From the NCBI GenBank assembly GCA_028281385.1, contig JANQJY010000049.1:507-64506 (forward strand): a stretch of 64,000 bases of DNA, written 5' to 3'. Under the pieces are notes generated by a model. It had not been told where the DNA came from. It saw nothing but the letters and a program-made list of their open reading frames with translations, and made no database searches. This DNA comes from Rickettsiales bacterium. Its GTDB lineage: Bacteria > Pseudomonadota > Alphaproteobacteria > Rickettsiales > UBA3002. Positions within the stretch are counted from its first letter, which is position 1, and every line of letters begins with the position of its first letter. Positions 1-64,000 of the stretch are shown here, in pieces. A program made the position numbers and the translations under genes.

Positions 1-429
1 GACAATCGCGTCGAGGAATTCAAACAGCGCGGTGCGGAACTGATCGGTGTGAGCGTTGATTCACATTTCACCCATGCGGCCTGGCGCAACACGCCGGTGA
101 ATAAAGGTGGTATCGGCGAAGTCAAATTCCCGATGGTCGCTGACATTACCAAAGCCATCGCGCGCGATTATGATGTCCTGCTGAATGATTCGGTCGCTTA
201 CCGCGGCACCTTCATGATCGACGGCAACGGCATCGTGCGTCATCAGATCGTCAATGATCTGCCACTCGGCCGTAACGTCGAGGAAGCAATCCGTATGATC
301 GATGCGCTGCAATTCACCGAAGAGCATGGCGAAGTCTGCCCGGCGGGATGGCAGAAAGGCGAGACCGGCATGAAACCGACAGCGGAAGGCGTGGCCTCTT
401 ACCTTGCTGAGAACGCCGCCAATCTGTAA
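1..429 (+). CDS. ahpC: 2-Cys peroxiredoxin (AhpC/TSA family), 5'-truncated by the window edge
   Basis: Frame is open from position 1; motifs SVDSHFTH, DLPLGRNVEE and GEVCPAGW (resolving Cys). Confidence 0.93.
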   Translation, partial: DNRVEEFKQRGAELIGVSVDSHFTHAAWRNTPVNKGGIGEVKFPMVADITKAIARDYDVLLNDSVAYRGTFMIDGNGIVRHQIVNDLPLGRNVEEAIRMIDALQFTEEHGEVCPAGWQKGETGMKPTAEGVASYLAENAANL

Positions 430-453
430 TCACCCTTATTTCGGAGCAGGATC

Positions 454-1431
454 ATGGCCAAAGAGCCGCAGACTCATAACAGTAAAGTCCTGATTATCGG
501 CTCAGGCTCTGCTGGCTGTACGGCGGCGATTTATGCTGCACGCGCCGGTCTTTCTCCGATTATGGTGCATGGCATGCAGCCGGGCGGTCAACTGACTATT
601 ACCACCGAGGTCGAGAATTATCCCGGCTTTGCCGAAGTGATTCAGGGTCCGTGGTTGATGGAACAGATGGAAGCACAGGCTAAGAATGTCGGCACAGAGA
701 TTATCCATGATGTCATTACATCGGTTGACCTATCAAAACGGCCTTTTGTCGCCAAAGGTGATTCGGGTGACAGCTATGTCGGTGATACACTGATTATTGC
801 CACCGGTGCCTCAGCGCGCTGGCTCGGACTTGACAGCGAAAGCAACTTCCAGAATTTCGGTGTCTCCGCCTGTGCCACCTGCGATGGGTTTTTCTTCAAG
901 GATAAGGAAGTCGTGGTGATCGGCGGTGGCAACACTGCGGTCGAAGAAGCGCTGTTCATGGCCAATCTGGCTTCGAAAGTGACATTGATTCATCGTCGCG
1001 ATTCCCTGCGTGCGGAAAAGATTCTGCAGGAGCGATTATTCAAGAATGACAAGATTTCCGTGTTATGGGATCATGTCGTTGAAGAATTTTTGGGTGAGAA
1101 TGACCCGCCGAATCTGACCGGCGTGCGTGTGAAGCATGTTAAAACCGACGAGACATCTGAATTGAAAACCGACGGCGCCTTCGTCGCCATCGGTCATGAC
1201 CCCAATAGCAATGTCTTCAAAAATACTGAGTTGGAAATGGATAAAGAGGGCTATCTTATCGTTACACCTGGTACAACCGCAACGAATATTCCCGGCGTTT
1301 ATGCCGCTGGCGATATTCAAGATAAGATCTATCGCCAGGCTGTTACTGCCGCCGGTATGGGATGCATGGCCGCACTGGAGGCCGAAAAATTCCTTGCCGA
1401 ACATGAGGATGCATCCAGCGCTGCGGCCTAA
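454..1431 (+). CDS. trxB: Thioredoxin-disulfide reductase
   Basis: IIGSGSAG FAD motif, CATCDG redox centre, GGGNTAVEEA NADPH motif. Confidence 0.98.
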   Translation: MAKEPQTHNSKVLIIGSGSAGCTAAIYAARAGLSPIMVHGMQPGGQLTITTEVENYPGFAEVIQGPWLMEQMEAQAKNVGTEIIHDVITSVDLSKRPFVAKGDSGDSYVGDTLIIATGASARWLGLDSESNFQNFGVSACATCDGFFFKDKEVVVIGGGNTAVEEALFMANLASKVTLIHRRDSLRAEKILQERLFKNDKISVLWDHVVEEFLGENDPPNLTGVRVKHVKTDETSELKTDGAFVAIGHDPNSNVFKNTELEMDKEGYLIVTPGTTATNIPGVYAAGDIQDKIYRQAVTAAGMGCMAALEAEKFLAEHEDASSAAA

Positions 1432-1507
1432 CCCTAGGGTTGCAAAAAAATCATAGCTTGGCTTTTTCCTGAAATGCTTCTATAGTGCGCTGCAACATTA
1501 TCATAAT

Positions 1508-2419
1508 ATGATCGGCACGCAGAAGATGGATTGGGACAAACTCAGAACCTTTTATACCGTCGCACAATCAAAAAGCCTGACCAAGGCGGCTGAGTCCCTG
1601 TCGATCAGCCAGTCTGCCATCAGCCGTCAGATCAGCGCCGTGGAATCCGATGTCGGCGTTACCTTGTTCCACCGCCACGCACGCGGATTATTGCTGACCG
1701 AACAGGGCGAAATCCTGTTCCGCACGGTCGCAGAAGTAGTCAACAAGCTACAAACCACCCAGAGCATTCTCGCCGAAACGTCCGAACGCCCACGCGGGCC
1801 GTTTCATATTACCGCTCCGGCAGCGATCGGCACTATCTGGCTCACGACAGTGATGAAGGAATTCACCAGCCTGTATCCTGATATTGAAGTCACGCTTTTC
1901 TGCGAAGACGAAGAGAGAGACCTGTCGATGCGTGAAGCCGATGTCGCCATCCGGTTATACCCGTCCAAACATCCCGATTTGGTGCAGAAAAAACTCGTCT
2001 CGCTGTCGAACAGCCTTTACGCATCGAATGATTACCTACATGAATACGGCACGCCGACCAGCATCGAAGCATTAAAAAGCCATCGAATTATCAGTTTCAG
2101 CAAATCATCTCAACTCCCCTTTCCGGAAGTAAACTGGCTGCTCAATCTGCCAGAAGTAAAGAAGCTGAAAATAAAACCAATCTTTCAAACCAACAGCTTA
2201 AACAGCATGCGCCGCGCCGTAAAAACAGGTATCGGCATTGCTGCCCTGCCGGACTATCTGATGTATCGTGCCCGTCATATCAGCCGATTGCTGCCTGATT
2301 TAAAAGCGCCGGAAACAAATGCTTATTTCGTCTATCCCGTTGAGTTAAAGAATTCCCGTCGTATTGCCGTTTTTAAAAATTTCATCACACGCAAATTGGC
2401 CGAATATAATTTTCATTGA
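1508..2419 (+). CDS. LysR-family regulator, probable LsrB/VtlR orthologue
   Basis: N-terminus MDWDKLRTFY...SQSAISRQ...LFHRHARGLLLTEQGE resembles rhizobial LsrB/VtlR; lies directly downstream of trxB as in Rhizobiales. Confidence 0.9.
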   Translation: MIGTQKMDWDKLRTFYTVAQSKSLTKAAESLSISQSAISRQISAVESDVGVTLFHRHARGLLLTEQGEILFRTVAEVVNKLQTTQSILAETSERPRGPFHITAPAAIGTIWLTTVMKEFTSLYPDIEVTLFCEDEERDLSMREADVAIRLYPSKHPDLVQKKLVSLSNSLYASNDYLHEYGTPTSIEALKSHRIISFSKSSQLPFPEVNWLLNLPEVKKLKIKPIFQTNSLNSMRRAVKTGIGIAALPDYLMYRARHISRLLPDLKAPETNAYFVYPVELKNSRRIAVFKNFITRKLAEYNFH

Positions 2420-2452
2420 AATACAAAGATTTGAGAGGTCTTCGCCAAGATA

Positions 2453-2516
2453 TGCATTTTTTGCAATTCACATAGATGCATTTTTCCATTGAAAAGTTAA
2501 TTTAAATTAATAATAT
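2453..2516 (+). promoter_or_regulatory. LysR-type T-N11-A box and sigma70-like promoter for the downstream sRNA
   Basis: Dyad TGCATTTTTTGCA at 2453-2465; TTGAAA (2489-2494), 16 nt, TAATAT (2511-2516). Confidence 0.5.
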
Positions 2517-2522
2517 GCCGCT

Positions 2523-2687
2523 TCCAAATCACTTAGTCATAGCATGATATGTTGATTTGGTGCCAGCCTTACCGGGCTGGCCCCCGGGCCGTTTCGGCCC
2601 ATTACTGCCCGATAACGCAATGTTATCGTGGCGAGTAGCCTCCCTGTTAATCTCGCCGGGCTTTGTTAAAAAGTCCGGTATTTTTTT
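2523..2687 (+). ncRNA. Candidate AbcR-like small RNA
   Basis: Four consecutive hairpins, unpaired anti-SD-like CCTCCC motif (2639-2644), terminator hairpin plus T7; position downstream of trxB-LysR matches abcR loci. Confidence 0.6.
2655..2687 (+). terminator. Rho-independent terminator
   Basis: GCCGGGCTTT...AAAGTCCGGT stem followed by TTTTTTT. Confidence 0.7.
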
Positions 2688-2716
2688 ACTTAAAAAGAAT
2701 GTTTAGCTTTTAACCT

Positions 2717-3919
2717 TTAGCTTAACGCTGCGCAGGCTTCGGCAATACGCTCACAGGCTGTCTTAAGCGCTTCATCCGAGGTAGCATAGGAAATGCGGAA
2801 AAAACCATCCATTCCAAAGGCGCTGCCGGCAACGGTACCAACCAACGCTTGTTCCAGCAGATAGCTGCTGAAGGCAATGCTGTCGGCAATGGTCTCTCCC
2901 AAGGGTGTTTTTTTGCCGATAAAGGCGGAACAATCGGGAAACACATAAAAAGCGCCATCCGGTTTGGCACAATGGATGCCGTCAATGGCATTCAGCTTTT
3001 CTATCACCAGATCCTGGCGTTTTTTGAATGCCGGAATCCAGTCCTTCAGAAAATCACGCGAACCGGTCAGCCCGGCCACCGCCGCTGCCTGCGAAATGGA
3101 ACAGGCATTCGATGTGCTGTGCGACTGAATCGAACTGATAGCTTTAATCAGCCATTGCGGCCCAGCACCATAACCAATACGCCAGCCTGTCATGGAATAG
3201 GCTTTCGAGACGCCATTAACTGTCAGCGTTCTGTCATATAGCTCTGGCTCCACCTGCGCCGGAGTGACAAATTCAAACTCGTCATAGACCAGATATTCAT
3301 AAATATCATCAGCCATGATCAGCACCTGCGGGTGTTGTTTCAACACATCGGTCAGTGCTTTCATTTCATCACATGTATAGCCGGCACCGGTCGGGTTGGA
3401 AGGTGAATTCAAAATTACCCAGCGGGTTTTTTCGGTGATAGCGGCTTCCAGCGCTTCCGGCTGCAGTTTAAATCCATTCTTCGCCGAAGATTCGACAAAA
3501 ACCGGTGTCCCTTCGGCAATGATCACCATATCCGGATAGGACACCCAGTAAGGCACCGGAATGATCACCTCATCACCGGGATTGACCGTTGCCAGCAACG
3601 CATTGAACAACACCTGTTTGGCACCATTGCCCACGACAATCTGTGATGGAGCATAATCCAGCCCGTTATCCGTCTTGAATTTGGCACAGACTGCCTCTTT
3701 CAGTTCCGGTGTACCTGCCGCTGCGGTATATTTGGTTTTACCATCGTGAATTGCCTTGATCGCCGCTTCCTTGATATGATCCGGCGTATCGAAATCCGGC
3801 TCACCGGCAGCCAGCCCGATCACATCCTTTCCCGCAGCGCGCAATTCTGCCGCCTTGGCTGTTACCGCCATCGTCGGTGACGGTTTAATCGCGCTCAGGC
3901 GCTTTGCAATATCACTCAT
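2717..3919 (-). CDS. aspC: Aspartate aminotransferase (class I/II PLP-dependent)
   Basis: GEPDFDTP, NSPSNPTG, DDIYE and SKAYSMTGWRIG (PLP lysine) motifs. Confidence 0.95.
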   Translation of the reverse strand: MSDIAKRLSAIKPSPTMAVTAKAAELRAAGKDVIGLAAGEPDFDTPDHIKEAAIKAIHDGKTKYTAAAGTPELKEAVCAKFKTDNGLDYAPSQIVVGNGAKQVLFNALLATVNPGDEVIIPVPYWVSYPDMVIIAEGTPVFVESSAKNGFKLQPEALEAAITEKTRWVILNSPSNPTGAGYTCDEMKALTDVLKQHPQVLIMADDIYEYLVYDEFEFVTPAQVEPELYDRTLTVNGVSKAYSMTGWRIGYGAGPQWLIKAISSIQSHSTSNACSISQAAAVAGLTGSRDFLKDWIPAFKKRQDLVIEKLNAIDGIHCAKPDGAFYVFPDCSAFIGKKTPLGETIADSIAFSSYLLEQALVGTVAGSAFGMDGFFRISYATSDEALKTACERIAEACAALS

Positions 3920-4928
3920 CCAATCCTCCCGTTTCCGTGGTGATAGTTATGTCATTCTCCAGCATGTCTTCGATGACCTGATCCAGGAGGACATCATCCA
4001 CCTGTTCTTCTGTGTAGGGTATCCGCAGCAGTTCGACAATGGCAATTTCATCTCTGGGGAAAGGCAGGCCGGAATCTGTATCATTCTGATAACTCGGGGG
4101 GATCATCAATCGCCGGGCTTCCTGATATTTCATTCCGAATAATCCGCGGTCGATGCCATGACCGAATTCACCCTGACCAACCGTTGTGACAAACGGTCCG
4201 CCTTGTACTTGCGAATCATAAAGCAACACTCCGGCGGCATTATAAAGGCGCAGGAGAAAAGCGATCTCATCCCCGCAACTGGCATGAACATGCAGACCCC
4301 GATATGGCTCGATACCTTTTACTATGGTTTCCGAAGAAAACCGCAATGTCTCATTGGCCCTCGGCGAAAGGTCTTTCAGTTCAAACAGGAATGGGACCAT
4401 CGGTGCATCGACATCATCAAATTCCTTATGCGGCCAGACCAGTTTCGGCCCAAATGCAAGGAAGCGTGTGCCGCCCAGCTTCATGCCGCGCACTCCAAGT
4501 TGCCAGCTTTCACGTGTTGTCCCGTCGCCAATGATAAAGGTGATTGGTTCTTCCGGCGCCTCCGGCGACATTTGGTAATAGTCCTCAATTCCCTCTTCTC
4601 GCGCCCGCTTTTCCAAATAGGTGATTTTTACCGTGACCTGCTGACCGCACATGGCGATGTCACCAGTTCCTTCACGTATTTCTTCATAATCCACATCGGA
4701 AGCGAATTCCGGATCAATCACTCGATGCCAGCGGTCGATACTGAAAAACTCTTTTATTTCCGGATAGTTTTTAAGGCCGAGATCTTCTTCCTCTCCGGCG
4801 GGGGAAATACTATCCGGTGTTTTATCCTTTTCTTCCACATAACCGACAAATACCATGTAAAGAAGAAACAATCCTACCAGCCAACGTACCCAGTCCGGTG
4901 TATGTGGATCTTTTTTAAACAGTGCCAT
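3912..4928 (-). CDS. Membrane-anchored protein with two FKBP-type PPIase-like domains
   Basis: N-terminal hydrophobic segment; two GxxGMKxGxxR-like FKBP segments (GVRGMKLGGTR, GLFGMKYQEARRLMIPP). Confidence 0.7.
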   Translation of the reverse strand: MALFKKDPHTPDWVRWLVGLFLLYMVFVGYVEEKDKTPDSISPAGEEEDLGLKNYPEIKEFFSIDRWHRVIDPEFASDVDYEEIREGTGDIAMCGQQVTVKITYLEKRAREEGIEDYYQMSPEAPEEPITFIIGDGTTRESWQLGVRGMKLGGTRFLAFGPKLVWPHKEFDDVDAPMVPFLFELKDLSPRANETLRFSSETIVKGIEPYRGLHVHASCGDEIAFLLRLYNAAGVLLYDSQVQGGPFVTTVGQGEFGHGIDRGLFGMKYQEARRLMIPPSYQNDTDSGLPFPRDEIAIVELLRIPYTEEQVDDVLLDQVIEDMLENDITITTETGGLDE

Positions 4929-4958
4929 AGAAGCACTATACCTGATGGTCGACAGAAG

Positions 4959-6059
4959 TTAAACATTGAAGCGGAAATGAAAGATATCGCCATCCCGCAC
5001 TTCATACTCCTTACCTTCAAGACGCAGTTTCCCGGTTTCCTTCGCCCCGCCTTCGCCGCCACAGGCGATATATTCTTCATAGGCAACCGTTTCGGCACGA
5101 ATAAAACCTTTTTCAAAATCGGTATGGATTACGCCTGCCGCTTCCGGCGCTTTTGCGCCTTTGCGTACCGTCCAGGCGCGTGCCTCCTTCGGCCCGGCAG
5201 TAAAGAAAGTGAGCAGATCAAGTAACCCATATCCTTCACGGATAATGCGCGTCAGCCCGGTTTCCTTCAATCCCAGACTTTCCAGATATTCCTGTTTTTC
5301 CTGGTCTTCCAGCCCGGCCAGTTCTTCTTCGATTTTAGCGGAAATGATTACTACCGGCGCCTGCTTTTCCGCCACCATGGCCGCCACTTTCTCAGACAAC
5401 GCATTACCGCCTGCCGCAGCATCCTCCTCGACATTGCACACATACATGGCCGGTTTACTGCTCAGCAGTTGCAGCATCCTGACCTGTTTTGCCGCAAACG
5501 CATCCTTCGCCTGATAGTGATAAGCCGGTGTGCCTTCTTCCAGCAAATGGCATATCGCCTCGACAATCGGCATCAACGCCTTGGCTTCCTTATCCTGACC
5601 GCGAATCTTTTTTTCCAGATTGGCTTTGCGTTTCTCAAGGCTCTCCAGATCAGCAAGAATCAGCTCGGTCTCAATAATCTCCGCATCGCGCAACGGATCG
5701 ACCGATCCTTCCACATGCGTAATATCATCATCTTCAAAACAACGCAGCATATAGATAATCGCATCAACTTCGCGGATATGGCTCAGAAATTGATTGCCCA
5801 GCCCTTCTCCTTTACTGGCACCGCGCACCAGCCCGGCAATATCGACAAATTCAAGCTGCGTCGGCAGAATCGCTGCCGATTTGGCCAGCACGGCAATCTT
5901 ATCCAGACGCTCATCCGGCACGGCAACCCGCCCGACATTCGGCTCAATCGTACAGAAAGGATAATTCGCCGCTTCGGCCGATTGTTGCGACAGCAACGCG
6001 TTGAACAGAGTTGATTTGCCGACGTTTGGCAGACCAACAATACCACAATTAAATCCCAT
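4959..6059 (-). CDS. ychF: Redox-regulated ATPase YchF
   Basis: GIVGLPNVGKST, NYPFCTIEPN, DIAGLVRGASKGEGLGNQFL. Confidence 0.98.
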   Translation of the reverse strand: MGFNCGIVGLPNVGKSTLFNALLSQQSAEAANYPFCTIEPNVGRVAVPDERLDKIAVLAKSAAILPTQLEFVDIAGLVRGASKGEGLGNQFLSHIREVDAIIYMLRCFEDDDITHVEGSVDPLRDAEIIETELILADLESLEKRKANLEKKIRGQDKEAKALMPIVEAICHLLEEGTPAYHYQAKDAFAAKQVRMLQLLSSKPAMYVCNVEEDAAAGGNALSEKVAAMVAEKQAPVVIISAKIEEELAGLEDQEKQEYLESLGLKETGLTRIIREGYGLLDLLTFFTAGPKEARAWTVRKGAKAPEAAGVIHTDFEKGFIRAETVAYEEYIACGGEGGAKETGKLRLEGKEYEVRDGDIFHFRFNV

Positions 6060-6632
6060 TTATTTCCCTCCCGACAGCAGCGCTATCTTGCTCATAAAGG
6101 CTTCCGGCCCATCGGTAAAAAACAGCTTGATCTGCCGTGCAATATCGTCCAGCAACGGATCAATGAGGTTCCGGTCCGCTTTGGAAAAATCACTCAACAC
6201 ATAATTGCTGACCTGATCCTTGTCGCCGGGGTGATCGATACCGATACGCAATCGCCAATAATCCTTGCCGATATGGCAATCAATATCACGCAGTCCATTA
6301 TGGCCACCATGGCCACCGCCCTGCTTTATCCGAAGTTTGCCTGTCGGCAGATCCAGTTCATCATGCATCACCAGTATTTGCTCTGGCGGAATATCATAAT
6401 AAGACGCCATTTGCCCCACTGCCCTGCCGGAGTGATTCATAAATGTTGCCGGTTTGGCAAGAAGCATTTTGTCTCCAGCCAGACGGATATCGGTATGCTC
6501 AGCAGAAAATTTTTTCCGCCAGCCCGCATCGCCATAGCCCTCGGCCAGACGGTCCGCCAGCATAAACCCTACATTATGACGATGGTGTTGATATTGTTTC
6601 CCGGGATTGCCAAGCCCTACCAAAAGCCACAT
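6060..6632 (-). CDS. pth: Peptidyl-tRNA hydrolase
   Basis: VGLGNPG, RHNVGF, HDELDL, GGHNGLR. Confidence 0.98.
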   Translation of the reverse strand: MWLLVGLGNPGKQYQHHRHNVGFMLADRLAEGYGDAGWRKKFSAEHTDIRLAGDKMLLAKPATFMNHSGRAVGQMASYYDIPPEQILVMHDELDLPTGKLRIKQGGGHGGHNGLRDIDCHIGKDYWRLRIGIDHPGDKDQVSNYVLSDFSKADRNLIDPLLDDIARQIKLFFTDGPEAFMSKIALLSGGK

Positions 6633-6656
6633 GGCAAACCTCTTCCCGCAAAGGCG

Positions 6657-7316
6657 TTACTCGGCCTTTTTCTCTTCTTTCTTCTCACCTTTCGTCGCTG
6701 ATTCCTCACCAGCCTCAGCACCTTCTGCTGCTGCAGTCTCTTCCTCATCCTTCTTACCGCGGCCGGTAATGGCTGCCAGCGTAAAGTCACGGTCAATCGA
6801 CGATTTTACGCCTTCAGGAAGGGTGACGCTGCTGATATGAACCGAATCGCCGATATTCACTTCCAACAAATCCACTTCGAGGAAAGACGGGATATGATTG
6901 ACGTTACAGACCAACTCGACATCGTGGCGGACAATATTCAGCGCACCACCGCGTTTGATGCCTTTCGAACGTTCACGGTTAATGTAACGCACCGGTACTT
7001 TCACCGTCACCGTTGATTCATCAGTAACCTTGAGGAAATCGACATGTTCCACCTTGTCCGATACCGGATGCAACTGAACATCGCGCGGCAGGACATGATA
7101 GCTCTCACTTCCCAGTTTGACTTCCACCAGCTTGTTGAAAAAGCCGCCTTTGAAATATTCGCGGACAACGTCTTTTTCTTCGATCGCAATCGAGACGTTC
7201 TCTTTCAATTCACCATAGACAATCGCAGGTACTTTACCGGCACGGCGCAATGCGCGTGCAGAACCCTTGCCTGCTGTTTCCCGTTTTGCCGCTTCAAACG
7301 TAATGGCCGCTTGCAT
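6657..7316 (-). CDS. rplY: 50S ribosomal protein L25/general stress protein Ctc
   Basis: GKGSARALRRAGKVPAIVYG, HVDF; synteny with pth and prs. Confidence 0.97.
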   Translation of the reverse strand: MQAAITFEAAKRETAGKGSARALRRAGKVPAIVYGELKENVSIAIEEKDVVREYFKGGFFNKLVEVKLGSESYHVLPRDVQLHPVSDKVEHVDFLKVTDESTVTVKVPVRYINRERSKGIKRGGALNIVRHDVELVCNVNHIPSFLEVDLLEVNIGDSVHISSVTLPEGVKSSIDRDFTLAAITGRGKKDEEETAAAEGAEAGEESATKGEKKEEKKAE

Positions 7317-7404
7317 GTTTCATTCTCCATTTTTTCAGAAAGGGCCGCATCTATAGCGGTTTGGCACCTATTAGTCAAATGCTAAGTGAAGGATTTATTT
7401 ACGT

Positions 7405-8340
7405 TTAATCAAACAGGCTTGAAACTGAGGTTTCGCTGCTGATGCGCTGGACTGCTTCCGCCAGCAGGGGCGCTACCGACACGACCCTGATATTCTTACA
7501 TTTCCTGGTTTTTTCCGCAGGGTTGATCGTATCACTGATCACCAGCGACGACAGTTTGGAATTGGTCACTCGCTCAACCGCATTGCCTGACAGCACCCCA
7601 TGTGTGACATAAGCCGAAACACTGGAGGCTCCTCTGGACACCAGTTCCTCCGCCGCATTGCATAATGTGCCGGCGGAATCGACAATATCATCAAACAGAA
7701 TACAATGACGTCCGTCGACATCGCCGATAATATGCATCACTTCCGACACACCAGCGCGTTCGCGGCGCTTATCGACAATTGCTAGGTCGGCATTGAGACG
7801 GCTCGCCAACGCTCTAGCCCGCACCACTCCGCCAACATCGGGCGAGACAATGACCAGCTCATCCGTCTTATCAAACTGTTCTTTTATATCGGCAATGATC
7901 ACTGGCCTGGCATAAAGATGATCGAGCGGAATATCGAAAAACCCCTGAATCTGTCCGGCATGCAAGTCGATCGTCAACACCCGGTCGGCACCAGCCGAAG
8001 TAATGATATTGGCAATCAGTTTCGCGGAGATCGGCGTTCTTGGTCCGGGTTTACGGTCCTGTCTGGCATAGCCGTAATAGGGAATCACCGCCGTCACGCG
8101 CTGTGCCGAGGCACGTTTAAGCGCATCCAGACAGACCAGCAATTCCATGATATTGTCATTGGACGGATAGGAGGTGGATTGAATCAGGAACACGTCCTCT
8201 CCGCGCACATTCTCCTGAATCTCGACAAATACCTCGTCATCAGAAAAGCGGCGAATCGCTGCATTCGACAGGGGTTTGTCCAAATACACTCCCATCGCTT
8301 CGGCAAGCGGGCGGTTACTGTTACCGGAAATAAGCTTCAT
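7405..8340 (-). CDS. prs: Ribose-phosphate pyrophosphokinase
   Basis: [34 protein letters not shown]; start moved to the ATG at 8340 (MKLISGNSN). Confidence 0.97.
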
Positions 8341-8524
8341 AGAAATACTCTGAATATTGTCAAACCTGCTCTTAGCATGATCCTGTGAAATGTAAATGCT
8401 CATCCGCAGGAACAAGCATGCCTGTCAGACATATTGTTTTTAGTCGTAGATGAAATAAGCAGATTAAATTTCTGAAACTCATTTATTATTTCAAAAGACA
8501 TTTTAATCTGTCTTTGTTAAATTG

Positions 8525-8734
8525 TTGTTCACAGACCGTGCCCATGTGACAGACATGCAACAAGCTATGCATTTTTTGCATAGCACAATTGCATATTCCT
8601 GATATGGAACATAGCAGACATCTGTAAAAACAATGGGTTATCTTGTCTGCCCAAAAATTGGGCAAATGACTTTTTCTGTGCTTTGTCTGGCAGATAAATC
8701 ACAGGGGTTGTTTTTATATACAGAGTTATCCACA
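8525..8734 (+). promoter_or_regulatory. DnaA-box cluster in the prs-uvrC intergenic region
   Basis: Perfect TTATCCACA at 8726-8734; one-mismatch TTATATACA (8714-8722) and TTGTTCACA (8525-8533). Confidence 0.45.
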
Positions 8735-8804
8735 GCTTTCGGGGATAGATTTGTGAGTCTTTGTATTTCTTCATTTTTATATTCATTCCCTTTAGACCAT
8801 CTTT

Positions 8805-10655
8805 ATGAGCACAACACAAAAAACCGGACCGGAAGTCATTAAGGCCGCATTAGCTACCATGCCGAGCAGACCCGGTGTGTACCGTATGCTGAACGAGGCT
8901 GGCGATGTGCTGTATGTCGGCAAGGCCAAGCACCTGAAAAATCGGGTTGCCAGCTACACCTCTTCACGGCAGCTGACGACGCGCATTCTGCAAATGATAT
9001 CGCAGACTGCCAGGCTGGAGATCGTCACCACCGAGAGCGAGGCCGAGGCACTGCTGCTGGAAGCGAATATGATCAAATCGCTTCAGCCCAAATATAATAT
9101 TCTGCTCAAGGATGATAAATCCTTTCCCCATATTCATATCGGCGCAGATCACGATTTTCCGCGTATTGAAAAACATCGCGGCGCCCGGAAAAAGAAAGGT
9201 GATTATTTCGGACCGTTCGCCTCTGTCGGCGCGGTGAATCAAACGCTGGCGATTTTGCAGAAGGCATTTCTGCTGCGTCCCTGTAGCGATACGGTATTCA
9301 GGAATCGTTCGCGCCCCTGCCTGCAATATCAGATCAAGCGCTGCTCGGCTCCCTGTGTCGGGTATATCGGTAAGGAAGACTATGCCGCACTGCTGGGTCA
9401 GGCACGGAATTTTCTCCGTGGCAAGAACCGTGAAATACAGCAGCAATTCGCCGAACAGATGCAGCGTTACAGCGATGCCATGGAATATGAAAAAGCCGCG
9501 GCGATGCGTGATCGCATTAAAGCGCTGACGCATGTGCAGCAGGAACAGGATGTGCATGCCGCCGGGCTGAAGGATGCCGATATGATCGCCTATCACCGCG
9601 AGGGCGGATACAGTGTGGTGACGATTTTCTTTTTCCGCAGCGGCATGCATTTCGGTCATCAGTCACACTTCCCCCGCCATGCGAAGGACGCAATGGCGGA
9701 AGATATTCTCACCGCCTTTCTCGGTCAGTTTTACCAAAATCATACCCCGCCAAAGGAGATACTGATCAATCTCGACCTGCCCGAAACGTCCCTGCTCGAA
9801 GAGGCGCTATCCCTACATCAGACATACCGCGTTACCATTCATACCCCCAAACGCGGCGATAAACATGATCTGATGCGTCAGGCCGAGGCCAATGCCAAAG
9901 CGGCTCTGCATCGCCATATTCAGGAGCGGATGACACATGACAAGCAGCTTGGGCAACTAGTGGAGATCTTTGCACTGAACGAGACTCCATCGCGCATCGA
10001 GGTCTATGACAACAGCCACCTCATGGGCCGGCATGCGCTCGGCGCGATGATCGTCGCCGGACCGGAAGGCTTTGTGAAAAAAGCCTATCGCAAATTCAAC
10101 ATCAAGGATGCTTCGATCGAGCCGGGCGATGATTACGGCATGATGCGCGAAGTCTTCCGGCGGCGGTTTATCCGTCTGCAAAAGGACGATCCGGACCATC
10201 AGAGCAGTGACTGGCCGGATCTGGTATTGATCGACGGCGGGATGGGACAACTCAATGCCGTCCGCCAGGTGTTCGAAGATCTGGGTATCACTGATATTCC
10301 TTATGTCGCCATCGCCAAAGGGCCGGAGCGCAACGCCGGACGTGAACGTTTCTTCATGTCGGACAGACCATCTTTTCACCTACCGCCCAGTCATCCGGCG
10401 CTCTATTACCTGCAGCAACTGCGCGACGAAGCACATCGTTTTGCTGTCGGCTCGCACCGTAAAAAACGCGCAACACATCTGAGCAAATCGTCGCTGGACG
10501 AGATTCCCGGCATCGGCCCGGCCCGCAAGCGCGCCCTGCTGCATCACTTCGGTTCCGCCGACGGCGTAGAAAAAGCTGGCCTTCACGAGCTGGAAAAGGT
10601 AGCAGGTATCAGCAGGAAAACCGCACAACAGATTTACGACTTTTATCATTCATGA
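8805..10655 (+). CDS. uvrC: Excinuclease ABC subunit C
   Basis: N-terminal GIY-YIG (PGVYRM...YVGKAK), RNase H-like domain (IEVYDNSH, LIDGG), C-terminal HhH. Confidence 0.98.
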   Translation: MSTTQKTGPEVIKAALATMPSRPGVYRMLNEAGDVLYVGKAKHLKNRVASYTSSRQLTTRILQMISQTARLEIVTTESEAEALLLEANMIKSLQPKYNILLKDDKSFPHIHIGADHDFPRIEKHRGARKKKGDYFGPFASVGAVNQTLAILQKAFLLRPCSDTVFRNRSRPCLQYQIKRCSAPCVGYIGKEDYAALLGQARNFLRGKNREIQQQFAEQMQRYSDAMEYEKAAAMRDRIKALTHVQQEQDVHAAGLKDADMIAYHREGGYSVVTIFFFRSGMHFGHQSHFPRHAKDAMAEDILTAFLGQFYQNHTPPKEILINLDLPETSLLEEALSLHQTYRVTIHTPKRGDKHDLMRQAEANAKAALHRHIQERMTHDKQLGQLVEIFALNETPSRIEVYDNSHLMGRHALGAMIVAGPEGFVKKAYRKFNIKDASIEPGDDYGMMREVFRRRFIRLQKDDPDHQSSDWPDLVLIDGGMGQLNAVRQVFEDLGITDIPYVAIAKGPERNAGRERFFMSDRPSFHLPPSHPALYYLQQLRDEAHRFAVGSHRKKRATHLSKSSLDEIPGIGPARKRALLHHFGSADGVEKAGLHELEKVAGISRKTAQQIYDFYHS

Positions 10656-11194
10656 TCGCCAGAAAACATATCCCCAACCTGCTCACCTGGTCACGTGTGG
10701 CTGTCATCCCGCTGATGGTGACGGTATGGCTGACAGCGTATGACTGTCTTGCCTTGGCACCGTTGATATTATTTGCCTATGCCGCTTTAAGCGATTTTCT
10801 CGATGGCTATCTGGCGCGCAAATGGCAGGTTGAATCGGCCATCGGCCGTATGCTCGATCCGATTGCCGACAAATTGCTGGTCGCCACCGCCCTTATTTTA
10901 TTGCTCAGCAGCGGCCATGCCGAACTTATTCCCATCATCTGCATCATCTTTCGCGAAATATTCATCTCCGGGGTGCGCGAAGCGGTGGCGGATAAAAACG
11001 TTATTCTGCATGTCACCTTCCTCGCCAAATGCAAAACCGCAACACAGATGCTGGCCTGTTTCATTCTGCTGTTCGCCTATGGCTACGGGGATGGAACCAT
11101 CACGATGATCGGCAATGGCGTATTATGGATCGCTACGGCGCTGACGCTTATTACCGGCTGGCAGTATTTCAGGGCCGCATTGAAATCACTTTAA
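10652..11194 (+). CDS. pgsA: CDP-diacylglycerol--glycerol-3-phosphate 3-phosphatidyltransferase
   Basis: DFLDGYLAR...GRMLDPIADK CDP-alcohol phosphotransferase motif; follows uvrC. Confidence 0.93.
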   Translation: MIARKHIPNLLTWSRVAVIPLMVTVWLTAYDCLALAPLILFAYAALSDFLDGYLARKWQVESAIGRMLDPIADKLLVATALILLLSSGHAELIPIICIIFREIFISGVREAVADKNVILHVTFLAKCKTATQMLACFILLFAYGYGDGTITMIGNGVLWIATALTLITGWQYFRAALKSL

Positions 11195-11195
11195 C

Positions 11196-12065
11196 CTATT
11201 GATGCACCAGATCGTGATAATCGGCCATGAGCTGTCTGGTGATATCACCGACGGCAAAAACATGTTCATCAACGGCACGTACCGGTGTGATCTCCGCCGC
11301 AGTGCCGGTGAGGAAAATTTCTGAGGCACGACTGACTTCTTCGGGTTTGATATGGCGCTCGACTATCCGGATATCACGCTTCCGCGCCAGTTCGATAACG
11401 GTCTGCCGGGTAATGCCGTTGAGGAAACAATCGGGCGTGGGGGTATGTAGTTCGCCGTCAAACACCAGGAAAATATTGGCGCCGGTGGCCTCGGCAACAT
11501 AGCCGCGCCAGTCGAGCATCAGCGCATCGTTGTAGCCTTCGCGTTCCGCAGCATGTTTGCTCATGGTGCAGATCATATAGAGTCCGGCCGCCTTGCTCTG
11601 ACAGGGCGCGGTTTCCGGTGACGGGCGTTTCCACGAGGCGGTTTTCAGGCGGATGCCCTCCTCTTTGCTCTTGCCGTACATATTCGGCCATTCCCATGAA
11701 GCAATGGCGACATGAATGGTGTTATGCTGAGCCGAAATCGCCATCATCTCGCTGCCGCTCCAGGCAAAACGGCGAAGATAGCCGTTTTTCACGCCCTGTT
11801 TCGCTACGACTTCCAACGCTGCCTTATTCAGTTCCTCAACGCTGTAGGGAATTTTGAAATCAAGCAGTTCGGCTGACTTCACCAAACGCTCACCATGTGC
11901 TTCGATTTTGAATACCTTGCCATTATACACACGCTCGCCCTCAAACACACAGCGACCGTAATGCAATCCGTGGCTTAGAACATGGGTCCTGGCATCCTGC
12001 CATTCCACCATCTCGCCATTCATCCAGATGACGCCGTCGCGCTGATCAAACGGTATGATCTCCAT
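11196..12065 (-). CDS. ilvE: Branched-chain amino acid aminotransferase
   Basis: LHYG..VFEG, EATGANIF, LNGITR, FLTGTAAEITPV. Confidence 0.96.
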   Translation of the reverse strand: MEIIPFDQRDGVIWMNGEMVEWQDARTHVLSHGLHYGRCVFEGERVYNGKVFKIEAHGERLVKSAELLDFKIPYSVEELNKAALEVVAKQGVKNGYLRRFAWSGSEMMAISAQHNTIHVAIASWEWPNMYGKSKEEGIRLKTASWKRPSPETAPCQSKAAGLYMICTMSKHAAEREGYNDALMLDWRGYVAEATGANIFLVFDGELHTPTPDCFLNGITRQTVIELARKRDIRIVERHIKPEEVSRASEIFLTGTAAEITPVRAVDEHVFAVGDITRQLMADYHDLVHQ

Positions 12066-12080
12066 GTTACTGTTCCTATC

Positions 12081-12845
12081 TTACTCTTTTTCCTTCAGCA
12101 TAATCGCCGATATCTGCCGCCCGTAATCTGCCTCGCCGCGATGCGTTGCGCGGCGATAGCTGAAAAACCGGGCCTCATCATGATAGCTATCCATAGCAAG
12201 CAGCTCGACATCCTGCAAGCCGGATTGTGTGAGGCGATGGCGAATAAATCTTGCCAGGTCGAACAGGTAATGATCGGATTTTTGCGACGGCGTGAAGAAA
12301 GTGCCATAAAGCGTATTTTGCCCGATGAACTGCTGATAAAATTCCGGCCCGACTTCGTAACTTTCCTGCGCAATGCATGGGCCAATCGCCGCATGGATGG
12401 CTTTCCTCTGCGCTCCAAGTGTTTCCATCGCCTCTATCGTGTTGTCCAGCACCCCACTGATCGCGCCCTTCCAGCCGGCATGGGCGACAGCAACCACTCC
12501 TGCCCGTTCATCGGCAAACAATACCGGCCCGCAATCGGCCGTCAGCACTCCCAAAATAATGCCAGGGCGATTCGTCACCATCGCATCGGCCTGCGGCGGA
12601 TCACGCATGTCCCATGTCTTATCGACGGTTATCACCTGCGGCGAATGAATCTGATAGAGTGTGACCAGCCCGGCATCGTTACCGAAATACGCCGCAACGC
12701 GTCGCCGGTTTTCCCGCACCGCCTGCGGATCGTCCGCTGATCCCGGCCCGCAATTAAGCGAGGCATAGATCCCTTCACTCACCCCGCCTTCACGGGTAAA
12801 AAAGCCGTGAGGTATGGATAGGTTCTGAGCAGTTACCGGTGTCAT
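12081..12845 (-). CDS. pgeF: Peptidoglycan editing factor PgeF / YfiH-family purine nucleoside phosphorylase
   Basis: HGFFTREGGVS, LTADCGPV, AHAGWKG, FFSYRR. Confidence 0.93.
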   Translation of the reverse strand: MTPVTAQNLSIPHGFFTREGGVSEGIYASLNCGPGSADDPQAVRENRRRVAAYFGNDAGLVTLYQIHSPQVITVDKTWDMRDPPQADAMVTNRPGIILGVLTADCGPVLFADERAGVVAVAHAGWKGAISGVLDNTIEAMETLGAQRKAIHAAIGPCIAQESYEVGPEFYQQFIGQNTLYGTFFTPSQKSDHYLFDLARFIRHRLTQSGLQDVELLAMDSYHDEARFFSYRRATHRGEADYGRQISAIMLKEKE

Positions 12846-13912
12846 TAAAAGCCTGCCGGTACCATCTGTTTATCTGCCGTGACGGCCATCACTTTGAACA
12901 AATCGCCCATCTGCGCCGGATCAATCAGCCGTTTCAGCCCGCTGATGATTTGCGTGGCCTGATCCTCTGTTGCCGACTGCAGCAATTTATGCGCACGCAT
13001 TTCCGCACCGAGCCGTGTCAGGAATTTCCCCTGCTCCACCAGCCCATGCACACCGGCACCAGCATCAGCGGCCACCTCCATCAGGCTGGTAAAATCGACA
13101 TGCGCGGTGATATCGGCCTGGCCCGGCTCCTGAAGCACCGGATGAAACAGATGATTCTTCACCGCCTGCAGCGTATCTTTATGGCCCTCGCCGAGATAGC
13201 CGTAATCGATAATGATCGCGGCACCGCCATGCGTTTTGATATGGGTAGCCAACGTGTGCATGATCTGCTTCGCCACCGCACAGCTTTCCATCACCGTGCC
13301 TACCTCTATGGTGCCATCACCAGTTGCCAGCGATGGGCCGCTCACCTCTTGCACAAAAACCAACCCTCCCTTTTCCTCATCCCAGTTAATCAGCCGCTCT
13401 TTCAACCCTTCTTCGGTCTGCACATGCTGACGGATCGGCAGCGCATCGAAAAACTCGTTGGCAATCACAAATAACGGTTTTCCCGGTAGTTGCTCAACCG
13501 ATTCAATCCACTCAATACGTGCATGTTCATGGCGCAACCGGTGATATTGCACATTCTGCAGAGTTGGGCTGGTCTCGACCATATGGATGGTGAGATGATC
13601 CTGAAACTCGCCGAGGCCTTGCGTTGCGCGTAGCGCATCCTGCATCAGCGTGCCGCGCCCCGGACCCAGCTCGACCAGCGCCGCCGGCCCGCCGCCGCTC
13701 TGCGCCCACATATCGGCGCACCACAGCCCCAGCAACTCACCGAATATCTGGCTGATCTCCGGTGCGGTGGTAAAATCACCCGCGACACCGAACGGGTCCC
13801 GCCTCGTATAATAGCCATGTTCGGGATGACCCAGACATAGCTCCATATAGGCGGCGACCGAGATTGGGCCGCTTTCCTTAATCCTGTCTCTTATGATATC
13901 CAGCAAACTCAT
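12845..13912 (-). CDS. MidA/NDUFAF7-family SAM-dependent methyltransferase
   Basis: GDFTTAPEISQIFGE, ELGPGRGTL, ANEFFDALP, DITAHVDF. Confidence 0.93.
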   Translation of the reverse strand: MSLLDIIRDRIKESGPISVAAYMELCLGHPEHGYYTRRDPFGVAGDFTTAPEISQIFGELLGLWCADMWAQSGGGPAALVELGPGRGTLMQDALRATQGLGEFQDHLTIHMVETSPTLQNVQYHRLRHEHARIEWIESVEQLPGKPLFVIANEFFDALPIRQHVQTEEGLKERLINWDEEKGGLVFVQEVSGPSLATGDGTIEVGTVMESCAVAKQIMHTLATHIKTHGGAAIIIDYGYLGEGHKDTLQAVKNHLFHPVLQEPGQADITAHVDFTSLMEVAADAGAGVHGLVEQGKFLTRLGAEMRAHKLLQSATEDQATQIISGLKRLIDPAQMGDLFKVMAVTADKQMVPAGF

Positions 13913-14727
13913 CGTGATGTTATATCAGGGTTCCGAGCCGCAAATACAAGATAGCCTCCCACCAGCAGCATCGGCACGCACAGCAGTTGCCCCATGGTCA
14001 ACGGTCCGAGAATAAAACCCAGATGCGCATCCGGCTCGCGGAACAACTCGACAAAGGCACGCGATGCACCATAGCCGATGAGAAACACGCCGCTTAACAA
14101 CCCTGGCTTTTGTGCGGCATGGGTGAATTTTATCAAACCGTATAATACTGTAAACAGCAACGCCCCTTCCAGCAACGCTTCATAGAGCTGACTCGGATGA
14201 CGCGGCCGCCCGTCCGTATAAGGAAAGATCACCGCCCAGGGCACATCGCTTACCCGGCCGTACAGCTCGGCATTGATGAAATTGGCCATCCGCCCGAAAA
14301 ATAGCCCGACCGGCGCAGCACAGGCCACTAAATCCATCAGTTTCAAATAGCCAACCTTCTGCCAGCGCGAAAAGACATAAAATGCTCCTATCACTCCGAG
14401 CAGCCCGCCATGAAACGACATACCACCCTTCCAGATCGCAATAATATCCTGCGGATGCGCCAGATAATAATCAGGCTTGTAAAACAATACATAGCCGAGC
14501 CTGCCACCGATAATAATGCCGATCACCGCCCACATCATCATATCTTCCAGCTGCTTCGGCGTAAGCAACGGCTCGGATTGCCGTGCGTTAAGATGTTTGA
14601 TAAAAAAATAGCCCAGAACAATTCCGCTGATATAGGCCAGCGCATACCAGCGGATCGCCACCGGCCCGATATTGACAAGCACCGGGTCAATCTCCGGAAA
14701 TACAATTGCTGAAACAGACAGCACCAT
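13909..14727 (-). CDS. lgt: Prolipoprotein diacylglyceryl transferase
   Basis: GGRLGYVLFY, GGMSFHGG, GRMANFINAELYG, RHPSQLYE. Confidence 0.98.
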   Translation of the reverse strand: MVLSVSAIVFPEIDPVLVNIGPVAIRWYALAYISGIVLGYFFIKHLNARQSEPLLTPKQLEDMMMWAVIGIIIGGRLGYVLFYKPDYYLAHPQDIIAIWKGGMSFHGGLLGVIGAFYVFSRWQKVGYLKLMDLVACAAPVGLFFGRMANFINAELYGRVSDVPWAVIFPYTDGRPRHPSQLYEALLEGALLFTVLYGLIKFTHAAQKPGLLSGVFLIGYGASRAFVELFREPDAHLGFILGPLTMGQLLCVPMLLVGGYLVFAARNPDITSR

Positions 14728-14733
14728 CAGAAC

Positions 14734-15726
14734 CTAATAATACGGGTCTTCCTTACTCAGATAATTCTGAATATAATCCTTCACCCCGTCTTCCAGTGAT
14801 GTAAACTTGTCCTTGTAGCCGGCATCGCGCAGCTTCTTTATATTGGCCTTCGTGTAATACTGATATTTATCCTTCACCCCTTCGGGCATGTCGATATAAT
14901 TGATTGCCACATCTTTATCCAGCGCGCTAAAGGCAGCGTTGGCAAGATCCTCGAAACTCCGGCCCTCCCCCGTACCGAGATTGAACAGCCCCGAGACATC
15001 CGCATGATCTAAGAACCACTGGATCACCTTGACGCAATCCTTCACATAGATGAAGTCACGGATCTGAGCGCCGTCGGCATAGTCATCCCGATAGGATTTG
15101 AACAGCCGCACCGGCAGACCGGCACTGGCATGCGGATAAATTTGGCTTAGCACACTTTTCTGATCCTCTTTATGATATTCGTTCGGCCCGTAGACATTGA
15201 AAAATTTCAATCCAACCCATTGCGGCGGCAGCTGCTCATTTTTTTCCACCACGGAAGACACAAAGCGGTCAAACAGCTGTTTGCTCCAGCCATAGGCATT
15301 TAGCGGCACCAGCTTATTGAGATAGTCCTTGGACAGATCATCATCAAATCCGGCGGAACCCTCACCATAGGTGGCCGCAGAGGATGCATAAATAAAAGGG
15401 ATGTCGCGTTCGGAACACCATTGCCATAATTGTTTGGAGACGGAAAAATTATTCTCCAGAATCAAATCGACATTGGTCTCAGTGGTGGAGGAAGTTGCCC
15501 CCATATGGATCACGGCCTTTAGCCTGTCAGCGTTGGACTCCAGCCAGTAAAACATATCCATCGGCGCGATGATTTCTGAGATATGGTGTTTGCACAGATT
15601 GCGCCACTTTTCCGTCTTACCGAAAATATCGCATACCACCGCCCGGTATTCGCCCTTATCAGCAATATGCCCGGCAATATTTGAGCCGATAAACCCGGCC
15701 CCCCCCGTAATCAAAACGCGTTTCAT
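14734..15726 (-). CDS. hldD: ADP-L-glycero-D-manno-heptose 6-epimerase
   Basis: TGGAGFIGSN, YASSAATYG, PLNAYGWSK, FFNVYGPNEYHK, YQYYTKA. Confidence 0.95.
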   Translation of the reverse strand: MKRVLITGGAGFIGSNIAGHIADKGEYRAVVCDIFGKTEKWRNLCKHHISEIIAPMDMFYWLESNADRLKAVIHMGATSSTTETNVDLILENNFSVSKQLWQWCSERDIPFIYASSAATYGEGSAGFDDDLSKDYLNKLVPLNAYGWSKQLFDRFVSSVVEKNEQLPPQWVGLKFFNVYGPNEYHKEDQKSVLSQIYPHASAGLPVRLFKSYRDDYADGAQIRDFIYVKDCVKVIQWFLDHADVSGLFNLGTGEGRSFEDLANAAFSALDKDVAINYIDMPEGVKDKYQYYTKANIKKLRDAGYKDKFTSLEDGVKDYIQNYLSKEDPYY

Positions 15727-15835
15727 CTTACCCTCGTCACATCAAATGTTCCTATGAAGAATTGCTTGTAGTTTGCTCCAAAACCGCGTAATCGACAAGT
15801 GCCGTTTATATGGATGTGACTATAAGGATAATAGA

Positions 15836-16141
15836 ATGAAAAAAGAAAACAGTTTTTTTGACGATTTTTCCAAGCTTATGTCCTCCGCCTCTGGGGCAAT
15901 GATGGACATGAAACGCGAGATCGAGACCATTATCCACACCCAGATGGAAAGCTGGATGGATAAAATGCAACTGGTCACCCGCGAAGAGTTCGAGGCGGTA
16001 AAGGCGATGGCGGAAAAAGCACGCAAGGAAAATGTTGCACTGGCCAAACGACTGGACACGCTGGAAGGCAAAACACCTGCCAGAGCGAAGAAACCGGCAG
16101 CGAAAAAGACAGGGCCTACTAAAGGCAAAGCAAAATCATAA
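15836..16141 (+). CDS. UbiK/BMFP accessory factor
   Basis: LVTREEFEAV motif and coiled coil; AAGGA RBS before the ATG at 15836. Confidence 0.85.
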   Translation: MKKENSFFDDFSKLMSSASGAMMDMKREIETIIHTQMESWMDKMQLVTREEFEAVKAMAEKARKENVALAKRLDTLEGKTPARAKKPAAKKTGPTKGKAKS

Positions 16142-16293
16142 ATGTTGCGTCTTTTTCATCATACATACACAATATTTTGAAAAATTATCTATCGCATCTG
16201 CGAAAAAGATTAGATGTTGCGTCGCAAATATGTTGTAATCTAATTGAGCCGATCAGGCTTTTATCCATCCCACTTTCCAAAGGGAGCCATAAT

Positions 16294-16800
16294 ATGACTG
16301 CTACGCATTTTGATTCCTCTACATTTACCCATACCAACCCGATCGATCTCGCAGAAGAGTTGATCGAATCACGTGACTGGCTGTGTGACCGTCCTGTGGA
16401 TGAAGAGTTACTGGCCGAAGTGTCCGGCGCCTGGTGTAATTACCGTATCTGGTTTACCTGGCAACCAGAATTTGAAGTGTTAAGTTTCTCCTGCGCTTTC
16501 GACACTAAATTGCCGGAAAGAAACCGTAAGCCAGTCTATCCCATGCTGGCAACCATCAATGAAAAATTGTGGCTTGGGCATTTCGATATCTGTTCGGAAG
16601 AAGGCATTATCACTTTCCGTCATTCGTCATTGCTGCGGGGCAATGCCGGTGCCAGTATTGAACAGCTGGAAGATCTGATCGACATCGCCATTGCTGAATG
16701 CGATCGCTTCTTTCCGGCTTTCCAATCGGTCATCTGGGGTGGGAACAGCTGTGAACAGGCACTGGAAATCGCTCTGATGGAGCCCGCCGGCGAAGCATGA
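16294..16800 (+). CDS. YbjN-domain protein
   Basis: INEKLWLGHFD...FRHSSLLRG...ECDRFFPAFQ; conserved upstream of proC in Alphaproteobacteria. Confidence 0.85.
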   Translation: MTATHFDSSTFTHTNPIDLAEELIESRDWLCDRPVDEELLAEVSGAWCNYRIWFTWQPEFEVLSFSCAFDTKLPERNRKPVYPMLATINEKLWLGHFDICSEEGIITFRHSSLLRGNAGASIEQLEDLIDIAIAECDRFFPAFQSVIWGGNSCEQALEIALMEPAGEA

Positions 16801-17627
16801 TTTCCAAAGACCGTCCTATACTGCTCATCGGATGCGGCAATATGGGCAAGGCTCTGGTGACGGGGTGGTGTGAGTCTTATATCACCCCATCGCATATCCA
16901 TGCACTTGTCAGCAGTGAAAAAACCGCACAGGCTCTGACACAGGATATCGGTATTCACGCCTATGGTGCTTTGGAAATTATTCCGGATATCACGCCGTCC
17001 ATCATTATTATTGCTGTCAAACCCGATCAGATCGCCTCTGTCGTGCCGGACATTTTCTCACGCTGGTCAGATACATCAATTCCCTATGCCTCGCTTGCTG
17101 CAGGCAAACCGCTGTCCTTTTATGAAACAATGATCGGAAAAAATCATTCGATCATTCGCATCATGCCAAATATCGCCTGCCGTATTCAACAGAGTATGAG
17201 TGTCTGTATCGAAAATCTGGCATGCCGGTTCGAGCATAAGGAACTGGTGCATCAGCTCATGTCCGCTGTCGGTAAGGTTGCCTGGCTGGACAATGAAACG
17301 CAGATGCATGCTGCCACCGCACTGGCCGGAAGCGGTCCAGCCTTTGTCTATTATTTTGCCGAATGCCTGATAGAGGCAGGACTGAAACACGGATTATCTC
17401 CCAAACTCTCCCAAAACATTGTCAGGCATATGCTGGCAGGCACCACCGCTCTTTCTGAGTACTCAGAAGAAGGTTTTTCGCAATTGCGAGATAGCATTAC
17501 CAGCAAGGGTGGCACCACGGAAGCCGGATTGACTATATCAAAAACCCTAGGAAACCACGAGTTTTCGACAATGGTGGATGCGATGATTGATGCGTCCGTA
17601 TCACGCTCGAAAGAATTTTCCACCTGA
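16797..17627 (+). CDS. proC: Pyrroline-5-carboxylate reductase
   Basis: IGCGNMG, AVKP, RIMPN, GSGPAF, TSKGGTT. Confidence 0.95.
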   Translation: MISKDRPILLIGCGNMGKALVTGWCESYITPSHIHALVSSEKTAQALTQDIGIHAYGALEIIPDITPSIIIIAVKPDQIASVVPDIFSRWSDTSIPYASLAAGKPLSFYETMIGKNHSIIRIMPNIACRIQQSMSVCIENLACRFEHKELVHQLMSAVGKVAWLDNETQMHAATALAGSGPAFVYYFAECLIEAGLKHGLSPKLSQNIVRHMLAGTTALSEYSEEGFSQLRDSITSKGGTTEAGLTISKTLGNHEFSTMVDAMIDASVSRSKEFST

Positions 17628-17633
17628 TCTTTT

Positions 17634-17690
17634 TGCACCGCACAAAAGCCTTGACTCCCTTTTTATTTCTTCCTATATTGCATTGCAGCA
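17634..17690 (+). promoter_or_regulatory. Phasin promoter bracketed by two PhaR-type boxes
   Basis: TGCACCGCACAA (17634-17645) and TGCATTGCAGCA (17679-17690) flank TTGACT-N17-TATATT (17651-17679). Confidence 0.65.
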
Positions 17691-17732
17691 CGCTTGTGTG
17701 ATGAGAAATTTTTTGTAAATGGAGATGAATAA

Positions 17733-18191
17733 ATGACTACGAAAAATCCTTACGCTGACTATATGAAGATGTTTTCTGACTATAAGATGCCTGGTTTTGA
17801 CTACAGCAAAGTAATGGCTGATTTCAAAGCCCCTGCAGTTGATTTTAACAAGGCGTTTTCCATGCAGCGCCGCAATATCGAGGCCTTCTCTGCTGCTAAC
17901 CAGGCAATGACAGAGGGCGCACAAGCCATGTCCCGTCGTCAGGCAGAACTGGTTCGCCTGAATGTGGAGAAAATGCTCAAAGCCACCAAAGATATGATGG
18001 TGAGCGGTTCACCTGAAATCAATACGTCCAAGCAGGCTGAACTGACGAATACTTTGCTTAAAAGCTCGCTGGATAGTCTGCGTGAGTTGTCCGAAATGGC
18101 GGCGAAGTCAGGTTTCGAAGCATTTGACGTGATCAATAAGCGTACCGCTGAAAGCATTGAAGAAATCAGCAGCATGACAAAAGCGGCGTAA
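17733..18191 (+). CDS. Phasin (PHA granule-associated protein)
   Basis: QRRNIEAFSAANQAMTEGAQAMSRRQAE...AFDVINKRTAESIEE pattern of alphaproteobacterial phasins. Confidence 0.88.
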   Translation: MTTKNPYADYMKMFSDYKMPGFDYSKVMADFKAPAVDFNKAFSMQRRNIEAFSAANQAMTEGAQAMSRRQAELVRLNVEKMLKATKDMMVSGSPEINTSKQAELTNTLLKSSLDSLRELSEMAAKSGFEAFDVINKRTAESIEEISSMTKAA

Positions 18192-18214
18192 TTTCTTTTT
18201 TGCATACTGGTAAT

Positions 18215-18242
18215 AAAAGGGCGCTTTTTCGGCGCCCTTTTT
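18215..18242. terminator. Bidirectional rho-independent terminator
   Basis: AAAAGGGCGC-loop-GCGCCCTTTTT between convergent genes. Confidence 0.85.
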
Positions 18243-18255
18243 CGTTAGAATTGTT

Positions 18256-19623
18256 TTATAACACCGGTTCGTAATGTTCGGCCTGTTTCGGCAAATGAAT
18301 CACTACCCGTAATCCTTCAATCTTATTCTCTCCACGATTGATCAATTCTATCCGCCCGCCATGCGCCAGCACGACATCGCGTGCTACACTCAATCCCAGA
18401 CCCGCGCCACCGGTATCTGTGTTACGTGACGGATCAAGCCGTTTGAACGGGCGAAACACTTCCTCGTTATATTCTTCGGGGATGCCTTCTCCATAATCAT
18501 CAACAATAATATCAATGCCCTTTTTGTTTTCCCTGACAGATAATTCCGCCCGTCTGCCGTAACGAATCGCATTATCGATAATATTCTGCAAACAACGGCG
18601 CATGGCTTTGGGACGTATGAGAATGACCGCATCTGCCTCTCCAATGATTTCTACCGCCTGGTCCTGTCTACGGTAATTTTCGACGATTGCCTTGAGATAT
18701 TCCGCCAATCTGACTTCTTCTGTCGGCTCACTCCCCTCCCCCCGGGCAAAATCGAGATATTCATTAATCATATGTTCCATTTCCTCAATATCACCCTGCA
18801 TGGCCCGAAGGTCTTTTTCAGGCAATTTTGCAATGGCCAGCTGCAGTTTAAGCCGCGTCAGAGGAGTGCGTAAATCATGCGAAATACCGGCCAGCATTTC
18901 CGTGCGTGTGGCAATCTGGCGCTTGATGCGGTCCTTCATTACCATAAACGCCCGGCCTGCCTGACGAACTTCACTAGCGCCGCGCGGTCTGAACCCCGGT
19001 ATGTCCTGGCCCATGCCGAATTTCTCCGCTGCCGCCGCCAGCGAAACAATCGGCTTGATCTGATTGCGCAGAAATAGTACAGCAATCAGCATGACGATCG
19101 CACCGGCACCGGCTATCCACATAATGAAAATATAGGTAGTCGAACTGACCAGGCGCTTTTTGGTGGTAATGAAGTGCAGCACGGCATCCTCCGCCAGTAC
19201 CGAAACGCGAATATCCCGCTCTACCCCGACACGCTGAATCATAAAGGGTTCATGCAGCCGCTTTTTTAAATGATTAAAAAATTCCGGGTACGATTCCTTG
19301 CCTTCTCCTTCTACAAATATGCTGGAGCGCGATGTATCAATCATCACCTCAATACCCATGGTGTTGCCAAATTTTTTCAGTTCCGACAGCTGATCCGGAT
19401 GCCGTCGATAGTGTGTCACCAGTAAATCAACCTCACCGGCAAAGGCGTTCGACATGTTACGCAATACGCTATCCCAGTGCCGTTCATAAAAAATATAAAT
19501 CGCCACCAGCTGTACCAGCACGATCGGCAACACCAGAATCAGAAATGCCCGGCCAAACAGATTGGTCGGCAGAAACCGCCTGTTTTTCGGCGGGCGATCA
19601 CTCTCTGGTATCATATCAGTCAT
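18256..19623 (-). CDS. EnvZ-like sensor histidine kinase
   Basis: Two TM segments, HAMP, H-box SHDLRTPLTR, N-box NIIDNAIRY, G-box GAGLGL. Confidence 0.95.
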   Translation of the reverse strand: MTDMIPESDRPPKNRRFLPTNLFGRAFLILVLPIVLVQLVAIYIFYERHWDSVLRNMSNAFAGEVDLLVTHYRRHPDQLSELKKFGNTMGIEVMIDTSRSSIFVEGEGKESYPEFFNHLKKRLHEPFMIQRVGVERDIRVSVLAEDAVLHFITTKKRLVSSTTYIFIMWIAGAGAIVMLIAVLFLRNQIKPIVSLAAAAEKFGMGQDIPGFRPRGASEVRQAGRAFMVMKDRIKRQIATRTEMLAGISHDLRTPLTRLKLQLAIAKLPEKDLRAMQGDIEEMEHMINEYLDFARGEGSEPTEEVRLAEYLKAIVENYRRQDQAVEIIGEADAVILIRPKAMRRCLQNIIDNAIRYGRRAELSVRENKKGIDIIVDDYGEGIPEEYNEEVFRPFKRLDPSRNTDTGGAGLGLSVARDVVLAHGGRIELINRGENKIEGLRVVIHLPKQAEHYEPVL

Positions 19624-19625
19624 GG

Positions 19626-20321
19626 TCAGCCGATGGCATCCGGCTGCAACACATACCCGGCATTGCGAATAGTTTTAATGTTACGCGGCCTGCCCGGTAC
19701 CTCTTCTATTTTCTTGCGCAAGCGGTTGATCTGCACATCAACACTACGTTCATTCGTCTTGCCCGCCGTAGATGTCATGCTCGCCAGTTTCTCACGCGAA
19801 ATCGGCTCACCCGATTGCTCTGCCAGAATTTTGAGCAGTTGCGCTTCGCCCGAGGTCAGATATATTTGTTCCCCAGCCTGTGTCAGCTCATTATTGGAAA
19901 GATCGAAAACGAACTCCCCGAATATAATGCGCAGTTTTGGCACCGGCCTGTTTTCCGAGCGTTTCAGAATATTCTGTATACGCAATATCAGTTCACGCGG
20001 CTCAAATGGTTTGACCAGATAATCCTGCGCACCGGCTTCCAGTCCGGCAATGCGGTCTTCCGCTTCGCCCATCGCGGTTAACAGCAAAATCGGCGGTTTC
20101 GGATTAGGTAAGGATGCCGCCAGCTCGAGCCCGCTTTCTCCCGGCATCATAATATCTAACACAATCAGATCAAACGTTACCATAGACAGCTTTTTGCGGG
20201 CATCCGCCGCGTTTTCCGCCATAGCGACAAAAAAACCCTGCTCCGACAGATACTGATTCAACAGTTCCCTCAGACGAACATCATCATCGACAACAAGTAT
20301 GTGTGATTGTTCCTGTTCCAT
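19626..20321 (-). CDS. OmpR-family response regulator
   Basis: VVDDD, LDIMMPG, KPF receiver domain; winged-helix RSVDVQINRLRKK. Confidence 0.95.
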   Translation of the reverse strand: MEQEQSHILVVDDDVRLRELLNQYLSEQGFFVAMAENAADARKKLSMVTFDLIVLDIMMPGESGLELAASLPNPKPPILLLTAMGEAEDRIAGLEAGAQDYLVKPFEPRELILRIQNILKRSENRPVPKLRIIFGEFVFDLSNNELTQAGEQIYLTSGEAQLLKILAEQSGEPISREKLASMTSTAGKTNERSVDVQINRLRKKIEEVPGRPRNIKTIRNAGYVLQPDAIG

Positions 20322-20327
20322 ATATCA

Positions 20328-20867
20328 CTATATCAGCGCCGTTTTTTTCAATAAAATATAAAACGCCCCATCGCCTCCATCTTTAGGCGCAGCCTGATCA
20401 AAAGCAAGAATAAAAGGGCGCAGAACTGGTTCATTCAGCCAGTGAGAAAATTGCTGCCTGAGGGCGCCCTGATTATTCTTTCCCTTGCCGGTAATCACAT
20501 GCAGCACGCGCTTTTCTCTCTGCAGGGCATCATGCATAAATTCCATCAGCGCTTCAAACGCTTCTTCCTGGGTCATACCGTGAAGGTCTATTACTGCATC
20601 AATAGCGAGTTTTCCTTTTTTCAATCGTTCGGCCTGACGCTTTTCAACCCCGGCAAATTTCCCCTTCTCCAGCGGCGGCAGTGGTGATGGCGAGCGTTTC
20701 GGCTCCCTGTCAGGCAAGCAGGTTTCTTCTATCTTCTGCAACTGGTCGTCAGCATAGATATCTACATCGAACAGGATGTCTTCTTTCGAGATATTATACA
20801 CCGTATCGCGGCGGGTAATGAACTGCCACAGCGTCTTTTCACTTTTTGTTATGTTACGTTTGGTCAT
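20328..20867 (-). CDS. Smr/MutS2-family protein
   Basis: IDLHGMT, VITGKG, GGDGAFYI. Confidence 0.92.
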   Translation of the reverse strand: MTKRNITKSEKTLWQFITRRDTVYNISKEDILFDVDIYADDQLQKIEETCLPDREPKRSPSPLPPLEKGKFAGVEKRQAERLKKGKLAIDAVIDLHGMTQEEAFEALMEFMHDALQREKRVLHVITGKGKNNQGALRQQFSHWLNEPVLRPFILAFDQAAPKDGGDGAFYILLKKTALI

Positions 20868-21922
20868 TTTTCCTCCGGCAGTAACACATACCAGCTCCCT
20901 TTTGCATCCTGCCCGCCAGCAAGATAGGCGGCTCTCTCTCCTGCACCGAAAAAGATATCACCGCGCAGGGTTCCCCTGATAGCACCCCCTGTATCCAACG
21001 CAAAAAAGAGCCGGGAAAGCGCTACATCATCTACCGTTCTGGTATCAAGATATACTGGCAGCCCATAAGGCAATAATCTATTATCTACCGCCACTGACCG
21101 ATCTGGAAATAACGGAAATCCAGCAGCACCTTTTGGCATGGAATCCGCTTGTTCCAGCGTAAAAAAGACATAGGAATCATTCTGCCACATAATATCCTTT
21201 GCCTGCTCAGGATTGGCATATAACCATTTTTTGATACTCTGCATCGTCACATTTTCCGGATCAATCCATTCCTTTTCCTTCAATATCCTTCCAATAGACG
21301 TGTAAGGCTGTCCGTTTTTTCCGGCATATTGCAATTGCCTGACCGATCCGTCCACAAGGCGTACTCGCCCAGACCCCTGAATATGTAAAAAGAATAAGGC
21401 AACCGGATCATCCACCCATAACAAAATATCCGCCTTGTCTTTGATAGCTCCGGTCTCTATCCGTGCACGGGCCATATAAGGCTCGTCTTCTTTCATATCT
21501 TTGGGAAGACCGTAAACGGGAATATTATAGAGGGGCGTTTTGACAAGCGAACCACGGATTTCCGGAATAAAATACCCCGTCAACAATCCCTTTTCTTTAT
21601 AGCTGCTGGTAAGTTCGTAAGGAGTAAAATGTGCCTCTATCCACTGTCTTGCATCTACAGAAGTGGAGAGCTCTTTTGCTTCCTGACAACGTGATGTCCA
21701 TACAATTTCCGAAATGGGTATACCTGCAATATCCGTTGTTTTCAGCAGATGACAGCTTTGCGAAAATAATTGGATGATTTCTTCATGCTGTTCCTCTTGC
21801 CAGCGCGGCAACTGATCATAAGAAATCTGATTAAGCACCAGTTTATCGGGAAATAATACCGTACAGCTACATAGAAAAAACAGACCGGGCAGGTATAGAC
21901 ATCGTATTACCCGCCGCATCAT
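20864..21922 (-). CDS. mltA: Membrane-bound lytic murein transglycosylase A
   Basis: Lipobox-like N-terminus, HIQGSG, SVAVD, DTGGAIRG..RGDIFFG. Confidence 0.92.
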   Translation of the reverse strand: MMRRVIRCLYLPGLFFLCSCTVLFPDKLVLNQISYDQLPRWQEEQHEEIIQLFSQSCHLLKTTDIAGIPISEIVWTSRCQEAKELSTSVDARQWIEAHFTPYELTSSYKEKGLLTGYFIPEIRGSLVKTPLYNIPVYGLPKDMKEDEPYMARARIETGAIKDKADILLWVDDPVALFFLHIQGSGRVRLVDGSVRQLQYAGKNGQPYTSIGRILKEKEWIDPENVTMQSIKKWLYANPEQAKDIMWQNDSYVFFTLEQADSMPKGAAGFPLFPDRSVAVDNRLLPYGLPVYLDTRTVDDVALSRLFFALDTGGAIRGTLRGDIFFGAGERAAYLAGGQDAKGSWYVLLPEEK

Positions 21923-21924
21923 CT

Positions 21925-22599
21925 TTATGTTTCAACGATAGTCCAGTTGGGGTTGCGGGACTTCATGTCACGTTCAAACACCCAGTCATCTTCGATGGTT
22001 TGCGTAGCAGACGCCTGGTCTGGCAGCGTATTGCCATCCTTATCTTTTTTCACCTGCATTTGCTCACTGACAAATTTAACTGTGACTCTTGCGGTAGAAC
22101 GCTTTAACTCCGCATCGCTGATTTCGGCTGACTCAACCGCCACCAGGACATTTTCAACATATTCATCCGCCTCTTCGCGTTCTTCGATCACCTGCCTGAA
22201 GGACTCAAACACCTCTTTCGACAGAAGCATTTTCAGTGTATCTCTGTCACGCTTGTTAAAGGCTTCGATGACCATGTCAAATGCCGCTTTTGCGCCTTCG
22301 AGAAATTCCTGGAAGCTGAATTGCGGATCAATCGCCTTCATTTTTCCCAACGTCTCTGCCAACCTGTCATTGTCAGAAAAGCTTGCCAGTTCGATATCAT
22401 CATCCTTTTTCTGCACCGGCGTTTTACGATCCGGCAATTGAATGACGCGCTCATTATCCGCCGCACTGCCGGTCATGTTTCTTTTTTGCGAAAAGTCATG
22501 TCCGGTTTTCTGACCCAGAATATTCCGGTAGCGCAGTAAAATAAAAATCGCGATCGCAGCAATGACGATCAAATCTCCAAAGGGTATGTTTTCCGGCAT
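21925..22599 (-). CDS. Tim44/TimA-family protein
   Basis: FLEGAKAAFDMVIEAF, DDWVFER...PNW; mltA-tim44-secB synteny. Confidence 0.92.
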   Translation of the reverse strand: MPENIPFGDLIVIAAIAIFILLRYRNILGQKTGHDFSQKRNMTGSAADNERVIQLPDRKTPVQKKDDDIELASFSDNDRLAETLGKMKAIDPQFSFQEFLEGAKAAFDMVIEAFNKRDRDTLKMLLSKEVFESFRQVIEEREEADEYVENVLVAVESAEISDAELKRSTARVTVKFVSEQMQVKKDKDGNTLPDQASATQTIEDDWVFERDMKSRNPNWTIVET

Positions 22600-22739
22600 T
22601 TTCCGTCCTTATCACTTCTAACGTCTAACAGTAACCTAACTATATCCGATTGTTAACAGCTTTTCTGTTTTTTCTTGGGATTCCGCCACTGCTTCTGTTA
22701 AATGAGCACGTAAATCAACCGAACAGGCAGGAACATAGG

Positions 22740-23219
22740 ATGAATGATATAGAGAATCAAGCCCAGGCGAAAAAAATGCTTTCTCTGAAAGGCCAGTATA
22801 TCAAGGACTTGTCGTTTGAAAATCCCCGCGCACCTCAAAGTCTGATTGAACTGACGCAACCTCCGGGGATTGACATTAATGTTGATTTGAATGCCCAGCG
22901 GCTGCAAGAAGCCATGTTTGAGCTGACGATTTCCGTATCCGCCCGTGCTGTATATGAGAAATCAACGATCTTTCTGACCGATATTTCCTATGGTGGAATT
23001 TTTGAAGTCAGCGGCTATGCCGAAGACATGTTGGAAAGAGCGGTTTTAGTTGATTGTGCCTATTTGCTCTTCCCCTTTGCCCGCCGTGTCGTTGCAGATA
23101 TTACACGTGATGGCGGATTTCCGCCACTGCAGCTTGAGCCGATCGATTTTGCCGCGCTCTATGAGCAAAATAAGGGCAATGTCGTCCGTGGCGCACCGGA
23201 AGAGAAAAAAGTAAATTAA
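22740..23219 (+). CDS. secB: Protein-export chaperone SecB
   Basis: QYIKDLSFENPRAP, LLFPFARR, GGFPPLQLEPIDFAALY; start at ATG 22740 after an AGGAAC RBS-like element. Confidence 0.96.
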   Translation: MNDIENQAQAKKMLSLKGQYIKDLSFENPRAPQSLIELTQPPGIDINVDLNAQRLQEAMFELTISVSARAVYEKSTIFLTDISYGGIFEVSGYAEDMLERAVLVDCAYLLFPFARRVVADITRDGGFPPLQLEPIDFAALYEQNKGNVVRGAPEEKKVN

Positions 23220-23905
23220 GCTGTTTTTTCCCACAGCGGTTCGGTTAATTCCGACAACATCTGTGTATGTAGTTTGATCTCGTCTTCGGTGGGAGGAAAG
23301 CTGCGTGCTGGAATCGTCTGTTCCTGGTGGGAAGGAAGCTCTGCCGTTATTTTTTTCTCGGTTTTTTGTTCCAGCCCCAGCCCGGTTTGACGACCACCAC
23401 GTAACTCCAGATAAACGTCTGCCAGCAGTTCCGCATCCAGCAAAGCGCCATGTTTTACCCGCGCTGACGCATCTACATTAAATTGTCGGCATAGAGCATC
23501 GAGATTGGCCGGTTGACCGGGGAACTTTCGACGTGCCATCTGCACCGTATCCAGCGCACGCTTCATCGGAATCACCGGATATCCCAGCCGCCCTAATTCC
23601 GCGTTAATGAATTTCATATCGAACTGCGCATTATGAATGACCAGTGTCGAATCCTGCAGAAATTCTAAAAAAGCATCGGCAACAGACCGGAATAATGGTT
23701 TGTCTTTTAAAAACTCCATCGATAGCCCATGGATTTTTTCCGCCTCCTGCGGCATGTCACGTTCAGGATTGAGATAAACATGAAAATGATTCTGCGTAGC
23801 AATATGATTAATCATCTCCACACAACCAATTTCAACGATACGGTGTCCCGAATCCGGATCGAGTCCGGTGGTTTCCGTATCCAGCGATATTTCGCGTAGC
23901 GCCAT
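23216..23905 (-). CDS. dnaQ: DNA polymerase III subunit epsilon
   Basis: LDTETTG, HNAQFD, HGALLDAELLA. Confidence 0.97.
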   Translation of the reverse strand: MALREISLDTETTGLDPDSGHRIVEIGCVEMINHIATQNHFHVYLNPERDMPQEAEKIHGLSMEFLKDKPLFRSVADAFLEFLQDSTLVIHNAQFDMKFINAELGRLGYPVIPMKRALDTVQMARRKFPGQPANLDALCRQFNVDASARVKHGALLDAELLADVYLELRGGRQTGLGLEQKTEKKITAELPSHQEQTIPARSFPPTEDEIKLHTQMLSELTEPLWEKTA

Positions 23906-23912
23906 GAAATGA

Positions 23913-24494
23913 CTATAGCGATAAGAGAAGGGTTTTCACAAGCTGCATACTATGGTTTTTCCCCAGACTTGTCGGAATAACCTTATCCGCACGGCTGTTT
24001 CGTTCCTGTGCCGTCATCTGAGAGGAACAAATCCGTCTGAACTTTTCCTCATTCATATGCTCCCGTTTTTTGGCACGTTGCCATTGCATCCATTCCGGGC
24101 AGAAAACCGCAACCGTCACATCACATAGCCTGTCTGCTCCCGTTTCAAAAAGCAGCGGAATATCCATAACCACTACCCGTCGTCTTTGCATTTGTTCCTT
24201 TCGAAGAAATAGCGTTTCCTCCTCGCGTACTTTGGGGTGAAGAATGAATTCCAACTGCTGTAATTTTTTCGGATCCTCAAAAACAATTTTTCCCAATATT
24301 TTCCGATTGATACAATCACCACCTTTTGCTTGGGGAAATAGTTCGGCAACGTCTTTTACAGCACCACCTTTCGAGCCAAGCAGTTGATGCACACAGCAAT
24401 CCGCATCAAATACCGCCGCGCCATGAAACGCAAATTGCTTTGCTACGGTGGTTTTCCCCATCGCCAGACCACCGGTCAGACCAATCACAATCAT
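23913..24494 (-). CDS. coaE: Dephospho-CoA kinase
   Basis: GLTGGLAMGKT, ILHPKV, DIPLLFE. Confidence 0.96.
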   Translation of the reverse strand: MIVIGLTGGLAMGKTTVAKQFAFHGAAVFDADCCVHQLLGSKGGAVKDVAELFPQAKGGDCINRKILGKIVFEDPKKLQQLEFILHPKVREEETLFLRKEQMQRRRVVVMDIPLLFETGADRLCDVTVAVFCPEWMQWQRAKKREHMNEEKFRRICSSQMTAQERNSRADKVIPTSLGKNHSMQLVKTLLLSL

Positions 24495-25333
24495 GCTGCC
24501 GCCTTTTCCATTATTTGCTTTACCAGCGTGTCATCGACTTGCGGCCTGATACCAAACCAGGCCTCAAATGCCGGTACGGCCTGATGTAGCAACATGCCGA
24601 TACCTGTGACGATCGGATTGCCGCACGCCTGTGCGTCTTTCAATAAATCTGTCATCAACGGCACATAGACGATATCACTCACCAGAGCATTCGCAGGCAA
24701 ATATTCAAGCGACAGTTCCAATGGTGATTTTCCTGTCATCCCCAGTGATGTGGTATTAACAAGCAAGGTAGTACTTTCCAATAGCTCATGTCTGTTTTGC
24801 CAATTGCCAATTTCAATATTTTCTCCCATATCTTGTGCCAAGGCAGTGGCTTTTTCCACTGTGCGGTTGGTAAGAACAATCTGTTTCACCCCTTCTTTTT
24901 TTAACGCATAAACAATTGCCCTAGCAGCGCCACCGGCTCCCAGCACCACAGCTTTTTCCATATAAGGAGAAATATCTTTTACCGATGATTTCAGATTCTG
25001 CATGAACCCTTGTGCATCGGTATTATCACCGAATAATGTTTTATCTTCTCTTACACTGACGGTATTTATCGCACCGATTTTCCGGGCGCTTTCACTCAGT
25101 TCATCCATTAGTGGCAATACCGATTCTTTATGTGGAATGGTAACATTCACACCAGAAAATCTACTTGTCGCAAGAGATGTGATATAATCTTTCAATTTTT
25201 CCGGCGGCACATCTTCTGCCATATATTCACCAGCAATGTTGTATGTATCAAGCCAGTAACGGTGAATCACAGGAGAAAGCGAATGAGCGACCGGATGGCC
25301 GATCACTGCTGCTCTTTTTCTCTCATTAACCAT
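24491..25333 (-). CDS. aroE: Shikimate dehydrogenase
   Basis: HSLSP, NVTIPHKE, NTD, GAGGAA, NTTSLGM. Confidence 0.96.
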   Translation of the reverse strand: MVNERKRAAVIGHPVAHSLSPVIHRYWLDTYNIAGEYMAEDVPPEKLKDYITSLATSRFSGVNVTIPHKESVLPLMDELSESARKIGAINTVSVREDKTLFGDNTDAQGFMQNLKSSVKDISPYMEKAVVLGAGGAARAIVYALKKEGVKQIVLTNRTVEKATALAQDMGENIEIGNWQNRHELLESTTLLVNTTSLGMTGKSPLELSLEYLPANALVSDIVYVPLMTDLLKDAQACGNPIVTGIGMLLHQAVPAFEAWFGIRPQVDDTLVKQIMEKAAA

Positions 25334-26157
25334 TATGTCTGTTCTCTTTTTTCCAGCTGTCTCTGACGATGCTGAATAATCATCGCAGCAGTTTCTTCCA
25401 CTGACCGGCGCGTTACATCAATCATTGGCCAGCCATATTGCCGGTAGAGTTTTTTTGATGCATCGATTTCCGCCTCCACGGCATCCATATCAATATAATT
25501 GGTTTCCTCCTCCTGACGAAGGGCCAATAACCGCGAACGGCGAATTTCCAGCAGGCGATCCAGACTGATGGTCAATCCGATAATCAATGGCTGTTTCAAA
25601 TTAAGAAGACTTTCCGGCAAGGGACAGTTCGCAACAAATGGCACATTGGCTGCCTTATAGCCCCGGTTTGCCAGATAGACACACGTAGGCGATTTGGACG
25701 TGCGCGATACGCCGACCAGCACGATATCTGCTTCTTCCAGCTCCCAATGTGCCTGCCCGTCATCATGTGTCAGAGTAAAGTCAATCGCTTCAACACGATG
25801 AAAATAATCTTCCGACAAATCATGCTGACTACCCGGACGATTATGTGCTTCTTCATTCAGAAAAGATGACAGTTCCCTGATGACTGGTCCCAACACCGGT
25901 ATACAGGGAAGATTACGCTTCTGACATTCTCTACGCAGCGTTTCACGTATGGACTTATCGACCAGTGTATACATCACTACACCCGGAAACTCATCGAGCG
26001 CAGCAATCATTTTTTCCAATTGCCCTTTGGTCCGCACCAGCGACCAGACATGTTCATGCACATTTATTTCCTCGAACTGAGCTAATGCAGCACGTGAGAC
26101 ACTGCTTACCGTTTCTCCCGTCGAGTCGGACACCAGATGCAGATGAAGCTGTTTCAC
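25333..26157 (-). CDS. Pyruvate,phosphate dikinase regulatory kinase/pyrophosphorylase (DUF299)
   Basis: SDSTGET, HDDG, GVSRTSKSP, RSVEETAA. Confidence 0.95.
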   Translation of the reverse strand: MKQLHLHLVSDSTGETVSSVSRAALAQFEEINVHEHVWSLVRTKGQLEKMIAALDEFPGVVMYTLVDKSIRETLRRECQKRNLPCIPVLGPVIRELSSFLNEEAHNRPGSQHDLSEDYFHRVEAIDFTLTHDDGQAHWELEEADIVLVGVSRTSKSPTCVYLANRGYKAANVPFVANCPLPESLLNLKQPLIIGLTISLDRLLEIRRSRLLALRQEEETNYIDMDAVEAEIDASKKLYRQYGWPMIDVTRRSVEETAAMIIQHRQRQLEKREQT

Positions 26158-26538
26158 TCAAAAACCCTCTCTGTGTATAGCTTGCTTATAACACAGGATA
26201 AACAGAGGGTGTAAACAGGAATCCGTTTTTTCCTCCCCTTTCATCATCTCTTCGTCCTTTAACTTATCCACCTGTGTGAAAACGGATAATCTGTTCAGAT
26301 AACAGAGAGGATATTTTCCAATCTGGAAAACTGTCTGCCTATTTATCCCTAAACGCTTTTCATCATTAACCAATAGGTTGAAAAAGCTATGCTGCCTATG
26401 TGAATGATATGTTACACAATCTGAAGATATGTGAACAGATAGAGGTATGATTTTTAATCCTCGTTACACCTAGCACCAAAATCAAATACAACCCTTTTAT
26501 ATTTTTTATTTATTTATTTTGATGTATGACTTCCTGCC
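26158..26538. other. Probable chromosomal replication origin (oriC)
   Basis: Non-coding gap between the DUF299 gene and hemE (Caulobacter/Rickettsia origin synteny); DnaA-box variants at 26172, 26264, 26275, 26399 and 26430; AT-rich tract near 26495-26520; gene orientation switches from mostly minus to mostly plus here. Confidence 0.75.
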
Positions 26539-27579
26539 ATGTCGGATACAGTTTTTCTCAAAACTCTCAATAAAGAGCTGACCAGCCATATTCCTTTCTG
26601 GTTCATGCGTCAGGCAGGTCGTTACTTGCCGGAATATCAGAAAATCCGTCAGCGATTTCCGTCATTTCTGGAGTTCTGTTATTCACCGAAAGAGGCCTGT
26701 AAGGTAACCTTACAACCGATCCGCAGATTTGATATGGATGCTGCCATTCTGTTTTCCGACATACTGGTTATTCCTGATGCATTGGGACAAAAAGTTTCTT
26801 TTGTCAAAGGAGAGGGGCCACAGCTCGATGCATTGAAACATCCGAAACAGATTGAGATATTAGATGTCGATAAAGTTGAAGCACATCTTGAACCTGTCTT
26901 TGAAACGGTAAGTTTGATTCGATCTTCTCTAGATAATAAAAAAAGCCTGATTGGATTTGCCGGTGCTCCCTGGACGGTGGCATGCTATATGCTGGAAGGA
27001 AAGGGCAGCAAGGAATTTGCCGAAGCCAGAGCATTCGCTTACCTGTATCCGGATGCGTTTCAGCAGTTATTGGACAGGTTGGTGGAGGCAACAAGCCGAT
27101 ACCTTGTCAAACAGGTTGATGCCGGAGCTGATGCGCTGCAATTATTTGACAGCTGGGCCGGATTGGTGCCGGAACATTTATTTTCACAAGCCGTAATACA
27201 ACCGACCAAAGCAATTGTGCAGCATGTTAAGTCCGTTCATCCGAAAGTGTCTGTGATTGGTTTTGCCAAGGGTGCAGGAATTCGACTGACGGAATATGCA
27301 AAAAAGACGGGGGTGGATGCCGTTGCTATTGATGCCCAAACGCCGCGTGATTGGGCAATAGAAAATCTGGGAGGAGTCTACTGTCTGCAGGGAAATATCG
27401 ATAATGTACTGCTTGGCTGTGATAAGCAGAAAGTGATAGAAGATACACAAGCGCTTCTTGAAAAGTGGAAAGACATTCCTTTTATTGCCAATCTCGGACA
27501 TGGTATCCTGCCGCATACGCCGATAGAGAATGTCGAGGCGGTGAGTGATGTGATTAGAAACTACAGAAGAGCAGTATGA
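26539..27579 (+). CDS. hemE: Uroporphyrinogen decarboxylase
   Basis: WFMRQAGRYLPEY, AILFSDIL, NLGHGI. Confidence 0.98.
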   Translation: MSDTVFLKTLNKELTSHIPFWFMRQAGRYLPEYQKIRQRFPSFLEFCYSPKEACKVTLQPIRRFDMDAAILFSDILVIPDALGQKVSFVKGEGPQLDALKHPKQIEILDVDKVEAHLEPVFETVSLIRSSLDNKKSLIGFAGAPWTVACYMLEGKGSKEFAEARAFAYLYPDAFQQLLDRLVEATSRYLVKQVDAGADALQLFDSWAGLVPEHLFSQAVIQPTKAIVQHVKSVHPKVSVIGFAKGAGIRLTEYAKKTGVDAVAIDAQTPRDWAIENLGGVYCLQGNIDNVLLGCDKQKVIEDTQALLEKWKDIPFIANLGHGILPHTPIENVEAVSDVIRNYRRAV

Positions 27580-28658
27580 GTGTAATTTCCAGTAATAGTA
27601 AAACGGCTATTGTGTTGTTTAATCTTGGCGGGCCGGACAGTCCGGAGGCGGTAAAGCCGTTTCTGTTTAACCTGTTTAACGATAAGGCGATTATTGGTGC
27701 GCTAAATCCGATTCGTTATATGCTGGCCAGATGGATTTCAGCCAAGCGTGCACCGATTGCGCAGGAAATCTATGCCCATATGGGTGGAAAATCACCAATT
27801 CTGCAAAATACGCAGGCGCAGGCAGATGCATTGCGGGAGCGACTGTCAGAATGTGGGGAATGTCGTGTATTTATCTGTATGCGTTACTGGCATCCGATGA
27901 GTGATGAAGTGGTGAAGCAGGTAAAGGAGTATGCTCCGGATCACATTATTCTGTTACCGCTTTACCCGCAATTTTCAACCACGACTACAGGATCATCACT
28001 TACGGATTGGTGCCGTGCGGCAAAACAGACAGAACTTGATATACCGACCACGACAATTTGTTGTTATCCCGTTGAAGAGGGATTCATTACGGCAGAAGCA
28101 GACTTGATTACTGAGGCCTATGAAAAAGCAAAACAGTCAGGGCCGGTCCGCCTTTTATTCTCTGCGCATGGTTTGCCGGAAAAGATTGTGAAAAAGGGTG
28201 ATCCTTATCAGAAGGAAGTTGAAGCGACAACGCAGGCAATTGTTCAAAAACTGGCAATAGAAAATCTGGATTATGTCAATTGTTATCAAAGCCGGGTGGG
28301 ACCGCTGAAATGGATCGGACCGTCTACCGAGGATGAAATTGCCCGTGCCGGTAAGGATGGTGTGAATATCGTATTGATACCGGTTGCCTTTGTTTCAGAA
28401 CATTCTGAGACATTGGTAGAGCTGGATATTGAATATAAAGAACTAGCAGAAGAGTGTGGGGTAAAAAATTATGTCCGGGTTCCGACGGTATCGATACATC
28501 CGGCATTTATTCAGGGACTGACTGGCCTTTGTTTGTCCATTACGGAGAAAGGATTCTACTGTCCATGGGAAGATGGCGATCAATGTGTCAAAGATGAAAC
28601 CTTGATCACCCCGAAAACACAACCTACTTCTCCTGAAAAGAAAAAGGTGGCGGCATGA
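27576..28658 (+). CDS. hemH: Ferrochelatase
   Basis: NLGGPD, PLYPQFS, FSAHGLP, FVSEHSETL. Confidence 0.97.
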   Translation: MSVISSNSKTAIVLFNLGGPDSPEAVKPFLFNLFNDKAIIGALNPIRYMLARWISAKRAPIAQEIYAHMGGKSPILQNTQAQADALRERLSECGECRVFICMRYWHPMSDEVVKQVKEYAPDHIILLPLYPQFSTTTTGSSLTDWCRAAKQTELDIPTTTICCYPVEEGFITAEADLITEAYEKAKQSGPVRLLFSAHGLPEKIVKKGDPYQKEVEATTQAIVQKLAIENLDYVNCYQSRVGPLKWIGPSTEDEIARAGKDGVNIVLIPVAFVSEHSETLVELDIEYKELAEECGVKNYVRVPTVSIHPAFIQGLTGLCLSITEKGFYCPWEDGDQCVKDETLITPKTQPTSPEKKKVAA

Positions 28659-29089
28659 GTTACGAAATCGTCAAGGCATTGCATATTGTTTCCTTTATTT
28701 CCTGGATGGCAGGCATGCTTTACCTGCCGCGACTGTTTGTCTATCACGCCGGTGTGGAGGCAACCTCTGAAATGTCTGAAACCTTCAAAGTGATGGAGCA
28801 TAAGCTACTTCGTTTGATTATGACGCCGGCGATGATTGCCACCTGGATTTTCGGTATCTGGCTGATTGTAATCACGGGATATGGTGCACCCGGAACGGGT
28901 GGATGGATTCATGTGAAGATCGTATTAGCGCTTATCCTGTCCGGCATGCACGGCATGATGGCGAAATACCGCAAAGATTTTGAACGGAATGAAAATACAA
29001 AATCAGCGCGTTATTTCAAATGGTTCAATGAGATTCCGACGATAGTTATGGTCGCCATCGTGTTTCTTGCGGTTTTAAAGCCATTCTAA
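28655..29089 (+). CDS. hemJ: Protoporphyrinogen oxidase HemJ
   Basis: KALHIVSFISWMAGMLYLPRLFVYH, NEIPT, KPF end. Confidence 0.96.
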   Translation: MSYEIVKALHIVSFISWMAGMLYLPRLFVYHAGVEATSEMSETFKVMEHKLLRLIMTPAMIATWIFGIWLIVITGYGAPGTGGWIHVKIVLALILSGMHGMMAKYRKDFERNENTKSARYFKWFNEIPTIVMVAIVFLAVLKPF

Positions 29090-29240
29090 ATCATGATGTT
29101 ACATAAAAAAACTTGTTGACCTTTTTGATAAATAAGCTAAAGTTTTAATCAGCCTTCGGTCAGAAAGACCGCGTCAATGGATAATTCCAACCATTATTCA
29201 ACACATTAATTTCACTCCAACAAATAAATAGGCAGTCCCC

Positions 29241-30497
29241 ATGCGACTTAGAGAATTAAAGCAGAAAAAGCCCGATGAATTACTGACCATTGCTGAAGAG
29301 CATGAAATTGAAAATGCCAGTTCCATGCTCAAGCAGGAGATGATCTTCGCTATTCTCAAGGCCATGGCCGAGAAGGATCAGGAGATTATCGGTGAAGGAG
29401 TCATCGATGTGCTGCAGGACGGGTTTGGCTTTCTGCGCTCACCAGAAGCGAATTATCTCGCCGGACCGGATGATATTTATGTCTCTCCCAGCCAGATCAA
29501 GAAGTTCGGTCTGCGTACCGGTGATACCATCGAAGGCGAAGTCCGTGCGCCGAAGGATGGTGAGCGTTATTTTGCTTTGGTCAAAGTCACCTCCATCAAC
29601 TTCGACGAGCCGGAAAAAGCCAAGCATAAGGTCGCCTTTGACAATCTCACCCCACTCTATCCGGAAGATAAGATCATCATGGAAAAGGATGATCCGACCG
29701 ATAAGGATTTATCGGCACGGGTGATTGATCTGATTGCTCCGCAGGGAAACGGCCAGCGCACCCTGATCGTCGCGCCGCCACGCACCGGTAAGACGGTGAT
29801 GTTGCAGAATATCGCCCATTCGATTACTGCCAATCACCCCGAAGCGATATTGATCGTATTGCTGATTGACGAACGCCCGGAAGAAGTCACCGATATGGCG
29901 CGTTCAGTAAAAGGTGAAGTCGTCAGCTCGACTTTTGACGAGCCGGCACAGCGTCATGTGCAGCTGGCGGAAATGGTGATCGAAAAAGCCAAGCGCCTAG
30001 TCGAGCATAAAAAGGATGTGGTCATTCTGCTTGATTCGATTACGCGTCTGGCGCGCGCCTATAACACGGTGGTGCCGTCTTCGGGCAAGGTCTTGACCGG
30101 CGGAGTGGATGCCAATGCATTGCAGCGGCCGAAACGCTTTTTTGGTGCGGCGCGCAATATCGAGAACGGCGGATCGCTGACGATTATCGGCACCGCGCTG
30201 GTTGAGACCGGCAGCCGTATGGATGAAGTGATCTTTGAAGAATTCAAAGGTACCGGTAACTCTGAAATTATTCTTGATCGCAAACTCGCCGACAAGCGTG
30301 TGTGGCCGGCGATCGATATTACCCGTTCCGGCACGCGTAAGGAAGACATGCTCTATGATGAAGGGCAATATACCAAGGTCATGGTGCTGCGCCGCATCCT
30401 CAACCCGATGGGCACGATGGATGCGATGGAATTCCTGCTTGATAAGATGAAGGATACCAAGACCAACGACGAATTCTTCGAGCGGATGAATCGTTAA
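29241..30497 (+). CDS. rho: Transcription termination factor Rho
   Basis: [34 protein letters not shown]. Confidence 0.99.
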
Positions 30498-30503
30498 CGG
30501 TCT

Positions 30504-30626
30504 TTATTTCTTAGAGATAACAAGCCATTCTCGAATATCCCCAAAAAGCATCCATCCGCCGATAATGATAAATCTGGTAAGGTTAATGGCGCAATAGATG
30601 GTCATAATGATAAAAAGAGCCTCCAT
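30504..30626 (-). CDS. Small hydrophobic peptide (40 aa), not in the ORF track
   Basis: Hand translation MEALFIIMTIYCAINLTRFIIIGGWMLFGDIREWLVISKK; weak AAGAGA RBS; divergent from the XRE gene. Confidence 0.4.
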   Translation of the reverse strand: MEALFIIMTIYCAINLTRFIIIGGWMLFGDIREWLVISKK

Positions 30627-30656
30627 CTGTTCTCTTATAAAAAGCAACCCACATAA

Positions 30657-30685
30657 GCAATATCTATTGCAGCAATAGTAATTGC
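30657..30685. promoter_or_regulatory. Tandem palindromic operators
   Basis: GCAATATCTATTGC (30657-30670) and GCAATAGTAATTGC (30672-30685), 15-bp period, upstream of the XRE gene. Confidence 0.6.
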
Positions 30686-30721
30686 GTAGTGAATTTTCGT
30701 CAATTCCATAATTTTATGATT

Positions 30722-30964
30722 ATGGATAAAAAGGAAAAGGAAGCGTTCATCCGGGCATTTATTGACACGCTGATAGAAGAGCGCAAGAAGCGTAATTTGA
30801 GTCATGAAAAACTGGCGCAGAAAGCCGGACTGACTCGTCAAGCGATTGGAAGGCTGGAGAGTGATGTGAGTTCACCGACGCTGGTAACCTGTTATAAACT
30901 GGCAAAAGCAATGGACCTTAAGCTGTCGGGTTTGATGCTGAAAATAGAAGAGAAACTGGGTTAG
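30722..30964 (+). CDS. XRE-family HTH transcriptional regulator
   Basis: RKKRNLSHEKLAQKAGLTRQAIGRLE...PTL HTH_3 pattern; start at 30716 or 30722. Confidence 0.88.
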   Translation: MDKKEKEAFIRAFIDTLIEERKKRNLSHEKLAQKAGLTRQAIGRLESDVSSPTLVTCYKLAKAMDLKLSGLMLKIEEKLG

Positions 30965-30968
30965 CAAA

Positions 30969-31181
30969 ATAGATACAATAAAAAACGTTAAAAAACGGCT
31001 TGGAGCAAATATCCGAAAGCTGCGAAAGCAAAGGGGATTTTCTCAGGAATCTTTCTCATTCGAGTGCGGGTTGCATCGTACTTATACCGGTGCGATAGAA
31101 CGTGGCGAACAGAATGTGTCGATCGAAAATATTGTCAAAATCGCCAATGCCCTTGACGTGGATATTGTCGAATTATTCTGA
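30969..31181 (+). CDS. XRE/C-protein-like HTH regulator with no canonical start codon (ATA start or pseudogene)
   Basis: Hand translation IDTIKNVKKRLGANIRKLRKQRGFSQESFSFECGLHRTYTGAIERGEQNVSIENIVKIANALDVDIVELF; in-frame TAG at 30945-30947 and no ATG/GTG/TTG before the domain. Confidence 0.75.
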   Translation: MDTIKNVKKRLGANIRKLRKQRGFSQESFSFECGLHRTYTGAIERGEQNVSIENIVKIANALDVDIVELF

Positions 31182-31277
31182 TTCTTTCCGGAAAAGCCGG
31201 AAAAGAATGCATCTTTTTGTCCCATTTGCCTAATCATTAAAGTCCTTTCTTGAGTTTTTGTTTTGGCTTGCGTATAA

Positions 31278-32258
<981 letters not shown>

Positions 32259-32268
32259 GTGGAATGGT

Positions 32269-33444
32269 ATGAATATTCATGAATATCAGGCGAAGACGAT
32301 TTTAAGCAAATACGGAGTAGCGGTCCCGCGCGGCGGGGTGGCCTTTACCCCGGCCGAAGCGGAGAAAGCGGCACAGGAACTGGGCGGCACCTTATGGGTG
32401 GTCAAAGCGCAGATTCATGCGGGTGGCCGTGGTAAGGGCGGAGGTGTGAAGCTCGCCAAATCGCTCGATGAGGTGGGACAGCTTGCCAAGGAAATGCTGG
32501 GCATGACGCTGGTGACGCACCAGACCGGACCGGAAGGAAAAGAGGTCAAACGCATCTATGTCGAGGAAGGCTCGGACATTGGCAAGGAACTTTATTTGTC
32601 TGTGATTATCGACCGGGCAACCAGTCGCATTACTTTTATGGCGTCATCCGAAGGCGGCATGGATATTGAAGAGGTGGCGGCCAAAACGCCGGAAAAGATT
32701 ATTACCACAACGATTGATCCGGCAACGGGTATTCAGCCGTTCCATGTGCGCGTGTTAGCGAAAGGGCTGGGTGTCGGCAAAGATCTGGCAAAAGATTTCC
32801 ATAATTTCGTGACAGGGCTTTATAAGGCGTTTGTCGACACCGATGCCTCGCAGATCGAAATCAATCCGCTGGTGATTACCAAGCAGAATCAGTTGCTGGC
32901 GCTTGATGCCAAATTCAATTTTGATGATAACGCGCTCTATCGCCATCCGGATATTATGGATATGCGTGATGAAGATGAAGAAGATCCGCTCGAATTGAAA
33001 GCCGGAAAATTCGGTCTGTCTTACGTGAAGATGGACGGCAATATCGGTTGCATGGTCAACGGAGCCGGACTGGCGATGGCGACGATGGATATCATCAAGC
33101 TCTATGGCGGTGAGCCGGCGAATTTCCTTGATGTCGGCGGTGGCGCCAATAAGGAGAAGGTGACAGAGGCTTTCAAGCTGATTCTGTCTGATCCGGCGGT
33201 GGAAGGCATCTTGGTCAATATTTTCGGTGGTATCATGCGCTGCGACATTATTGCCGAAGGCGTGATCGGTGCGGCAAAGGAAGTCAATCTGGCGATTCCG
33301 CTAGTGGTGCGTCTGGCGGGCACCAATGTCGAGCTGGGCAAGAAGATGCTGGCAAATTCCGGCCTGTCGATCATCCCGGCGGATGATCTGGCAGATGCCG
33401 CGGAAAAAATTGTTGGATCAGTGAAGAATAAGGAGGCAGCGTAA
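32269..33444 (+). CDS. sucC: Succinyl-CoA synthetase beta subunit
   Basis: [31 protein letters not shown]. Confidence 0.99.
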
Positions 33445-34319
33445 TGGCGATCATGGTCACGAAAAAAACGAAAGTCGTCTGTCAGGGGTTTACTGGGCGA
33501 GAAGGCACCTATCATTCCGAACAGGCGATTGCTTACGGCACCAACATGGTCGGCGGCGTGACGCCGGGCAAGGGAGGAACGACGCATTTGGAACTACCGG
33601 TTTTCGATACGGTGCATGAAGCCAGAGATAAAACCGGCGCCAATGCTTCCGTTATTTACGTGCCGCCGCCCTTTGCTGCCGATGCGATTCTGGAAGCTGT
33701 AGATGCTGAAATGGAGTTGGTGATTTGCATTACTGAAGGCATTCCCGTGCTCGATATGGTGAAGGTGAAACGTGCGCTGTCCAATTCCAAAACGCGTCTG
33801 GTCGGGCCGAACTGCCCGGGAGTGATTACGCCGGAGGAATGCAAGATTGGGATTATGCCGGGCCATATTCACAAAAAGGGGCGTATCGGCATTTTGTCAC
33901 GTTCTGGTACATTAACTTATGAGGCGGTGGCACAAACCACAGCGGAGGGAATGGGGCAATCAACCTGTGTCGGTATCGGTGGTGATCCGGTCAATGGCAC
34001 GAATTTTACCGATGTGCTGGAAATGTTTCTGGCTGATGAAGAGACCGATGCGATTATTATGATCGGTGAGATCGGGGGCTCTGCCGAAGAGGAAGCGGCT
34101 GATTTCCTTAAATCCTCGAAAGTGAAAAAGCCGGTAGTCGGCTTTGTGGCCGGGCGCACTGCGCCTCCAGGGCGCCGTATGGGTCATGCCGGAGCGATTG
34201 TTTCCGGCGGCAAGGGCGGTGCGGAAGACAAGATCGAAGCCATGCGCTCTGCTGGAATCCATGTGGCGGATTCTCCGGCGGCGCTGGGCAAAACCATGGC
34301 GGAAGCACTGGCGGCGTAG
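33444..34319 (+). CDS. sucD: Succinyl-CoA synthetase alpha subunit
   Basis: QGFTG, GPNCPG, RMGHAGA. Confidence 0.99.
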
Positions 34320-34394
34320 CGATTTTACTTGGCTTTCGCCGAGAGCTCCGCTACACACGGTCAAAAGAAGAATATACAGGGACGGTTAGTCTTT

Positions 34395-37277
34395 ATGGCC
34401 AACGAAACGGAACAAACCTCGTATCTTTACGGCGCTAACAGCGTGTTCGTGGAAGAGTTGTTTCAGCGCTATCTAGCCAATCCTTCCTCGGTTGACCCAA
34501 GCTGGCAGCGCTTTTTTTCCGATATGGACGGTAGTGCACAGGAAAAGGCCAGCTGGGCGAAAGAAATCAGTGCCGTTGTCGGTCAGCATGACGTTGAGGC
34601 GTTGGAAGCTTCTCAAAAAGCGGCGAATAAGGGTGTAGCACCTGTATCCGGCGTGACACAGGATAGTGTGCGTGCGCTGATGTTGATTCATGCGCATCGT
34701 GTGCGCGGGCATCTGATGGCCGAGCTGGACCCACTGCAACTGAAAGAAAAAGACCCGCATCCGGAACTGGATCCGGCCAATTACGGCTTTACCGAGGCCG
34801 ATCTGGATAAGGAAATCTTCCTTGACGGGGTGTTGGGGCTTGAAAAAGCGACGTTACGCGAGATTATTCAGATCGTACGCCAGACCTATTGTCATCATAT
34901 TGGTGTAGAATTCATGCATATTCAGTATCCGGAACAGAAAAGCTGGATACAGGAACGCGTCGAAGGCATGAGAGGTCAGCCAACGTTGACGGACAGAGAA
35001 AAGAAAAGCCTGTTGCATTGGTTGATCGAAGTAGAGGCATTTGAAGATTTTCTACAGGTAAAATATCCCGGTATGAAACGCTTTTCCATCCAGGGAGGAG
35101 ATTCAACTATTCCCGGACTGGAGGTGATTTTAGAAGTTGCTTCAGATATCGGGGTGGAGGAGATTGTCATCGGCATGCCGCATCGCGGGCGCATGAATGT
35201 GCTGACGACAATCATGGGCAAGCCTTATTCCGAATTACTGTCGATTTTCCACGGCAATCTCGATTTTCCGGAATCTGTCGGCAGTTCCGGGGATGTGAAA
35301 TATCATCTGGGCGCATCGCAGGATCGCACCATGCCCAACGGCAAGAACATGCATCTGTCGCTGACGGCCAACCCGTCACATCTCGAGGCAGTCAATCCGG
35401 TGGTGTGTGGCAAGGTGCGTGCCAAGCAGGACCAGTTGGGAGATGAAACGAAATCAAAGGTCATGGGGTTGACGCTGCATGGCGATGCTGCTTTTGCCGG
35501 ACAGGGCTCAGTGGCGGAAACGCTGGCGCTGAGCGAGTTGCGCGGGCATCGCACCGGTGGGACGGTGCATGTGATTGTCAATAATCAGATCGGTTTTACC
35601 ACCAGTCCGCATTTCTCGCGTTTTACGCCCTACCCGTCTGATGTGGCGAAAATGGTGCAGGCGCCGATCTTTCACGTCAATGGCGATGATGTCGAAGCGG
35701 TGGCGACCTGTTGTCGCTTGGCGACGCAGTTCCGTCAACAGTTCAAACGCGATGTGGTGGTGGATATTTTTTGTTACCGTAAATATGGTCATAATGAAGG
35801 CGATGAGCCGATGTTCACCCAGCCGAAAATGTATAAGGCCATCGCGAAACATGACTCTCCGGCACGTATTTATGCGAAAAAACTGATTGCGGAAGGATTG
35901 GTCAATCAGGCTCATGTCGATGCTGAATATAAAAAATTCAATGATCATTTTGAAGAAGCGTTTGGTGAAGGGGAGAATTTCATTCCCAATAAGGCCAACT
36001 GGCTAGAGGGCAAATGGTCAAGCATCAGCCGGCCGGAACAGGGAGTAAAGCCCGATGTCGATACTGGTGTTCCGTTGAAAAAGCTTAAGGAACTGGGCGA
36101 TGCTATTACGGAAATTCCGCAGGGATTTACGGCAAATCGCAAACTGGTGCGCATTTTTAAAGCCAAGCGTGAGGCGATTCAGTCTGGCAAAGAGTTGGAT
36201 TGGTCGGCGGCTGAGGGGCTGGCCTTTGCGTCTCTTTTGAAAGAAGGGTTTCCGGTGCGTCTTGCCGGGCAGGATTCCGAGCGCGGGACGTTCGCGCACC
36301 GCCATTCGGTGCTGACCGATCAGGAGACGGATGAGCGTTATACGCCGCTGAATCACCTTGGTGGTGAGCAGGCACACTATGAAGTCATCAACAGCGCCTT
36401 GTCGGAACTGGCGATTCTAGGATTTGAATATGGCTATTCGCTGGCCGAGCCCAATGCGCTGGTCATTTGGGAAGCGCAGTTTGGCGATTTTGCCAATGGC
36501 GCGCAGATGATCATTGATCAGTTTGTTTCTTCCGGTGAAATCAAATGGCTGCGTATGTCGGGACTGGTGATGCTGTTGCCGCATGGCTATGAAGGCCAGG
36601 GCCCCGAACATAGCTCGGCACGGCTGGAGCGCTTCCTGCAGCTGTGTGGAGAAGATAACATGCAAGTAGTCAATTGCACGACACCGGCCAATATATTTCA
36701 TGTGTTGCGCCGTCAGCTATGCCGTAATTTCCGCAAACCGCTGATTGTCATGACGCCGAAGTCGCTGCTGCGCCACCGTTTATGCAAATCTGATCTGAAG
36801 GAACTTGGACCGAAAACCAGTTTCAAACGCGTGATTCCGGAGATAGATAAACTGGAAGCGGATGACAAGATCAAACGCGTGATTCTGACCAGCGGAAAGG
36901 TCTATTATGATCTACTCGAAGCGCGCCGTGAGAAAAAAATGAAAGATATCGCGATTGTACGGTTGGAGCAATATTATCCATTCCCGGAAGCGGAAATAAA
37001 AGAACAGCTGAAGCGCTATAAAAATGCGGAAGTGGTGTGGGTGCAGGAAGAACCGAAAAATATGGGCGCGTGGAGTTTTGTACGTTCCTACATCGAAGTC
37101 ATTATGGACGAGCTGGGCCGCGGACAGGAGCGTATTCATTATGTCGGACGGGTGAATGCAGCATCTCCGGCGGCAGGTTACCTGAGAATTCATGAAAAAG
37201 AACAGAAAGATGTGGTTAATAATGCGCTGGCGTTCAGGAAACAAAGAGCGAAGCAGCCAAAAAGAAAAGCCTCTTAG
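34395..37277 (+). CDS. sucA: 2-oxoglutarate dehydrogenase E1
   Basis: GMPHRGR, HGDAAFAGQG, WEAQFGDF, GPEHSSAR; start moved to ATG 34395. Confidence 0.98.
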   Translation: MANETEQTSYLYGANSVFVEELFQRYLANPSSVDPSWQRFFSDMDGSAQEKASWAKEISAVVGQHDVEALEASQKAANKGVAPVSGVTQDSVRALMLIHAHRVRGHLMAELDPLQLKEKDPHPELDPANYGFTEADLDKEIFLDGVLGLEKATLREIIQIVRQTYCHHIGVEFMHIQYPEQKSWIQERVEGMRGQPTLTDREKKSLLHWLIEVEAFEDFLQVKYPGMKRFSIQGGDSTIPGLEVILEVASDIGVEEIVIGMPHRGRMNVLTTIMGKPYSELLSIFHGNLDFPESVGSSGDVKYHLGASQDRTMPNGKNMHLSLTANPSHLEAVNPVVCGKVRAKQDQLGDETKSKVMGLTLHGDAAFAGQGSVAETLALSELRGHRTGGTVHVIVNNQIGFTTSPHFSRFTPYPSDVAKMVQAPIFHVNGDDVEAVATCCRLATQFRQQFKRDVVVDIFCYRKYGHNEGDEPMFTQPKMYKAIAKHDSPARIYAKKLIAEGLVNQAHVDAEYKKFNDHFEEAFGEGENFIPNKANWLEGKWSSISRPEQGVKPDVDTGVPLKKLKELGDAITEIPQGFTANRKLVRIFKAKREAIQSGKELDWSAAEGLAFASLLKEGFPVRLAGQDSERGTFAHRHSVLTDQETDERYTPLNHLGGEQAHYEVINSALSELAILGFEYGYSLAEPNALVIWEAQFGDFANGAQMIIDQFVSSGEIKWLRMSGLVMLLPHGYEGQGPEHSSARLERFLQLCGEDNMQVVNCTTPANIFHVLRRQLCRNFRKPLIVMTPKSLLRHRLCKSDLKELGPKTSFKRVIPEIDKLEADDKIKRVILTSGKVYYDLLEARREKKMKDIAIVRLEQYYPFPEAEIKEQLKRYKNAEVVWVQEEPKNMGAWSFVRSYIEVIMDELGRGQERIHYVGRVNAASPAAGYLRIHEKEQKDVVNNALAFRKQRAKQPKRKAS

Positions 37278-37295
37278 CACGACAGGAGAAGAGTT

Positions 37296-38480
37296 ATGTC
37301 AGGAGAGATTATTGTTCCATCATTAGGTGAATCGGTCAGTGAAGCGACGGTTGCCAAATGGTTCAAACAGCCCGGCGATTCGGTGGACAAGGATGAACCG
37401 ATTGTCGAGTTGGAAACGGACAAAGTAACGTTGGAAGTCAATGCGCCGGAAGCGGGAGCGTTGAAGGAAATCGCCGTTAAGGTGGATGAGACGGTGGAAG
37501 TCGGTGCTGTATTGGGTAAGATTGATGTCGGAGCATCCGGCAAGGCATCGGCAGCTAAGAAAGCTTCTAAGCCTGAGAAAGCGACTTCGTCAGCGCCAGT
37601 TCCGCAACCGGCCAGCGGTAAACAGCCCGGCCCGGCAGCGGCGAAGTTACTGGCAGAGAACTCCAAGCTCAACCCTGCAACGATTCCGGCGACCGGCAAG
37701 GATGGACGCCTGACCAAGGGAGATGTGCTCAAAGCTATCGAAGGTGGTGATGGCATGGCAACGGTGCCGGCGGCTGGTCCGCGTGAAGAGCGGGTAAAAA
37801 TGTCCAAACTGCGTCAGGTGATAGCCAAGCGCCTGAAGGAATCACAAAATACTGCGGCGATTCTCACCACCTTCAATGAAATCGACATGTCGAACGTCAT
37901 GGCGCTGCGTAAAGAGTATAAAGAAGATTTTGAGAAAAAGCACGGCGTACGGCTGGGCTTCATGGGCTTTTTTGTCAAGGCGGCTGTTAATGCGCTTAAG
38001 CAGATTCCCGAGGTGAACGCCTCGATTGAAGGCGATGAAATCATCTACAAGAATTATTACGATATCGGTGTCGCGGTGGGAACGCCCCAAGGGTTGGTCG
38101 TGCCGGTGATCCGTGATTGTGACCGCAAATCGCTGGCTGAGATTGAAAATGAGATTACCGAAAAAGCCATGAAGGCTCGCGAAGGCAGTTTGTCGATGGA
38201 AGAGCTGACCGGCGGATCATTTACTGTTTCGAATGGTGGGGTCTATGGTTCGCTCATGTCCACACCAATCATCAACCCGCCGCAATCGGGTATTCTCGGT
38301 ATGCATAAGACCGAACAACGCCCGATCGTACTGCCGTCCGGCGAAATTGCCGCACGGCCAATGATGTATGTCGCGCTGTCTTACGATCACCGAATTATTG
38401 ACGGGCGTGAGTCGGTGACTTTCCTCGTCAAGGTCAAGGAAGCGATTGAAGATCCACGGCGTTTGTTGCTGGGACTGTAA
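37296..38480 (+). CDS. sucB: 2-oxoglutarate dehydrogenase E2 (dihydrolipoyllysine succinyltransferase)
   Basis: Lipoyl ETDKV, E3-binding TGKDGRLTK, catalytic YDHRIIDG. Confidence 0.98.
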
Positions 38481-38495
38481 TATAAGGGGATCAAT

Positions 38496-39878
38496 ATGGA
38501 TTATGATCTGATTGTCATTGGCGGCGGGCCGGGCGGTTATGTCGGAGCGATTCGTGCGGCGCAGCTGGGTATGAAAGTCGCCTGTGTGGAAAAACGCGGC
38601 GCACTGGGCGGTACCTGTTTGAATGTCGGTTGTATCCCTTCCAAGGCCCTGCTGGAATCGTCGCATCATTATGAGGCGGCGAATCATGAGTTCGGGCAGC
38701 ACGGCATTGAGGTGACGACCAAACTCAATCTCAAGCAGATGATGAAAAATAAGGATGAGATTGTGAAAGGACTCACCGGCGGCATCGAAATGCTGTTTCA
38801 GAAAAACAAGGTGGAATATGTCAAAGGCCATGGCACGATTACTGGTGCGAACGAAGTGACGGTCGGGAAAAAGAAACTCTCGACCAAACATATTATGATC
38901 GCCACCGGCTCGGATGTGATGCCGCTGCCGGGCGTGAAGATTGATGAAAAGCAGATAGTCTCTTCCACTGGTGCGCTGGAGCTGAGCAAAGTGCCCAAAC
39001 ATCTGATCATGATCGGCGGTGGTGTCATCGGGCTGGAGCTTGGTTCGGTCTGGCGGCGTCTGGGCGCGAAAGTCACCGTGATTGAATTTATGGACCGTAT
39101 CACCCCGGGAATGGATGCAGGACTGACCAAAGAATTCCATAAGCTGCTTGAGAAACAGGGATTTGAATTCAAACTCAGCACCAAGGTTACCGGTGCAAAA
39201 AAAGATGCCAAAGGCGTCACCCTGACGATGGAACCTGCCAGCGGCGGCAAAAGGGAAACGATGAAGGCCGATGTGGTGCTGGTCTCGATCGGACGCAGGC
39301 CGTATACGGATAAGCTGGGGCTGGATAAGGTCGGGATTGAGACCGATAAGCGCGGCTTTATTCCGGTCAATGAGCAGTGGCAGACCTCGGTGCCGGGTAT
39401 TTACGCCATCGGCGATGTGATTGTCGGGCCGATGCTGGCGCATAAGGCCGAAGAAGAAGGCGTGGCCGTTGCCGAGATACTCGCCGGACAGCATGGCCAT
39501 GTGAATTACAATGTTATTCCGAGTGTGATCTATACCTGGCCGGAGGTGGCGTCCGTCGGGCAGACCGAGGAACAACTGAAAGAGGCCGGTATCGATTACA
39601 AGGCCGGAAAATTTAGTTTCATGGCGAATTCACGCGCACGTGCAACGTTGCAGACGGATGGTTTTGTGAAAATTCTGTCCGATAAAATCACCGATCAGGT
39701 GCTGGGTGTGCATATTATCGGTCCGCAGGCCGGCGATCTGATCCATGAATGCTGCGTTGCGATGGAGTTTGGCGCCAGCGCCGAGGATATTGCGCGCACC
39801 TGTCATGCCCATCCGACCCTGAGCGAGGCGGTCAAAGAGGCGGCGCTGGCCGTCGATAAACGCCAGATTCACAGTTGA
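38496..39878 (+). CDS. lpdA: Dihydrolipoyl dehydrogenase
   Basis: [27 protein letters not shown]. Confidence 0.98.
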
Positions 39879-39952
39879 CGGGTTCGAGTTAAGGCGCATC
39901 GCGCCTTTACGAACCCGTCATCCTCGGGCGAACGCAGTGAGGCCCGGGAATC
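39876..39952. repeat. Long hairpin followed by a REP-like palindrome
   Basis: TGACGGGTTCG/CGAACCCGTCA outer stem with inner AAGGCGC/GCGCCTT; then GTCATCCTCGGGCG...GCCCGGGAATC, which resembles alphaproteobacterial short palindromic repeats. Confidence 0.55.
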
Positions 39953-39976
39953 TTGTGCCACTTGCCGGAACATTTA

Positions 39977-40768
39977 TTAGAATCCGCCATTGAAGAAAAT
40001 CGGGCACGCTCTAGCGTTTAAGTCCAAATTATAAAGTGACGTGACAGGGTCATTTGTGGTGGTGCAGTCGGGCGCAAGGATCCATCCCTGCTTTGGCGCG
40101 GTGACCTTGCCGGTGGCCGGATTGCCGTCATCAAGCTTGCTATCGATATTCCACGCTTCCTGAGGGGTTAAAATGTCCCGTACCGGCTCCGGGGGGCTAT
40201 CGAAATCGCGGGTCAGTTCTATCAGGTGCCACTCACCCAGTGTGAACCAGCCAGGATGAGCGACCGTCATGTTTAACCAGGCGACATTAAAATGGGTATT
40301 TGCCAGTTTGCCGGCCAGTGCATTTTCACCGCCAATACGATTGTTATTGCCAGAGATTACGTGTGTGCCGGTATAGCTGCCTTCCACCAGCCCGGCATTG
40401 GCTAGATGCTGCCACAACCGGCCCCGTTCGTGGGGTCCGGTACCGGTGTATCCTTTGTGGATATCGCCATCTCCGTTGCCGTTGCAGGTTGGCTTGCCGG
40501 AGGATTCGCTTAAATAGCAGGTATCGTCATTCCCGGTGGTGCCTGCCTCAATACCCCAGAAATCGGTGGCATTGGGCATATCGCCGGGCAGGGCGAGATA
40601 TCTATCGCGGAAGGTATGAATAGCAGTTTGGATTTGGGTAAGCTGGGTCGTCACACTACGTAATTCGGCAGCGCGTATGAGGTTTTGTCCTGTCAGAATG
40701 CCGCCTGTGAGCAGTCCCAGGATGACGAGCACAATGCTTAGCTCGACCAGTGAAAATCCATGATGCAT
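39977..40768 (-). CDS. Prepilin-type N-terminal cleavage/methylation domain protein (type IV pilin/pseudopilin-like)
   Basis: G|FSLVELSIVLVILGLL class III signal; YLALPGD; conserved-looking IDSKLDDG.P.TG; Cys pairs. Confidence 0.9.
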   Translation of the reverse strand: MHHGFSLVELSIVLVILGLLTGGILTGQNLIRAAELRSVTTQLTQIQTAIHTFRDRYLALPGDMPNATDFWGIEAGTTGNDDTCYLSESSGKPTCNGNGDGDIHKGYTGTGPHERGRLWQHLANAGLVEGSYTGTHVISGNNNRIGGENALAGKLANTHFNVAWLNMTVAHPGWFTLGEWHLIELTRDFDSPPEPVRDILTPQEAWNIDSKLDDGNPATGKVTAPKQGWILAPDCTTTNDPVTSLYNLDLNARACPIFFNGGF

Positions 40769-40788
40769 GGTAAAACCCTCCTCGATAA

Positions 40789-40947
40789 ATGGTGATCGGG
40801 GAGTTCGAAAAACCCACTATAGGAAGGTTCCCGCTGGTCTTTAGGGCAAGCCTTGGACATGCACCAACGGCTCCCCGACCATACGAACAGTCGAGGAGTA
40901 CGGATAACGGTGTACTAACCGCCTATAATGAGAGGTTTCGACGCCCC
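40789..40947 (-). ncRNA. Candidate structured 5' leader / cis-regulatory RNA of the prepilin gene
   Basis: Two overlapping long-range complementarities: 40789-40803 with 40871-40882, and 40805-40823 with 40922-40941. Confidence 0.45.
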
Positions 40948-41293
40948 AAAATGACTCTTGTCATTTCAGGGGAAAGTGTAGCAAAAAAATGTAGACGATA
41001 CAAGCAGCCTTACGGTTGAAGAGGCAGGTTTGTTACTGCAGTAAACGACGGGTAGTGAGCAGAATACTGTTTCCAGGCTTTTTCATGCTTGTTGCATTGC
41101 GTCATAGTCTCGCGTTGCGAATTCGCGCCGCACCTAATCTAAGCTATTGTCTTATATATAAAAGAATGTTGCTGCATCTGCGAGGTGCAATTGCAGCATG
41201 CGCATGTTGCGCTGCCGTAAAAATGCCAGCTTTTACAAGGGCCTGCACCGGCTGCATGGTATAATGAGAGGGTAACAACAAAGGAGACTTGTT

Positions 41294-41500
41294 ATGAAAC
41301 TTTTTCACATTATGAGCTTACTGCTGGTGTTGATCGGCGGTATTAACTGGGGCCTGGTGGGTCTGGTGGACCTTAACCTTGTTGGCACCATGTTTGGCGA
41401 CGGTATTTTGACGACCATCGTTTATCTGTTGGTCACCATATCGACGCTGTATCATGTATTCCCAATGATAATCAATCACTTCTCGGATACGGTATCCTAG
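41294..41500 (+). CDS. DUF378-family small membrane protein
   Basis: LVLIGGINWGLVGL..NLV...FG motif; AAGGAG RBS. Confidence 0.88.
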   Translation: MKLFHIMSLLLVLIGGINWGLVGLVDLNLVGTMFGDGILTTIVYLLVTISTLYHVFPMIINHFSDTVS

Positions 41501-41513
41501 AAGAACAACTTTG

Positions 41514-41540
41514 AAAGCCTCCGATTCGGAGGCTTTTTTT
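41514..41540 (+). terminator. Rho-independent terminator
   Basis: AAAGCCTCCGA-T-TCGGAGGCTTTTTTT. Confidence 0.85.
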
Positions 41541-41553
41541 TGGCGTCAATATA

Positions 41554-42783
41554 TCACGCCGCGTCTTTCAGGCCCATTTCCTTACGCAGCGCATCATCGA
41601 TCTTGTCCATAAAGGCTTCGGTGTTAAGCCAGGGTTGATTATTGCCGACCAGCAGCGCCAGATCCTTGGTCATATGGCCAGCTTCCACCGTCCCGATAAT
41701 CGCTTTTTCAAGTATGTTGGCAAAAGCCACGACATCTTCGGTGTTGTCAAACTGACCACGATAGCGCAGCCCCTGTGTCCAGGCGAAAATGGATGCGATG
41801 GGGTTGGTCGAGGTTTCGTTCCCTTTTTGATGCTCGCGGTAATGGCGCGTCACCGTACCATGTGCGGCCTCGGTCTCGACCGTATGGCCATCCGGCGTAA
41901 GCAGGACGGAGGTCATCAGCCCCAGCGAGCCAAAGCCTTGTGCCACGACATCGGATTGCACGTCACCATCATAATTCTTACAGGCCCAGACAAATCCACC
42001 CTTGGATTTAATCGCATAGGCGACCAGATCATCGATCAGCCGGTGTTCGTAATAGAGTCCTTTCGCGTCAAATTGCTCCTTGAATTCGTCGTCGAATATG
42101 CGCTGAAACGTATCTTTAAACTTTCCGTCATATTGTTTCATGATGGTATTTTTAGTCGATAAGAAGACCGGGTAATTCTCCTTCAGCCCGTAATTGAAGC
42201 AGGCGCGGGCGAATCCTTCGATTGATTCGACAAGATTATACATGCCCATTGCCACACCCTCGCCCGGAAAGTCATAAATTTTCTGAGTAATGGACGCCGA
42301 GCCGTCCTTGGGAGTGAAGGTAAAGGTCAGCGTACCCGGTTTGTCGATGACCATATCCGTTGCACGGTACTGATCACCAAAGGCATGACGACCAACGATA
42401 ATCGGCTTTTCCCAGCCCGGCACGTAACGCGGAATATTGCCGATGATAATAGGCGCGCGGAAAATCGTGCCGCCGAGGATATTGCGGATTGTCCCATTGG
42501 GGGATTTCCACATTTTTTTCAGTTTGAATTCCTCTACCCGTGCCTCGTCAGGTGTAATCGTTGCGCATTTAATACCGACGCCATATGTCTGAATCGCATG
42601 AGCAGCATCGATGGTGATCTGGTCATCTGTTGCGTCACGTTTTTGAATCGACAGGTCGTAATATTTCAGGTCAATGTCGAGATAAGGCAGGATAAGCTTG
42701 TCTTTGATCATCTGCCAGATGATGCGCGTCATCTCGTCACCATCCAGTTCAACGACCGGAGTTTTTACCTCTATTTTTGTCAT
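41554..42783 (-). CDS. icd: NADP-dependent isocitrate dehydrogenase
   Basis: [45 protein letters not shown]. Confidence 0.98.
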
Positions 42784-42884
42784 GAATGCTCCTGCAGTGA
42801 ATCACTATTCATTATGCCGGAGAAAGAGAAAAAAAGCCAGCGTAACTCAAGTAAAACTGCGGGATTAGTCGTGCAGTGCAACAT

Positions 42885-42915
42885 AAAAAAACCTGCTTAA
42901 AAAAAGCAGGTTTTT
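42885..42915 (-). terminator. Rho-independent terminator of the cold-shock gene
   Basis: AAAAACCTGCTT-loop-AAGCAGGTTTTT. Confidence 0.8.
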
Positions 42916-42926
42916 ACATAAAATGC

Positions 42927-43142
42927 TTACGCGGCAGTATCGATCAACTGAATATTGGCAGCGGCTTCTTTGCCACGGCTTTCTTCAATCTCGTAGCTGA
43001 CCTTCTGGCCTTCATCTAGCTGTGCAAGGCCAGACTTTTCAATCGCGCTGATATGAACGAATACATCGCTCTGGCCCTCATCGGGGGTGATAAATCCATA
43101 TCCCTTGGTCGGGTTGAACCATTTGACGGTACCTGTTGCCAT
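42927..43142 (-). CDS. Cold-shock protein
   Basis: [23 protein letters not shown]; GGAG RBS before the ATG at 43142. Confidence 0.97.
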
Positions 43143-43326
43143 TATTAACTCTCCTGGCGTTAGTCTAAAATCTACACTCATACTATCTGGAAGATTTTTC
43201 TCCTCACAAAAAGCATAAATGCAATGTGGAAGGGTTTTGTAGGTCAGCCGGGCGAAAAAAGCAAATAATTAATTTTGTTGCGATTGAATAGCCGATAGAT
43301 AAGAGTTTGTTCATTTGAGGAATGAA

Positions 43327-44250
43327 ATGAGAAAAGCTACACAATTTCCGGATTTTTTTGTTATCGGCGCGCAGAAATGCGGCACCTCGTCTTTATGTGC
43401 CATGCTCGAGGCGCATCCGCAAATTGTCTTTTCCGTGCCCAAGGAACCGCTGTTTCTGTCCCGTGATGAAGTGCCACTGCATCCGCATTTTTTCGCCACC
43501 GACCCTTCCGGCTGGGACAGGCATGACTGGCAGGAAAAAGCAGAAGCCCTGCTGGAAGAGTATCGCGCCTGCTTCCCGGAAGCCAAAGAGGGACAACAGG
43601 TTGGTGAGGGGTCGACCAGCTATTTTCCCTCTCGAGTGGCGCCGATGCGAATTCACCATTACCGGCCCGATGCCAAACTGATTCTGCTGCTGCGTCATCC
43701 GGTCGCACGGGCTTACAGCGCCTATTGGCACCATGTGCGTCATGGCACTGCCATTCATTCCTTTGCGGGTCATTTGCGCTATGAAAATGGCATGATACTG
43801 GAAATGGGCCATTATGCCGAGCATCTGGCACGCTGGCAGCATTATTTCCCGAAAGAGCAGATGTATGTCGCAAGTTACGAACGATTTGTGCGTGAACCGT
43901 TGGTGGTTTTTAAAGATATCTGTGATTTTTTGACTATTGAATCCACCGAGCCATCTCATATTAGTCACAGCAATCGTGGTTCTGTGCCCCGTTTTCTGCG
44001 ATTACAGCTGATGATCAATTGGTTGCGGCGGATGGAGGGAAATCGCATGTCGGCTGTCCGGCATAATGATGATCATCACGTATCTGTTATCCTTCGGCTA
44101 CTGAATTGCCTGTCACGGTGGAACCTGTGCGAAACCCCTCCCCCGCCGATGAATACGGCGCTGGAGCAACGGTTGAACCGCTATTTCTGTCAGGCCAACG
44201 CCGGGCTGGATAAATTGGCCGACAAGGAGATGACAAAAGAGTGGTGGTGA
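43327..44250 (+). CDS. Sulfotransferase family protein
   Basis: PDFFVIGAQKCGTSSL (5'-PSB), LLRHPVARAYSAY (3'-PB). Confidence 0.92.
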   Translation: MRKATQFPDFFVIGAQKCGTSSLCAMLEAHPQIVFSVPKEPLFLSRDEVPLHPHFFATDPSGWDRHDWQEKAEALLEEYRACFPEAKEGQQVGEGSTSYFPSRVAPMRIHHYRPDAKLILLLRHPVARAYSAYWHHVRHGTAIHSFAGHLRYENGMILEMGHYAEHLARWQHYFPKEQMYVASYERFVREPLVVFKDICDFLTIESTEPSHISHSNRGSVPRFLRLQLMINWLRRMEGNRMSAVRHNDDHHVSVILRLLNCLSRWNLCETPPPPMNTALEQRLNRYFCQANAGLDKLADKEMTKEWW

Positions 44251-44386
44251 AGCCGATTTCAATTGCTAATGCTATTTCCACTATTCGATTCTGCAAATGC
44301 TTCCCAGCAACATTACCCGGCGCGAAGTCGTCGCTATCGAAGATTTATACAAAGAAAAGCCTGGTGCTAAAGCTATGGGCTTGATG

Positions 44387-44932
44387 CTACCTGAGTTTCT
44401 TAAGATGCTTTTCGAGTTGCTCTTCTATCTGATAAAGGCGTAGCACAGGTGATTTGAGTTCTTTTGACTCGCGCGCAGCATAGGTACGCAACTCGGATAA
44501 GCACTCTTGAAACATTGCGTTGATGATAAGTTCTAGCTCGACACCAAATTCTTTTTGAAGAGTCGTTTTAATCTGCTCCACATCGCGCAGTTGATTATGT
44601 TTTGCCCCCGTCCCTTGATTTTTTACAATCGGCGACCACAGCATAAAGTGTTTCTGATAATCGGCGAAGTATGCGTTCGCGTATTGGATGTCTTTTCTGA
44701 ACTTTCTGATAAATCGGTCTACATTATCCGGTTGCCTGTTCTTAACGTACTGCAGACCCGTTATGAGGTGAATTGCCACTTCACAGACATAGACGATCTT
44801 TTCTTTGGCGTTGATACCAACTACATCGATTTCTCCCTGCACATCGGGCGTATATAAATTATACTCCACAAAATCGCAGCCTTTTATAATCTTTAGGTAT
44901 TCCCCCGCTATTTCTTCGCCAATATTGTGCAT
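44387..44932 (-). CDS. Hypothetical protein, possible PD-(D/E)XK nuclease fold
   Basis: GEEIAGEYL...QGEIDVVGI...VCEV resembles the E...D...ExK arrangement; fold not verified. Confidence 0.6.
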   Translation of the reverse strand: MHNIGEEIAGEYLKIIKGCDFVEYNLYTPDVQGEIDVVGINAKEKIVYVCEVAIHLITGLQYVKNRQPDNVDRFIRKFRKDIQYANAYFADYQKHFMLWSPIVKNQGTGAKHNQLRDVEQIKTTLQKEFGVELELIINAMFQECLSELRTYAARESKELKSPVLRLYQIEEQLEKHLKKLR

Positions 44933-44962
44933 GTTAATCCTAACGTTTGTAATACCCAAATC

Positions 44963-45008
44963 TGGCGTCCCCGAGAGGATTCGAACCTCCGACCCTCAGA
45001 TTAGGAAT
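44963..45008 (-). pseudogene. 3' half of the host tRNA-Arg(CCT), split by integration (att junction)
   Basis: Minus strand ATTCCTAATCTGAGGGTCGGAGGTTCGAATCCTCTCGGGGACGCCA: anticodon loop, T-arm, 3' acceptor strand and CCA. Confidence 0.95.
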
Positions 45009-45127
45009 GGCCAGCCGGTAGCTATACACGCTTATAGCGTCTTTTTAAATCCCTCGCAATACCAGGCGGTTTAAAAGATAAGGTTGGCTGCGGGTTTTAC
45101 CCGATTATAGGGCCTTTTTAACTCTCG

Positions 45128-45147
45128 ACCTTGCTATCGCCTTGCTA
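45128..45147 (+). repeat. Integrase arm-type repeat, left copy
   Basis: ACCTTGCTATCGCCTTGCTA, identical to 54619-54638; made of two CCTTGCTA units. Confidence 0.8.
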
Positions 45148-45208
45148 CCGAGGTTGTTGAAGAAATAGCAGGTGGTAAGATTCCACCCACTACTCTTTCT
45201 GTGCAGGC

Positions 45209-45352
45209 TTATTTCTTTTTGTTTGGCCGCTGCGTTAATGCCGAGGCTGCAGCTGTTTTTGCTGCCTTACTGCTCTTAGGGTTACGCAACACCTTTGATG
45301 CTGCTGTACCAGCTTTCTTGCCTGTTTTTTCGCAACTACGTTTTTTAGTCAT
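45209..45352 (-). CDS. Small Lys/Ala-rich basic protein (47 aa), not in the ORF track
   Basis: Hand translation MTKKRSCEKTGKKAGTAASKVLRNPKSSKAAKTAAASALTQRPNKKK; AAGGAG RBS and ATGA overlap with the upstream stop. Confidence 0.8.
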   Translation of the reverse strand: MTKKRSCEKTGKKAGTAASKVLRNPKSSKAAKTAAASALTQRPNKKK

Positions 45353-45621
45353 GATAGTGCTCCTTCCTTAATGATATATTCTTGCCACGGAATTGCGGCA
45401 GGATGAATGTGTGACAGGAATTGGACTATATCCTTCCTGCCATAATATCTGGGACGCCCGCAGCTTTCTGCCATTAGAATGATGGGCATGTACCCAAATA
45501 CAGCTTGCAGTGATAAGATCATATCTTCTGCCTGGCGGTTATTATTAAGGATATGCGGTTTAACCACTGCAATGGCAAACGTCACTCCTTGTTCACGTAT
45601 AACGGCACCTTGTATTCTCAT
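45349..45621 (-). CDS. Hypothetical protein (90 aa)
   Basis: GAGGAG RBS before the ATG at 45621; MRIQGAVIREQGVTFAIAVVK...YYGRKDIVQFL...IPW. Confidence 0.8.
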   Translation of the reverse strand: MRIQGAVIREQGVTFAIAVVKPHILNNNRQAEDMILSLQAVFGYMPIILMAESCGRPRYYGRKDIVQFLSHIHPAAIPWQEYIIKEGALS

Positions 45622-45632
45622 GCTATCCTCCT

Positions 45633-45956
45633 CTATCTCGAGCCACATGGCGGGTTAAACTGAGTACGTAAATGTTGTTCAATTCGTAGCCGGTCTTGCT
45701 GGTTCGGAACGTAGATCACGGCAACACCGAGCTGCTTATAGCCCTGTGCCTTCCATTGCGACTTTCTATCGTGATTTTCTACCCTTGACCGAACGGCTTG
45801 AGATTCACCAACATCAAGAACAATCTCCCAATTCGACGAATTTCGCCCTAAAATGACATACACACCGCTTTGATCGCGGAGGTGTCCAGTGGATAAGTAT
45901 GGTCCCTCACATTTTATGCCAGCAAGGGTAATGGCATCTGACAATATCGTATTCAC
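45633..45956 (-). CDS. Small GIY-YIG-like domain protein
   Basis: SGVYVILG...VLDVGES..VRSRVENH...IEQHLR..FNPPC; start uncertain (GTG 45956 after AAGGA). Confidence 0.7.
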   Translation of the reverse strand: MNTILSDAITLAGIKCEGPYLSTGHLRDQSGVYVILGRNSSNWEIVLDVGESQAVRSRVENHDRKSQWKAQGYKQLGVAVIYVPNQQDRLRIEQHLRTQFNPPCGSR

Positions 45957-46096
45957 TACGCTATCCTTTTCTGAAATTAACAGAGGCAAAATTAACTTTA
46001 CCTTCAGACAAGGATTGCTAGAATACACGTGCTAAGGTGAGCGTTCCTTGCGAAGGCTTACAATGGGGAATGTGGCCTCGTCCCATTCCCCATAAT

Positions 46097-46633
46097 CTAA
46101 ATATCGTGTTTGATCATAATTTCCCTCCTAATTTCTGCTGCTTCGTAAGATACACCAAAATCATCGCTGATTTCTTCTATGTCATGATACTCTCGCACCA
46201 ATTTTGTTGGCATAAGTAGAAAGCTCGCGAACGTGTTTGCCTGCCATTCAGGATCTTTATATGCAGGCACTCGATCTGTTGTTGCCCTGTTTAATGCTAG
46301 CCGTTCATCTGAATGAAGAATTAAGTGACCTATTTCATGCGTTAAAGTGTAACGATCACGGCCATTGCCAGCGCATGCCCCTTCGTACACATCTTCTCGT
46401 AGGCATATAGTGGGTTCTCCTACTATTTTTCTTCCTTCCTCTCCACGCATCTCCCGTTCAGTTAGTATGCGAAGGTGATAGCCTTCTATAACCTCTGGCA
46501 ATACAAACTCTGCAATCTCAACAATCGGCAATCGTGGTTTCTCGCCTACAGGAAGCATTGAACGAAATCGCTCAGTGATCCCTGCTATCTTTGCACGACT
46601 AAGAGGCAGTGCCTCTAGTGCTAATTTACTCAT
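46097..46633 (-). CDS. ImmA/IrrE-family Zn metallo-endopeptidase
   Basis: RDRYTLTHEIGH (HExxH), EWQANTFASFLLMP, FGVSYEAA. Confidence 0.93.
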   Translation of the reverse strand: MSKLALEALPLSRAKIAGITERFRSMLPVGEKPRLPIVEIAEFVLPEVIEGYHLRILTEREMRGEEGRKIVGEPTICLREDVYEGACAGNGRDRYTLTHEIGHLILHSDERLALNRATTDRVPAYKDPEWQANTFASFLLMPTKLVREYHDIEEISDDFGVSYEAAEIRREIMIKHDI

Positions 46634-46988
46634 TTTCCTTTTCCTCCCCTCCCAGAATCGTCTTTATCGCATCAAGCTGTTCTGCATTTAATTTATCAAA
46701 CCCACGCGCGAGGGCTGCTATGCACTCTCCATCGTCAAGAGGATTGTGTTTAAGCATCGCCTCGTTTTTCGACATTAAGGCCTTATCTTCGAGTTTTACT
46801 TGCTGATCTTTTGATAATTTATAATGTTTCGTTATTTTCTTTATCAAGTCATCTGGGATGTCGCGCTTACCTGTTTCAATTGCGGATAGGTAAGATGATG
46901 AAATGTTTGCTGCCTCAGCCATATCCTTTAGAAGAATACCCTCTTCTAATCGCAACCTTCGCAGCTCTTTTCCAAATTCAGTTAACAT
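46626..46988 (-). CDS. XRE-family HTH repressor
   Basis: FGKELRRLR...LKDMAEAANISSSYLSAIETGKR; GGAGG RBS before the ATG at 46988; overlaps the peptidase start. Confidence 0.93.
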   Translation of the reverse strand: MLTEFGKELRRLRLEEGILLKDMAEAANISSSYLSAIETGKRDIPDDLIKKITKHYKLSKDQQVKLEDKALMSKNEAMLKHNPLDDGECIAALARGFDKLNAEQLDAIKTILGGEEKENE

Positions 46989-47148
46989 GGCAGTACCTCC
47001 CTGATTTTGGATTACAGTAACACAAGCGCCACGGAAGATCAACAAAGATTGAAAAGAAATCAACAAATTTGTGGATCGCAAATTGTTTTCCTTGCTTTCT
47101 CAGAGAGATACGCAATAATTCTTCTTAGAAACAGAAGATTAGAACCCG

Positions 47149-48330
47149 ATGCCGACCATTAAAATTACCAAGCGTGAAGTAGATGCGATACCGTATGCCG
47201 AATACGACAAGCAGCAATTCTATTGGGATACCGAGCTAAAGGGCTTTGGCCTGCGTGTCGGGCATAAATCCAAAACCTTTATCGTCCAGCGCGACATAAA
47301 TGGCAAAACCAAACGCACCACCATTGGTCGCTTTGACCCATGGACCGTCGAACAAGCGCGCACCGAAGCGCGGGAAATATTAATACAGATGGGCAAGGGC
47401 ATCGATATTGCCGCAGAAAAGCGCAAAGCTGCCGCCCAGTCGATCACGCTGACAGAAGCATGGGCGTTGCATAAAGAAGCGATGAAACGGAAAAATGCGT
47501 CGCCCAACACCATTGCCGATTATGACCGCGCAGTGAACACCCATCTGGCTAAATGGAAGAACCGCAACCTTGTCGATATTACGCGTGCAGAGGTAAAAGA
47601 AATGCACAGCACCATTGGCAAAACAGGTGGCTACGGCGCAAACGGTATTATGCGTTGCTTCCGTGCCATCTATAACACCGCGATGAAGGACAATGAGTTT
47701 TTGCCACCCAACCCCTGCATCGCCATCCAGTGGTTTAAGGAATATCGCCGGCAGGAACCTATCTCTGATAATAAACTGAAAGATTGGTACAAGCTGGTGC
47801 AAACCATCCCTAACACTGCACGGCGTGACTACCACCTGTTTGTAATTTTTACTGGACTACGCCGTACCGATGCCTGCACCATCAAATGGGCAGACATTGA
47901 TATGAAGGCCGGAACATTGCATCGGCCTAATCCGAAGGGCGGTAAGGAACGTGCCTTTACCATTCCACTACCCGATGTGTGTTTAGAGATATTGGAGCGG
48001 AGAAAGGAAGAAAACGCCATTCTCTACGGTAAGCGCTGTCCGTGGGTATTCGCTACCACAAATCGCAATGGTGAAGTGATTGCCATGCGTGATCCCAAAG
48101 AAACCAAGCGTGGTCTGCCATCGTCACACCGATTGCGCGATACCTATACCACAGCCTGCAACAGCGCTGGCTTGTCGGCTTATGATATTGAGGTCCTGAC
48201 CAACCATCGTCCCGCCAACAACAGTGTAACGGCTGGCTATATCAGCCAAAGCATTGACCATTTGCGAAAACAGCAGCAGAAAGTAGCCGATTATTTGAAG
48301 GGGAAAATGGGCTGGAATAAAACGGTATAA
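47149..48330 (+). CDS. Tyrosine recombinase/integrase with N-terminal arm-binding domain
   Basis: WDTELKGFGLRV arm domain; TGLRR, K(GG), HRLRDTY, LTNH, Y catalytic residues. Confidence 0.96.
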   Translation: MPTIKITKREVDAIPYAEYDKQQFYWDTELKGFGLRVGHKSKTFIVQRDINGKTKRTTIGRFDPWTVEQARTEAREILIQMGKGIDIAAEKRKAAAQSITLTEAWALHKEAMKRKNASPNTIADYDRAVNTHLAKWKNRNLVDITRAEVKEMHSTIGKTGGYGANGIMRCFRAIYNTAMKDNEFLPPNPCIAIQWFKEYRRQEPISDNKLKDWYKLVQTIPNTARRDYHLFVIFTGLRRTDACTIKWADIDMKAGTLHRPNPKGGKERAFTIPLPDVCLEILERRKEENAILYGKRCPWVFATTNRNGEVIAMRDPKETKRGLPSSHRLRDTYTTACNSAGLSAYDIEVLTNHRPANNSVTAGYISQSIDHLRKQQQKVADYLKGKMGWNKTV

Positions 48331-48673
48331 AAAGACGCTATAACAGTTTAGTAACATGCTGTAATATTGAAATTATTATGCTCTATTGCGCTTGACTTCT
48401 CTTGAGTTTATTGGCATATAGATAGGGTTGGTAGAGCGATCCACCATTAGGTGTGAGGTGACCATTTGCCCGGTGCAGTCCGGGGGCCAACCGGTGGGGA
48501 TTGAAGAGCGTGGGAAATCCCCTTAAAGCAAACGGCACGTGCCATTCTTAGTGATGGTCAGACCCGCCGCCGACACAGTTTTGTTTTATTAAACAATGCT
48601 AGTGTCGGTGCTTCTCTCAATTAATATGTCTGAATGAACTCCTGATGCTAGCTCTAACTATAAGGAGTTAGTA

Positions 48674-48961
48674 ATGTCTAAGATTAATGACAACATGGCT
48701 CATGTCATCGAGCAGTGTATAGATAATGCACTTAAAAAACTTTTCTCTCATGATTTTGCATACCCGGAATACTTTGACACTAAACGGGCTGCTGCCTACC
48801 TCGGCTTGAGCAAGCAACGGTTGGAAATATGGCGAGTTTCTGGAGATGGCCCCCCATACACTAAACTAGCCCAAGCCGTTCGCTACAAACGTAGCGACCT
48901 CGATGTGTTTATGGCCAAGCACCTCCGTAACAACACAACTGAGGGAGGGGCCAATGTCTAG
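48674..48961 (+). CDS. AlpA/excisionase-like HTH protein
   Basis: FDTKRAAAYLGLSKQRLEIWRVSGDGPPYTKL..AVRYKRSDLD; TAAGGAG RBS. Confidence 0.9.
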   Translation: MSKINDNMAHVIEQCIDNALKKLFSHDFAYPEYFDTKRAAAYLGLSKQRLEIWRVSGDGPPYTKLAQAVRYKRSDLDVFMAKHLRNNTTEGGANV

Positions 48962-51170
48962 AGATATTATTGCCGATGCAAAAGCATACACCGAAGCCGG
49001 ACTCTCTGTTTTTCCTCTACGAGAACGCAGTAAAGAACCGTTTGGCAAATGGAAAGAGTATGATGCTAAGGCCGATGATTACGGGAGCTTTAATAGCGCT
49101 AGTAACATCGGCGTTAAATTAGGTGAGCCAAGTGGCGGCTTAATTGATATCGATTGTGACTGGGAGACTTTTAGTCTGCTGGCAAGTAAGTTTTTAGCAC
49201 ATTTGCCCAGTTTTGGTCGTGCATCCTCTCGCCACAGCCATCGTGTGTTTTTTGCCAATGAATCGGATAATTTTAAAACGGTGCAGTTAAAGCTCCCGTC
49301 TGTATGTAAAGATGACCCGCGGTTGCCTACCGAACACACTCTATGTGTGGCAGAATTTCGGGGGACAGGCGCTTACACCATGTTTCCGCGCTCGGTGCAT
49401 CCTAACGGGGAAGAGCTAGCGTGGGAAACACCAGATGGTGCAATGCCGGAAATCCCCACTTTTGCATATGACGCTATTTTAAAGCATGTTCGTGTCTTGG
49501 CGTTTTTATCGGTTATACTGCAATGCTATCCGGGAAAAGGATCGCGTGATGAAATGCACTTTAAATTGGCTGGTGTTTTAGCGCGCGCAGGTGCCCCTTC
49601 CGATGAGATTGATCGCATTAACCTGACATTGGCTAAATTAGCGAAAGACGACGAAGCAGAAATGCGCGCTAAGGGACAAGATGCCGTTGCTCGCGTAAAT
49701 GCGGGTGAGCCTGTGGCAAGTATGGCCTCGCTAATTGAAACGTTAGGCCTGCCTGATGCCTGCATCGCCTGCTTTAATGGCTGGCTTGGTATTTCGGGAT
49801 CACATGACGATAAGGTGCGTGCACACCCCTCTATGCCATATCCTACTGCCGAACAATTTCGCCAAAGCAAATATCCCGATGCCATGCACCATAACGGCAG
49901 TTATCTGGTCTATGATGGCGCAAGTTATCGGGAGTATGAGGATGATACCGTTAGGTCGACCCTGTATAAATATCTTGCGAAGGCCGTCTATGAGCATGAC
50001 GGGGTCCTTGTACCGTACAATCCGAATGCAGCAAGGGTGAGTAATGTGATTGATTCGTTTAAAGGCATTATGCATCGCTCGACCGGATTATACCAGCCGC
50101 CATGCTGGCTCAAGAGCATGGAAGGTCTACCGCCTGCAAATGAGATCGTCGCCTGCCAGAATGGCTTGCTACATTTGCCTACAGGTGAATTGTTACCGCC
50201 AACACCTAACTTTTTTACACGTAATGCGCTGGGATTTGATTATGACCCTGGTGCACCGCTACCAAAAAAGTTTAGAGCGTTTCTTGATGACATATGGCCT
50301 AACGACAGCGATTCGATAGGCGTCTTGCAGGAAATGTTTGGTTATCTGCTGGTAGCAGATACATCGCAGCAGAAGATTTTTCTGATCGTTGGCCCCCCTA
50401 GATCGGGCAAAGGCACGTTAATTCGTGTTCTGACGAAACTTGTGGGCGAGCATAACACCGTGGCACCCAGTCTAAACTCGCTAAGTAGCGATTTTGGGAT
50501 GCAAGGGCTGATCGGTAAGCTGATGGCAACGGTGAGCGATGTTCGCATTAGCAACAAAGCAAATGCCACAGCTATATCGGAAAATCTACTGCGCATCTCC
50601 GGCGAAGATAAGGTCGAGGTAAATCGCAAATATAAGAACGCATGGGAGGGGTATCTGAAAGTGCGTTTTGTGATTATGACCAACGAAGTCCCACAATTCG
50701 CCGATAACAGTGGTGCATTAGCCAAGCGGTTTGTACCGTTAGTGATGCGCCATAGCTTTTTCGGTAAAGAAAACCCAAACCTGACCAATGAGCTGCTTGA
50801 AGAATTGCCTGGAATCCTGAACTGGGCAATCGAGGGGTGGCGGCGATTAAATGAGCGTGGGCATTTTGTGGTGCCTGAGTCTGCCACTGAATTAGTCGAT
50901 AGTTTGACGACACTGGCCTCGCCTATATCGGCATTTGTGGCTGAATGCTGCGAACAGGGAAGCGGCTATACTGTCCGAAAAGAGGCTTTATATGAGATTT
51001 GGTGTAAATGGTGTATAACAGAAGGCGATATGCGTCCCGGCACATCAGCCACCTTCGGTCGCAATTTGATGTCGCTGGGCGGTATCGACACCGACCGCGA
51101 AACGGGTGGGGAAAGAAAGAACCTCTACACCGGCATTAAACTGAAGGATAATCCTTACGATGCGTCTTAA
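48954..51170 (+). CDS. Prim-Pol primase fused to a D5/P4-family SF3 helicase
   Basis: N-terminal VFPL...NIGVKLG...DIDCD...PRSVHPNG; C-terminal GPPRSGKGT Walker A, ISGED, MTNEVP, GILNWAIEG; start at ATG 48954. Confidence 0.93.
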   Translation: MSRDIIADAKAYTEAGLSVFPLRERSKEPFGKWKEYDAKADDYGSFNSASNIGVKLGEPSGGLIDIDCDWETFSLLASKFLAHLPSFGRASSRHSHRVFFANESDNFKTVQLKLPSVCKDDPRLPTEHTLCVAEFRGTGAYTMFPRSVHPNGEELAWETPDGAMPEIPTFAYDAILKHVRVLAFLSVILQCYPGKGSRDEMHFKLAGVLARAGAPSDEIDRINLTLAKLAKDDEAEMRAKGQDAVARVNAGEPVASMASLIETLGLPDACIACFNGWLGISGSHDDKVRAHPSMPYPTAEQFRQSKYPDAMHHNGSYLVYDGASYREYEDDTVRSTLYKYLAKAVYEHDGVLVPYNPNAARVSNVIDSFKGIMHRSTGLYQPPCWLKSMEGLPPANEIVACQNGLLHLPTGELLPPTPNFFTRNALGFDYDPGAPLPKKFRAFLDDIWPNDSDSIGVLQEMFGYLLVADTSQQKIFLIVGPPRSGKGTLIRVLTKLVGEHNTVAPSLNSLSSDFGMQGLIGKLMATVSDVRISNKANATAISENLLRISGEDKVEVNRKYKNAWEGYLKVRFVIMTNEVPQFADNSGALAKRFVPLVMRHSFFGKENPNLTNELLEELPGILNWAIEGWRRLNERGHFVVPESATELVDSLTTLASPISAFVAECCEQGSGYTVRKEALYEIWCKWCITEGDMRPGTSATFGRNLMSLGGIDTDRETGGERKNLYTGIKLKDNPYDAS

Positions 51171-51176
51171 TTACCC

Positions 51177-51282
51177 GTCCTAGTTGTCTTGGTAAAATGC
51201 TTATTGTTTCGATTGCCAATTATGAATGTAATATTCGGTAAAAAGCGAGAGTAGAATAAGAAATTACCGGGACAACTAGGAC
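51177..51282. repeat. 19-bp inverted repeat after the primase gene (candidate element origin)
   Basis: GTCCTAGTTGTCTTGGTAA (51177-51195) / TTACCGGGACAACTAGGAC (51264-51282), 2 mismatches, AT-rich spacer. Confidence 0.6.
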
Positions 51283-51736
51283 CCCTCCTTCTTGCAATTC
51301 CAAAGAATGTGATGAATGTGATAATTTTCTTATCGCGCACGGGCGCGATGAGGCGATTTAGAATTGAAACGATTGAAATTTTTATCCTTATGCATACGCG
51401 CATGTGAAGAACATGAAGATTTCTTCATCACGCGCGGGATGCACGTCTTGTTTTTTTCTACCATCCTGCCCACCCCCGCATCTTCGCGTTGACACTCTCC
51501 GATATGAGCGTATCTTTCTAGCTAGAGCTATCGAAGGTAGCTTTGGGGCTTCAAACCTCATCTGGGCGGCTGACATCAGCCGTAATGATGTCGCCTTTTC
51601 GACCTTATGGCCGGGAGGCGACAATGTATGTCCAATGCCTCGCGGCTAAAGATTGTCGCGATCATCCCAGATGATTTTGAACTCCCGGCTACCAGTCTTA
51701 GGGCTGGTGGTCGCTTGTTTAGATACGGAGAAAAGA

Positions 51737-52543
51737 ATGATCACGCTACAGGAAATACTGAATCTAAAAACTGACCGATTTCACAACGCTAAAGTAAAGC
51801 TAGTGCGACACAAAGACAGTCGCGCCGAATACCGCGATCTGATACGCAACAGGTCGGGACTCCTGGAATATCAACGAGAACAGGCCAAGGCGGTTTTTAA
51901 GGGGTGTAGCTACATTATCGCCTTTGTTGGGCTTGAGAGACGCCGCTCTGTCCTTTTCGGCGTGTTTTCTGTCGATGGCGTGACCCAACGCGACGGTATG
52001 TATTATTATGACCTGACCCATCTGCCTGAATGCGCTGACCTTGAGAACCGCATCATAATTGATTGGGGTGGTAGTGCACAGGCATGGCACCAATGGTATG
52101 ATGCGCAATCGAAAGAGGTGGTTGAGATATTACCAGCGGGCTACCTCGGCAACTTTCCTGGGCTGCTGGATTTTGTGCTGGATTACGATGAATTGAAGCG
52201 GCTGATCGACAATCCCGAAGCGAACCATGATTGGAAGCATCACCTCTCTGCTGTTAACGGTATCTACCTGATCCTCGATACCCAAACCGGCATGCAGTAT
52301 ATCGGTTCTGCCAACGGTAAAGAAGGCATCTGGCAGCGCTGGGGCGAGTATGCAGCCAGCAAACATGGTGGCAATAAAGAGTTAATAGCATCGCTGGAGA
52401 CTGACCCAAACTATCAGCGACACTTCCGCTATTCGATCCTGCAAACACTTCCCAGTAACATTACAAAAACCGAAATTGATAAGATCGAAAGCCTTTATAA
52501 AAAGAAATTTGGTTCCAAGGCACACGGGCTGAATAGGAATTAA
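51737..52543 (+). CDS. GIY-YIG nuclease family protein
   Basis: C-terminal GIYLILD...QYIGSA...IWQRW..Y...E..YK...LNRN; GGAG RBS before the ATG at 51737. Confidence 0.9.
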   Translation: MITLQEILNLKTDRFHNAKVKLVRHKDSRAEYRDLIRNRSGLLEYQREQAKAVFKGCSYIIAFVGLERRRSVLFGVFSVDGVTQRDGMYYYDLTHLPECADLENRIIIDWGGSAQAWHQWYDAQSKEVVEILPAGYLGNFPGLLDFVLDYDELKRLIDNPEANHDWKHHLSAVNGIYLILDTQTGMQYIGSANGKEGIWQRWGEYAASKHGGNKELIASLETDPNYQRHFRYSILQTLPSNITKTEIDKIESLYKKKFGSKAHGLNRN

Positions 52544-52563
52544 TAAGCTCTGGTAGAACTTAT

Positions 52564-52884
52564 TTAATAAGTGCCTGTAGCTTTGCGCGTATCTATCTCT
52601 TCTGCAGCTATTTTAATTGCCTCATCAAAAACACTGTCTTCAATTGTATCGCCATCAAGTAGTGCATCAACAATTAAGCTCGCAAGTGATTCGCTTGTGA
52701 TGGCTCGGTCATGGTCTAAAAAATAATCACCCGCAGCTTTACGCGCATTTATCTCTTCTGCAGCTATCTCAATAGCAAAACTAGCATCTTTGTTTTTCAT
52801 CATATCAGCTTCTATAATTCTTTTAATTATCAAACTGGCCAGATTTTCGCTAGAAAGAGGCTTATTTTCTTGATCTTTACTCAT
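52564..52884 (-). CDS. Putative immunity protein made of two tandem ~50-aa repeats
   Basis: SENLASLI...AIEIAAEEINARKAAGDY / SESLASLI...AIKIAAEEIDTRKATGTY; acidic; overlaps the toxin stop. Confidence 0.7.
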   Translation of the reverse strand: MSKDQENKPLSSENLASLIIKRIIEADMMKNKDASFAIEIAAEEINARKAAGDYFLDHDRAITSESLASLIVDALLDGDTIEDSVFDEAIKIAAEEIDTRKATGTY

Positions 52885-54439
52885 AGTTCTTTCTCTGTTT
52901 TGGAAATTTTATTTTTCTATACGGCACGCCCTTAACATCTAGATCCACTGCGGGTTCTCCACTTTTTGATTTGGGGCGTTTGCCTACCCAATCACCATTT
53001 GGCAAACGTTTTCCTTCACCTGGATAATTTTTAGGGGTATCTGGTTTGCCTCTTCCGAACTTGTCATATAGTTCGTCTGCTGCTTTCTGGCCACCTTTTT
53101 CCTCTCGATATTCAGGACGCCTTCCCGGTCTTCCAATTGGTTTTCCACCCGGAATTATAACATCTTTTGGGTTTGGTGGTTTTCGGAAAATACTCCCCAC
53201 TGCAACACCAATCCGCGCGATGCCTCCGACAACGATTCGTCCTAAGGCAGCGACACCGCCGATCAGTGCTTCCGGATAAACCGGTTCAGCGCGGCCAGAT
53301 GGGTCGACCTCGCTCGGCAGGCGCGGTAGCTCTGTCAGTGGTTCAGCGTAACAGCGACAATTGAATTCTTCGCCCGGATGGCCGGTGGACGGCGGCTCAT
53401 CCCACGCAAAAATTCTATCGTCATTCTCAGCATGACTGCCGCGGACTTTTTCATCATCCATCGACCGCCAGACATAATGCGTCACATCTGCTTCTCTTTG
53501 ACGTATCTCACTCAGCTTACCGTTAAAGTGCAGCGCCAGCATTTCAACACGGTCGGGAATGGTCACATCCTGCCAAGTCTGTAACGCATCTTGCATATGG
53601 TCCACTATTTGCTCACTGTTCCTACCTTGCCTGACGAGTTTATTTAGCTCTTTGTCGATAAATCTCCTTGTGCCGTTCTCGATGATATCAACCGCCAGAT
53701 CGGTAAATGCATCGCTAGCTTCCGGCATGACTTCCGATTCGGAGACAATCGATTTATTCCCTAGTAACTGCCCTTGTATTTCGGCATTGATTTGCTGAAT
53801 TTCCTCGGCGATGCGTCTGGCATTTTCTTTCAGAGGAAAGGCGATCTCGGGCAGCAGTTCTTCCGTCGTCATCTGGTCAAAACGCTGACGGATCGGTTGG
53901 ACAATATAATCGGGCGTGTGAATGTCTGCTGTAGAGATGTTCAGGCTATTTAAAAGAGTTGCCTGCGCTTTTCGTCTGCGTTTGGCTTTATCGCGCAGCA
54001 ATTCGTTATCCGTATCGGGAAGCGAGTTATGGAGAATTTCCCACAGCGCATCTTTCAGTTGCTGCTTTGCCAGTACGGTATCACCCTGGCGTTTTGCCTC
54101 AACATACGCATGTATATTGGCATAAAAATCGGTTGTTTCATCGACCAGCGCAGAATCTTCGTAATATAAAAACGCAATCGCCAATCGTTCATTGAGCAAC
54201 AAATCATCCCAGATCGCGCCATACAACACCGTTTCTAGTTGGCCGTCATCGCTATCCAGTTCCTGTTTATACTGCTGCTTCTCAGTCGTTTTAGACAAGT
54301 GCGTGCTGTGCGGCAGAAAACTGATGATTAGTTCATCACGCATCCGGTGGTAGGTTTGTATATCGTGTAATGATGTGCTGGGCTTAAGCTTGCGGGCCTC
54401 TGTCCGTAATTCCCGTATTTGTGTAACGTCATATCTCAT
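52877..54439 (-). CDS. MuF (phage head morphogenesis, SPP1 gp7-like) protein with C-terminal toxin-like extension
   Basis: MuF core YVWRSMDDEKVRGSH...HPGEEFNCRC (~53340-53485), Gly-rich hydrophobic linker, ~100-aa basic tip; start at ATG 54439 or TTG 54466. Confidence 0.85.
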   Translation of the reverse strand: MRYDVTQIRELRTEARKLKPSTSLHDIQTYHRMRDELIISFLPHSTHLSKTTEKQQYKQELDSDDGQLETVLYGAIWDDLLLNERLAIAFLYYEDSALVDETTDFYANIHAYVEAKRQGDTVLAKQQLKDALWEILHNSLPDTDNELLRDKAKRRRKAQATLLNSLNISTADIHTPDYIVQPIRQRFDQMTTEELLPEIAFPLKENARRIAEEIQQINAEIQGQLLGNKSIVSESEVMPEASDAFTDLAVDIIENGTRRFIDKELNKLVRQGRNSEQIVDHMQDALQTWQDVTIPDRVEMLALHFNGKLSEIRQREADVTHYVWRSMDDEKVRGSHAENDDRIFAWDEPPSTGHPGEEFNCRCYAEPLTELPRLPSEVDPSGRAEPVYPEALIGGVAALGRIVVGGIARIGVAVGSIFRKPPNPKDVIIPGGKPIGRPGRRPEYREEKGGQKAADELYDKFGRGKPDTPKNYPGEGKRLPNGDWVGKRPKSKSGEPAVDLDVKGVPYRKIKFPKQRKNYE

Positions 54440-54525
54440 GAACGAGAGGATACATTGGAGTTGCAACGCTCGGAAGGGGCGGAATGTGACTTTTGGGGAT
54501 TTTTATTAAAAGATACGCGTGAAGC

Positions 54526-54602
54526 TGGTGGTCCCGGCGGGATTCGAACCCACGGCTTCCAGATTAGGAATCTGGCACTCTATCCAGCTGAGTTACGGGA
54601 CC
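54526..54602 (-). tRNA. tRNA-Arg(CCT), element-borne complete copy
   Basis: GGTCCCGTAACTCAGCTGGATAGAGTGCCAGATTCCTAATCTGGAAGCCGTGGGTTCGAATCCCGCCGGGACCACCA: all four stems pair, CCA encoded. Confidence 0.95.
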
Positions 54603-54618
54603 AGTTTGTTGCTTCTCT

Positions 54619-54638
54619 ACCTTGCTATCGCCTTGCTA
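54619..54638 (+). repeat. Integrase arm-type repeat, right copy
   Basis: ACCTTGCTATCGCCTTGCTA, identical to 45128-45147. Confidence 0.8.
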
Positions 54639-54710
54639 TTCCCATTTTTGCGTTTTTTATACTCTTGATTCCTAACCTACATCAAACAGTTCTGCGGCCC
54701 CAACCCTGGC

Positions 54711-54750
54711 ATTAGGAATCTGATGCTCTATCCTGCTGAGCTACGGGGAC
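54711..54750 (-). pseudogene. 5' half of the host tRNA-Arg(CCT), split by integration (att junction)
   Basis: Minus strand GTCCCCGTAGCTCAGCAGGATAGAGCATCAGATTCCTAAT; its GTCCCCG and TCAGA strands pair with CGGGGAC and TCTGA of the half at 44963-45008. Confidence 0.95.
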
Positions 54751-54930
54751 GTGATCTTTCCGTAATTTCCTCAAGATAATCAGCTATAGCCACATCTGCC
54801 AACCAATTTAACAGGCGATTGGCTGTGTTTTGTATAATGCATGGTTTCTGTTGCGTGATTGTGAATTTCTTATGTATGTTGCAAATACATAATTATTATG
54901 CGGTAAAAGAAAGAGCATGAGGTCATTACC

Positions 54931-55779
54931 ATGAAGCCATTGCCTAACCTCAAGGTCGGCATTGCCCAGATCGCACCGGAAAGGATGGACATTGAGTCCA
55001 ATATTAAAAAGCATGAAGCCTTTATCAAAAAGGCGGCGAAAGAGGGGGTCGAGCTGCTTATATTTCCGGAACTGTCGCTGACGGGCTATGAATTTGACCA
55101 GAATTTTCCGGATCTCGCGATACCGCATGACAGTGAGCTATTGACCGGTCTTTCCAATATTGCGCCACAGATGCGTATTATCGTCGGTTTTGTCGAGGAG
55201 TCGGATTCCTCCCTGTTTTATAACTCTGCGGCAAAGCTTTACGATGGTGCGGTGGATTTCATTCATCGTAAAATCAATTTACCGACCTATGGAGATTTAT
55301 ATGAAGATAAATGGTTTTCAGAAGGACGGAAAATCGAAAGCTTTATCGTCGATCACTGGCGTGCGGGAATATTGATCTGTGCCGATCTGTGGAATCCGGC
55401 ACTGGTGCATCTGGTCGCTCTGCATGGAGCGAAGCTGCTGATTGCTCCGATGAACTCCGCAGATGCAAGCGTGGACTTTGATAATCAAAGTAACTGGAGG
55501 CGTGCCATGTCCTTTTATTCCTTCATTTACGGGATGCCTTCGATTATGGCAAACCGTGTGGGAACGGAGGGAGATAAAAAATTCTGGGGCCGCTCCTGTA
55601 TTTACGGTCCGTATGGTGATTTGCTTGCGGAGGGTGCAAAATATGAAGAGGATCTGGTGATCGGGGAAATTAAATGGTCTGTCGTCAAGCGGGCCCGATT
55701 CAACCTGCCAACCCTGCGCGATGCCAATTTTTCGCTGGTGCTGAGAGAAATGAAACGGCTGGACCAGCTTCTGACATGA
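54931..55779 (+). CDS. Nitrilase/carbon-nitrogen hydrolase family protein
   Basis: Catalytic triad motifs FPELS, HRKINLP, LICADLW. Confidence 0.92.
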   Translation: MKPLPNLKVGIAQIAPERMDIESNIKKHEAFIKKAAKEGVELLIFPELSLTGYEFDQNFPDLAIPHDSELLTGLSNIAPQMRIIVGFVEESDSSLFYNSAAKLYDGAVDFIHRKINLPTYGDLYEDKWFSEGRKIESFIVDHWRAGILICADLWNPALVHLVALHGAKLLIAPMNSADASVDFDNQSNWRRAMSFYSFIYGMPSIMANRVGTEGDKKFWGRSCIYGPYGDLLAEGAKYEEDLVIGEIKWSVVKRARFNLPTLRDANFSLVLREMKRLDQLLT

Positions 55780-57275
55780 TGAGATTCGTTCCCGCATCTC
55801 TTAAAAACCTGCTGCGCGCGCCTCAGCTGATTGTTCTGACGGTGGCGGTGCTCGGTGTGTTAATGCCCGATACGCTGGTGCGGGTGGTGGAAGAGGTGAC
55901 GCTGACATTCATCGCCCATTTCGACTGGCTGATTCTGCTGGTCTCCAGTTTTTTTCTGTTTCTGTGCGTCTATATCATGTTCAGCCGTTTTGCTCCGATC
56001 ACACTCGGTGAAGACGGAGAAGCGCCTCACTATGATACCTTTTCCTGGCTGGCTATGCTGTTCGCTGCCGGTATGGGTTCGGGACTGGTGTTTTGGGGTG
56101 CGGCCGAACCGATACAGCATATGTTCTATCCTCCGGATGCAACAGTGGCGGCGGGCAGCAAGGAAGCCGCTCTTCAGGCACTGCGTGTGATCGGTCTGCA
56201 CTGGGCGCTGCATCCGTGGGGCATTTATGCCATGGCTGCGCTGAGCATCGCCTATTTCTGTTTCCGCAAAGACCAGCCCATGCTTCCCAGCGCGCCGATG
56301 CGCGCAGCGAAGGGAAGCAAGTGGCAGTGGCAGGAGCGCACCGTCGATGCCCTGGCGTTGCTGGCAGTGGTGTTCGGTGTTGTCGCATCGCTGGGCCAGG
56401 GGGTCTTGCAGGTGGCCAGCGGCTGGCATATGTGGATGGGGTGGGGTGCTCCGCAATGGCCCAGCTATCTGACGGTAACGGTGATCTTGAGCGGATGTTA
56501 CATGTTGTCGGCCGCTGGCGGTATCGGCAAAGGAATCAAACCGCTGAGTGATCTGAACATGATACTATGTCTGCTGCTGCTGCTGTTTGTGCTGATCACC
56601 GGCCCGACCGTGCCGTTGTTGCAGACATTCGTGACATCCGTGGGCGACTATCTGACTCATCTTATCCCGCTGTCCTTTACGCTCCGTCAGTGGAGCGGGG
56701 GACTGGAATGGACGCAGCAATGGACCCTGACCTATTTTCTGTGGTGGATTGCCTGGGGACCGTTTGTCGGCGTATTTGTTGCCCGTATCAGTCGTGGGCG
56801 CAGCATTCGGCAGTTTCTGCTTGGTGTATTACTCGTCCCGGCGGTTTTCTCCATTTTCTGGTTTGCCGTATTGGGAGGAAACGCCTTGCTGCTGGCGATG
56901 GGTGGCGATTCGGCATTAGTGCAGACTGCGACCGCGGATTATTCCATGGCAACCTATGCCATGCTGGATCGGCTTCCTCTGGCGGAGTTAACCAAACCGC
57001 TCACGCTGATGCTGGTGTTTATTTTTCTGGTTACCAGTGCTGACAGTGCCTCTTATGTGTTGGGGATGTTCAGCGCACGCGGCGATGCCCATCCGCCCGC
57101 CAGCCTGCGGTTATTCTGGGGAGGTATCATTGCGCTGCTTCTCGGATGGACGCTGTTCACAGGAAAAGGGATTGCCATCATGCGCAGCTTTGCAGCGCTG
57201 GGTGCCATTCCCTTCATGTTTATCATGGTCTGGCAGGCAGGGTGCCTGCTGCGAAGCCTGCAGCAATCCAGGTAG
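55776..57275 (+). CDS. BCCT-family transporter
   Basis: WLAMLFAAGMGSG..FWGAAEP, HWALHPW, WWIAWGPFVGVFVARISRGR; start at ATG 55776 overlapping the upstream stop. Confidence 0.95.
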   Translation: MMRFVPASLKNLLRAPQLIVLTVAVLGVLMPDTLVRVVEEVTLTFIAHFDWLILLVSSFFLFLCVYIMFSRFAPITLGEDGEAPHYDTFSWLAMLFAAGMGSGLVFWGAAEPIQHMFYPPDATVAAGSKEAALQALRVIGLHWALHPWGIYAMAALSIAYFCFRKDQPMLPSAPMRAAKGSKWQWQERTVDALALLAVVFGVVASLGQGVLQVASGWHMWMGWGAPQWPSYLTVTVILSGCYMLSAAGGIGKGIKPLSDLNMILCLLLLLFVLITGPTVPLLQTFVTSVGDYLTHLIPLSFTLRQWSGGLEWTQQWTLTYFLWWIAWGPFVGVFVARISRGRSIRQFLLGVLLVPAVFSIFWFAVLGGNALLLAMGGDSALVQTATADYSMATYAMLDRLPLAELTKPLTLMLVFIFLVTSADSASYVLGMFSARGDAHPPASLRLFWGGIIALLLGWTLFTGKGIAIMRSFAALGAIPFMFIMVWQAGCLLRSLQQSR

Positions 57276-57281
57276 CATTAT

Positions 57282-58625
57282 TTATGCAAGGCCTGTGGCG
57301 GGGGTACGCTGCATTGCCTGTAAATGCTCCATGACGGCATTGGCGAAGGATGTGTTCCGCTCCCGGCTTTGCTGCGGGTCGGGGCAGCGCTCACCGGGAA
57401 CCTCTTGCTCCAACACCTGCGATATATGCTCGGCAAGTGCTTTTGCTCCGAGCTTCACATCCCCGAACCGCCGGTGAATATAGGTAGCGATGACAAATTC
57501 CTGATCACCTTTATCCAGCTTAACCAGTTCCGGGTCTTTCACCATCGTCTGTAGTCCATAACCCAGAAAAGTCAGCGTGGTTGCCAGAATCTGTGTTTTG
57601 GCGCTTGCCTGGTGTTTATCGGTCAGGCTGGAGACCAGTAGTCCGAGATTATTCACTATATGCAGCCCGGCCACCGCCTTATGCTTGTTTGGTCTCAGCC
57701 ATTCACCGAAACGCGTTGTTACTGCGTTAAAGGAATCCGCTGTCTGTATGAGTGGACGCAGCACAAACTGTCCCGGCAGATTCTCAGCGTTTTCCTTGAT
57801 ATTCAGAGATGCCATCAGGCTCCTGCCACTCTCCTGCGGCACCAGGGCCTGCAGAGTCGTAGCGGCCACGGCTGCGAGGGCGCTCACCGTACGCGGCATG
57901 GCGCGATGCTTGCCGAACAGGGCCGAGCCTAACAGCGACAACGCCCCGGTAAATTGCATCAGGCCGGCCGCTTCCCACGGGTGACGGCGTAGAAAATGAT
58001 CTATCTCGCCGGCAATGTCTTTGAGGGTCTGGCGGTTGGCGTCAAGTTCACCTGGCTCGACAACCCCTTCGCGGACGAGCGAATCCTCTACCGTATCGAT
58101 TAATTGATCTACGGTCTGGTGATACGCCTTGCCTGTGTAAAACATGGTAATAAGGTTGGAAACAAAATATAAGCCGGACAGGCTTAACTTACCGAAGTCT
58201 TTGGTTTGGTGGGCATGGTATGCCTGTAACAGATTGGCGGTTTGCCAGATGGCTCCCGCCGTCGGCCCGGCCATGGCTTGCAACTGGGCTTTGATATCTC
58301 TTGGTATGTCGGGAATGCGTCCCTTGCCCAGCGGAGTAATGGCCAGCGCATCCCTGGTCGGCAGCAGCAGCTGTCCTTCGCGTGCAAGCATATCCGTGAG
58401 CATGTTGCGGGCTTTTTCGCTGCCTTCGTCTGTTAAAACGGACAGCCGCAATACCGGAACCGTTCCGTCGCGGCGAGTGCCTTCGCGGGCATGAAACACA
58501 GGATATCTCTGCGTGAGTTTCCGGGCATATTCTGCCAGTGCCTGCTGTGTGATGTCGCCGTCCAGTTCAATGACCGCCACATGCACCTTTTGTGCCTCAT
58601 TCGAGCCAAAATCGACCTTCCGCAT
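57282..58625 (-). CDS. Hypothetical protein with several hydrophobic helices
   Basis: 447-aa ORF that fills the gap between flanking genes; no recognised motif. Confidence 0.7.
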   Translation of the reverse strand: MRKVDFGSNEAQKVHVAVIELDGDITQQALAEYARKLTQRYPVFHAREGTRRDGTVPVLRLSVLTDEGSEKARNMLTDMLAREGQLLLPTRDALAITPLGKGRIPDIPRDIKAQLQAMAGPTAGAIWQTANLLQAYHAHQTKDFGKLSLSGLYFVSNLITMFYTGKAYHQTVDQLIDTVEDSLVREGVVEPGELDANRQTLKDIAGEIDHFLRRHPWEAAGLMQFTGALSLLGSALFGKHRAMPRTVSALAAVAATTLQALVPQESGRSLMASLNIKENAENLPGQFVLRPLIQTADSFNAVTTRFGEWLRPNKHKAVAGLHIVNNLGLLVSSLTDKHQASAKTQILATTLTFLGYGLQTMVKDPELVKLDKGDQEFVIATYIHRRFGDVKLGAKALAEHISQVLEQEVPGERCPDPQQSRERNTSFANAVMEHLQAMQRTPATGLA

Positions 58626-58720
58626 CAGCCATGGGGATGCACTAGTCGTTATTGCCTGCGTATGTTCAGGAGAATCGATAGCTTTAACCTTTCTCTATTT
58701 CTCAACTCTATCATGCTTGT

Positions 58721-58738
58721 ATGACAATTATGTGACGG
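58721..58738 (-). promoter_or_regulatory. Pho-box-like (OmpR/PhoB) direct repeat
   Basis: Minus strand CCGTCACATAATTGTCAT, ~95 bp upstream of the 447-aa ORF. Confidence 0.45.
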
Positions 58739-58835
58739 TAAAAAAACTTTATTATTCTTTGATTTTTTCCTTGCATCAGGCTGTTAAAGGTGATTGCAGT
58801 GGGATGAGTTCAATGAAAACGAAAGAGAGAAACCA

Positions 58836-59741
58836 ATGCGTGAGGAAACGGCTTGTTTTTCCAGTGACGGATTTACATTAGACGGAAGTTTTTATTTACC
58901 GGATGAATCGGTGGCGGCAGATGCACCTGTTGTCATTGTCTGTTCAGGCTTTACCGGGTTGAAAAATATTCATCCAGAGCGTTTCGCGCGGTTTTTCACC
59001 AGACGCGGATATGTATGCTACGGATTCGATTACCGCGGTTTTGCAAAAAGCGAAGGTGAGCGTGAAAAAGTGCTGCTGGAAGAGCAGGAGCGCGATATTG
59101 CGAATGCCGTGGCATATGTGCGTCATCATGCCTTGGGCAAGGCGCGCCCTGTAGTATTGGCCGGCTGGGGTATGGCTGGAGGCATGATTTTTAATGCGGC
59201 GCAACTGGTAGAGGGCATTGATGCACTGATTGCCATGAACGGTTTTTACGATGCCAGACGTGTCCAGAAAGCCGTGCGGGGAGATGCCGGCTATGCCGAA
59301 TTTCTCGACTGGATGGAAGAAGAACGCCGGCGGCTGGTCTGTGGGGGAGCGCCTGAGGGAATCGATCCGTTCCACATTTATCCGCTTGATCCGGTAAGCC
59401 GCAAATATGTGGATGAAGAACTGCGCAAAAATCCGGATTACGGCATGACGGCCGATTTCCGTTTTGCCGATTCGCTGTTGTCGTTTCATCCGGAAGGCAA
59501 TCTTGAGGCATTTTCCGATATGCCGCTGCTGATTGCCCATGGTGGCGAAAATGCGTTGCATCCTCCGGCGGAGGCGGAATCTCTGCGTGCCAAATATCCG
59601 GGGCCATGTGAACTATTTTTGCTGGAAGGCGGCGGTCATACCGAATGGATGCTCGATGAAAACCCGTTGTTCAAGATCTTCGCAGGCGCCATTGCCGAGT
59701 GGCTGGAGGGCTGTTCCTTTGCCAGGAACAAGGCAGCATAG
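58836..59741 (+). CDS. Alpha/beta-hydrolase fold protein
   Basis: SGFTG, FDYRGFAKSEG, elbow GWGMAGG, LIAHG, GGH. Confidence 0.88.
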   Translation: MREETACFSSDGFTLDGSFYLPDESVAADAPVVIVCSGFTGLKNIHPERFARFFTRRGYVCYGFDYRGFAKSEGEREKVLLEEQERDIANAVAYVRHHALGKARPVVLAGWGMAGGMIFNAAQLVEGIDALIAMNGFYDARRVQKAVRGDAGYAEFLDWMEEERRRLVCGGAPEGIDPFHIYPLDPVSRKYVDEELRKNPDYGMTADFRFADSLLSFHPEGNLEAFSDMPLLIAHGGENALHPPAEAESLRAKYPGPCELFLLEGGGHTEWMLDENPLFKIFAGAIAEWLEGCSFARNKAA

Positions 59742-59756
59742 GACGTAATAGGACAT

Positions 59757-62741
59757 ATGATTCCCCGGTTAAATCCGGAACAATCCCTGCCCGAACAGCT
59801 GCAGATGTTTCTGGAGGCAGTGCGCAGTTCCGCTTTCAGCGGAGGCATTGCCGCGGATTACGCAAGCCGGTTGATCAATGCAACGGATAACAGCATTTAT
59901 CAATTATTACCGCAGGCGGTGCTGACGCCGGAAAACCACGCCGATATCGCCATCGTCATGCAATTACTCGGGCAAGAGCGTTTTCGTGATGTTGCCCTGA
60001 CACCGCGCGGCGGAGGAACGGGGACCAACGGTCAGGCCCTCAATCACAGTATCATTCTTGACTGCAGCAGGAACATGCGGCGCATTATGCATTTTGATGT
60101 GCAGGCCAGGCAGGTCACGGTCGAGCCGGGCGTGATTCTGGATCAGCTCAACAGATTTCTCAGACCGCACGGCTTGTTTTTCCCACCGACGCTGTCACCG
60201 AGCAACCGGGCGACGCTCGGCGGTATGGTGGCGACGGATGCTTGCGGGAAGGGATCGCGCATTTACGGCAAAACCAGCCATTATATTGAGTCTTTGAGCC
60301 TGTATCTTCCCGGCGGTGAGAAATGGGAAATGGGCCGCTATCCGGCAGGGCAGCAGGCCCAGACATTGCTTGCGCGTGACGACAGGGTGGGAAAAATCGC
60401 CCGGACTCTCCATGACATTGCCACGGATTACCGCGACGAGATTATCGACCGCATTCCCGAGCTTAACCGTGAGTTCAGCGGTTATAACCTCGCCGCTATT
60501 TATGAGGGGGACAGCTTTACCCCCACCAGCATTATTGCCGGTTCGGAAGGAACGCTGGGCGTTATCGCCTCCATCACCCTGCGGCTGCGTCCGATTCCTG
60601 CCTGCCGCCGGCTGGTCGCGCTGTGCTACAGGGATTTCGATGCGACTCTGCGTGCGGCGTCGCATTTGCTTTCCTTCGATCCTCTGGCGGTAGAGACGTT
60701 CGACGGGACGGTATTCCGCCTTGCCAGGGGCGATGCCGTATGGCACCGCGTGCAGGAGTTCATGCCCGCAGGAGCGCAGGCCGATCAGGTGGGCGGATGC
60801 AATCTGGTGGAATTCGTTAGCGATAATGCGAGGGAGGTTGACGATGCGGTAGCGGCGTTGCAGAAACATCCCGGCGAGGCGTTTCATGTAGCGGTGGCCG
60901 CCTCCCCCGAGGCCATCGACAGCCTGTGGGAGTTACGCAAACGCGGTGTCGGGCTGTTGGGAAATATGGAGGGGGACAAGCGCCCTGTGCCGTTTGCCGA
61001 AGATACCGCCGTACCGCCGGAGCAGCTGGCGGACTATATTGCGGACTATCGAACGTTGCTGGATGCCGAGGCTGTCGATTACGGCATGTTCGGACATGTG
61101 GATACGGGCTGTCTGCATGTCCGTCCCGCCCTGAATCTCCGTGACCCGAAGGATGAAGCATGTATCAGACGCATCTCCGATCAGGTGGTAGCACTGGTGA
61201 AACGCTATGGTGGACTGATGTGGGGTGAGCATGGCAAGGGTTTTCGTGCGGAATTCACCCCGGAATTTATCGGTGAGGAACTCTATGACTGCCTGCGCCG
61301 TATCAAGGCGGCATGTGATCCGTACAACCAGCTCAATCCGGGGAAGATTGCCACGGCCGCGGGAACGGAACTGGCATTGCACCGCATAGACGAGGTTCCC
61401 CTGCGGGGGCATTTCGATAAGGACATACAGGAATATGCCATCCGGTTATTTCCCAAATCGGTGGAATGCAACGGCAATGGCGCCTGTTTCAACTATGCGC
61501 CGGAGGATGCCATGTGTCCTTCCTACAAGGCGACGGGTGACCGACGTTACTCCCCCAAAGGCCGGGCGGGATTGATGCGCGAATGGCTGCGGCAGCTTTC
61601 CCTCGCCCAATATGATTTCGCCGACGGCAATGGCAATATCTCGGCACAGGATGCGAATACAGACCATGACTTCTCGCACGCCGTTTATGACAGCATGAAG
61701 GAATGCCTGGCCTGTAAGGCCTGTGTCGGTCAGTGTCCGATCAAGGTTGATATTCCGGATATGCGCGCGCGCTTTTTGGAACGGTATCATACGCGCTATC
61801 GCCGCCCGCTTAAGGATTATCTTATCCGCTATAGTGAAGAAGCGGGCCGGATGGCCTCCAGGGCACCGCGGTTATCCGGCCTGTTGCAGTCCCTCTTGCC
61901 CGTGCGGCTGCTTGGCCTGAGCGATCTTCCCACACCTAGCGCTCCGTCCTTTTCTCATATGGTCAAAGGCATGGAGGGTATCCGCTTTGTGGACGCTAAG
62001 ACCTCCCCGGAAGTGATGCCGGAAACAGACGGGCCTGCCGTAATGTTGGTGCAGGACGCCTATACCAGTTTTTACGACGCTTCTGTTGTGCGTGACATTG
62101 CCTTACTGCTCAGTCATCTGGGAATGCAGGTGAATGTCGCGGCTTTTAACACCAACGGCAAGGCCCGCCATGTCAAAGGTTTTCTGGAGGATTTTCGCCG
62201 GACGGCCGGACGCAATAACGCCTATCTGCGTCATCTGGCCTCTTTTGATATGCCTATGATCGGAGTGGATGCCAGCATGACGCTTACCTATCGTCAGGAA
62301 TATCCGCAGATGCTTGAGGAAAGAGGAGACTATCAGGTACAGCTGCTGCAGGAATGGCTGGCGGAACAGATAGCGAGCGGGGCGATGGAGGAATGGAAAC
62401 AATGCATCTCGGGCAGTTATTGCCTTTTCAGCCATTGCACGGAAGCGACCAGCCTGCCGCATTCGCCGAAATTATGGCAACAGATTTTTGCGCATTTCGG
62501 ACTGGAACTGAAAGCGGTTGCCACGGGCTGTTGCGGTATGGCCGGTACCTACGGGCATGAAGCCGAACATCAATCCACAAGCGAAGCACTCTATCGCATG
62601 AGTTGGGCCGAGCCGATCAGCCGGGCCGGAGACAAAGCGTTGGTGAGCGGATTTTCCTGCCGCTGTCAGGTCAAACGCTTCGGCGGATTTCACCCGCAAC
62701 ATCCGGCACAGGCCCTGCTATACGCGCTCAAAACCGTATAG
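59757..62741 (+). CDS. FAD-linked, Fe-S oxidoreductase (YdiJ / D-2-hydroxyglutarate dehydrogenase-like)
   Basis: RGGGTGTNGQ, GSEGTL, WGEHGKG, CNGNGAC, CLACKAC, CCGMAGTYGHE, SGFSCR. Confidence 0.92.
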   Translation: MIPRLNPEQSLPEQLQMFLEAVRSSAFSGGIAADYASRLINATDNSIYQLLPQAVLTPENHADIAIVMQLLGQERFRDVALTPRGGGTGTNGQALNHSIILDCSRNMRRIMHFDVQARQVTVEPGVILDQLNRFLRPHGLFFPPTLSPSNRATLGGMVATDACGKGSRIYGKTSHYIESLSLYLPGGEKWEMGRYPAGQQAQTLLARDDRVGKIARTLHDIATDYRDEIIDRIPELNREFSGYNLAAIYEGDSFTPTSIIAGSEGTLGVIASITLRLRPIPACRRLVALCYRDFDATLRAASHLLSFDPLAVETFDGTVFRLARGDAVWHRVQEFMPAGAQADQVGGCNLVEFVSDNAREVDDAVAALQKHPGEAFHVAVAASPEAIDSLWELRKRGVGLLGNMEGDKRPVPFAEDTAVPPEQLADYIADYRTLLDAEAVDYGMFGHVDTGCLHVRPALNLRDPKDEACIRRISDQVVALVKRYGGLMWGEHGKGFRAEFTPEFIGEELYDCLRRIKAACDPYNQLNPGKIATAAGTELALHRIDEVPLRGHFDKDIQEYAIRLFPKSVECNGNGACFNYAPEDAMCPSYKATGDRRYSPKGRAGLMREWLRQLSLAQYDFADGNGNISAQDANTDHDFSHAVYDSMKECLACKACVGQCPIKVDIPDMRARFLERYHTRYRRPLKDYLIRYSEEAGRMASRAPRLSGLLQSLLPVRLLGLSDLPTPSAPSFSHMVKGMEGIRFVDAKTSPEVMPETDGPAVMLVQDAYTSFYDASVVRDIALLLSHLGMQVNVAAFNTNGKARHVKGFLEDFRRTAGRNNAYLRHLASFDMPMIGVDASMTLTYRQEYPQMLEERGDYQVQLLQEWLAEQIASGAMEEWKQCISGSYCLFSHCTEATSLPHSPKLWQQIFAHFGLELKAVATGCCGMAGTYGHEAEHQSTSEALYRMSWAEPISRAGDKALVSGFSCRCQVKRFGGFHPQHPAQALLYALKTV

Positions 62742-63608
62742 TTCCTGCGGATTATCCACCATAATCCGTTGCAAGTTCGCCTTATCCTCCACCCAGTCGG
62801 CGAGCATATCCACCAATGCGCCGTCATTGGGCATTGGCGTGGGAATATGCGGATGCGGCCAGTCGCTCCCCCACAGCATGCGTTGCGGATTAGCCCTTAC
62901 CAGAGCGCGGGCAAAGGGGGTAACATCCGTATAGGGCGCATGCTGTTCGCCGGTTATGCGGTACGCTCCGGACAGCTTTACCCAGCACCGTCCGCTTTCC
63001 ACCAGCTTCAGCAGTGACGTAAATCCCGGATGGTTCAGTCCTTTATGTGTGGGCATGTGCCCCATATGATCGATCACCGCCTCTGTCGGAAGGCCGGATA
63101 AGCGCTCATACACATCGTCGAATTCGGAAACATCAATGAGATATTGGATATGCCATCCCATCGGTGCCACCCGTGCCGCGAGCCTGTTGATGATATCCGC
63201 CTCCACACCGCCTTTGAACAGCAGATTCACGCGAATGCCGCAAAATCCTTCGCCATGCAGTGCCGTTAATTCCTCATCGCTCACAGAAGCGTCCACTACC
63301 GCCACCCCTCGGGCCTTATCCGTTCCGAGCGCTCTGATCGTATCACGCGTTGCCCGGTTATCCGTACCATACACGCTGGGCTGTACCACTACGCTGCGTT
63401 CAATTCCGACGGCAGCTGCCATGCGCCGGTAATCCGCCAGTAAAGCATCGCTCGGTGTGTAGCTGCGCTGGTCAGTGTAAGCATACTGCGTTTGCGGTCC
63501 GAATATGTGCATATGAGTATCCACGCTGCCGGGAGGCAAATGCAACTGCGGCGAGGTCGATTCGGGATCGAAGGGCTGATAAGGCATGATGTTAGGTCGT
63601 TTTGACAT
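62718..63608 (-). CDS. Amidohydrolase-2 family protein (LigI/2-pyrone-4,6-dicarboxylate lactonase-like)
   Basis: DTHMH, VQPSVYGTDN, IDHMG, WVKLSG, WGSDWPH. Confidence 0.9.
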   Translation of the reverse strand: MSKRPNIMPYQPFDPESTSPQLHLPPGSVDTHMHIFGPQTQYAYTDQRSYTPSDALLADYRRMAAAVGIERSVVVQPSVYGTDNRATRDTIRALGTDKARGVAVVDASVSDEELTALHGEGFCGIRVNLLFKGGVEADIINRLAARVAPMGWHIQYLIDVSEFDDVYERLSGLPTEAVIDHMGHMPTHKGLNHPGFTSLLKLVESGRCWVKLSGAYRITGEQHAPYTDVTPFARALVRANPQRMLWGSDWPHPHIPTPMPNDGALVDMLADWVEDKANLQRIMVDNPQELYGFERV

Positions 63609-63686
63609 TCACATATTGAGGAAAACTGTAACATGATTTCTCACCGGTTGCCTATTACTTTAGAACGCCATAGCGCCGACGAGTGT

Positions 63687-63740
63687 ATGACAGTTTGATG
63701 ACAAACCTGGCAAATCACTGCCTTGCCACAAAATTGTCAC
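63687..63740. promoter_or_regulatory. Two divergent Pho-box-like direct repeats
   Basis: Minus strand TTGTCATCAAACTGTCAT (63687-63704); plus strand TTGCCACAAAATTGTCAC (63723-63740). Confidence 0.5.
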
Positions 63741-63790
63741 ATTTCTTCTTTATAGTAAAAGAGTGAGAAAACCTGATAAGAAGGACGAGT

Positions 63791-64000
63791 GTGCCCAAAT
63801 ATAACTGGCATAAGAGTGATGATGTTACCGCGGTTGAAGTGCGTGAGAATCTGCAATATCGCTATGCATTGCTGCATATGCGTGAGGGGATGAGTGCGGA
63901 TGAACTCTCACAGCTGCAGCAGAAACTCCAGCGCCGTGGCTTTACCGCCATACCCGATGCCGGCGGCAACGAGGCGTTGTTACGCGTGCGCGGTTTTGAC
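63791..64000 (+). CDS. Hypothetical protein, 3'-truncated by the window edge
   Basis: AAGGA RBS then GTG; open for 70 codons (MPKYNWHKSDDVTAVEVREN...). Confidence 0.65.
   Translation, partial: MPKYNWHKSDDVTAVEVRENLQYRYALLHMREGMSADELSQLQQKLQRRGFTAIPDAGGNEALLRVRGFD

What the first reader, a model, noticed from the sequence alone, without database searches (positions are those of the whole stretch)
44963..54750. Element splits the host tRNA-Arg(CCT) at the anticodon and supplies a complete foreign replacement tRNA
Seen: joining 54750-54711 to 45008-44963 over the shared ATTCCTAAT core gives a normal cloverleaf (GTCCCCG/CGGGGAC acceptor, TCAGA-TTCCTAA-TCTGA anticodon arm, CCA). Neither junction rebuilds a tRNA. 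A second, complete tRNA-Arg(CCT) with different stems lies inside the element, 108 nt downstream of the 5' half on the same strand. Established: tRNA-targeting integrases usually restore the gene because attP carries the displaced fragment. Inference: this is a disrupt-and-replace strategy. It needs only a 9-bp core, so it could target any host's tRNA-Arg(CCT) whatever its 3' sequence. The replacement may be driven by the host tRNA promoter, and keeping AGG decoding could penalise deletion of that end of the element.
Basis: partly seen in the sequence, partly recalled or inferred. Interest (0 to 1): 0.9.

Follow-up and report, generated by a model that had tools for sequence, protein, structure and literature searches.

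The report
Island splits tRNA-Arg, carries its replacement
A 9.7-kb mobile island sits inside the host's only tRNA-Arg(CCT) gene, does not rebuild it and carries its own complete copy, which is a known phage trick (tRNA-dependent lysogeny) seen here in a small non-phage defence island.

Summary
Joining the two copies of the 9-bp core in silico removes 9711 bp and gives a 77-nt tRNA-Arg(CCT). Neither junction holds a tRNA. The only complete tRNA-Arg(CCT) in the window and in the whole assembly is the one inside the element, 108 nt after the 5' half. A 20-nt arm-type repeat flanks the core on both sides.

The element encodes a tyrosine integrase, an Xis-like HTH, a primase-helicase, an XRE/ImmA pair, a MuF-like protein and a Uzume-like defence gene.

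The design recurs. In a well-supported clade of 10 related integrases, 7 elements split a tRNA-Arg gene at an 8-10 bp core and carry a complete tRNA with the same anticodon (CCT, CCG or TCT). Two elements restore the gene conventionally and one is unresolved. Near-identical integrases sit in tRNA-Arg(CCT) genes with different stems in Algihabitans and Kordiimonas.

The "disrupt-and-replace" reading therefore holds, but it is not new. It was published in 2024 as tRNA-dependent lysogeny in actinobacteriophages and has been noted in Sinorhizobium prophages. What is new is the element type, the host range and the tRNA-Arg targets. Complementation, expression of the cargo tRNA and mobility were not tested.

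The parts
44963..45008 (-). Displaced 3' half of the host tRNA-Arg(CCT), from the anticodon loop to CCA. It includes a core copy at 45000-45008.
   Evidence: No tRNA is called at this junction on its own.
45128..45147 (-). Arm-type repeat TAGCAAGGCGATAGCAAGGT (a tandem pair) on the integrase-side arm, 120-139 nt from the core.
   Evidence: Exactly 2 copies in the window, 0 expected. G217 and the L068/L069 elements have repeats of their own at like positions.
45349..45648 (-). ORF of 99 aa, function unknown (phrog_23950).
   Evidence: E 1.4e-24.
45633..46028 (-). ORF of 131 aa, function unknown.
   Evidence: No Pfam or PHROG hit. Weak PADLOC PDC-S14 hit, E 2e-5.
46097..46633 (-). ImmA/IrrE-type metalloprotease (Peptidase_M78).
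   Evidence: E 2.7e-14.
46626..47081 (-). XRE-family HTH regulator, a likely repressor paired with ImmA.
47149..48330 (+). Tyrosine integrase with an N-terminal arm-binding domain (Arm-DNA-bind_3 + Phage_integrase), 393 aa, reading frame intact.
   Evidence: clade placement.
48674..48961 (+). HTH_17 protein, excisionase/AlpA-like.
   Evidence: PF12728, E 2.9e-8; phrog_668, phrog_66.
48903..51170 (+). Primase-polymerase / D5-type helicase, 755 aa (replication module).
   Evidence: Prim-Pol, D5_N, DUF5906; DNA primase PHROGs, E 1.8e-68.
51653..52543 (+). GIY-YIG protein matching UzuA of the Uzume anti-phage system (cargo gene).
   Evidence: PDLC03973, E 4.4e-93, profile 2-278 of 278; GIY-YIG.
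52564..52884 (-). ORF of 106 aa, function unknown.
   Evidence: No significant family.
52877..54466 (-). Protein of 529 aa with a Mu F-like head-morphogenesis domain (residues 270-373). It is the only virion-type gene.
   Evidence: PF04233, E 7e-15; phrog_324, E 3.6e-26.
54526..54602 (-). Complete cargo tRNA-Arg(CCT), 77 nt. Its anticodon loop holds the third core copy (54563-54571).
   Evidence: (RF00005, 69.5 bits).
54619..54638 (-). Second copy of the arm-type repeat, 73-92 nt from the core and 16 nt upstream of the cargo tRNA.
54656..54685 (-). Promoter-like TTGATG, 18 nt, TATAAA in the spacer, read by eye. It overlaps an inverted 8-nt copy of the core (54668-54675).
   Evidence: Read. The scan did not call it, because its rule needs T at the last -10 position. 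This is inference only.
54711..54750 (-). 5' half of the host tRNA-Arg(CCT), ending in the core copy at 54711-54719.
54773..54802 (-). Promoter-like site (TTGGCA, 18 nt, TATCTT) upstream of the host 5' half.
   Evidence: It was the only site found, and shuffles gave a mean of 1.3, so it is weak on its own.

Best explanation
A 9.7-kb integrative island is inserted in the anticodon loop of the host's tRNA-Arg(CCT) gene. A lambda-type, arm-binding tyrosine integrase put it there. Its attP has arm-type sites on both sides but shares only the 9-bp anticodon-loop core with attB, so integration leaves two dead halves. A complete tRNA-Arg(CCT) that lies right beside attP inside the island then decodes AGG in place of the split gene. 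This is the logic of tRNA-dependent lysogeny, carried by a small replicative defence island rather than a temperate phage.

Shown here: the split, the short core, the arm repeats, the intact integrase frame, the cargo tRNA, its being the only copy in the assembly, and recurrence of the design in relatives. Inferred: that the cargo is expressed, charged and needed; that the island still moves; and how it transfers between cells.
For: Split, join and single-copy status. The joined halves differ at only a few positions from the intact tRNA-Arg(CCT) genes of same-family genomes G001, G004 and G008, with the acceptor stem the same. The cargo differs from the joined halves at 19 of 77 positions.

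The attP anatomy is supported by a 20-nt repeat found exactly twice, 120 nt and 73 nt from the core, with 0 expected. The integrase has an arm-binding domain. The flanks are ordinary host genes: a sulfotransferase, a CN hydrolase and a BCCT transporter.

Recurrence: in the 100/99-supported clade of 10 integrases, 7 elements have an orphan 5' half, an orphan 3' half that joins with it into a tRNA-Arg, a core of 8-10 bp, no tRNA at either junction, and a complete cargo tRNA with the same anticodon. The anticodons are CCT in five, CCG in one and TCT in one. Cargo anticodon and target anticodon match in 7 of 7.

In G217, and in the complete genomes G401 (Algihabitans) and G402 (Kordiimonas), pattern searches found no other complete tRNA-Arg(CCT). 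The cargo tRNAs of the L069 and L097 elements differ by paired changes in the T stem, as expected of working tRNAs.

Published precedent with bench proof exists in mycobacteriophages: PMC10865867 (abstract and sections 5, 10, 11 read).
Against: Nothing shows that the cargo is transcribed, processed or charged. No RNA data were laid.

tRNA-Arg(CCU) may be dispensable. The genome has tRNA-Arg(tct), and AGG is rare at 2.96 per 1000 codons, so the cargo may not be needed for survival.

The assembly is 95.7% complete, so a second tRNA-Arg(CCT) could be unassembled.

In G217 the cargo is identical to the host tRNA (77 of 77), so "foreign replacement" is not general.

G069, which has the closest integrase (82%), has an orphan 5' half, but no complete tRNA-Arg(CCT) was found in a 99%-complete assembly. 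If that absence is real, it would argue that disruption alone is tolerated.

In G805 and G802 the two junctions lie on different contigs, and they are linked only because the halves fit.

No circular junction was seen in the contigs.
Confidence: 0.78

Rival explanations
1. The cargo tRNA is not there to complement the split gene. Loss of tRNA-Arg(CCU) is tolerated because tRNA-Arg(UCU) reads AGG. The island carries the tRNA for another reason, such as codon supply for its own or a helper's genes, or a decoy or spare against anticodon nucleases. Alternatively the tRNA is simply the evolutionary source of the attP core, which would explain why the anticodons match.
For: tRNA-Arg(tct) is present. 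AGG is rare in the host (2.96 per 1000) and 1.8 times commoner in the island's genes (5.47 per 1000, 15 codons). G069 shows an orphan 5' half with no complete tRNA-Arg(CCT) found. The arm repeat lies between the attP core and the cargo's own core, which fits an attP that arose beside or from the tRNA.
Against: Cargo and target anticodons match in 7 of 7 elements across three Arg isoacceptors, and the two conventional relatives show no extra tRNA copy. This is what complementation predicts. In actinobacteriophages the cognate tRNA was shown to be needed (PMC10865867). The G069 assembly is fragmented at exactly these contigs.
Confidence: 0.12
2. The island is a fixed, immobile remnant, and the cargo has become the host's permanent tRNA-Arg(CCT) gene. 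That would be tRNA gene replacement rather than an active disrupt-and-replace cycle.
For: No circular junction was found in the contigs, and island depth is close to flank depth. The design was found in 0 of the 400 other sampled genomes of the class, so it is rare. G048 shows decayed 5'-half remnants beside an intact tRNA.
Against: The integrase, Xis-like, primase, repressor and ImmA frames are all open. Both core copies and both arm repeats are identical. One low-depth contig (2.1 against about 13-15) joins 45000 to 54712 and skips exactly 9711 bp. This is a weak hint of an empty site, since only 30 letters lie on the shorter side.
Confidence: 0.08
3. Assembly or binning artefact: the junctions are chimeric joins at conserved tRNA sequence in a metagenome.
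For: tRNA sequence is shared among organisms in the sample. Many short contigs from other tRNAs pile up at 44671-45041 and 54317-55058.
Against: A single Logan contig of 9766 bp covers the island and reaches into both halves. It overlaps the flank contigs, and their depths are alike. The same architecture occurs in a complete isolate genome and in a MAG chromosome.
Confidence: 0.02

Closest known systems
tRNA-dependent lysogeny of actinobacteriophages (Fionnbharth K4, Cluster L, Gaia and others; Guerrero-Bustamante & Hatfull, mBio 2024, PMC10865867)
   Same: A tyrosine integrase with an arm-binding domain; arm-type sites flanking attP; attB inside a tRNA gene; a common core of only 8-17 bp, so no tRNA is rebuilt; and an element-borne tRNA of the same isotype and anticodon. 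Close relatives in the same integrase family restore the tRNA conventionally.
   Different: Here the carrier is a 9.7-kb island with no virion genes apart from a MuF-like protein, so "lysogeny" does not strictly apply. The hosts are Alphaproteobacteria and one Planctomycetaceae MAG, not Actinobacteria. The targets are tRNA-Arg(CCT/CCG/TCT), not Lys, Ile2 or Leu. In 4 of the 7 elements the cargo tRNA abuts the attP arm. The requirement for the tRNA was not tested here.
[quoted passage not shown]
   Same: An alphaproteobacterial host; integration in the middle of a tRNA gene (tRNA-Leu(UAG)) that inactivates it; and an element-borne tRNA of the same kind that resembles the genes of unrelated Alphaproteobacteria.
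   Different: Those are intact prophages with a different tRNA. Their integrases were not compared here.
Conventional anticodon-loop tRNA-targeting islands and phages (Williams 2002, recalled; Islander abstract, PMC4383910, seen in the search listing)
   Same: The crossover is in the anticodon loop, and a displaced 3' half marks one end next to int. Cousin integrases here do exactly this at tRNA-Met(CAT) (L047, L049) and at tRNA-Arg(CCT) in Kofleriaceae (G803, G804).
   Different: Those attP sites carry the whole 3' half and rebuild the gene. Here only 9 bp are shared.
Small int/AlpA/primase islands that carry defence genes (P4-like satellites, PICI-like elements; recalled, not tested with a satellite finder)
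   Same: The island has int, an Xis/AlpA-like HTH, a primase-helicase, a repressor and one defence gene (Uzume-like). The Kordiimonas relative carries a type I restriction-modification system.
   Different: No capsid-redirecting or small-terminase genes were recognised, no helper phage was identified, and membership was not tested.
Tycheposons of Prochlorococcus (bioRxiv 10.1101/2020.12.28.424599, passages read)
   Same: Small tRNA-targeting elements with a tyrosine recombinase that carry cargo or are PICI-like.
   Different: In the passages read, they are described as flanked by partial tRNAs of about 40 nt next to a full-length tRNA, which is the conventional arrangement.

Membership tests
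tRNA-dependent lysogeny (PMC10865867) | Tyrosine-integrase site-specific integration at an attB that overlaps a host tRNA gene | tested here: met
   The halves join into tRNA-Arg(cct). The integrase has both domains. Arm repeats flank the core. The recombination itself is inferred from the sequence.
tRNA-dependent lysogeny (PMC10865867) | Short common core (about 8-17 bp), so that no functional tRNA is rebuilt at either junction | tested here: met
   The core is 9 bp. No tRNA is found at the junctions by ARAGORN or Rfam.
tRNA-dependent lysogeny (PMC10865867) | [quoted passage not shown] | tested here: met
   The cargo is tRNA-Arg(cct) at 54526-54602. The anticodons match in 7 of 7 related elements.
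tRNA-dependent lysogeny (PMC10865867) | The disrupted tRNA is the host's only copy and essential, and the element's tRNA is required for survival | tested here: inconclusive
   It is the only tRNA-Arg(cct) in a 95.7%-complete assembly. tRNA-Arg(tct) is also present. Essentiality cannot be tested with these tools.
tRNA-dependent lysogeny (PMC10865867) | The carrier is a temperate phage | tested here: not met
   Pfam was run on the 11 ORFs listed as parts and PHROGs on 10 ORFs. Only a MuF-like domain is virion-related; no capsid, portal, terminase, tail or lysis gene was found. It works like the described system but is not a phage.
Heterobivalent (arm-binding) tyrosine integrases | An N-terminal arm-DNA-binding domain plus a C-terminal catalytic domain | tested here: met
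   PF13356 (E 1.1e-14) and PF00589 (E 1.3e-10), both above their cut-offs.
Phage satellites (P4-like / PICI) | int, a regulator and a primase-replicase, plus genes that hijack a helper's capsid or packaging | tested here: inconclusive
   The first three are present. No hijacking gene was recognised. No satellite classifier was available.
Uzume defence system (PADLOC UzuA) | A full-length match to the UzuA profile | tested here: met
   PDLC03973, E 4.4e-93, profile positions 2-278 of 278. Defence activity was not tested.

The most novel reading that the evidence does not exclude
The int, attP and tRNA stretch is a portable, self-complementing integration cassette of non-phage defence islands. 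Its attP core and its cargo anticodon change together, which lets one integrase clade hop among tRNA-Arg isoacceptors (CCT, CCG, TCT) and across orders and even phyla. Only the near-invariant anticodon loop of the target has to match. Over time such cassettes would replace native tRNA genes with captured ones. In G217 the cargo equals the host gene. The window's cargo resembles tRNAs of other alphaproteobacterial lineages, and the Kordiimonas island's cargo resembles the tRNA type found in the window's own order.
Probability: 0.45. Interest if true: 0.55.

Novelty: new member of a known kind. Interest (0 to 1): 0.4.

Why it matters
The 2024 paper ends by asking how common tRNA-dependent lysogeny is outside actinobacteriophages. 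This locus and its six relatives show the same logic in small replicative defence islands. They occur in three alphaproteobacterial orders, in one alphaproteobacterial MAG of unstated order, in one Planctomycetaceae MAG and in one unclassified MAG, and they target tRNA-Arg.

There are two practical consequences. First, island finders that look for a tRNA plus a long 3' direct repeat will miss such elements, and tRNA annotators will report a foreign gene as the host's own. Second, the compact int-attP-tRNA module, especially the roughly 1.6-kb version in the cultured Algihabitans albus ac2, is a candidate broad-host integration tool, and it makes the tRNA requirement testable at the bench. The mechanism itself is already described, so this extends known biology rather than overturning it.

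Tried and rejected
Decayed element-borne 3' half. I considered that the sequence after the 5'-half junction is a decayed 3' half, because a 10-nt run there resembles the start of the T arm of the Kordiimonas host half. Alignment A3 shows no wider likeness, and Rfam finds nothing there. I dropped this as unsupported.

Cargo as the real host gene. I considered that the complete tRNA is the host's and the halves come from another element. This was rejected because the halves match the tRNA of same-family genomes, and the arm repeat places the 108-nt spacer inside the element.

Inversion or tandem-integration models for G217's inverted, identical cargo. Working them through on paper, none reproduces the observed order. 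The origin of that cargo (capture or gene conversion) is left open.

Empty-site synteny. tblastn of five flank proteins against the 3-kb loci around intact tRNA-Arg(CCT) in 7 relatives gave no hit. There is therefore no syntenic empty site, only likeness of the tRNA itself.

Wider searches.
- A strict tandem pattern (5' half, then a second D-arm and anticodon 100-130 nt on) matched only G000 among 401 sampled genomes of the class and nothing in viral contigs.
- The search for related loci with the single integrase found nothing in genome contigs. With alignment A2 it found 29 loci in genome contigs, 2 in metagenome contigs and 2 in viral contigs.

Sequencing runs. Runs X2 and X3 hold only short, low-depth pieces of the island. 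No bridging piece was listed for them, so they show nothing about the junctions. No circular joint was seen. Because these runs are kept as contigs, that absence proves nothing.

G069 (82% integrase) could not be resolved. Its integrase contig is 6.6 kb and cut at both ends. One contig holds an orphan 5' half and another holds a 3' half that does not fit it.

Literature. Searches found no paper describing this design in non-phage islands or at tRNA-Arg. The library lacks most subscription journals, and supplements were not opened. The supplementary tables of PMC11476347 and PMC10865867 might list further cases.

Full report
**1. The observation**

ARAGORN finds a single tRNA in the window, tRNA-Arg(cct) at 54526-54602 on the minus strand. 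On that strand, a tRNA 5' half runs from 54750 to 54711 and ends in ATTCCTAAT. A 3' half starting with the same nine bases runs from 45008 to 44963 and ends in CCA. Joining the two at the shared core in a script removes 9711 bp, and ARAGORN then calls a regular 77-base tRNA-Arg(cct). The circularised 9711-bp piece holds one tRNA, the cargo.

An Rfam scan of 44700-55000 at E up to 1 finds only the cargo (RF00005, 69.5 bits) and nothing at either junction. The core occurs three times in 64 kb against 0.42 expected, and the third copy is the cargo's own anticodon loop. The cargo starts 108 nt after the 5' half and agrees with the joined host tRNA at 58 of 77 positions.

**2. Is the assembly sound, and which tRNA is the host's?**

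The whole assembly is 2.15 Mb in 120 contigs and 95.7% complete. It has 33 tRNAs, including one each of Arg(acg), Arg(tct) and Arg(cct), and the last is the cargo.

Among 61 related genomes, 8 (including this one) match the 5' half with at most 3 mismatches. In the 7 others the match belongs to a complete tRNA-Arg(cct). The tRNAs of same-family genomes G001, G004 and G008 differ from the window's two halves at only a few positions and share the same acceptor stem, whereas the cargo differs in the acceptor, D, anticodon and T stems. So the halves are the native gene.

In the best-holding public run, which may be the source sample, one Logan contig of 9766 bp runs from 44975 to 54740. It reaches into both halves and overlaps the flank contigs. 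Depths are 14.9 for the island and 13, 11.9 and 9.8 for the flanks. One contig of depth 2.1 joins 45000 to 54712 and skips exactly 9711 bp, but only 30 letters lie on its shorter side. This is a weak hint of an intact gene somewhere in the sample, nothing more. No circle junction was seen.

The flanks encode ordinary host functions: a sulfotransferase on one side and a CN hydrolase and a BCCT transporter on the other.

**3. Anatomy of the island**

Between the two core copies lie:
- two small ORFs of unknown function
- an ImmA/IrrE protease and an XRE regulator
- a 393-aa tyrosine integrase with an Arm-DNA-bind_3 domain
- an HTH_17 Xis/AlpA-like protein
- a Prim-Pol/D5 primase-helicase
- a GIY-YIG protein that matches the Uzume defence protein UzuA over its full length (E 4.4e-93)
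- a 106-aa ORF
- a 529-aa protein with a Mu F-like domain
- the cargo tRNA

There are no capsid, portal, terminase, tail or lysis genes, so this is a small replicative island of satellite-like build that carries a defence gene. It is not a prophage.

A 20-nt repeat, TAGCAAGGCGATAGCAAGGT, occurs exactly twice in the window (0 expected). One copy is 120 nt from the core on the integrase side. The other is 73 nt from the core on the far side, 16 nt before the cargo tRNA. These are the expected arm-type sites of a lambda-like attP. They place the 108-nt spacer, and hence the cargo, inside the element. In the circular form the order is cargo tRNA, arm site, core, arm site, regulators, int.

**4. 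Relatives**

The integrase finds an 82% relative (G069) and a 64% relative (G217) among 401 genomes of the same order; all others are at or below 39%. An alignment of the three found 29 more loci in named genomes.

A maximum-likelihood tree of 33 integrases gives a 100/99-supported clade of 10, every one of which lies beside a tRNA-Arg gene or fragment. For each I looked for orphan halves and complete copies. I then joined the halves in a script.

Seven elements share the window's design. In each, the orphan halves join into a tRNA-Arg, the core is 8-10 bp, neither junction holds a tRNA, and a complete cargo tRNA has the same anticodon.

| Element | Host as labelled | Anticodon | Cargo position and orientation | Host vs cargo identity |
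|---|---|---|---|---|
| Window (G000) | same order as G217 | CCT | direct, 108 nt after the 5' half | 58/77 |
| G217 | MAG labelled Rickettsiales | CCT | inverted, 1.26 kb in | 77/77 |
| G805 (54% integrase) | Alphaproteobacteria MAG | CCG | direct, about 110 nt | 70/77 |
| G401 | Algihabitans albus ac2, complete genome | CCT | direct | 60/77 |
| G402 | Kordiimonas MAG chromosome | CCT | direct, 86 nt | 65/77 |
| G801 | Planctomycetaceae MAG | TCT | inverted, abutting the int stop codon | 64/77 |
| G802 | uncultured bacterium | CCT | inverted | 60/77 |

Two Kofleriaceae elements (G803, G804) look conventional. Each genome has one 5' half, within a complete gene, and a second 3' half next to int. 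G069 is unresolved.

More distant cousins at 33-37% identity, also from this order, sit beside 3' halves of tRNA-Met(CAT). In L047 and L049 a complete tRNA-Met lies at the other end, which is the conventional arrangement.

Caveats: G805 and G802 are split over two contigs, and "no other copy" rests on pattern searches.

**5. What the relatives add**

First, cargo and target anticodon agree in 7 of 7 elements over three isoacceptors. A functional link predicts this.

Second, the Algihabitans and Kordiimonas integrases are almost identical (tree branches 0.008 and 0.011). Their DNA is 88% alike over 4.2 kb at the int end and 87% alike over the spacer and cargo end, while the middle differs. The hosts belong to different orders, and their tRNA halves differ in the anticodon and acceptor stems. 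Consistent with that, ATTCCTAAT is the only invariant block across the tRNA-Arg(CCT) genes aligned.

Third, the two cargo tRNAs of that pair differ by paired changes in the T stem, which suggests selection on the fold.

Fourth, G217 and the L068/L069 pair each have their own repeat at both ends, at positions like the window's.

Fifth, the Kordiimonas island carries RepB-primase-like and AAA_25 proteins and a type I restriction-modification system. These are again defence cargo and not phage genes.

**6.

Drive by the host promoter. A promoter-like site lies upstream of the 5' half, and no terminator-like site lies between it and the cargo, so read-through is possible in the window. But the cargo is inverted in G217, G801 and G802, so the design does not depend on it. 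The spacer also has a near-consensus TTGATG, 18 nt, TATAAA that the scan's rule did not accept.

Penalty on deletion. Precise excision would restore the host gene, so only imprecise loss of the cargo end would be penalised, and only if tRNA-Arg(CCU) matters. AGG makes up 5.3% of Arg codons (1517 codons in 1165 long ORFs), and tRNA-Arg(tct) is present. Need for the cargo is therefore plausible but unproven. That tRNA-Arg(UCU) can read AGG by wobble is recalled knowledge, not a result of any call.

**7. Comparison with what is known**

The strategy is published. Guerrero-Bustamante and Hatfull (mBio 2024, PMC10865867; abstract and sections 5, 10 and 11 read) define tRNA-dependent lysogeny by an attP/attB core of about 10 bp (8-17 bp in their Table 2), no reconstruction of the tRNA, and a phage tRNA of the same isotype that lysogens need. 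They note arm-type sites flanking the core, and they describe close relatives that restore the gene. They cite prophage Lj965 of Lactobacillus johnsonii as an earlier sighting and ask how common the design is elsewhere.

Two papers on Sinorhizobium meliloti (PMC11476347 and PMC12429752, passages read) report prophages that inactivate tRNA-Leu(UAG) and carry a replacement more like that of unrelated Alphaproteobacteria. Tycheposons (bioRxiv 10.1101/2020.12.28.424599, passages read) are conventional.

My four literature searches found no report of this design in non-phage islands or at tRNA-Arg. The library is partial and supplements were closed.

**8. Verdict**

The locus works like tRNA-dependent lysogeny and meets four of that system's sequence-level criteria. 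It fails the "temperate phage" criterion, and essentiality is open. I file it as a new member of a known kind.

The worthwhile extras are three: the clade-wide recurrence with matching anticodons, the near-identical integrase module in two orders, and the non-phage defence-island carrier. Interest is 0.40.

Noticed in passing
window 51653-52543 (+): The island's GIY-YIG protein matches the PADLOC profile for UzuA (Uzume anti-phage system) over its full length (E 4.4e-93), so the island is a small defence island.
   Followed up: partly
L007 1400-1950 (-) (G048, same order, another family): Upstream of an intact tRNA-Arg(CCT) lie two extra units, each a 5' half ending in the core followed by about 111 nt of spacer with a promoter-like end. 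The two spacers are near-identical. This looks like remnants of elements that carried a promoter plus a 5' half, the reverse of the usual 3'-half rule. No integrase is nearby; the only hit on that contig is about 140 kb away.
   Followed up: partly
G069: L052 about 1481-1519 (+), L057 about 1501-1546 (+), L040 (whole 6.6-kb contig): The genome with the closest integrase (82%) has an orphan tRNA-Arg(CCT) 5' half followed by foreign DNA, a 3' half on another contig whose stems do not fit it, and no complete tRNA-Arg(CCT) by two pattern searches in a 99%-complete assembly. Either the cargo is unassembled or this host lives without the gene.
   Followed up: partly
L041 7702-7778 (-) against 6403-6442 and 15887-15933 (+) (G217): The cargo tRNA is identical (77 of 77, plus 5 further bases after CCA) to the joined host halves, and it is inverted and 1.26 kb from the junction. 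The cause may be capture from this host lineage or gene conversion; this is unexplained.
   Followed up: partly
window 54668-54675 (-): An inverted copy of 8 of the 9 core bases (TTAGGAAT) lies in the spacer, 36-43 nt from the core and inside the promoter-like stretch. The Kordiimonas and Algihabitans spacers have GGAATC at a like place. It may be an extra integrase or regulator site.
   Followed up: no
L069 14140-19865 (-): The Kordiimonas island carries a complete type I restriction-modification system (HsdS, HsdM, HsdR) as cargo.
   Followed up: partly
G000 contig C118 857-1583 (outside the window): ARAGORN calls a permuted (two-piece) tmRNA. As I recall, this form is usual for Alphaproteobacteria.
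   Followed up: no
L104 160-255 (+) (G804, Kofleriaceae MAG): ARAGORN calls a 96-nt "tRNA-Pyl(cta)" about 1.2 kb upstream of the tRNA-Arg(CCT). It is probably a false call or a suppressor-like gene; I did not examine it.
   Followed up: no
L097 1338-1414 (-) (Algihabitans cargo tRNA): As I read, the cargo has an A opposite C in its anticodon stem (position 30 against 40) where the Kordiimonas copy has G-C. ARAGORN still calls it a tRNA.
   Followed up: no

Follow-up and report, generated by a model that had tools for sequence, protein, structure and literature searches.

The MuF gene and its predicted domains

The stretch of DNA analyzed in this study (64,000 nucleotides, hereafter the window) contains a gene for a protein of the MuF polymorphic toxin class and, overlapping its end, a small gene on the same strand. 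The features of the pair are as follows.

52877-54439, reverse strand: MuF polymorphic toxin gene (520 amino acids), encoding a helical body, MuF core, pre-toxin motif, linker, and tip
53348-53659, reverse strand: Phage_Mu_F domain, residues 261 to 364 (Pfam and NCBIfam)
53180-53323, reverse strand: pre-toxin region, residues 373 to 420, with a DPPIExVYPE-type motif, a Gly-rich amphipathic helix, and K-x-F-K/R
52877-53179, reverse strand: C-terminal tip (predicted toxin), residues 421 to 520 plus the stop codon, an alpha/beta domain without a curated family
52564-52884, reverse strand: predicted cognate immunity gene (106 amino acids, acidic, two tandem units of ~50 residues), assigned by the synteny of a unit HMM and by a complex model

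The 520-residue reading frame begins with the ATG at position 54439, and an alternative TTG at 54466 would add nine residues. The protein matches Phage_Mu_F (Pfam PF04233) with an E-value of 6.9e-15, which is above the curated cut-off, as well as NCBIfam phageSPP1_gp7 (TIGR01641; 7e-14) and the PHROG head morphogenesis family (3.5e-26). As read from the translation, the core motif has GHPG at residue 353 and NCRC at residue 360, and PVYPE at residue 386 precedes a Gly-rich stretch. The helical N terminus, MuF core, PVYPE/Gly-rich linker, basic tip, and overlapping acidic gene described in the original prediction are all found where it had placed them, and the Pfam match at residues 261 to 364 bears out its assignment of the core.

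In the AlphaFold2 model, built with 16 relatives, residues 5 to 316 are helical and are followed by a beta core (321 to 367), a linker helix (393 to 415) with low-confidence stretches on both sides, and a C-terminal domain of its own (443 to 511). The full-length model has no match in the PDB; a fold search of BFVD gave 15 matches at E ≤ 1e-3, every one of which is a phage minor capsid or head morphogenesis protein. Judging by the model, the MuF body shares the fold of phage minor head proteins. A scan of positions 52300 to 54800 gave four promoter-like sites, against 3.6 expected, and no terminator, and was thus uninformative.

The C-terminal tip

The last 100 residues of the MuF protein are strongly basic (pI 9.95, 25 Lys and Arg residues) and are modeled with a pLDDT of 91.5. 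The tip has no match in Pfam or NCBIfam. A search of 1.84 billion proteins gave 344 representative clusters (50% identity) at E ≤ 1e-3, 85 of them at E ≤ 1e-10, and in its matches the tip is always at the extreme C terminus. The 10 long carriers that were scanned comprise four RHS proteins and one each with eCIS_core, PT-HINT, PrsW, Phage_portal, MuF, and TPR; as in MuF polymorphic toxins, the C-terminal part of the island protein (a predicted toxin) also ends other polymorphic-toxin families. From its sequence distribution, the tip is a widespread, unnamed C-terminal toxin domain that is predicted to be toxic. The analysis thereby defines this domain, with its 344 clusters at 50% identity, and its immunity unit of ~50 amino acids.

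No fold was assigned to the tip, be it the BECR fold or that of another known RNase toxin. Foldseek found nothing in the PDB at E ≤ 1e-3, and the best hit of the VIA wide search was a de novo design (Z = 4.8), with the teneurin C terminus at 4.6 and a CdiA-CT chain at 4.1; glyoxalase/bleomycin-resistance folds were also paired with the tip at Z of about 3.5 to 4. None of these is convincing, and a best Z of 4.8 counts against the toxin reading that we prefer below. Two candidate identities were rejected. Designer PPR proteins, obtained by a profile search of PDB sequences, are matched over one helix only and were taken as spurious, and Ntox37 (an Atlas lead, 0.87) is, by its published description, an all-beta domain containing a His motif, and this motif is absent from the tip.

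The overlapping gene as predicted immunity gene

The 106-residue open reading frame overlaps the MuF stop by 8 nucleotides and encodes an acidic protein (pI 4.37) that is an internal tandem duplication, with 20 of 46 aligned residues identical. A word-indexed search for the protein gave one homologue only; synteny was recovered with a purpose-built HMM of the ~50-residue unit. Of the 10 other genomes of the order that have the tip, 6 have a match to this HMM in the reading frame directly after it, as against none of the five loci with other tips. On this comparison, the immunity unit goes with the tip rather than with the MuF body.

The modeled complex of the tip and the 106-residue protein has an ipSAE of 0.71, versus 0.23 for the best control; the mark used for such models is reached by 58 of 80 solved complexes and by 2 of 110 mismatched pairs. 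At least 97% of the contacts are common to the runs, with partner pLDDT values of at least 89, and the interface takes in the invariant or near-invariant residues G66, R68, and D79; the 106-residue protein is predicted to cover the conserved face of the tip. By synteny and model together, the 106-residue gene is the predicted cognate immunity gene of the tip. The proposal of a MuF-family polymorphic toxin with its own immunity gene has thus held up: the C termini vary among homologues (see below), the immunity unit covaries with the tip, and the complex model passes its controls.

An integrative island in a tRNA gene

The MuF pair belongs to an island of 9.7 kb (45009-54710) whose insertion has divided the native tRNA-Arg(CCT) into two halves. 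The features of the island and its boundaries are as follows.

44957-45008, reverse strand: displaced 3' half of the native tRNA-Arg(CCT), left boundary; core ATTCCTAAT at 45000-45008
45123-45147, no strand assigned: 25-nucleotide repeat; second copy at 54614-54638, 24 of 25 positions identical, two 8-mers in each
45349-47081, reverse strand: left-arm operon, with XRE HTH (46626-47081) and ImmA/IrrE M78 peptidase (46097-46633; capP-like, 8e-20)
45633-46028 and 45349-45648, reverse strand: two small genes of the left-arm operon without assignment
47149-48330, forward strand: tyrosine integrase with an arm-DNA-binding domain (PF13356, PF00589)
48674-48961, forward strand: AlpA-like HTH_17 regulator or excisionase (PF12728, 2.9e-8; PHROG excisionase/regulator)
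48903-51170, forward strand: replicase with Prim-Pol, D5_N, and DUF5906 (Pfam domains)
51653-52543, forward strand: UzuA of the Uzume anti-phage defence (GIY-YIG in Pfam; PADLOC PDLC03973, E = 4.4e-93, positions 2 to 278 of 278)
54526-54602, reverse strand: complete island-borne tRNA-Arg(CCT) (ARAGORN; Rfam, 69.5 bits; alignment A3)
54711-54750, reverse strand: 5' half of the native tRNA-Arg(CCT), right boundary; core at 54711-54719

The two halves, joined at the 9-nucleotide core, give the tRNA-Arg(CCT) of related genera, and the insertion point is in the anticodon loop. The island-borne tRNA-Arg(CCT), 86 nucleotides upstream of the MuF start, is an allele that differs from that of the host. 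The two copies of the 25-nucleotide repeat may be arm sites of the integrase, flanking the core. The MuF pair and Uzume form accessory cargo just downstream of the island primase; a related island (L119, integrase 37% identical) has CBASS after its primase.

Pfam and PHROG scans of the island reading frames, among which small unassigned ones remain, detected no head, portal, or terminase gene. Such a gene content could be left by a decayed prophage that has lost its head module apart from MuF. This origin is very improbable: the boundaries in the split tRNA are exact, with a 9-nucleotide core; integrase, regulator, and primase are intact; structural-gene remnants are absent; and related islands have the same backbone. 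The locus is an integrative island without head genes, as the original prediction had it.

The search for signs of mobility covered the contigs of three DNA runs, all from one study and labelled as coral metagenome; these contigs break at tRNA repeats. The contigs of the three runs gave no evidence of an empty site or a circle, and the joints that they contain carry other letters and look like the tRNAs of other organisms. One weak joint (45000 to 54712; depth 2.1, 30 letters on the shorter side) is indistinguishable from the intact tRNA of a relative.

Comparison with phage satellites

The MacSyFinder model of PICMI satellites, as given in PMC10803314, comprises a co-localised integrase (PF00589), AlpA (PF05930 or PF12728), and primase (PF13148 or PF19263). 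The island has all three in the order int-alpA-prim (PF00589, 1.3e-10; PF12728, 2.9e-8; PF19263, 2.8e-17). The PICMIs described in that paper are found in Vibrionaceae, integrated next to fis, and are about 6 kb long with defence cargo after prim (PMC10803314). Like them, the island is without capsid-remodelling or packaging genes and has accessory and defence genes after its primase, which also recalls the defence hotspots of P4-like satellites. Unlike them, it is inserted in the anticodon loop of tRNA-Arg(CCT) and carries a tRNA of its own, lies neither at fis nor in the Vibrionaceae, and has 9.7 kb and an extra XRE/ImmA operon. A PICI is called by SatelliteFinder from at least four of the five components integrase, regulator, primase-replicase, capsid morphogenesis, and small terminase (PMC10085698); the island has three of the five, and no capsid-morphogenesis or terS family was found in the scanned island reading frames, of which small ones are left unassigned. 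The predicted satellite identity is supported in form only, through the PICMI-like int-AlpA-primase triad, and the island is a candidate satellite.

Polymorphism and genomic setting of the MuF family

About 370 residues of the MuF body are conserved, at 41 to 55% identity, in an alignment with 15 homologues. In this alignment of 16 sequences (A1), the body is kept through the linker; directly after the pre-toxin region, the homologues diverge into at least five unrelated tip classes, one of which is Colicin_E5, in agreement with the predicted variation at the C terminus. The body alignment with 15 homologues and the 344 tip clusters, always C-terminal, indicate that these features are more than chance. 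Orphan cassettes that begin at the pre-toxin junction are present in three relatives (L003, L006, and L155, those of L155 being headed by the same pre-toxin module) and at the second MuF locus of this genome; at the MuF locus of the window itself, there is none. As in orphan-cassette loci of the CDI/Rhs type, the pre-toxin junction is kept and variable pairs of C-terminal toxin and immunity gene follow it; unlike in CDI/Rhs, the part responsible for trafficking comes from a virion head protein rather than from a substrate of a secretion system.

According to the surveys of Zhang et al. 2012 (PMC3482391) and Jamet et al. 2017 (PMC5576092), MuF polymorphic toxins belong to temperate phages or their remnants, where their neighbours are portal, terminase, and capsid genes; 87% of the MuF genes described there are near a portal or terminase gene, and the toxins are mainly from Firmicutes. 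The island protein resembles these toxins (the "MuF phage-capsid-like system") in its Phage_Mu_F domain, variable C terminus, and small (<150 amino acids) downstream immunity reading frame. It differs from them in being encoded on a head-less island of an alphaproteobacterium with no portal, terminase, or capsid gene beside it, in its 316-residue helical body, and in a tip and an immunity family that are without curated models.

The setting of the closest relatives was unexpected. Four of the five other full-length family loci examined are among housekeeping genes, the fifth being in a different island that has no primase, and the island of the window is therefore not the usual home of the family. 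The original prediction that related elements would carry the same body with swapped tips was not borne out: none of the 15 loci with related primases has a MuF gene. Both counts weigh against regarding the pair as regular island cargo. In favour of cargo status, a second island without head genes (L001; 11.4 kb, tRNA-Lys) has a family member with a small downstream reading frame at its att end.

Proposed role of the toxin-immunity pair

Taken by its sequence relationships and models, the pair is a real polymorphic toxin-immunity module of the MuF class (with a predicted toxin) in an unusual, capsid-less context. The class has been defined as phage-borne and tied to packaging modules; here, it is on a head-less, satellite-like island, and across the order the MuF toxins are mostly orphan chromosomal cassettes. 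The toxin gene is thus apart from the machine that must carry its protein, which raises the question of which capsid loads a MuF toxin.

MuF proteins work at the portal, on the inner side of the capsid, and exit with the DNA. For this reason, the toxin probably must ride in the particles of some other element, and we lean toward a reading in which the module is island cargo and the toxin is loaded into the capsids of a helper phage or of a gene transfer agent (GTA) of the cell and enters the next cell. In outline, the integrase/AlpA/primase island of 9.7 kb has inserted in the anticodon loop of tRNA-Arg(CCT) and supplies a replacement tRNA, and homologues recombine different toxin tips after the conserved pre-toxin motif and linker. 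The carrier capsid would come from a helper phage (on the assumption that the island is a PICMI-like satellite) or from the cell's own GTA; the toxin would pass into the next cell along with the DNA, where recipients without the immunity gene would be harmed and carriers of the island protected.

The pair might instead function only inside the cell, with nothing exported. It could stabilise the island as an addiction module, or it could defend the cell by abortive infection or as a decoy, for instance if the MuF body binds the portal of an invading phage and releases or activates the toxin. The pair is next to Uzume, at the site after the primase that holds defence genes in related islands and known satellites; this position would fit an intracellular role and to that extent tells against export. 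Likewise, no capsid genes or helper were found, and the overlapping genes resemble a toxin-antitoxin pair. On the other hand, delivered toxins are typified by the exchange of tips at a conserved junction, by orphan cassettes, and by a tip shared with other carriers (here Rhs, eCIS, PT-HINT, and portal proteins), all of which are seen in this family. In addition, about 370 residues of a virion-protein body are kept at 41 to 55% identity, more than a simple scaffold would call for, and PADLOC matches neither the MuF protein nor the 106-residue protein. We consider a purely intracellular role improbable.

Candidate carrier capsids

Under the preferred reading of delivery in capsids of another element, the two candidate carriers would have different implications. 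Carriage by a helper phage would mean that satellites can arm virions that they do not encode; carriage by a GTA would make GTAs kin-discriminating toxin injectors with a selfish, weapon-like function, which, if true, bears on the long-standing puzzle of their maintenance. Against a helper phage, none is known, no portal or capsid other than those of the GTA type was detected in the assembly, and no relative of the MuF body or tip was found among 2.9 million IMG/VR contigs in a pattern-limited search, for which the tip was represented by a single sequence.

In the genome assembly (95.7% complete, 120 contigs), a single PF04860 portal and no SPP1- or Mu-type portal was found. This portal and the one HK97 capsid detected share a GTA-type cluster on a contig (C8) other than that of the MuF island, together with GTA_TIM. 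The cluster, which consists of genes for the portal, S78 protease, HK97 capsid, connector, head completion, and tail completion, resembles those of RcGTA-type GTAs; no other capsid system was detected in the genome. Searches of the genome with Terminase_6N, TerL_ATPase, and TerL_nuclease were negative, and a Terminase_6C reading frame is present; since 58 of 79 MuF-bearing relatives also have no PF03237 match, the missing terminase matches are no sign of GTA decay.

A carrier absent from the original prediction is the cell's own GTA, which might take the place of a helper phage, with MuF toxins loaded at the GTA portal and the island only spreading the cassette. The GTA-type portal and capsid of this genome fit this possibility, as do the portals of the five genomes with full-length MuF relatives, each 58 to 62% identical to that of this genome, and the finding that about 95 of the 113 MuF places in the host order are near neither terminase nor GTA head genes. 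Furthermore, among 100 MuF loci surveyed, the MuF gene lies inside a GTA head-tail cluster in three genomes. The order is portal, 187-residue reading frame, MuF (with part of the long N-terminal domain), protease, and capsid in G076, and portal, protease, capsid, MuF toxin, and 90-residue reading frame in G218; in G044, the MuF gene is between the head-completion and tail-completion genes. In a fourth genome (G051), it is 5.5 kb from a GTA gene.

These four cases are only mildly above chance: by a rough estimate for a 2-Mb genome, 1.5 to 2.5 of 100 random loci would lie 10 kb or less from a GTA gene, and GTA clusters take insertions at many junctions. In addition, the PF04860 portal was not found in six MuF-bearing genomes, and twelve MuF places of the order are in ordinary terminase-linked head modules. 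The link between MuF and GTAs rests on the three embedded loci and the one nearby locus in relatives; no MuF protein is known in RcGTA, and a literature search of titles and abstracts found no description of toxin cargo of GTAs or of a GTA-MuF link. Carriage by the cell's own GTA is doubtful in our estimation. We regard as similarly tentative the order-wide extension, in which MuF toxins across this small-genome alphaproteobacterial order would have been uncoupled from phages and become cargo of GTA particles, with their cassettes spread on islands and sometimes placed inside the GTA head cluster. Besides its embedded MuF gene, G218 has three orphan pre-toxin cassettes with the same DPPIEPVYP-linker module.

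Sequence and structure of the MuF gene pair

Two overlapping genes are located on the minus strand at 52564-54439. The upstream gene, counted from the ATG at 54439, encodes a MuF protein of 520 amino acids; residues 261 to 364 match Phage_Mu_F of Pfam (E = 6.9e-15), the profile named in the original prediction, and the protein also matches NCBIfam phageSPP1_gp7 and PHROG head-morphogenesis families. In the AlphaFold2 model, built with 16 relatives, a helical body (helices 5-316) and a small β core (321-367) are followed by a poorly ordered PVYPE stretch, an amphipathic Gly-rich helix (393-415), and a separate domain (443-511). Among predicted viral structures, this model had 15 matches at E ≤ 1e-3, several of them unnamed, and all of the named ones are phage minor capsid or head morphogenesis proteins; a search of PDB structures with the full-length model gave no match. 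The final 100 residues are basic (pI 9.95), and the 106-aa protein of the downstream gene is acidic (pI 4.37) and contains a unit of approximately 50 residues duplicated in tandem. The earlier description of a MuF gene overlapping a small acidic gene is therefore accurate.

Polymorphism of the C-terminal tip

A word-indexed search yielded 23 proteins. When 16 sequences were aligned, the body proved conserved at 41-55% identity to the window's protein, and this conservation takes in a DPPIExVYPE-type motif, then the linker helix, and finally a K-x-F-K/R motif, past which at least five unrelated C-termini occur, one being a Colicin_E5 domain. Among 1.84 billion representatives, 344 clusters match the window's tip alone at E ≤ 1e-3, 85 of them at E ≤ 1e-10, and the match is at the extreme C-terminus in every carrier (59-1853 aa). 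Ten long carriers were scanned for their N-terminal classes; four have RHS repeats, and eCIS_core, PT-HINT, PrsW, Phage_portal, MuF, and TPR were found in the rest. The tip has no match to Pfam or NCBIfam models. Its own model, from 38 sequences, is confident (pLDDT 91.5) and comprises a helix and a sheet of four to five strands, a fold that was not placed by Foldseek or VIA-align (best Z 4.8, which is not convincing). The invariant positions of the tip alignment include G29, G54, G66, and R68, the near-invariant ones include R25 and D79, and no histidine is conserved. Judged by its architecture, the MuF protein is a polymorphic toxin, with the tip as its predicted toxin domain. The pair could instead act inside the cell as an addiction or defence module, a role that fits poorly with the swapping of tips and with tips common to secreted toxin classes.

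Predicted immunity gene

Direct searching with the 106-aa protein found one homologue, a single 62-aa unit. At another locus (L006), two single-unit genes stand directly downstream of a window-type tip, and an orphan MuF fragment comes after them. An HMM built from five units was used to scan every tip-profile match in the order. The window-type tip is present in 10 of 300 other genomes, and the unit is encoded directly after it in 6 of these (7 loci), as one or two units; the other four have, respectively, a tip at a contig end, a broken tip, a weak tip match, and an intact tip (G098). The unit was absent from all 5 loci whose MuF proteins have other tips, and most tip carriers in the tip-bearing genomes have short MuF bodies; the unit therefore tracks the tip, not the body. 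The predicted complex of the tip with the 106-aa protein has an ipSAE of 0.71, whereas the highest-scoring of three controls reaches 0.23; at least 97% of contacts are common to its three runs, and the partner pLDDT is at least 89. In calibration, 58 of 80 solved complexes attained this mark, as did 2 of 110 mismatched pairs; these counts hold only roughly here because the alignments were our own. The predicted interface takes in G66, R68, and D79 of the tip, and the model supports binding between tip and immunity protein. Both lines bear out the small downstream immunity gene of the original prediction, and the 106-aa gene is the predicted cognate immunity gene of the tip.

Architecture of the island

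The gene pair is inside a 9.7-kb insert bounded by the halves of a tRNA-Arg(CCT) gene and arranged as follows.

44957-45008, tRNA-Arg(CCT) 3′ half, left boundary, with the 9-nt core ATTCCTAAT
45349-47081 (−), operon of XRE and ImmA (capP-like) genes plus two small genes of unknown function
Tyrosine integrase with an arm-binding domain
HTH_17 AlpA-like protein
Prim-Pol/D5_N/DUF5906 replicase
UzuA of the Uzume defence system (E = 4.4e-93)
52564-54439 (−), immunity and MuF genes
54526-54602, complete tRNA-Arg(CCT) of a different allele
54711-54750, tRNA-Arg(CCT) 5′ half, right boundary, with the 9-nt core ATTCCTAAT

The two halves joined give the tRNA-Arg(CCT) of three related genera; the native gene is split in the anticodon loop and is not rebuilt by the island. 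A 25-nt repeat occurs on both sides of the core, and these repeats may be integrase arm sites. Head, portal, terminase, and tail families have no match among the island's ORFs, in line with the absence of head genes noted earlier, and the island, a bounded insert in a split tRNA gene, is not the decayed prophage fragment that had been raised against the original reading.

The island's own complete tRNA allele is closest to that of another genome of the order (G005) and is 108 nt inside the right end; the MuF start is 86 nt downstream of it on the same strand. The 45349-47081 operon begins with genes for an XRE HTH and an ImmA/IrrE peptidase (capP-like, 8e-20), and it also encodes a 131-aa protein (weak PDC-S14 and RelA_SpoT-like matches) and a 99-aa protein (phrog_23950); it may be a second, damage-regulated conflict module. 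A sub-threshold sRNA-Xcc1 match (26.6 bits, E = 0.49) at 51609-51698 (+) runs across the uzuA start.

Relation to phage satellites

The island has three of the five PICI core components and is not a PICI, because at least four are required by the definition (PMC10085698). It shares the mandatory integrase/AlpA/primase triad of PICMI (PF00589, PF12728, and PF19263), in which the post-primase slot is described as a defence hotspot (PMC10803314). Primases related to the island's were found in 28 of the order's 300 other genomes, and a tRNA gene is within the stretch at 13 of the 15 related-primase loci fetched. The closest integrase (37% identity) is at L119, where a CBASS cyclase and a phospholipase follow the primase. 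The backbone is thus that of a small island which recurs in the order, targets tRNA genes, and carries conflict cargo. The same MuF body with swapped tips had been expected in related elements; homologues do swap tips, but none of the 15 related-primase loci carries MuF. The sister island at L119 (G106:C14) spans 5910-15556 and has CBASS cargo.

Contigs from three runs of a single study (labelled coral metagenome) contain the island in place and no clear excised form. In the likely source run, the island is its own 9766-nt contig (44975-54740) at a depth of 14.9, with flank depths of 13 (left) and 9.8-11.9 (right); the difference might hint at extra copies, for which contig depths are too coarse.

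MuF genes in the order and routes of delivery

Ten of the order's 300 other genomes encode the long N-terminal MuF domain, and none of 24 genomes from the family of the host does, a distribution consistent with import on the island. The full-length relatives are all from Rickettsiales or Alphaproteobacteria MAGs. One is at the att end, with a small ORF, of a second island of 11.4 kb in tRNA-Lys (L001, 759-12192), which holds C5 methylase, HNH nuclease, resolvase, and integrase genes together with two HTH_17 genes. Others neighbour aminotransferase and propionyl-CoA carboxylase genes (L002), mutS, with an orphan MuF fragment after the relative (L003), Fic (L004), and an ABC/HlyD pair (L005). 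No GTA-type head genes were found at L001-L005 by tblastn, in which the positive controls matched.

PF04233 matches 113 places in 79 of the 300 genomes. Approximately 9.5 kb on each side was fetched for 100 loci, many on short contigs, and searched by tblastn with GTA head proteins, and the 79 genomes were searched for two large-terminase families. Twelve places within 8 kb of Terminase_6N (11 of them within 4 kb on the same strand) are ordinary head modules, 2 more are near a Terminase_6C-like match, and none in the 79 genomes is near a TerL_ATPase gene. Whereas 87% of muf genes are reported near a portal or terminase gene (PMC5576092), the remaining approximately 95 of 113 places here are near none of the GTA head genes and large-terminase families screened.

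The window's locus combines a toxin-immunity architecture and a virion-protein body with a capsid-less mobile context. The toxin would require a capsid made by another element, and a helper phage would be the conventional carrier. Loading into GTA particles is a live alternative because MuF loci are embedded in GTA clusters: three MuF genes are inside head-tail clusters, and a fourth (G051) is 5.5 kb from a tail-completion gene. In G076:C2 (L154, 4448-12105) the order is portal, 187-aa ORF, MuF, protease, and capsid; in G218:C36 (L155, 150-7519) it is portal, protease, capsid, MuF toxin, 90-aa ORF, and three orphan cassettes; and in G044, MuF is between the head-completion and tail-completion genes. 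The three G218 cassettes all begin with the DPPIEPVYP-linker module of the window's protein, and one cassette's tip is common to full-length family members. Moreover, the assembly of the window's genome is 95.7% complete, and the only portal and capsid detected in it are part of a stretched cluster of the GTA type. Against GTA loading, four linked cases per 100 loci are, by a rough estimate, only mildly above chance for clusters that take up many insertions, and six MuF-bearing genomes have no PF04860 portal.

L154 and L155 are full MuF toxin-immunity loci embedded between GTA head genes. The cluster of the window's genome (contig C8, L084) is interrupted twice: a pentapeptide-repeat gene separates portal from protease, and an RTX-repeat gene separates protease from capsid. 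The terminase candidate recognised for it is a 181-aa Terminase_6C ORF only.

MuF toxins and the idea of their delivery in phage capsids are already published (PMC3482391 and PMC5576092), and no link of MuF toxins to satellites or GTAs was found at the title and abstract level. The toxin-immunity family has no existing name, and its delivery route is testable by experiment.

A second MuF toxin of the window's genome

Contig C105 (L081, 7077-9087) encodes a second MuF toxin of 348 aa with a Colicin_E5-type tip, immediately downstream of tRNA-Lys(UUU) and of the queuosine genes queA-tgt, with no phage genes nearby. Downstream are ORFs of 81 and 80 aa and then an orphan cassette whose start is the GHPG...NCRC motif, with a junction repeat of 63 nt (83% identical). 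Colicin E5 cleaves queuosine-bearing tRNAs, and the position of the Colicin_E5 tip beside queA-tgt may be more than coincidence.
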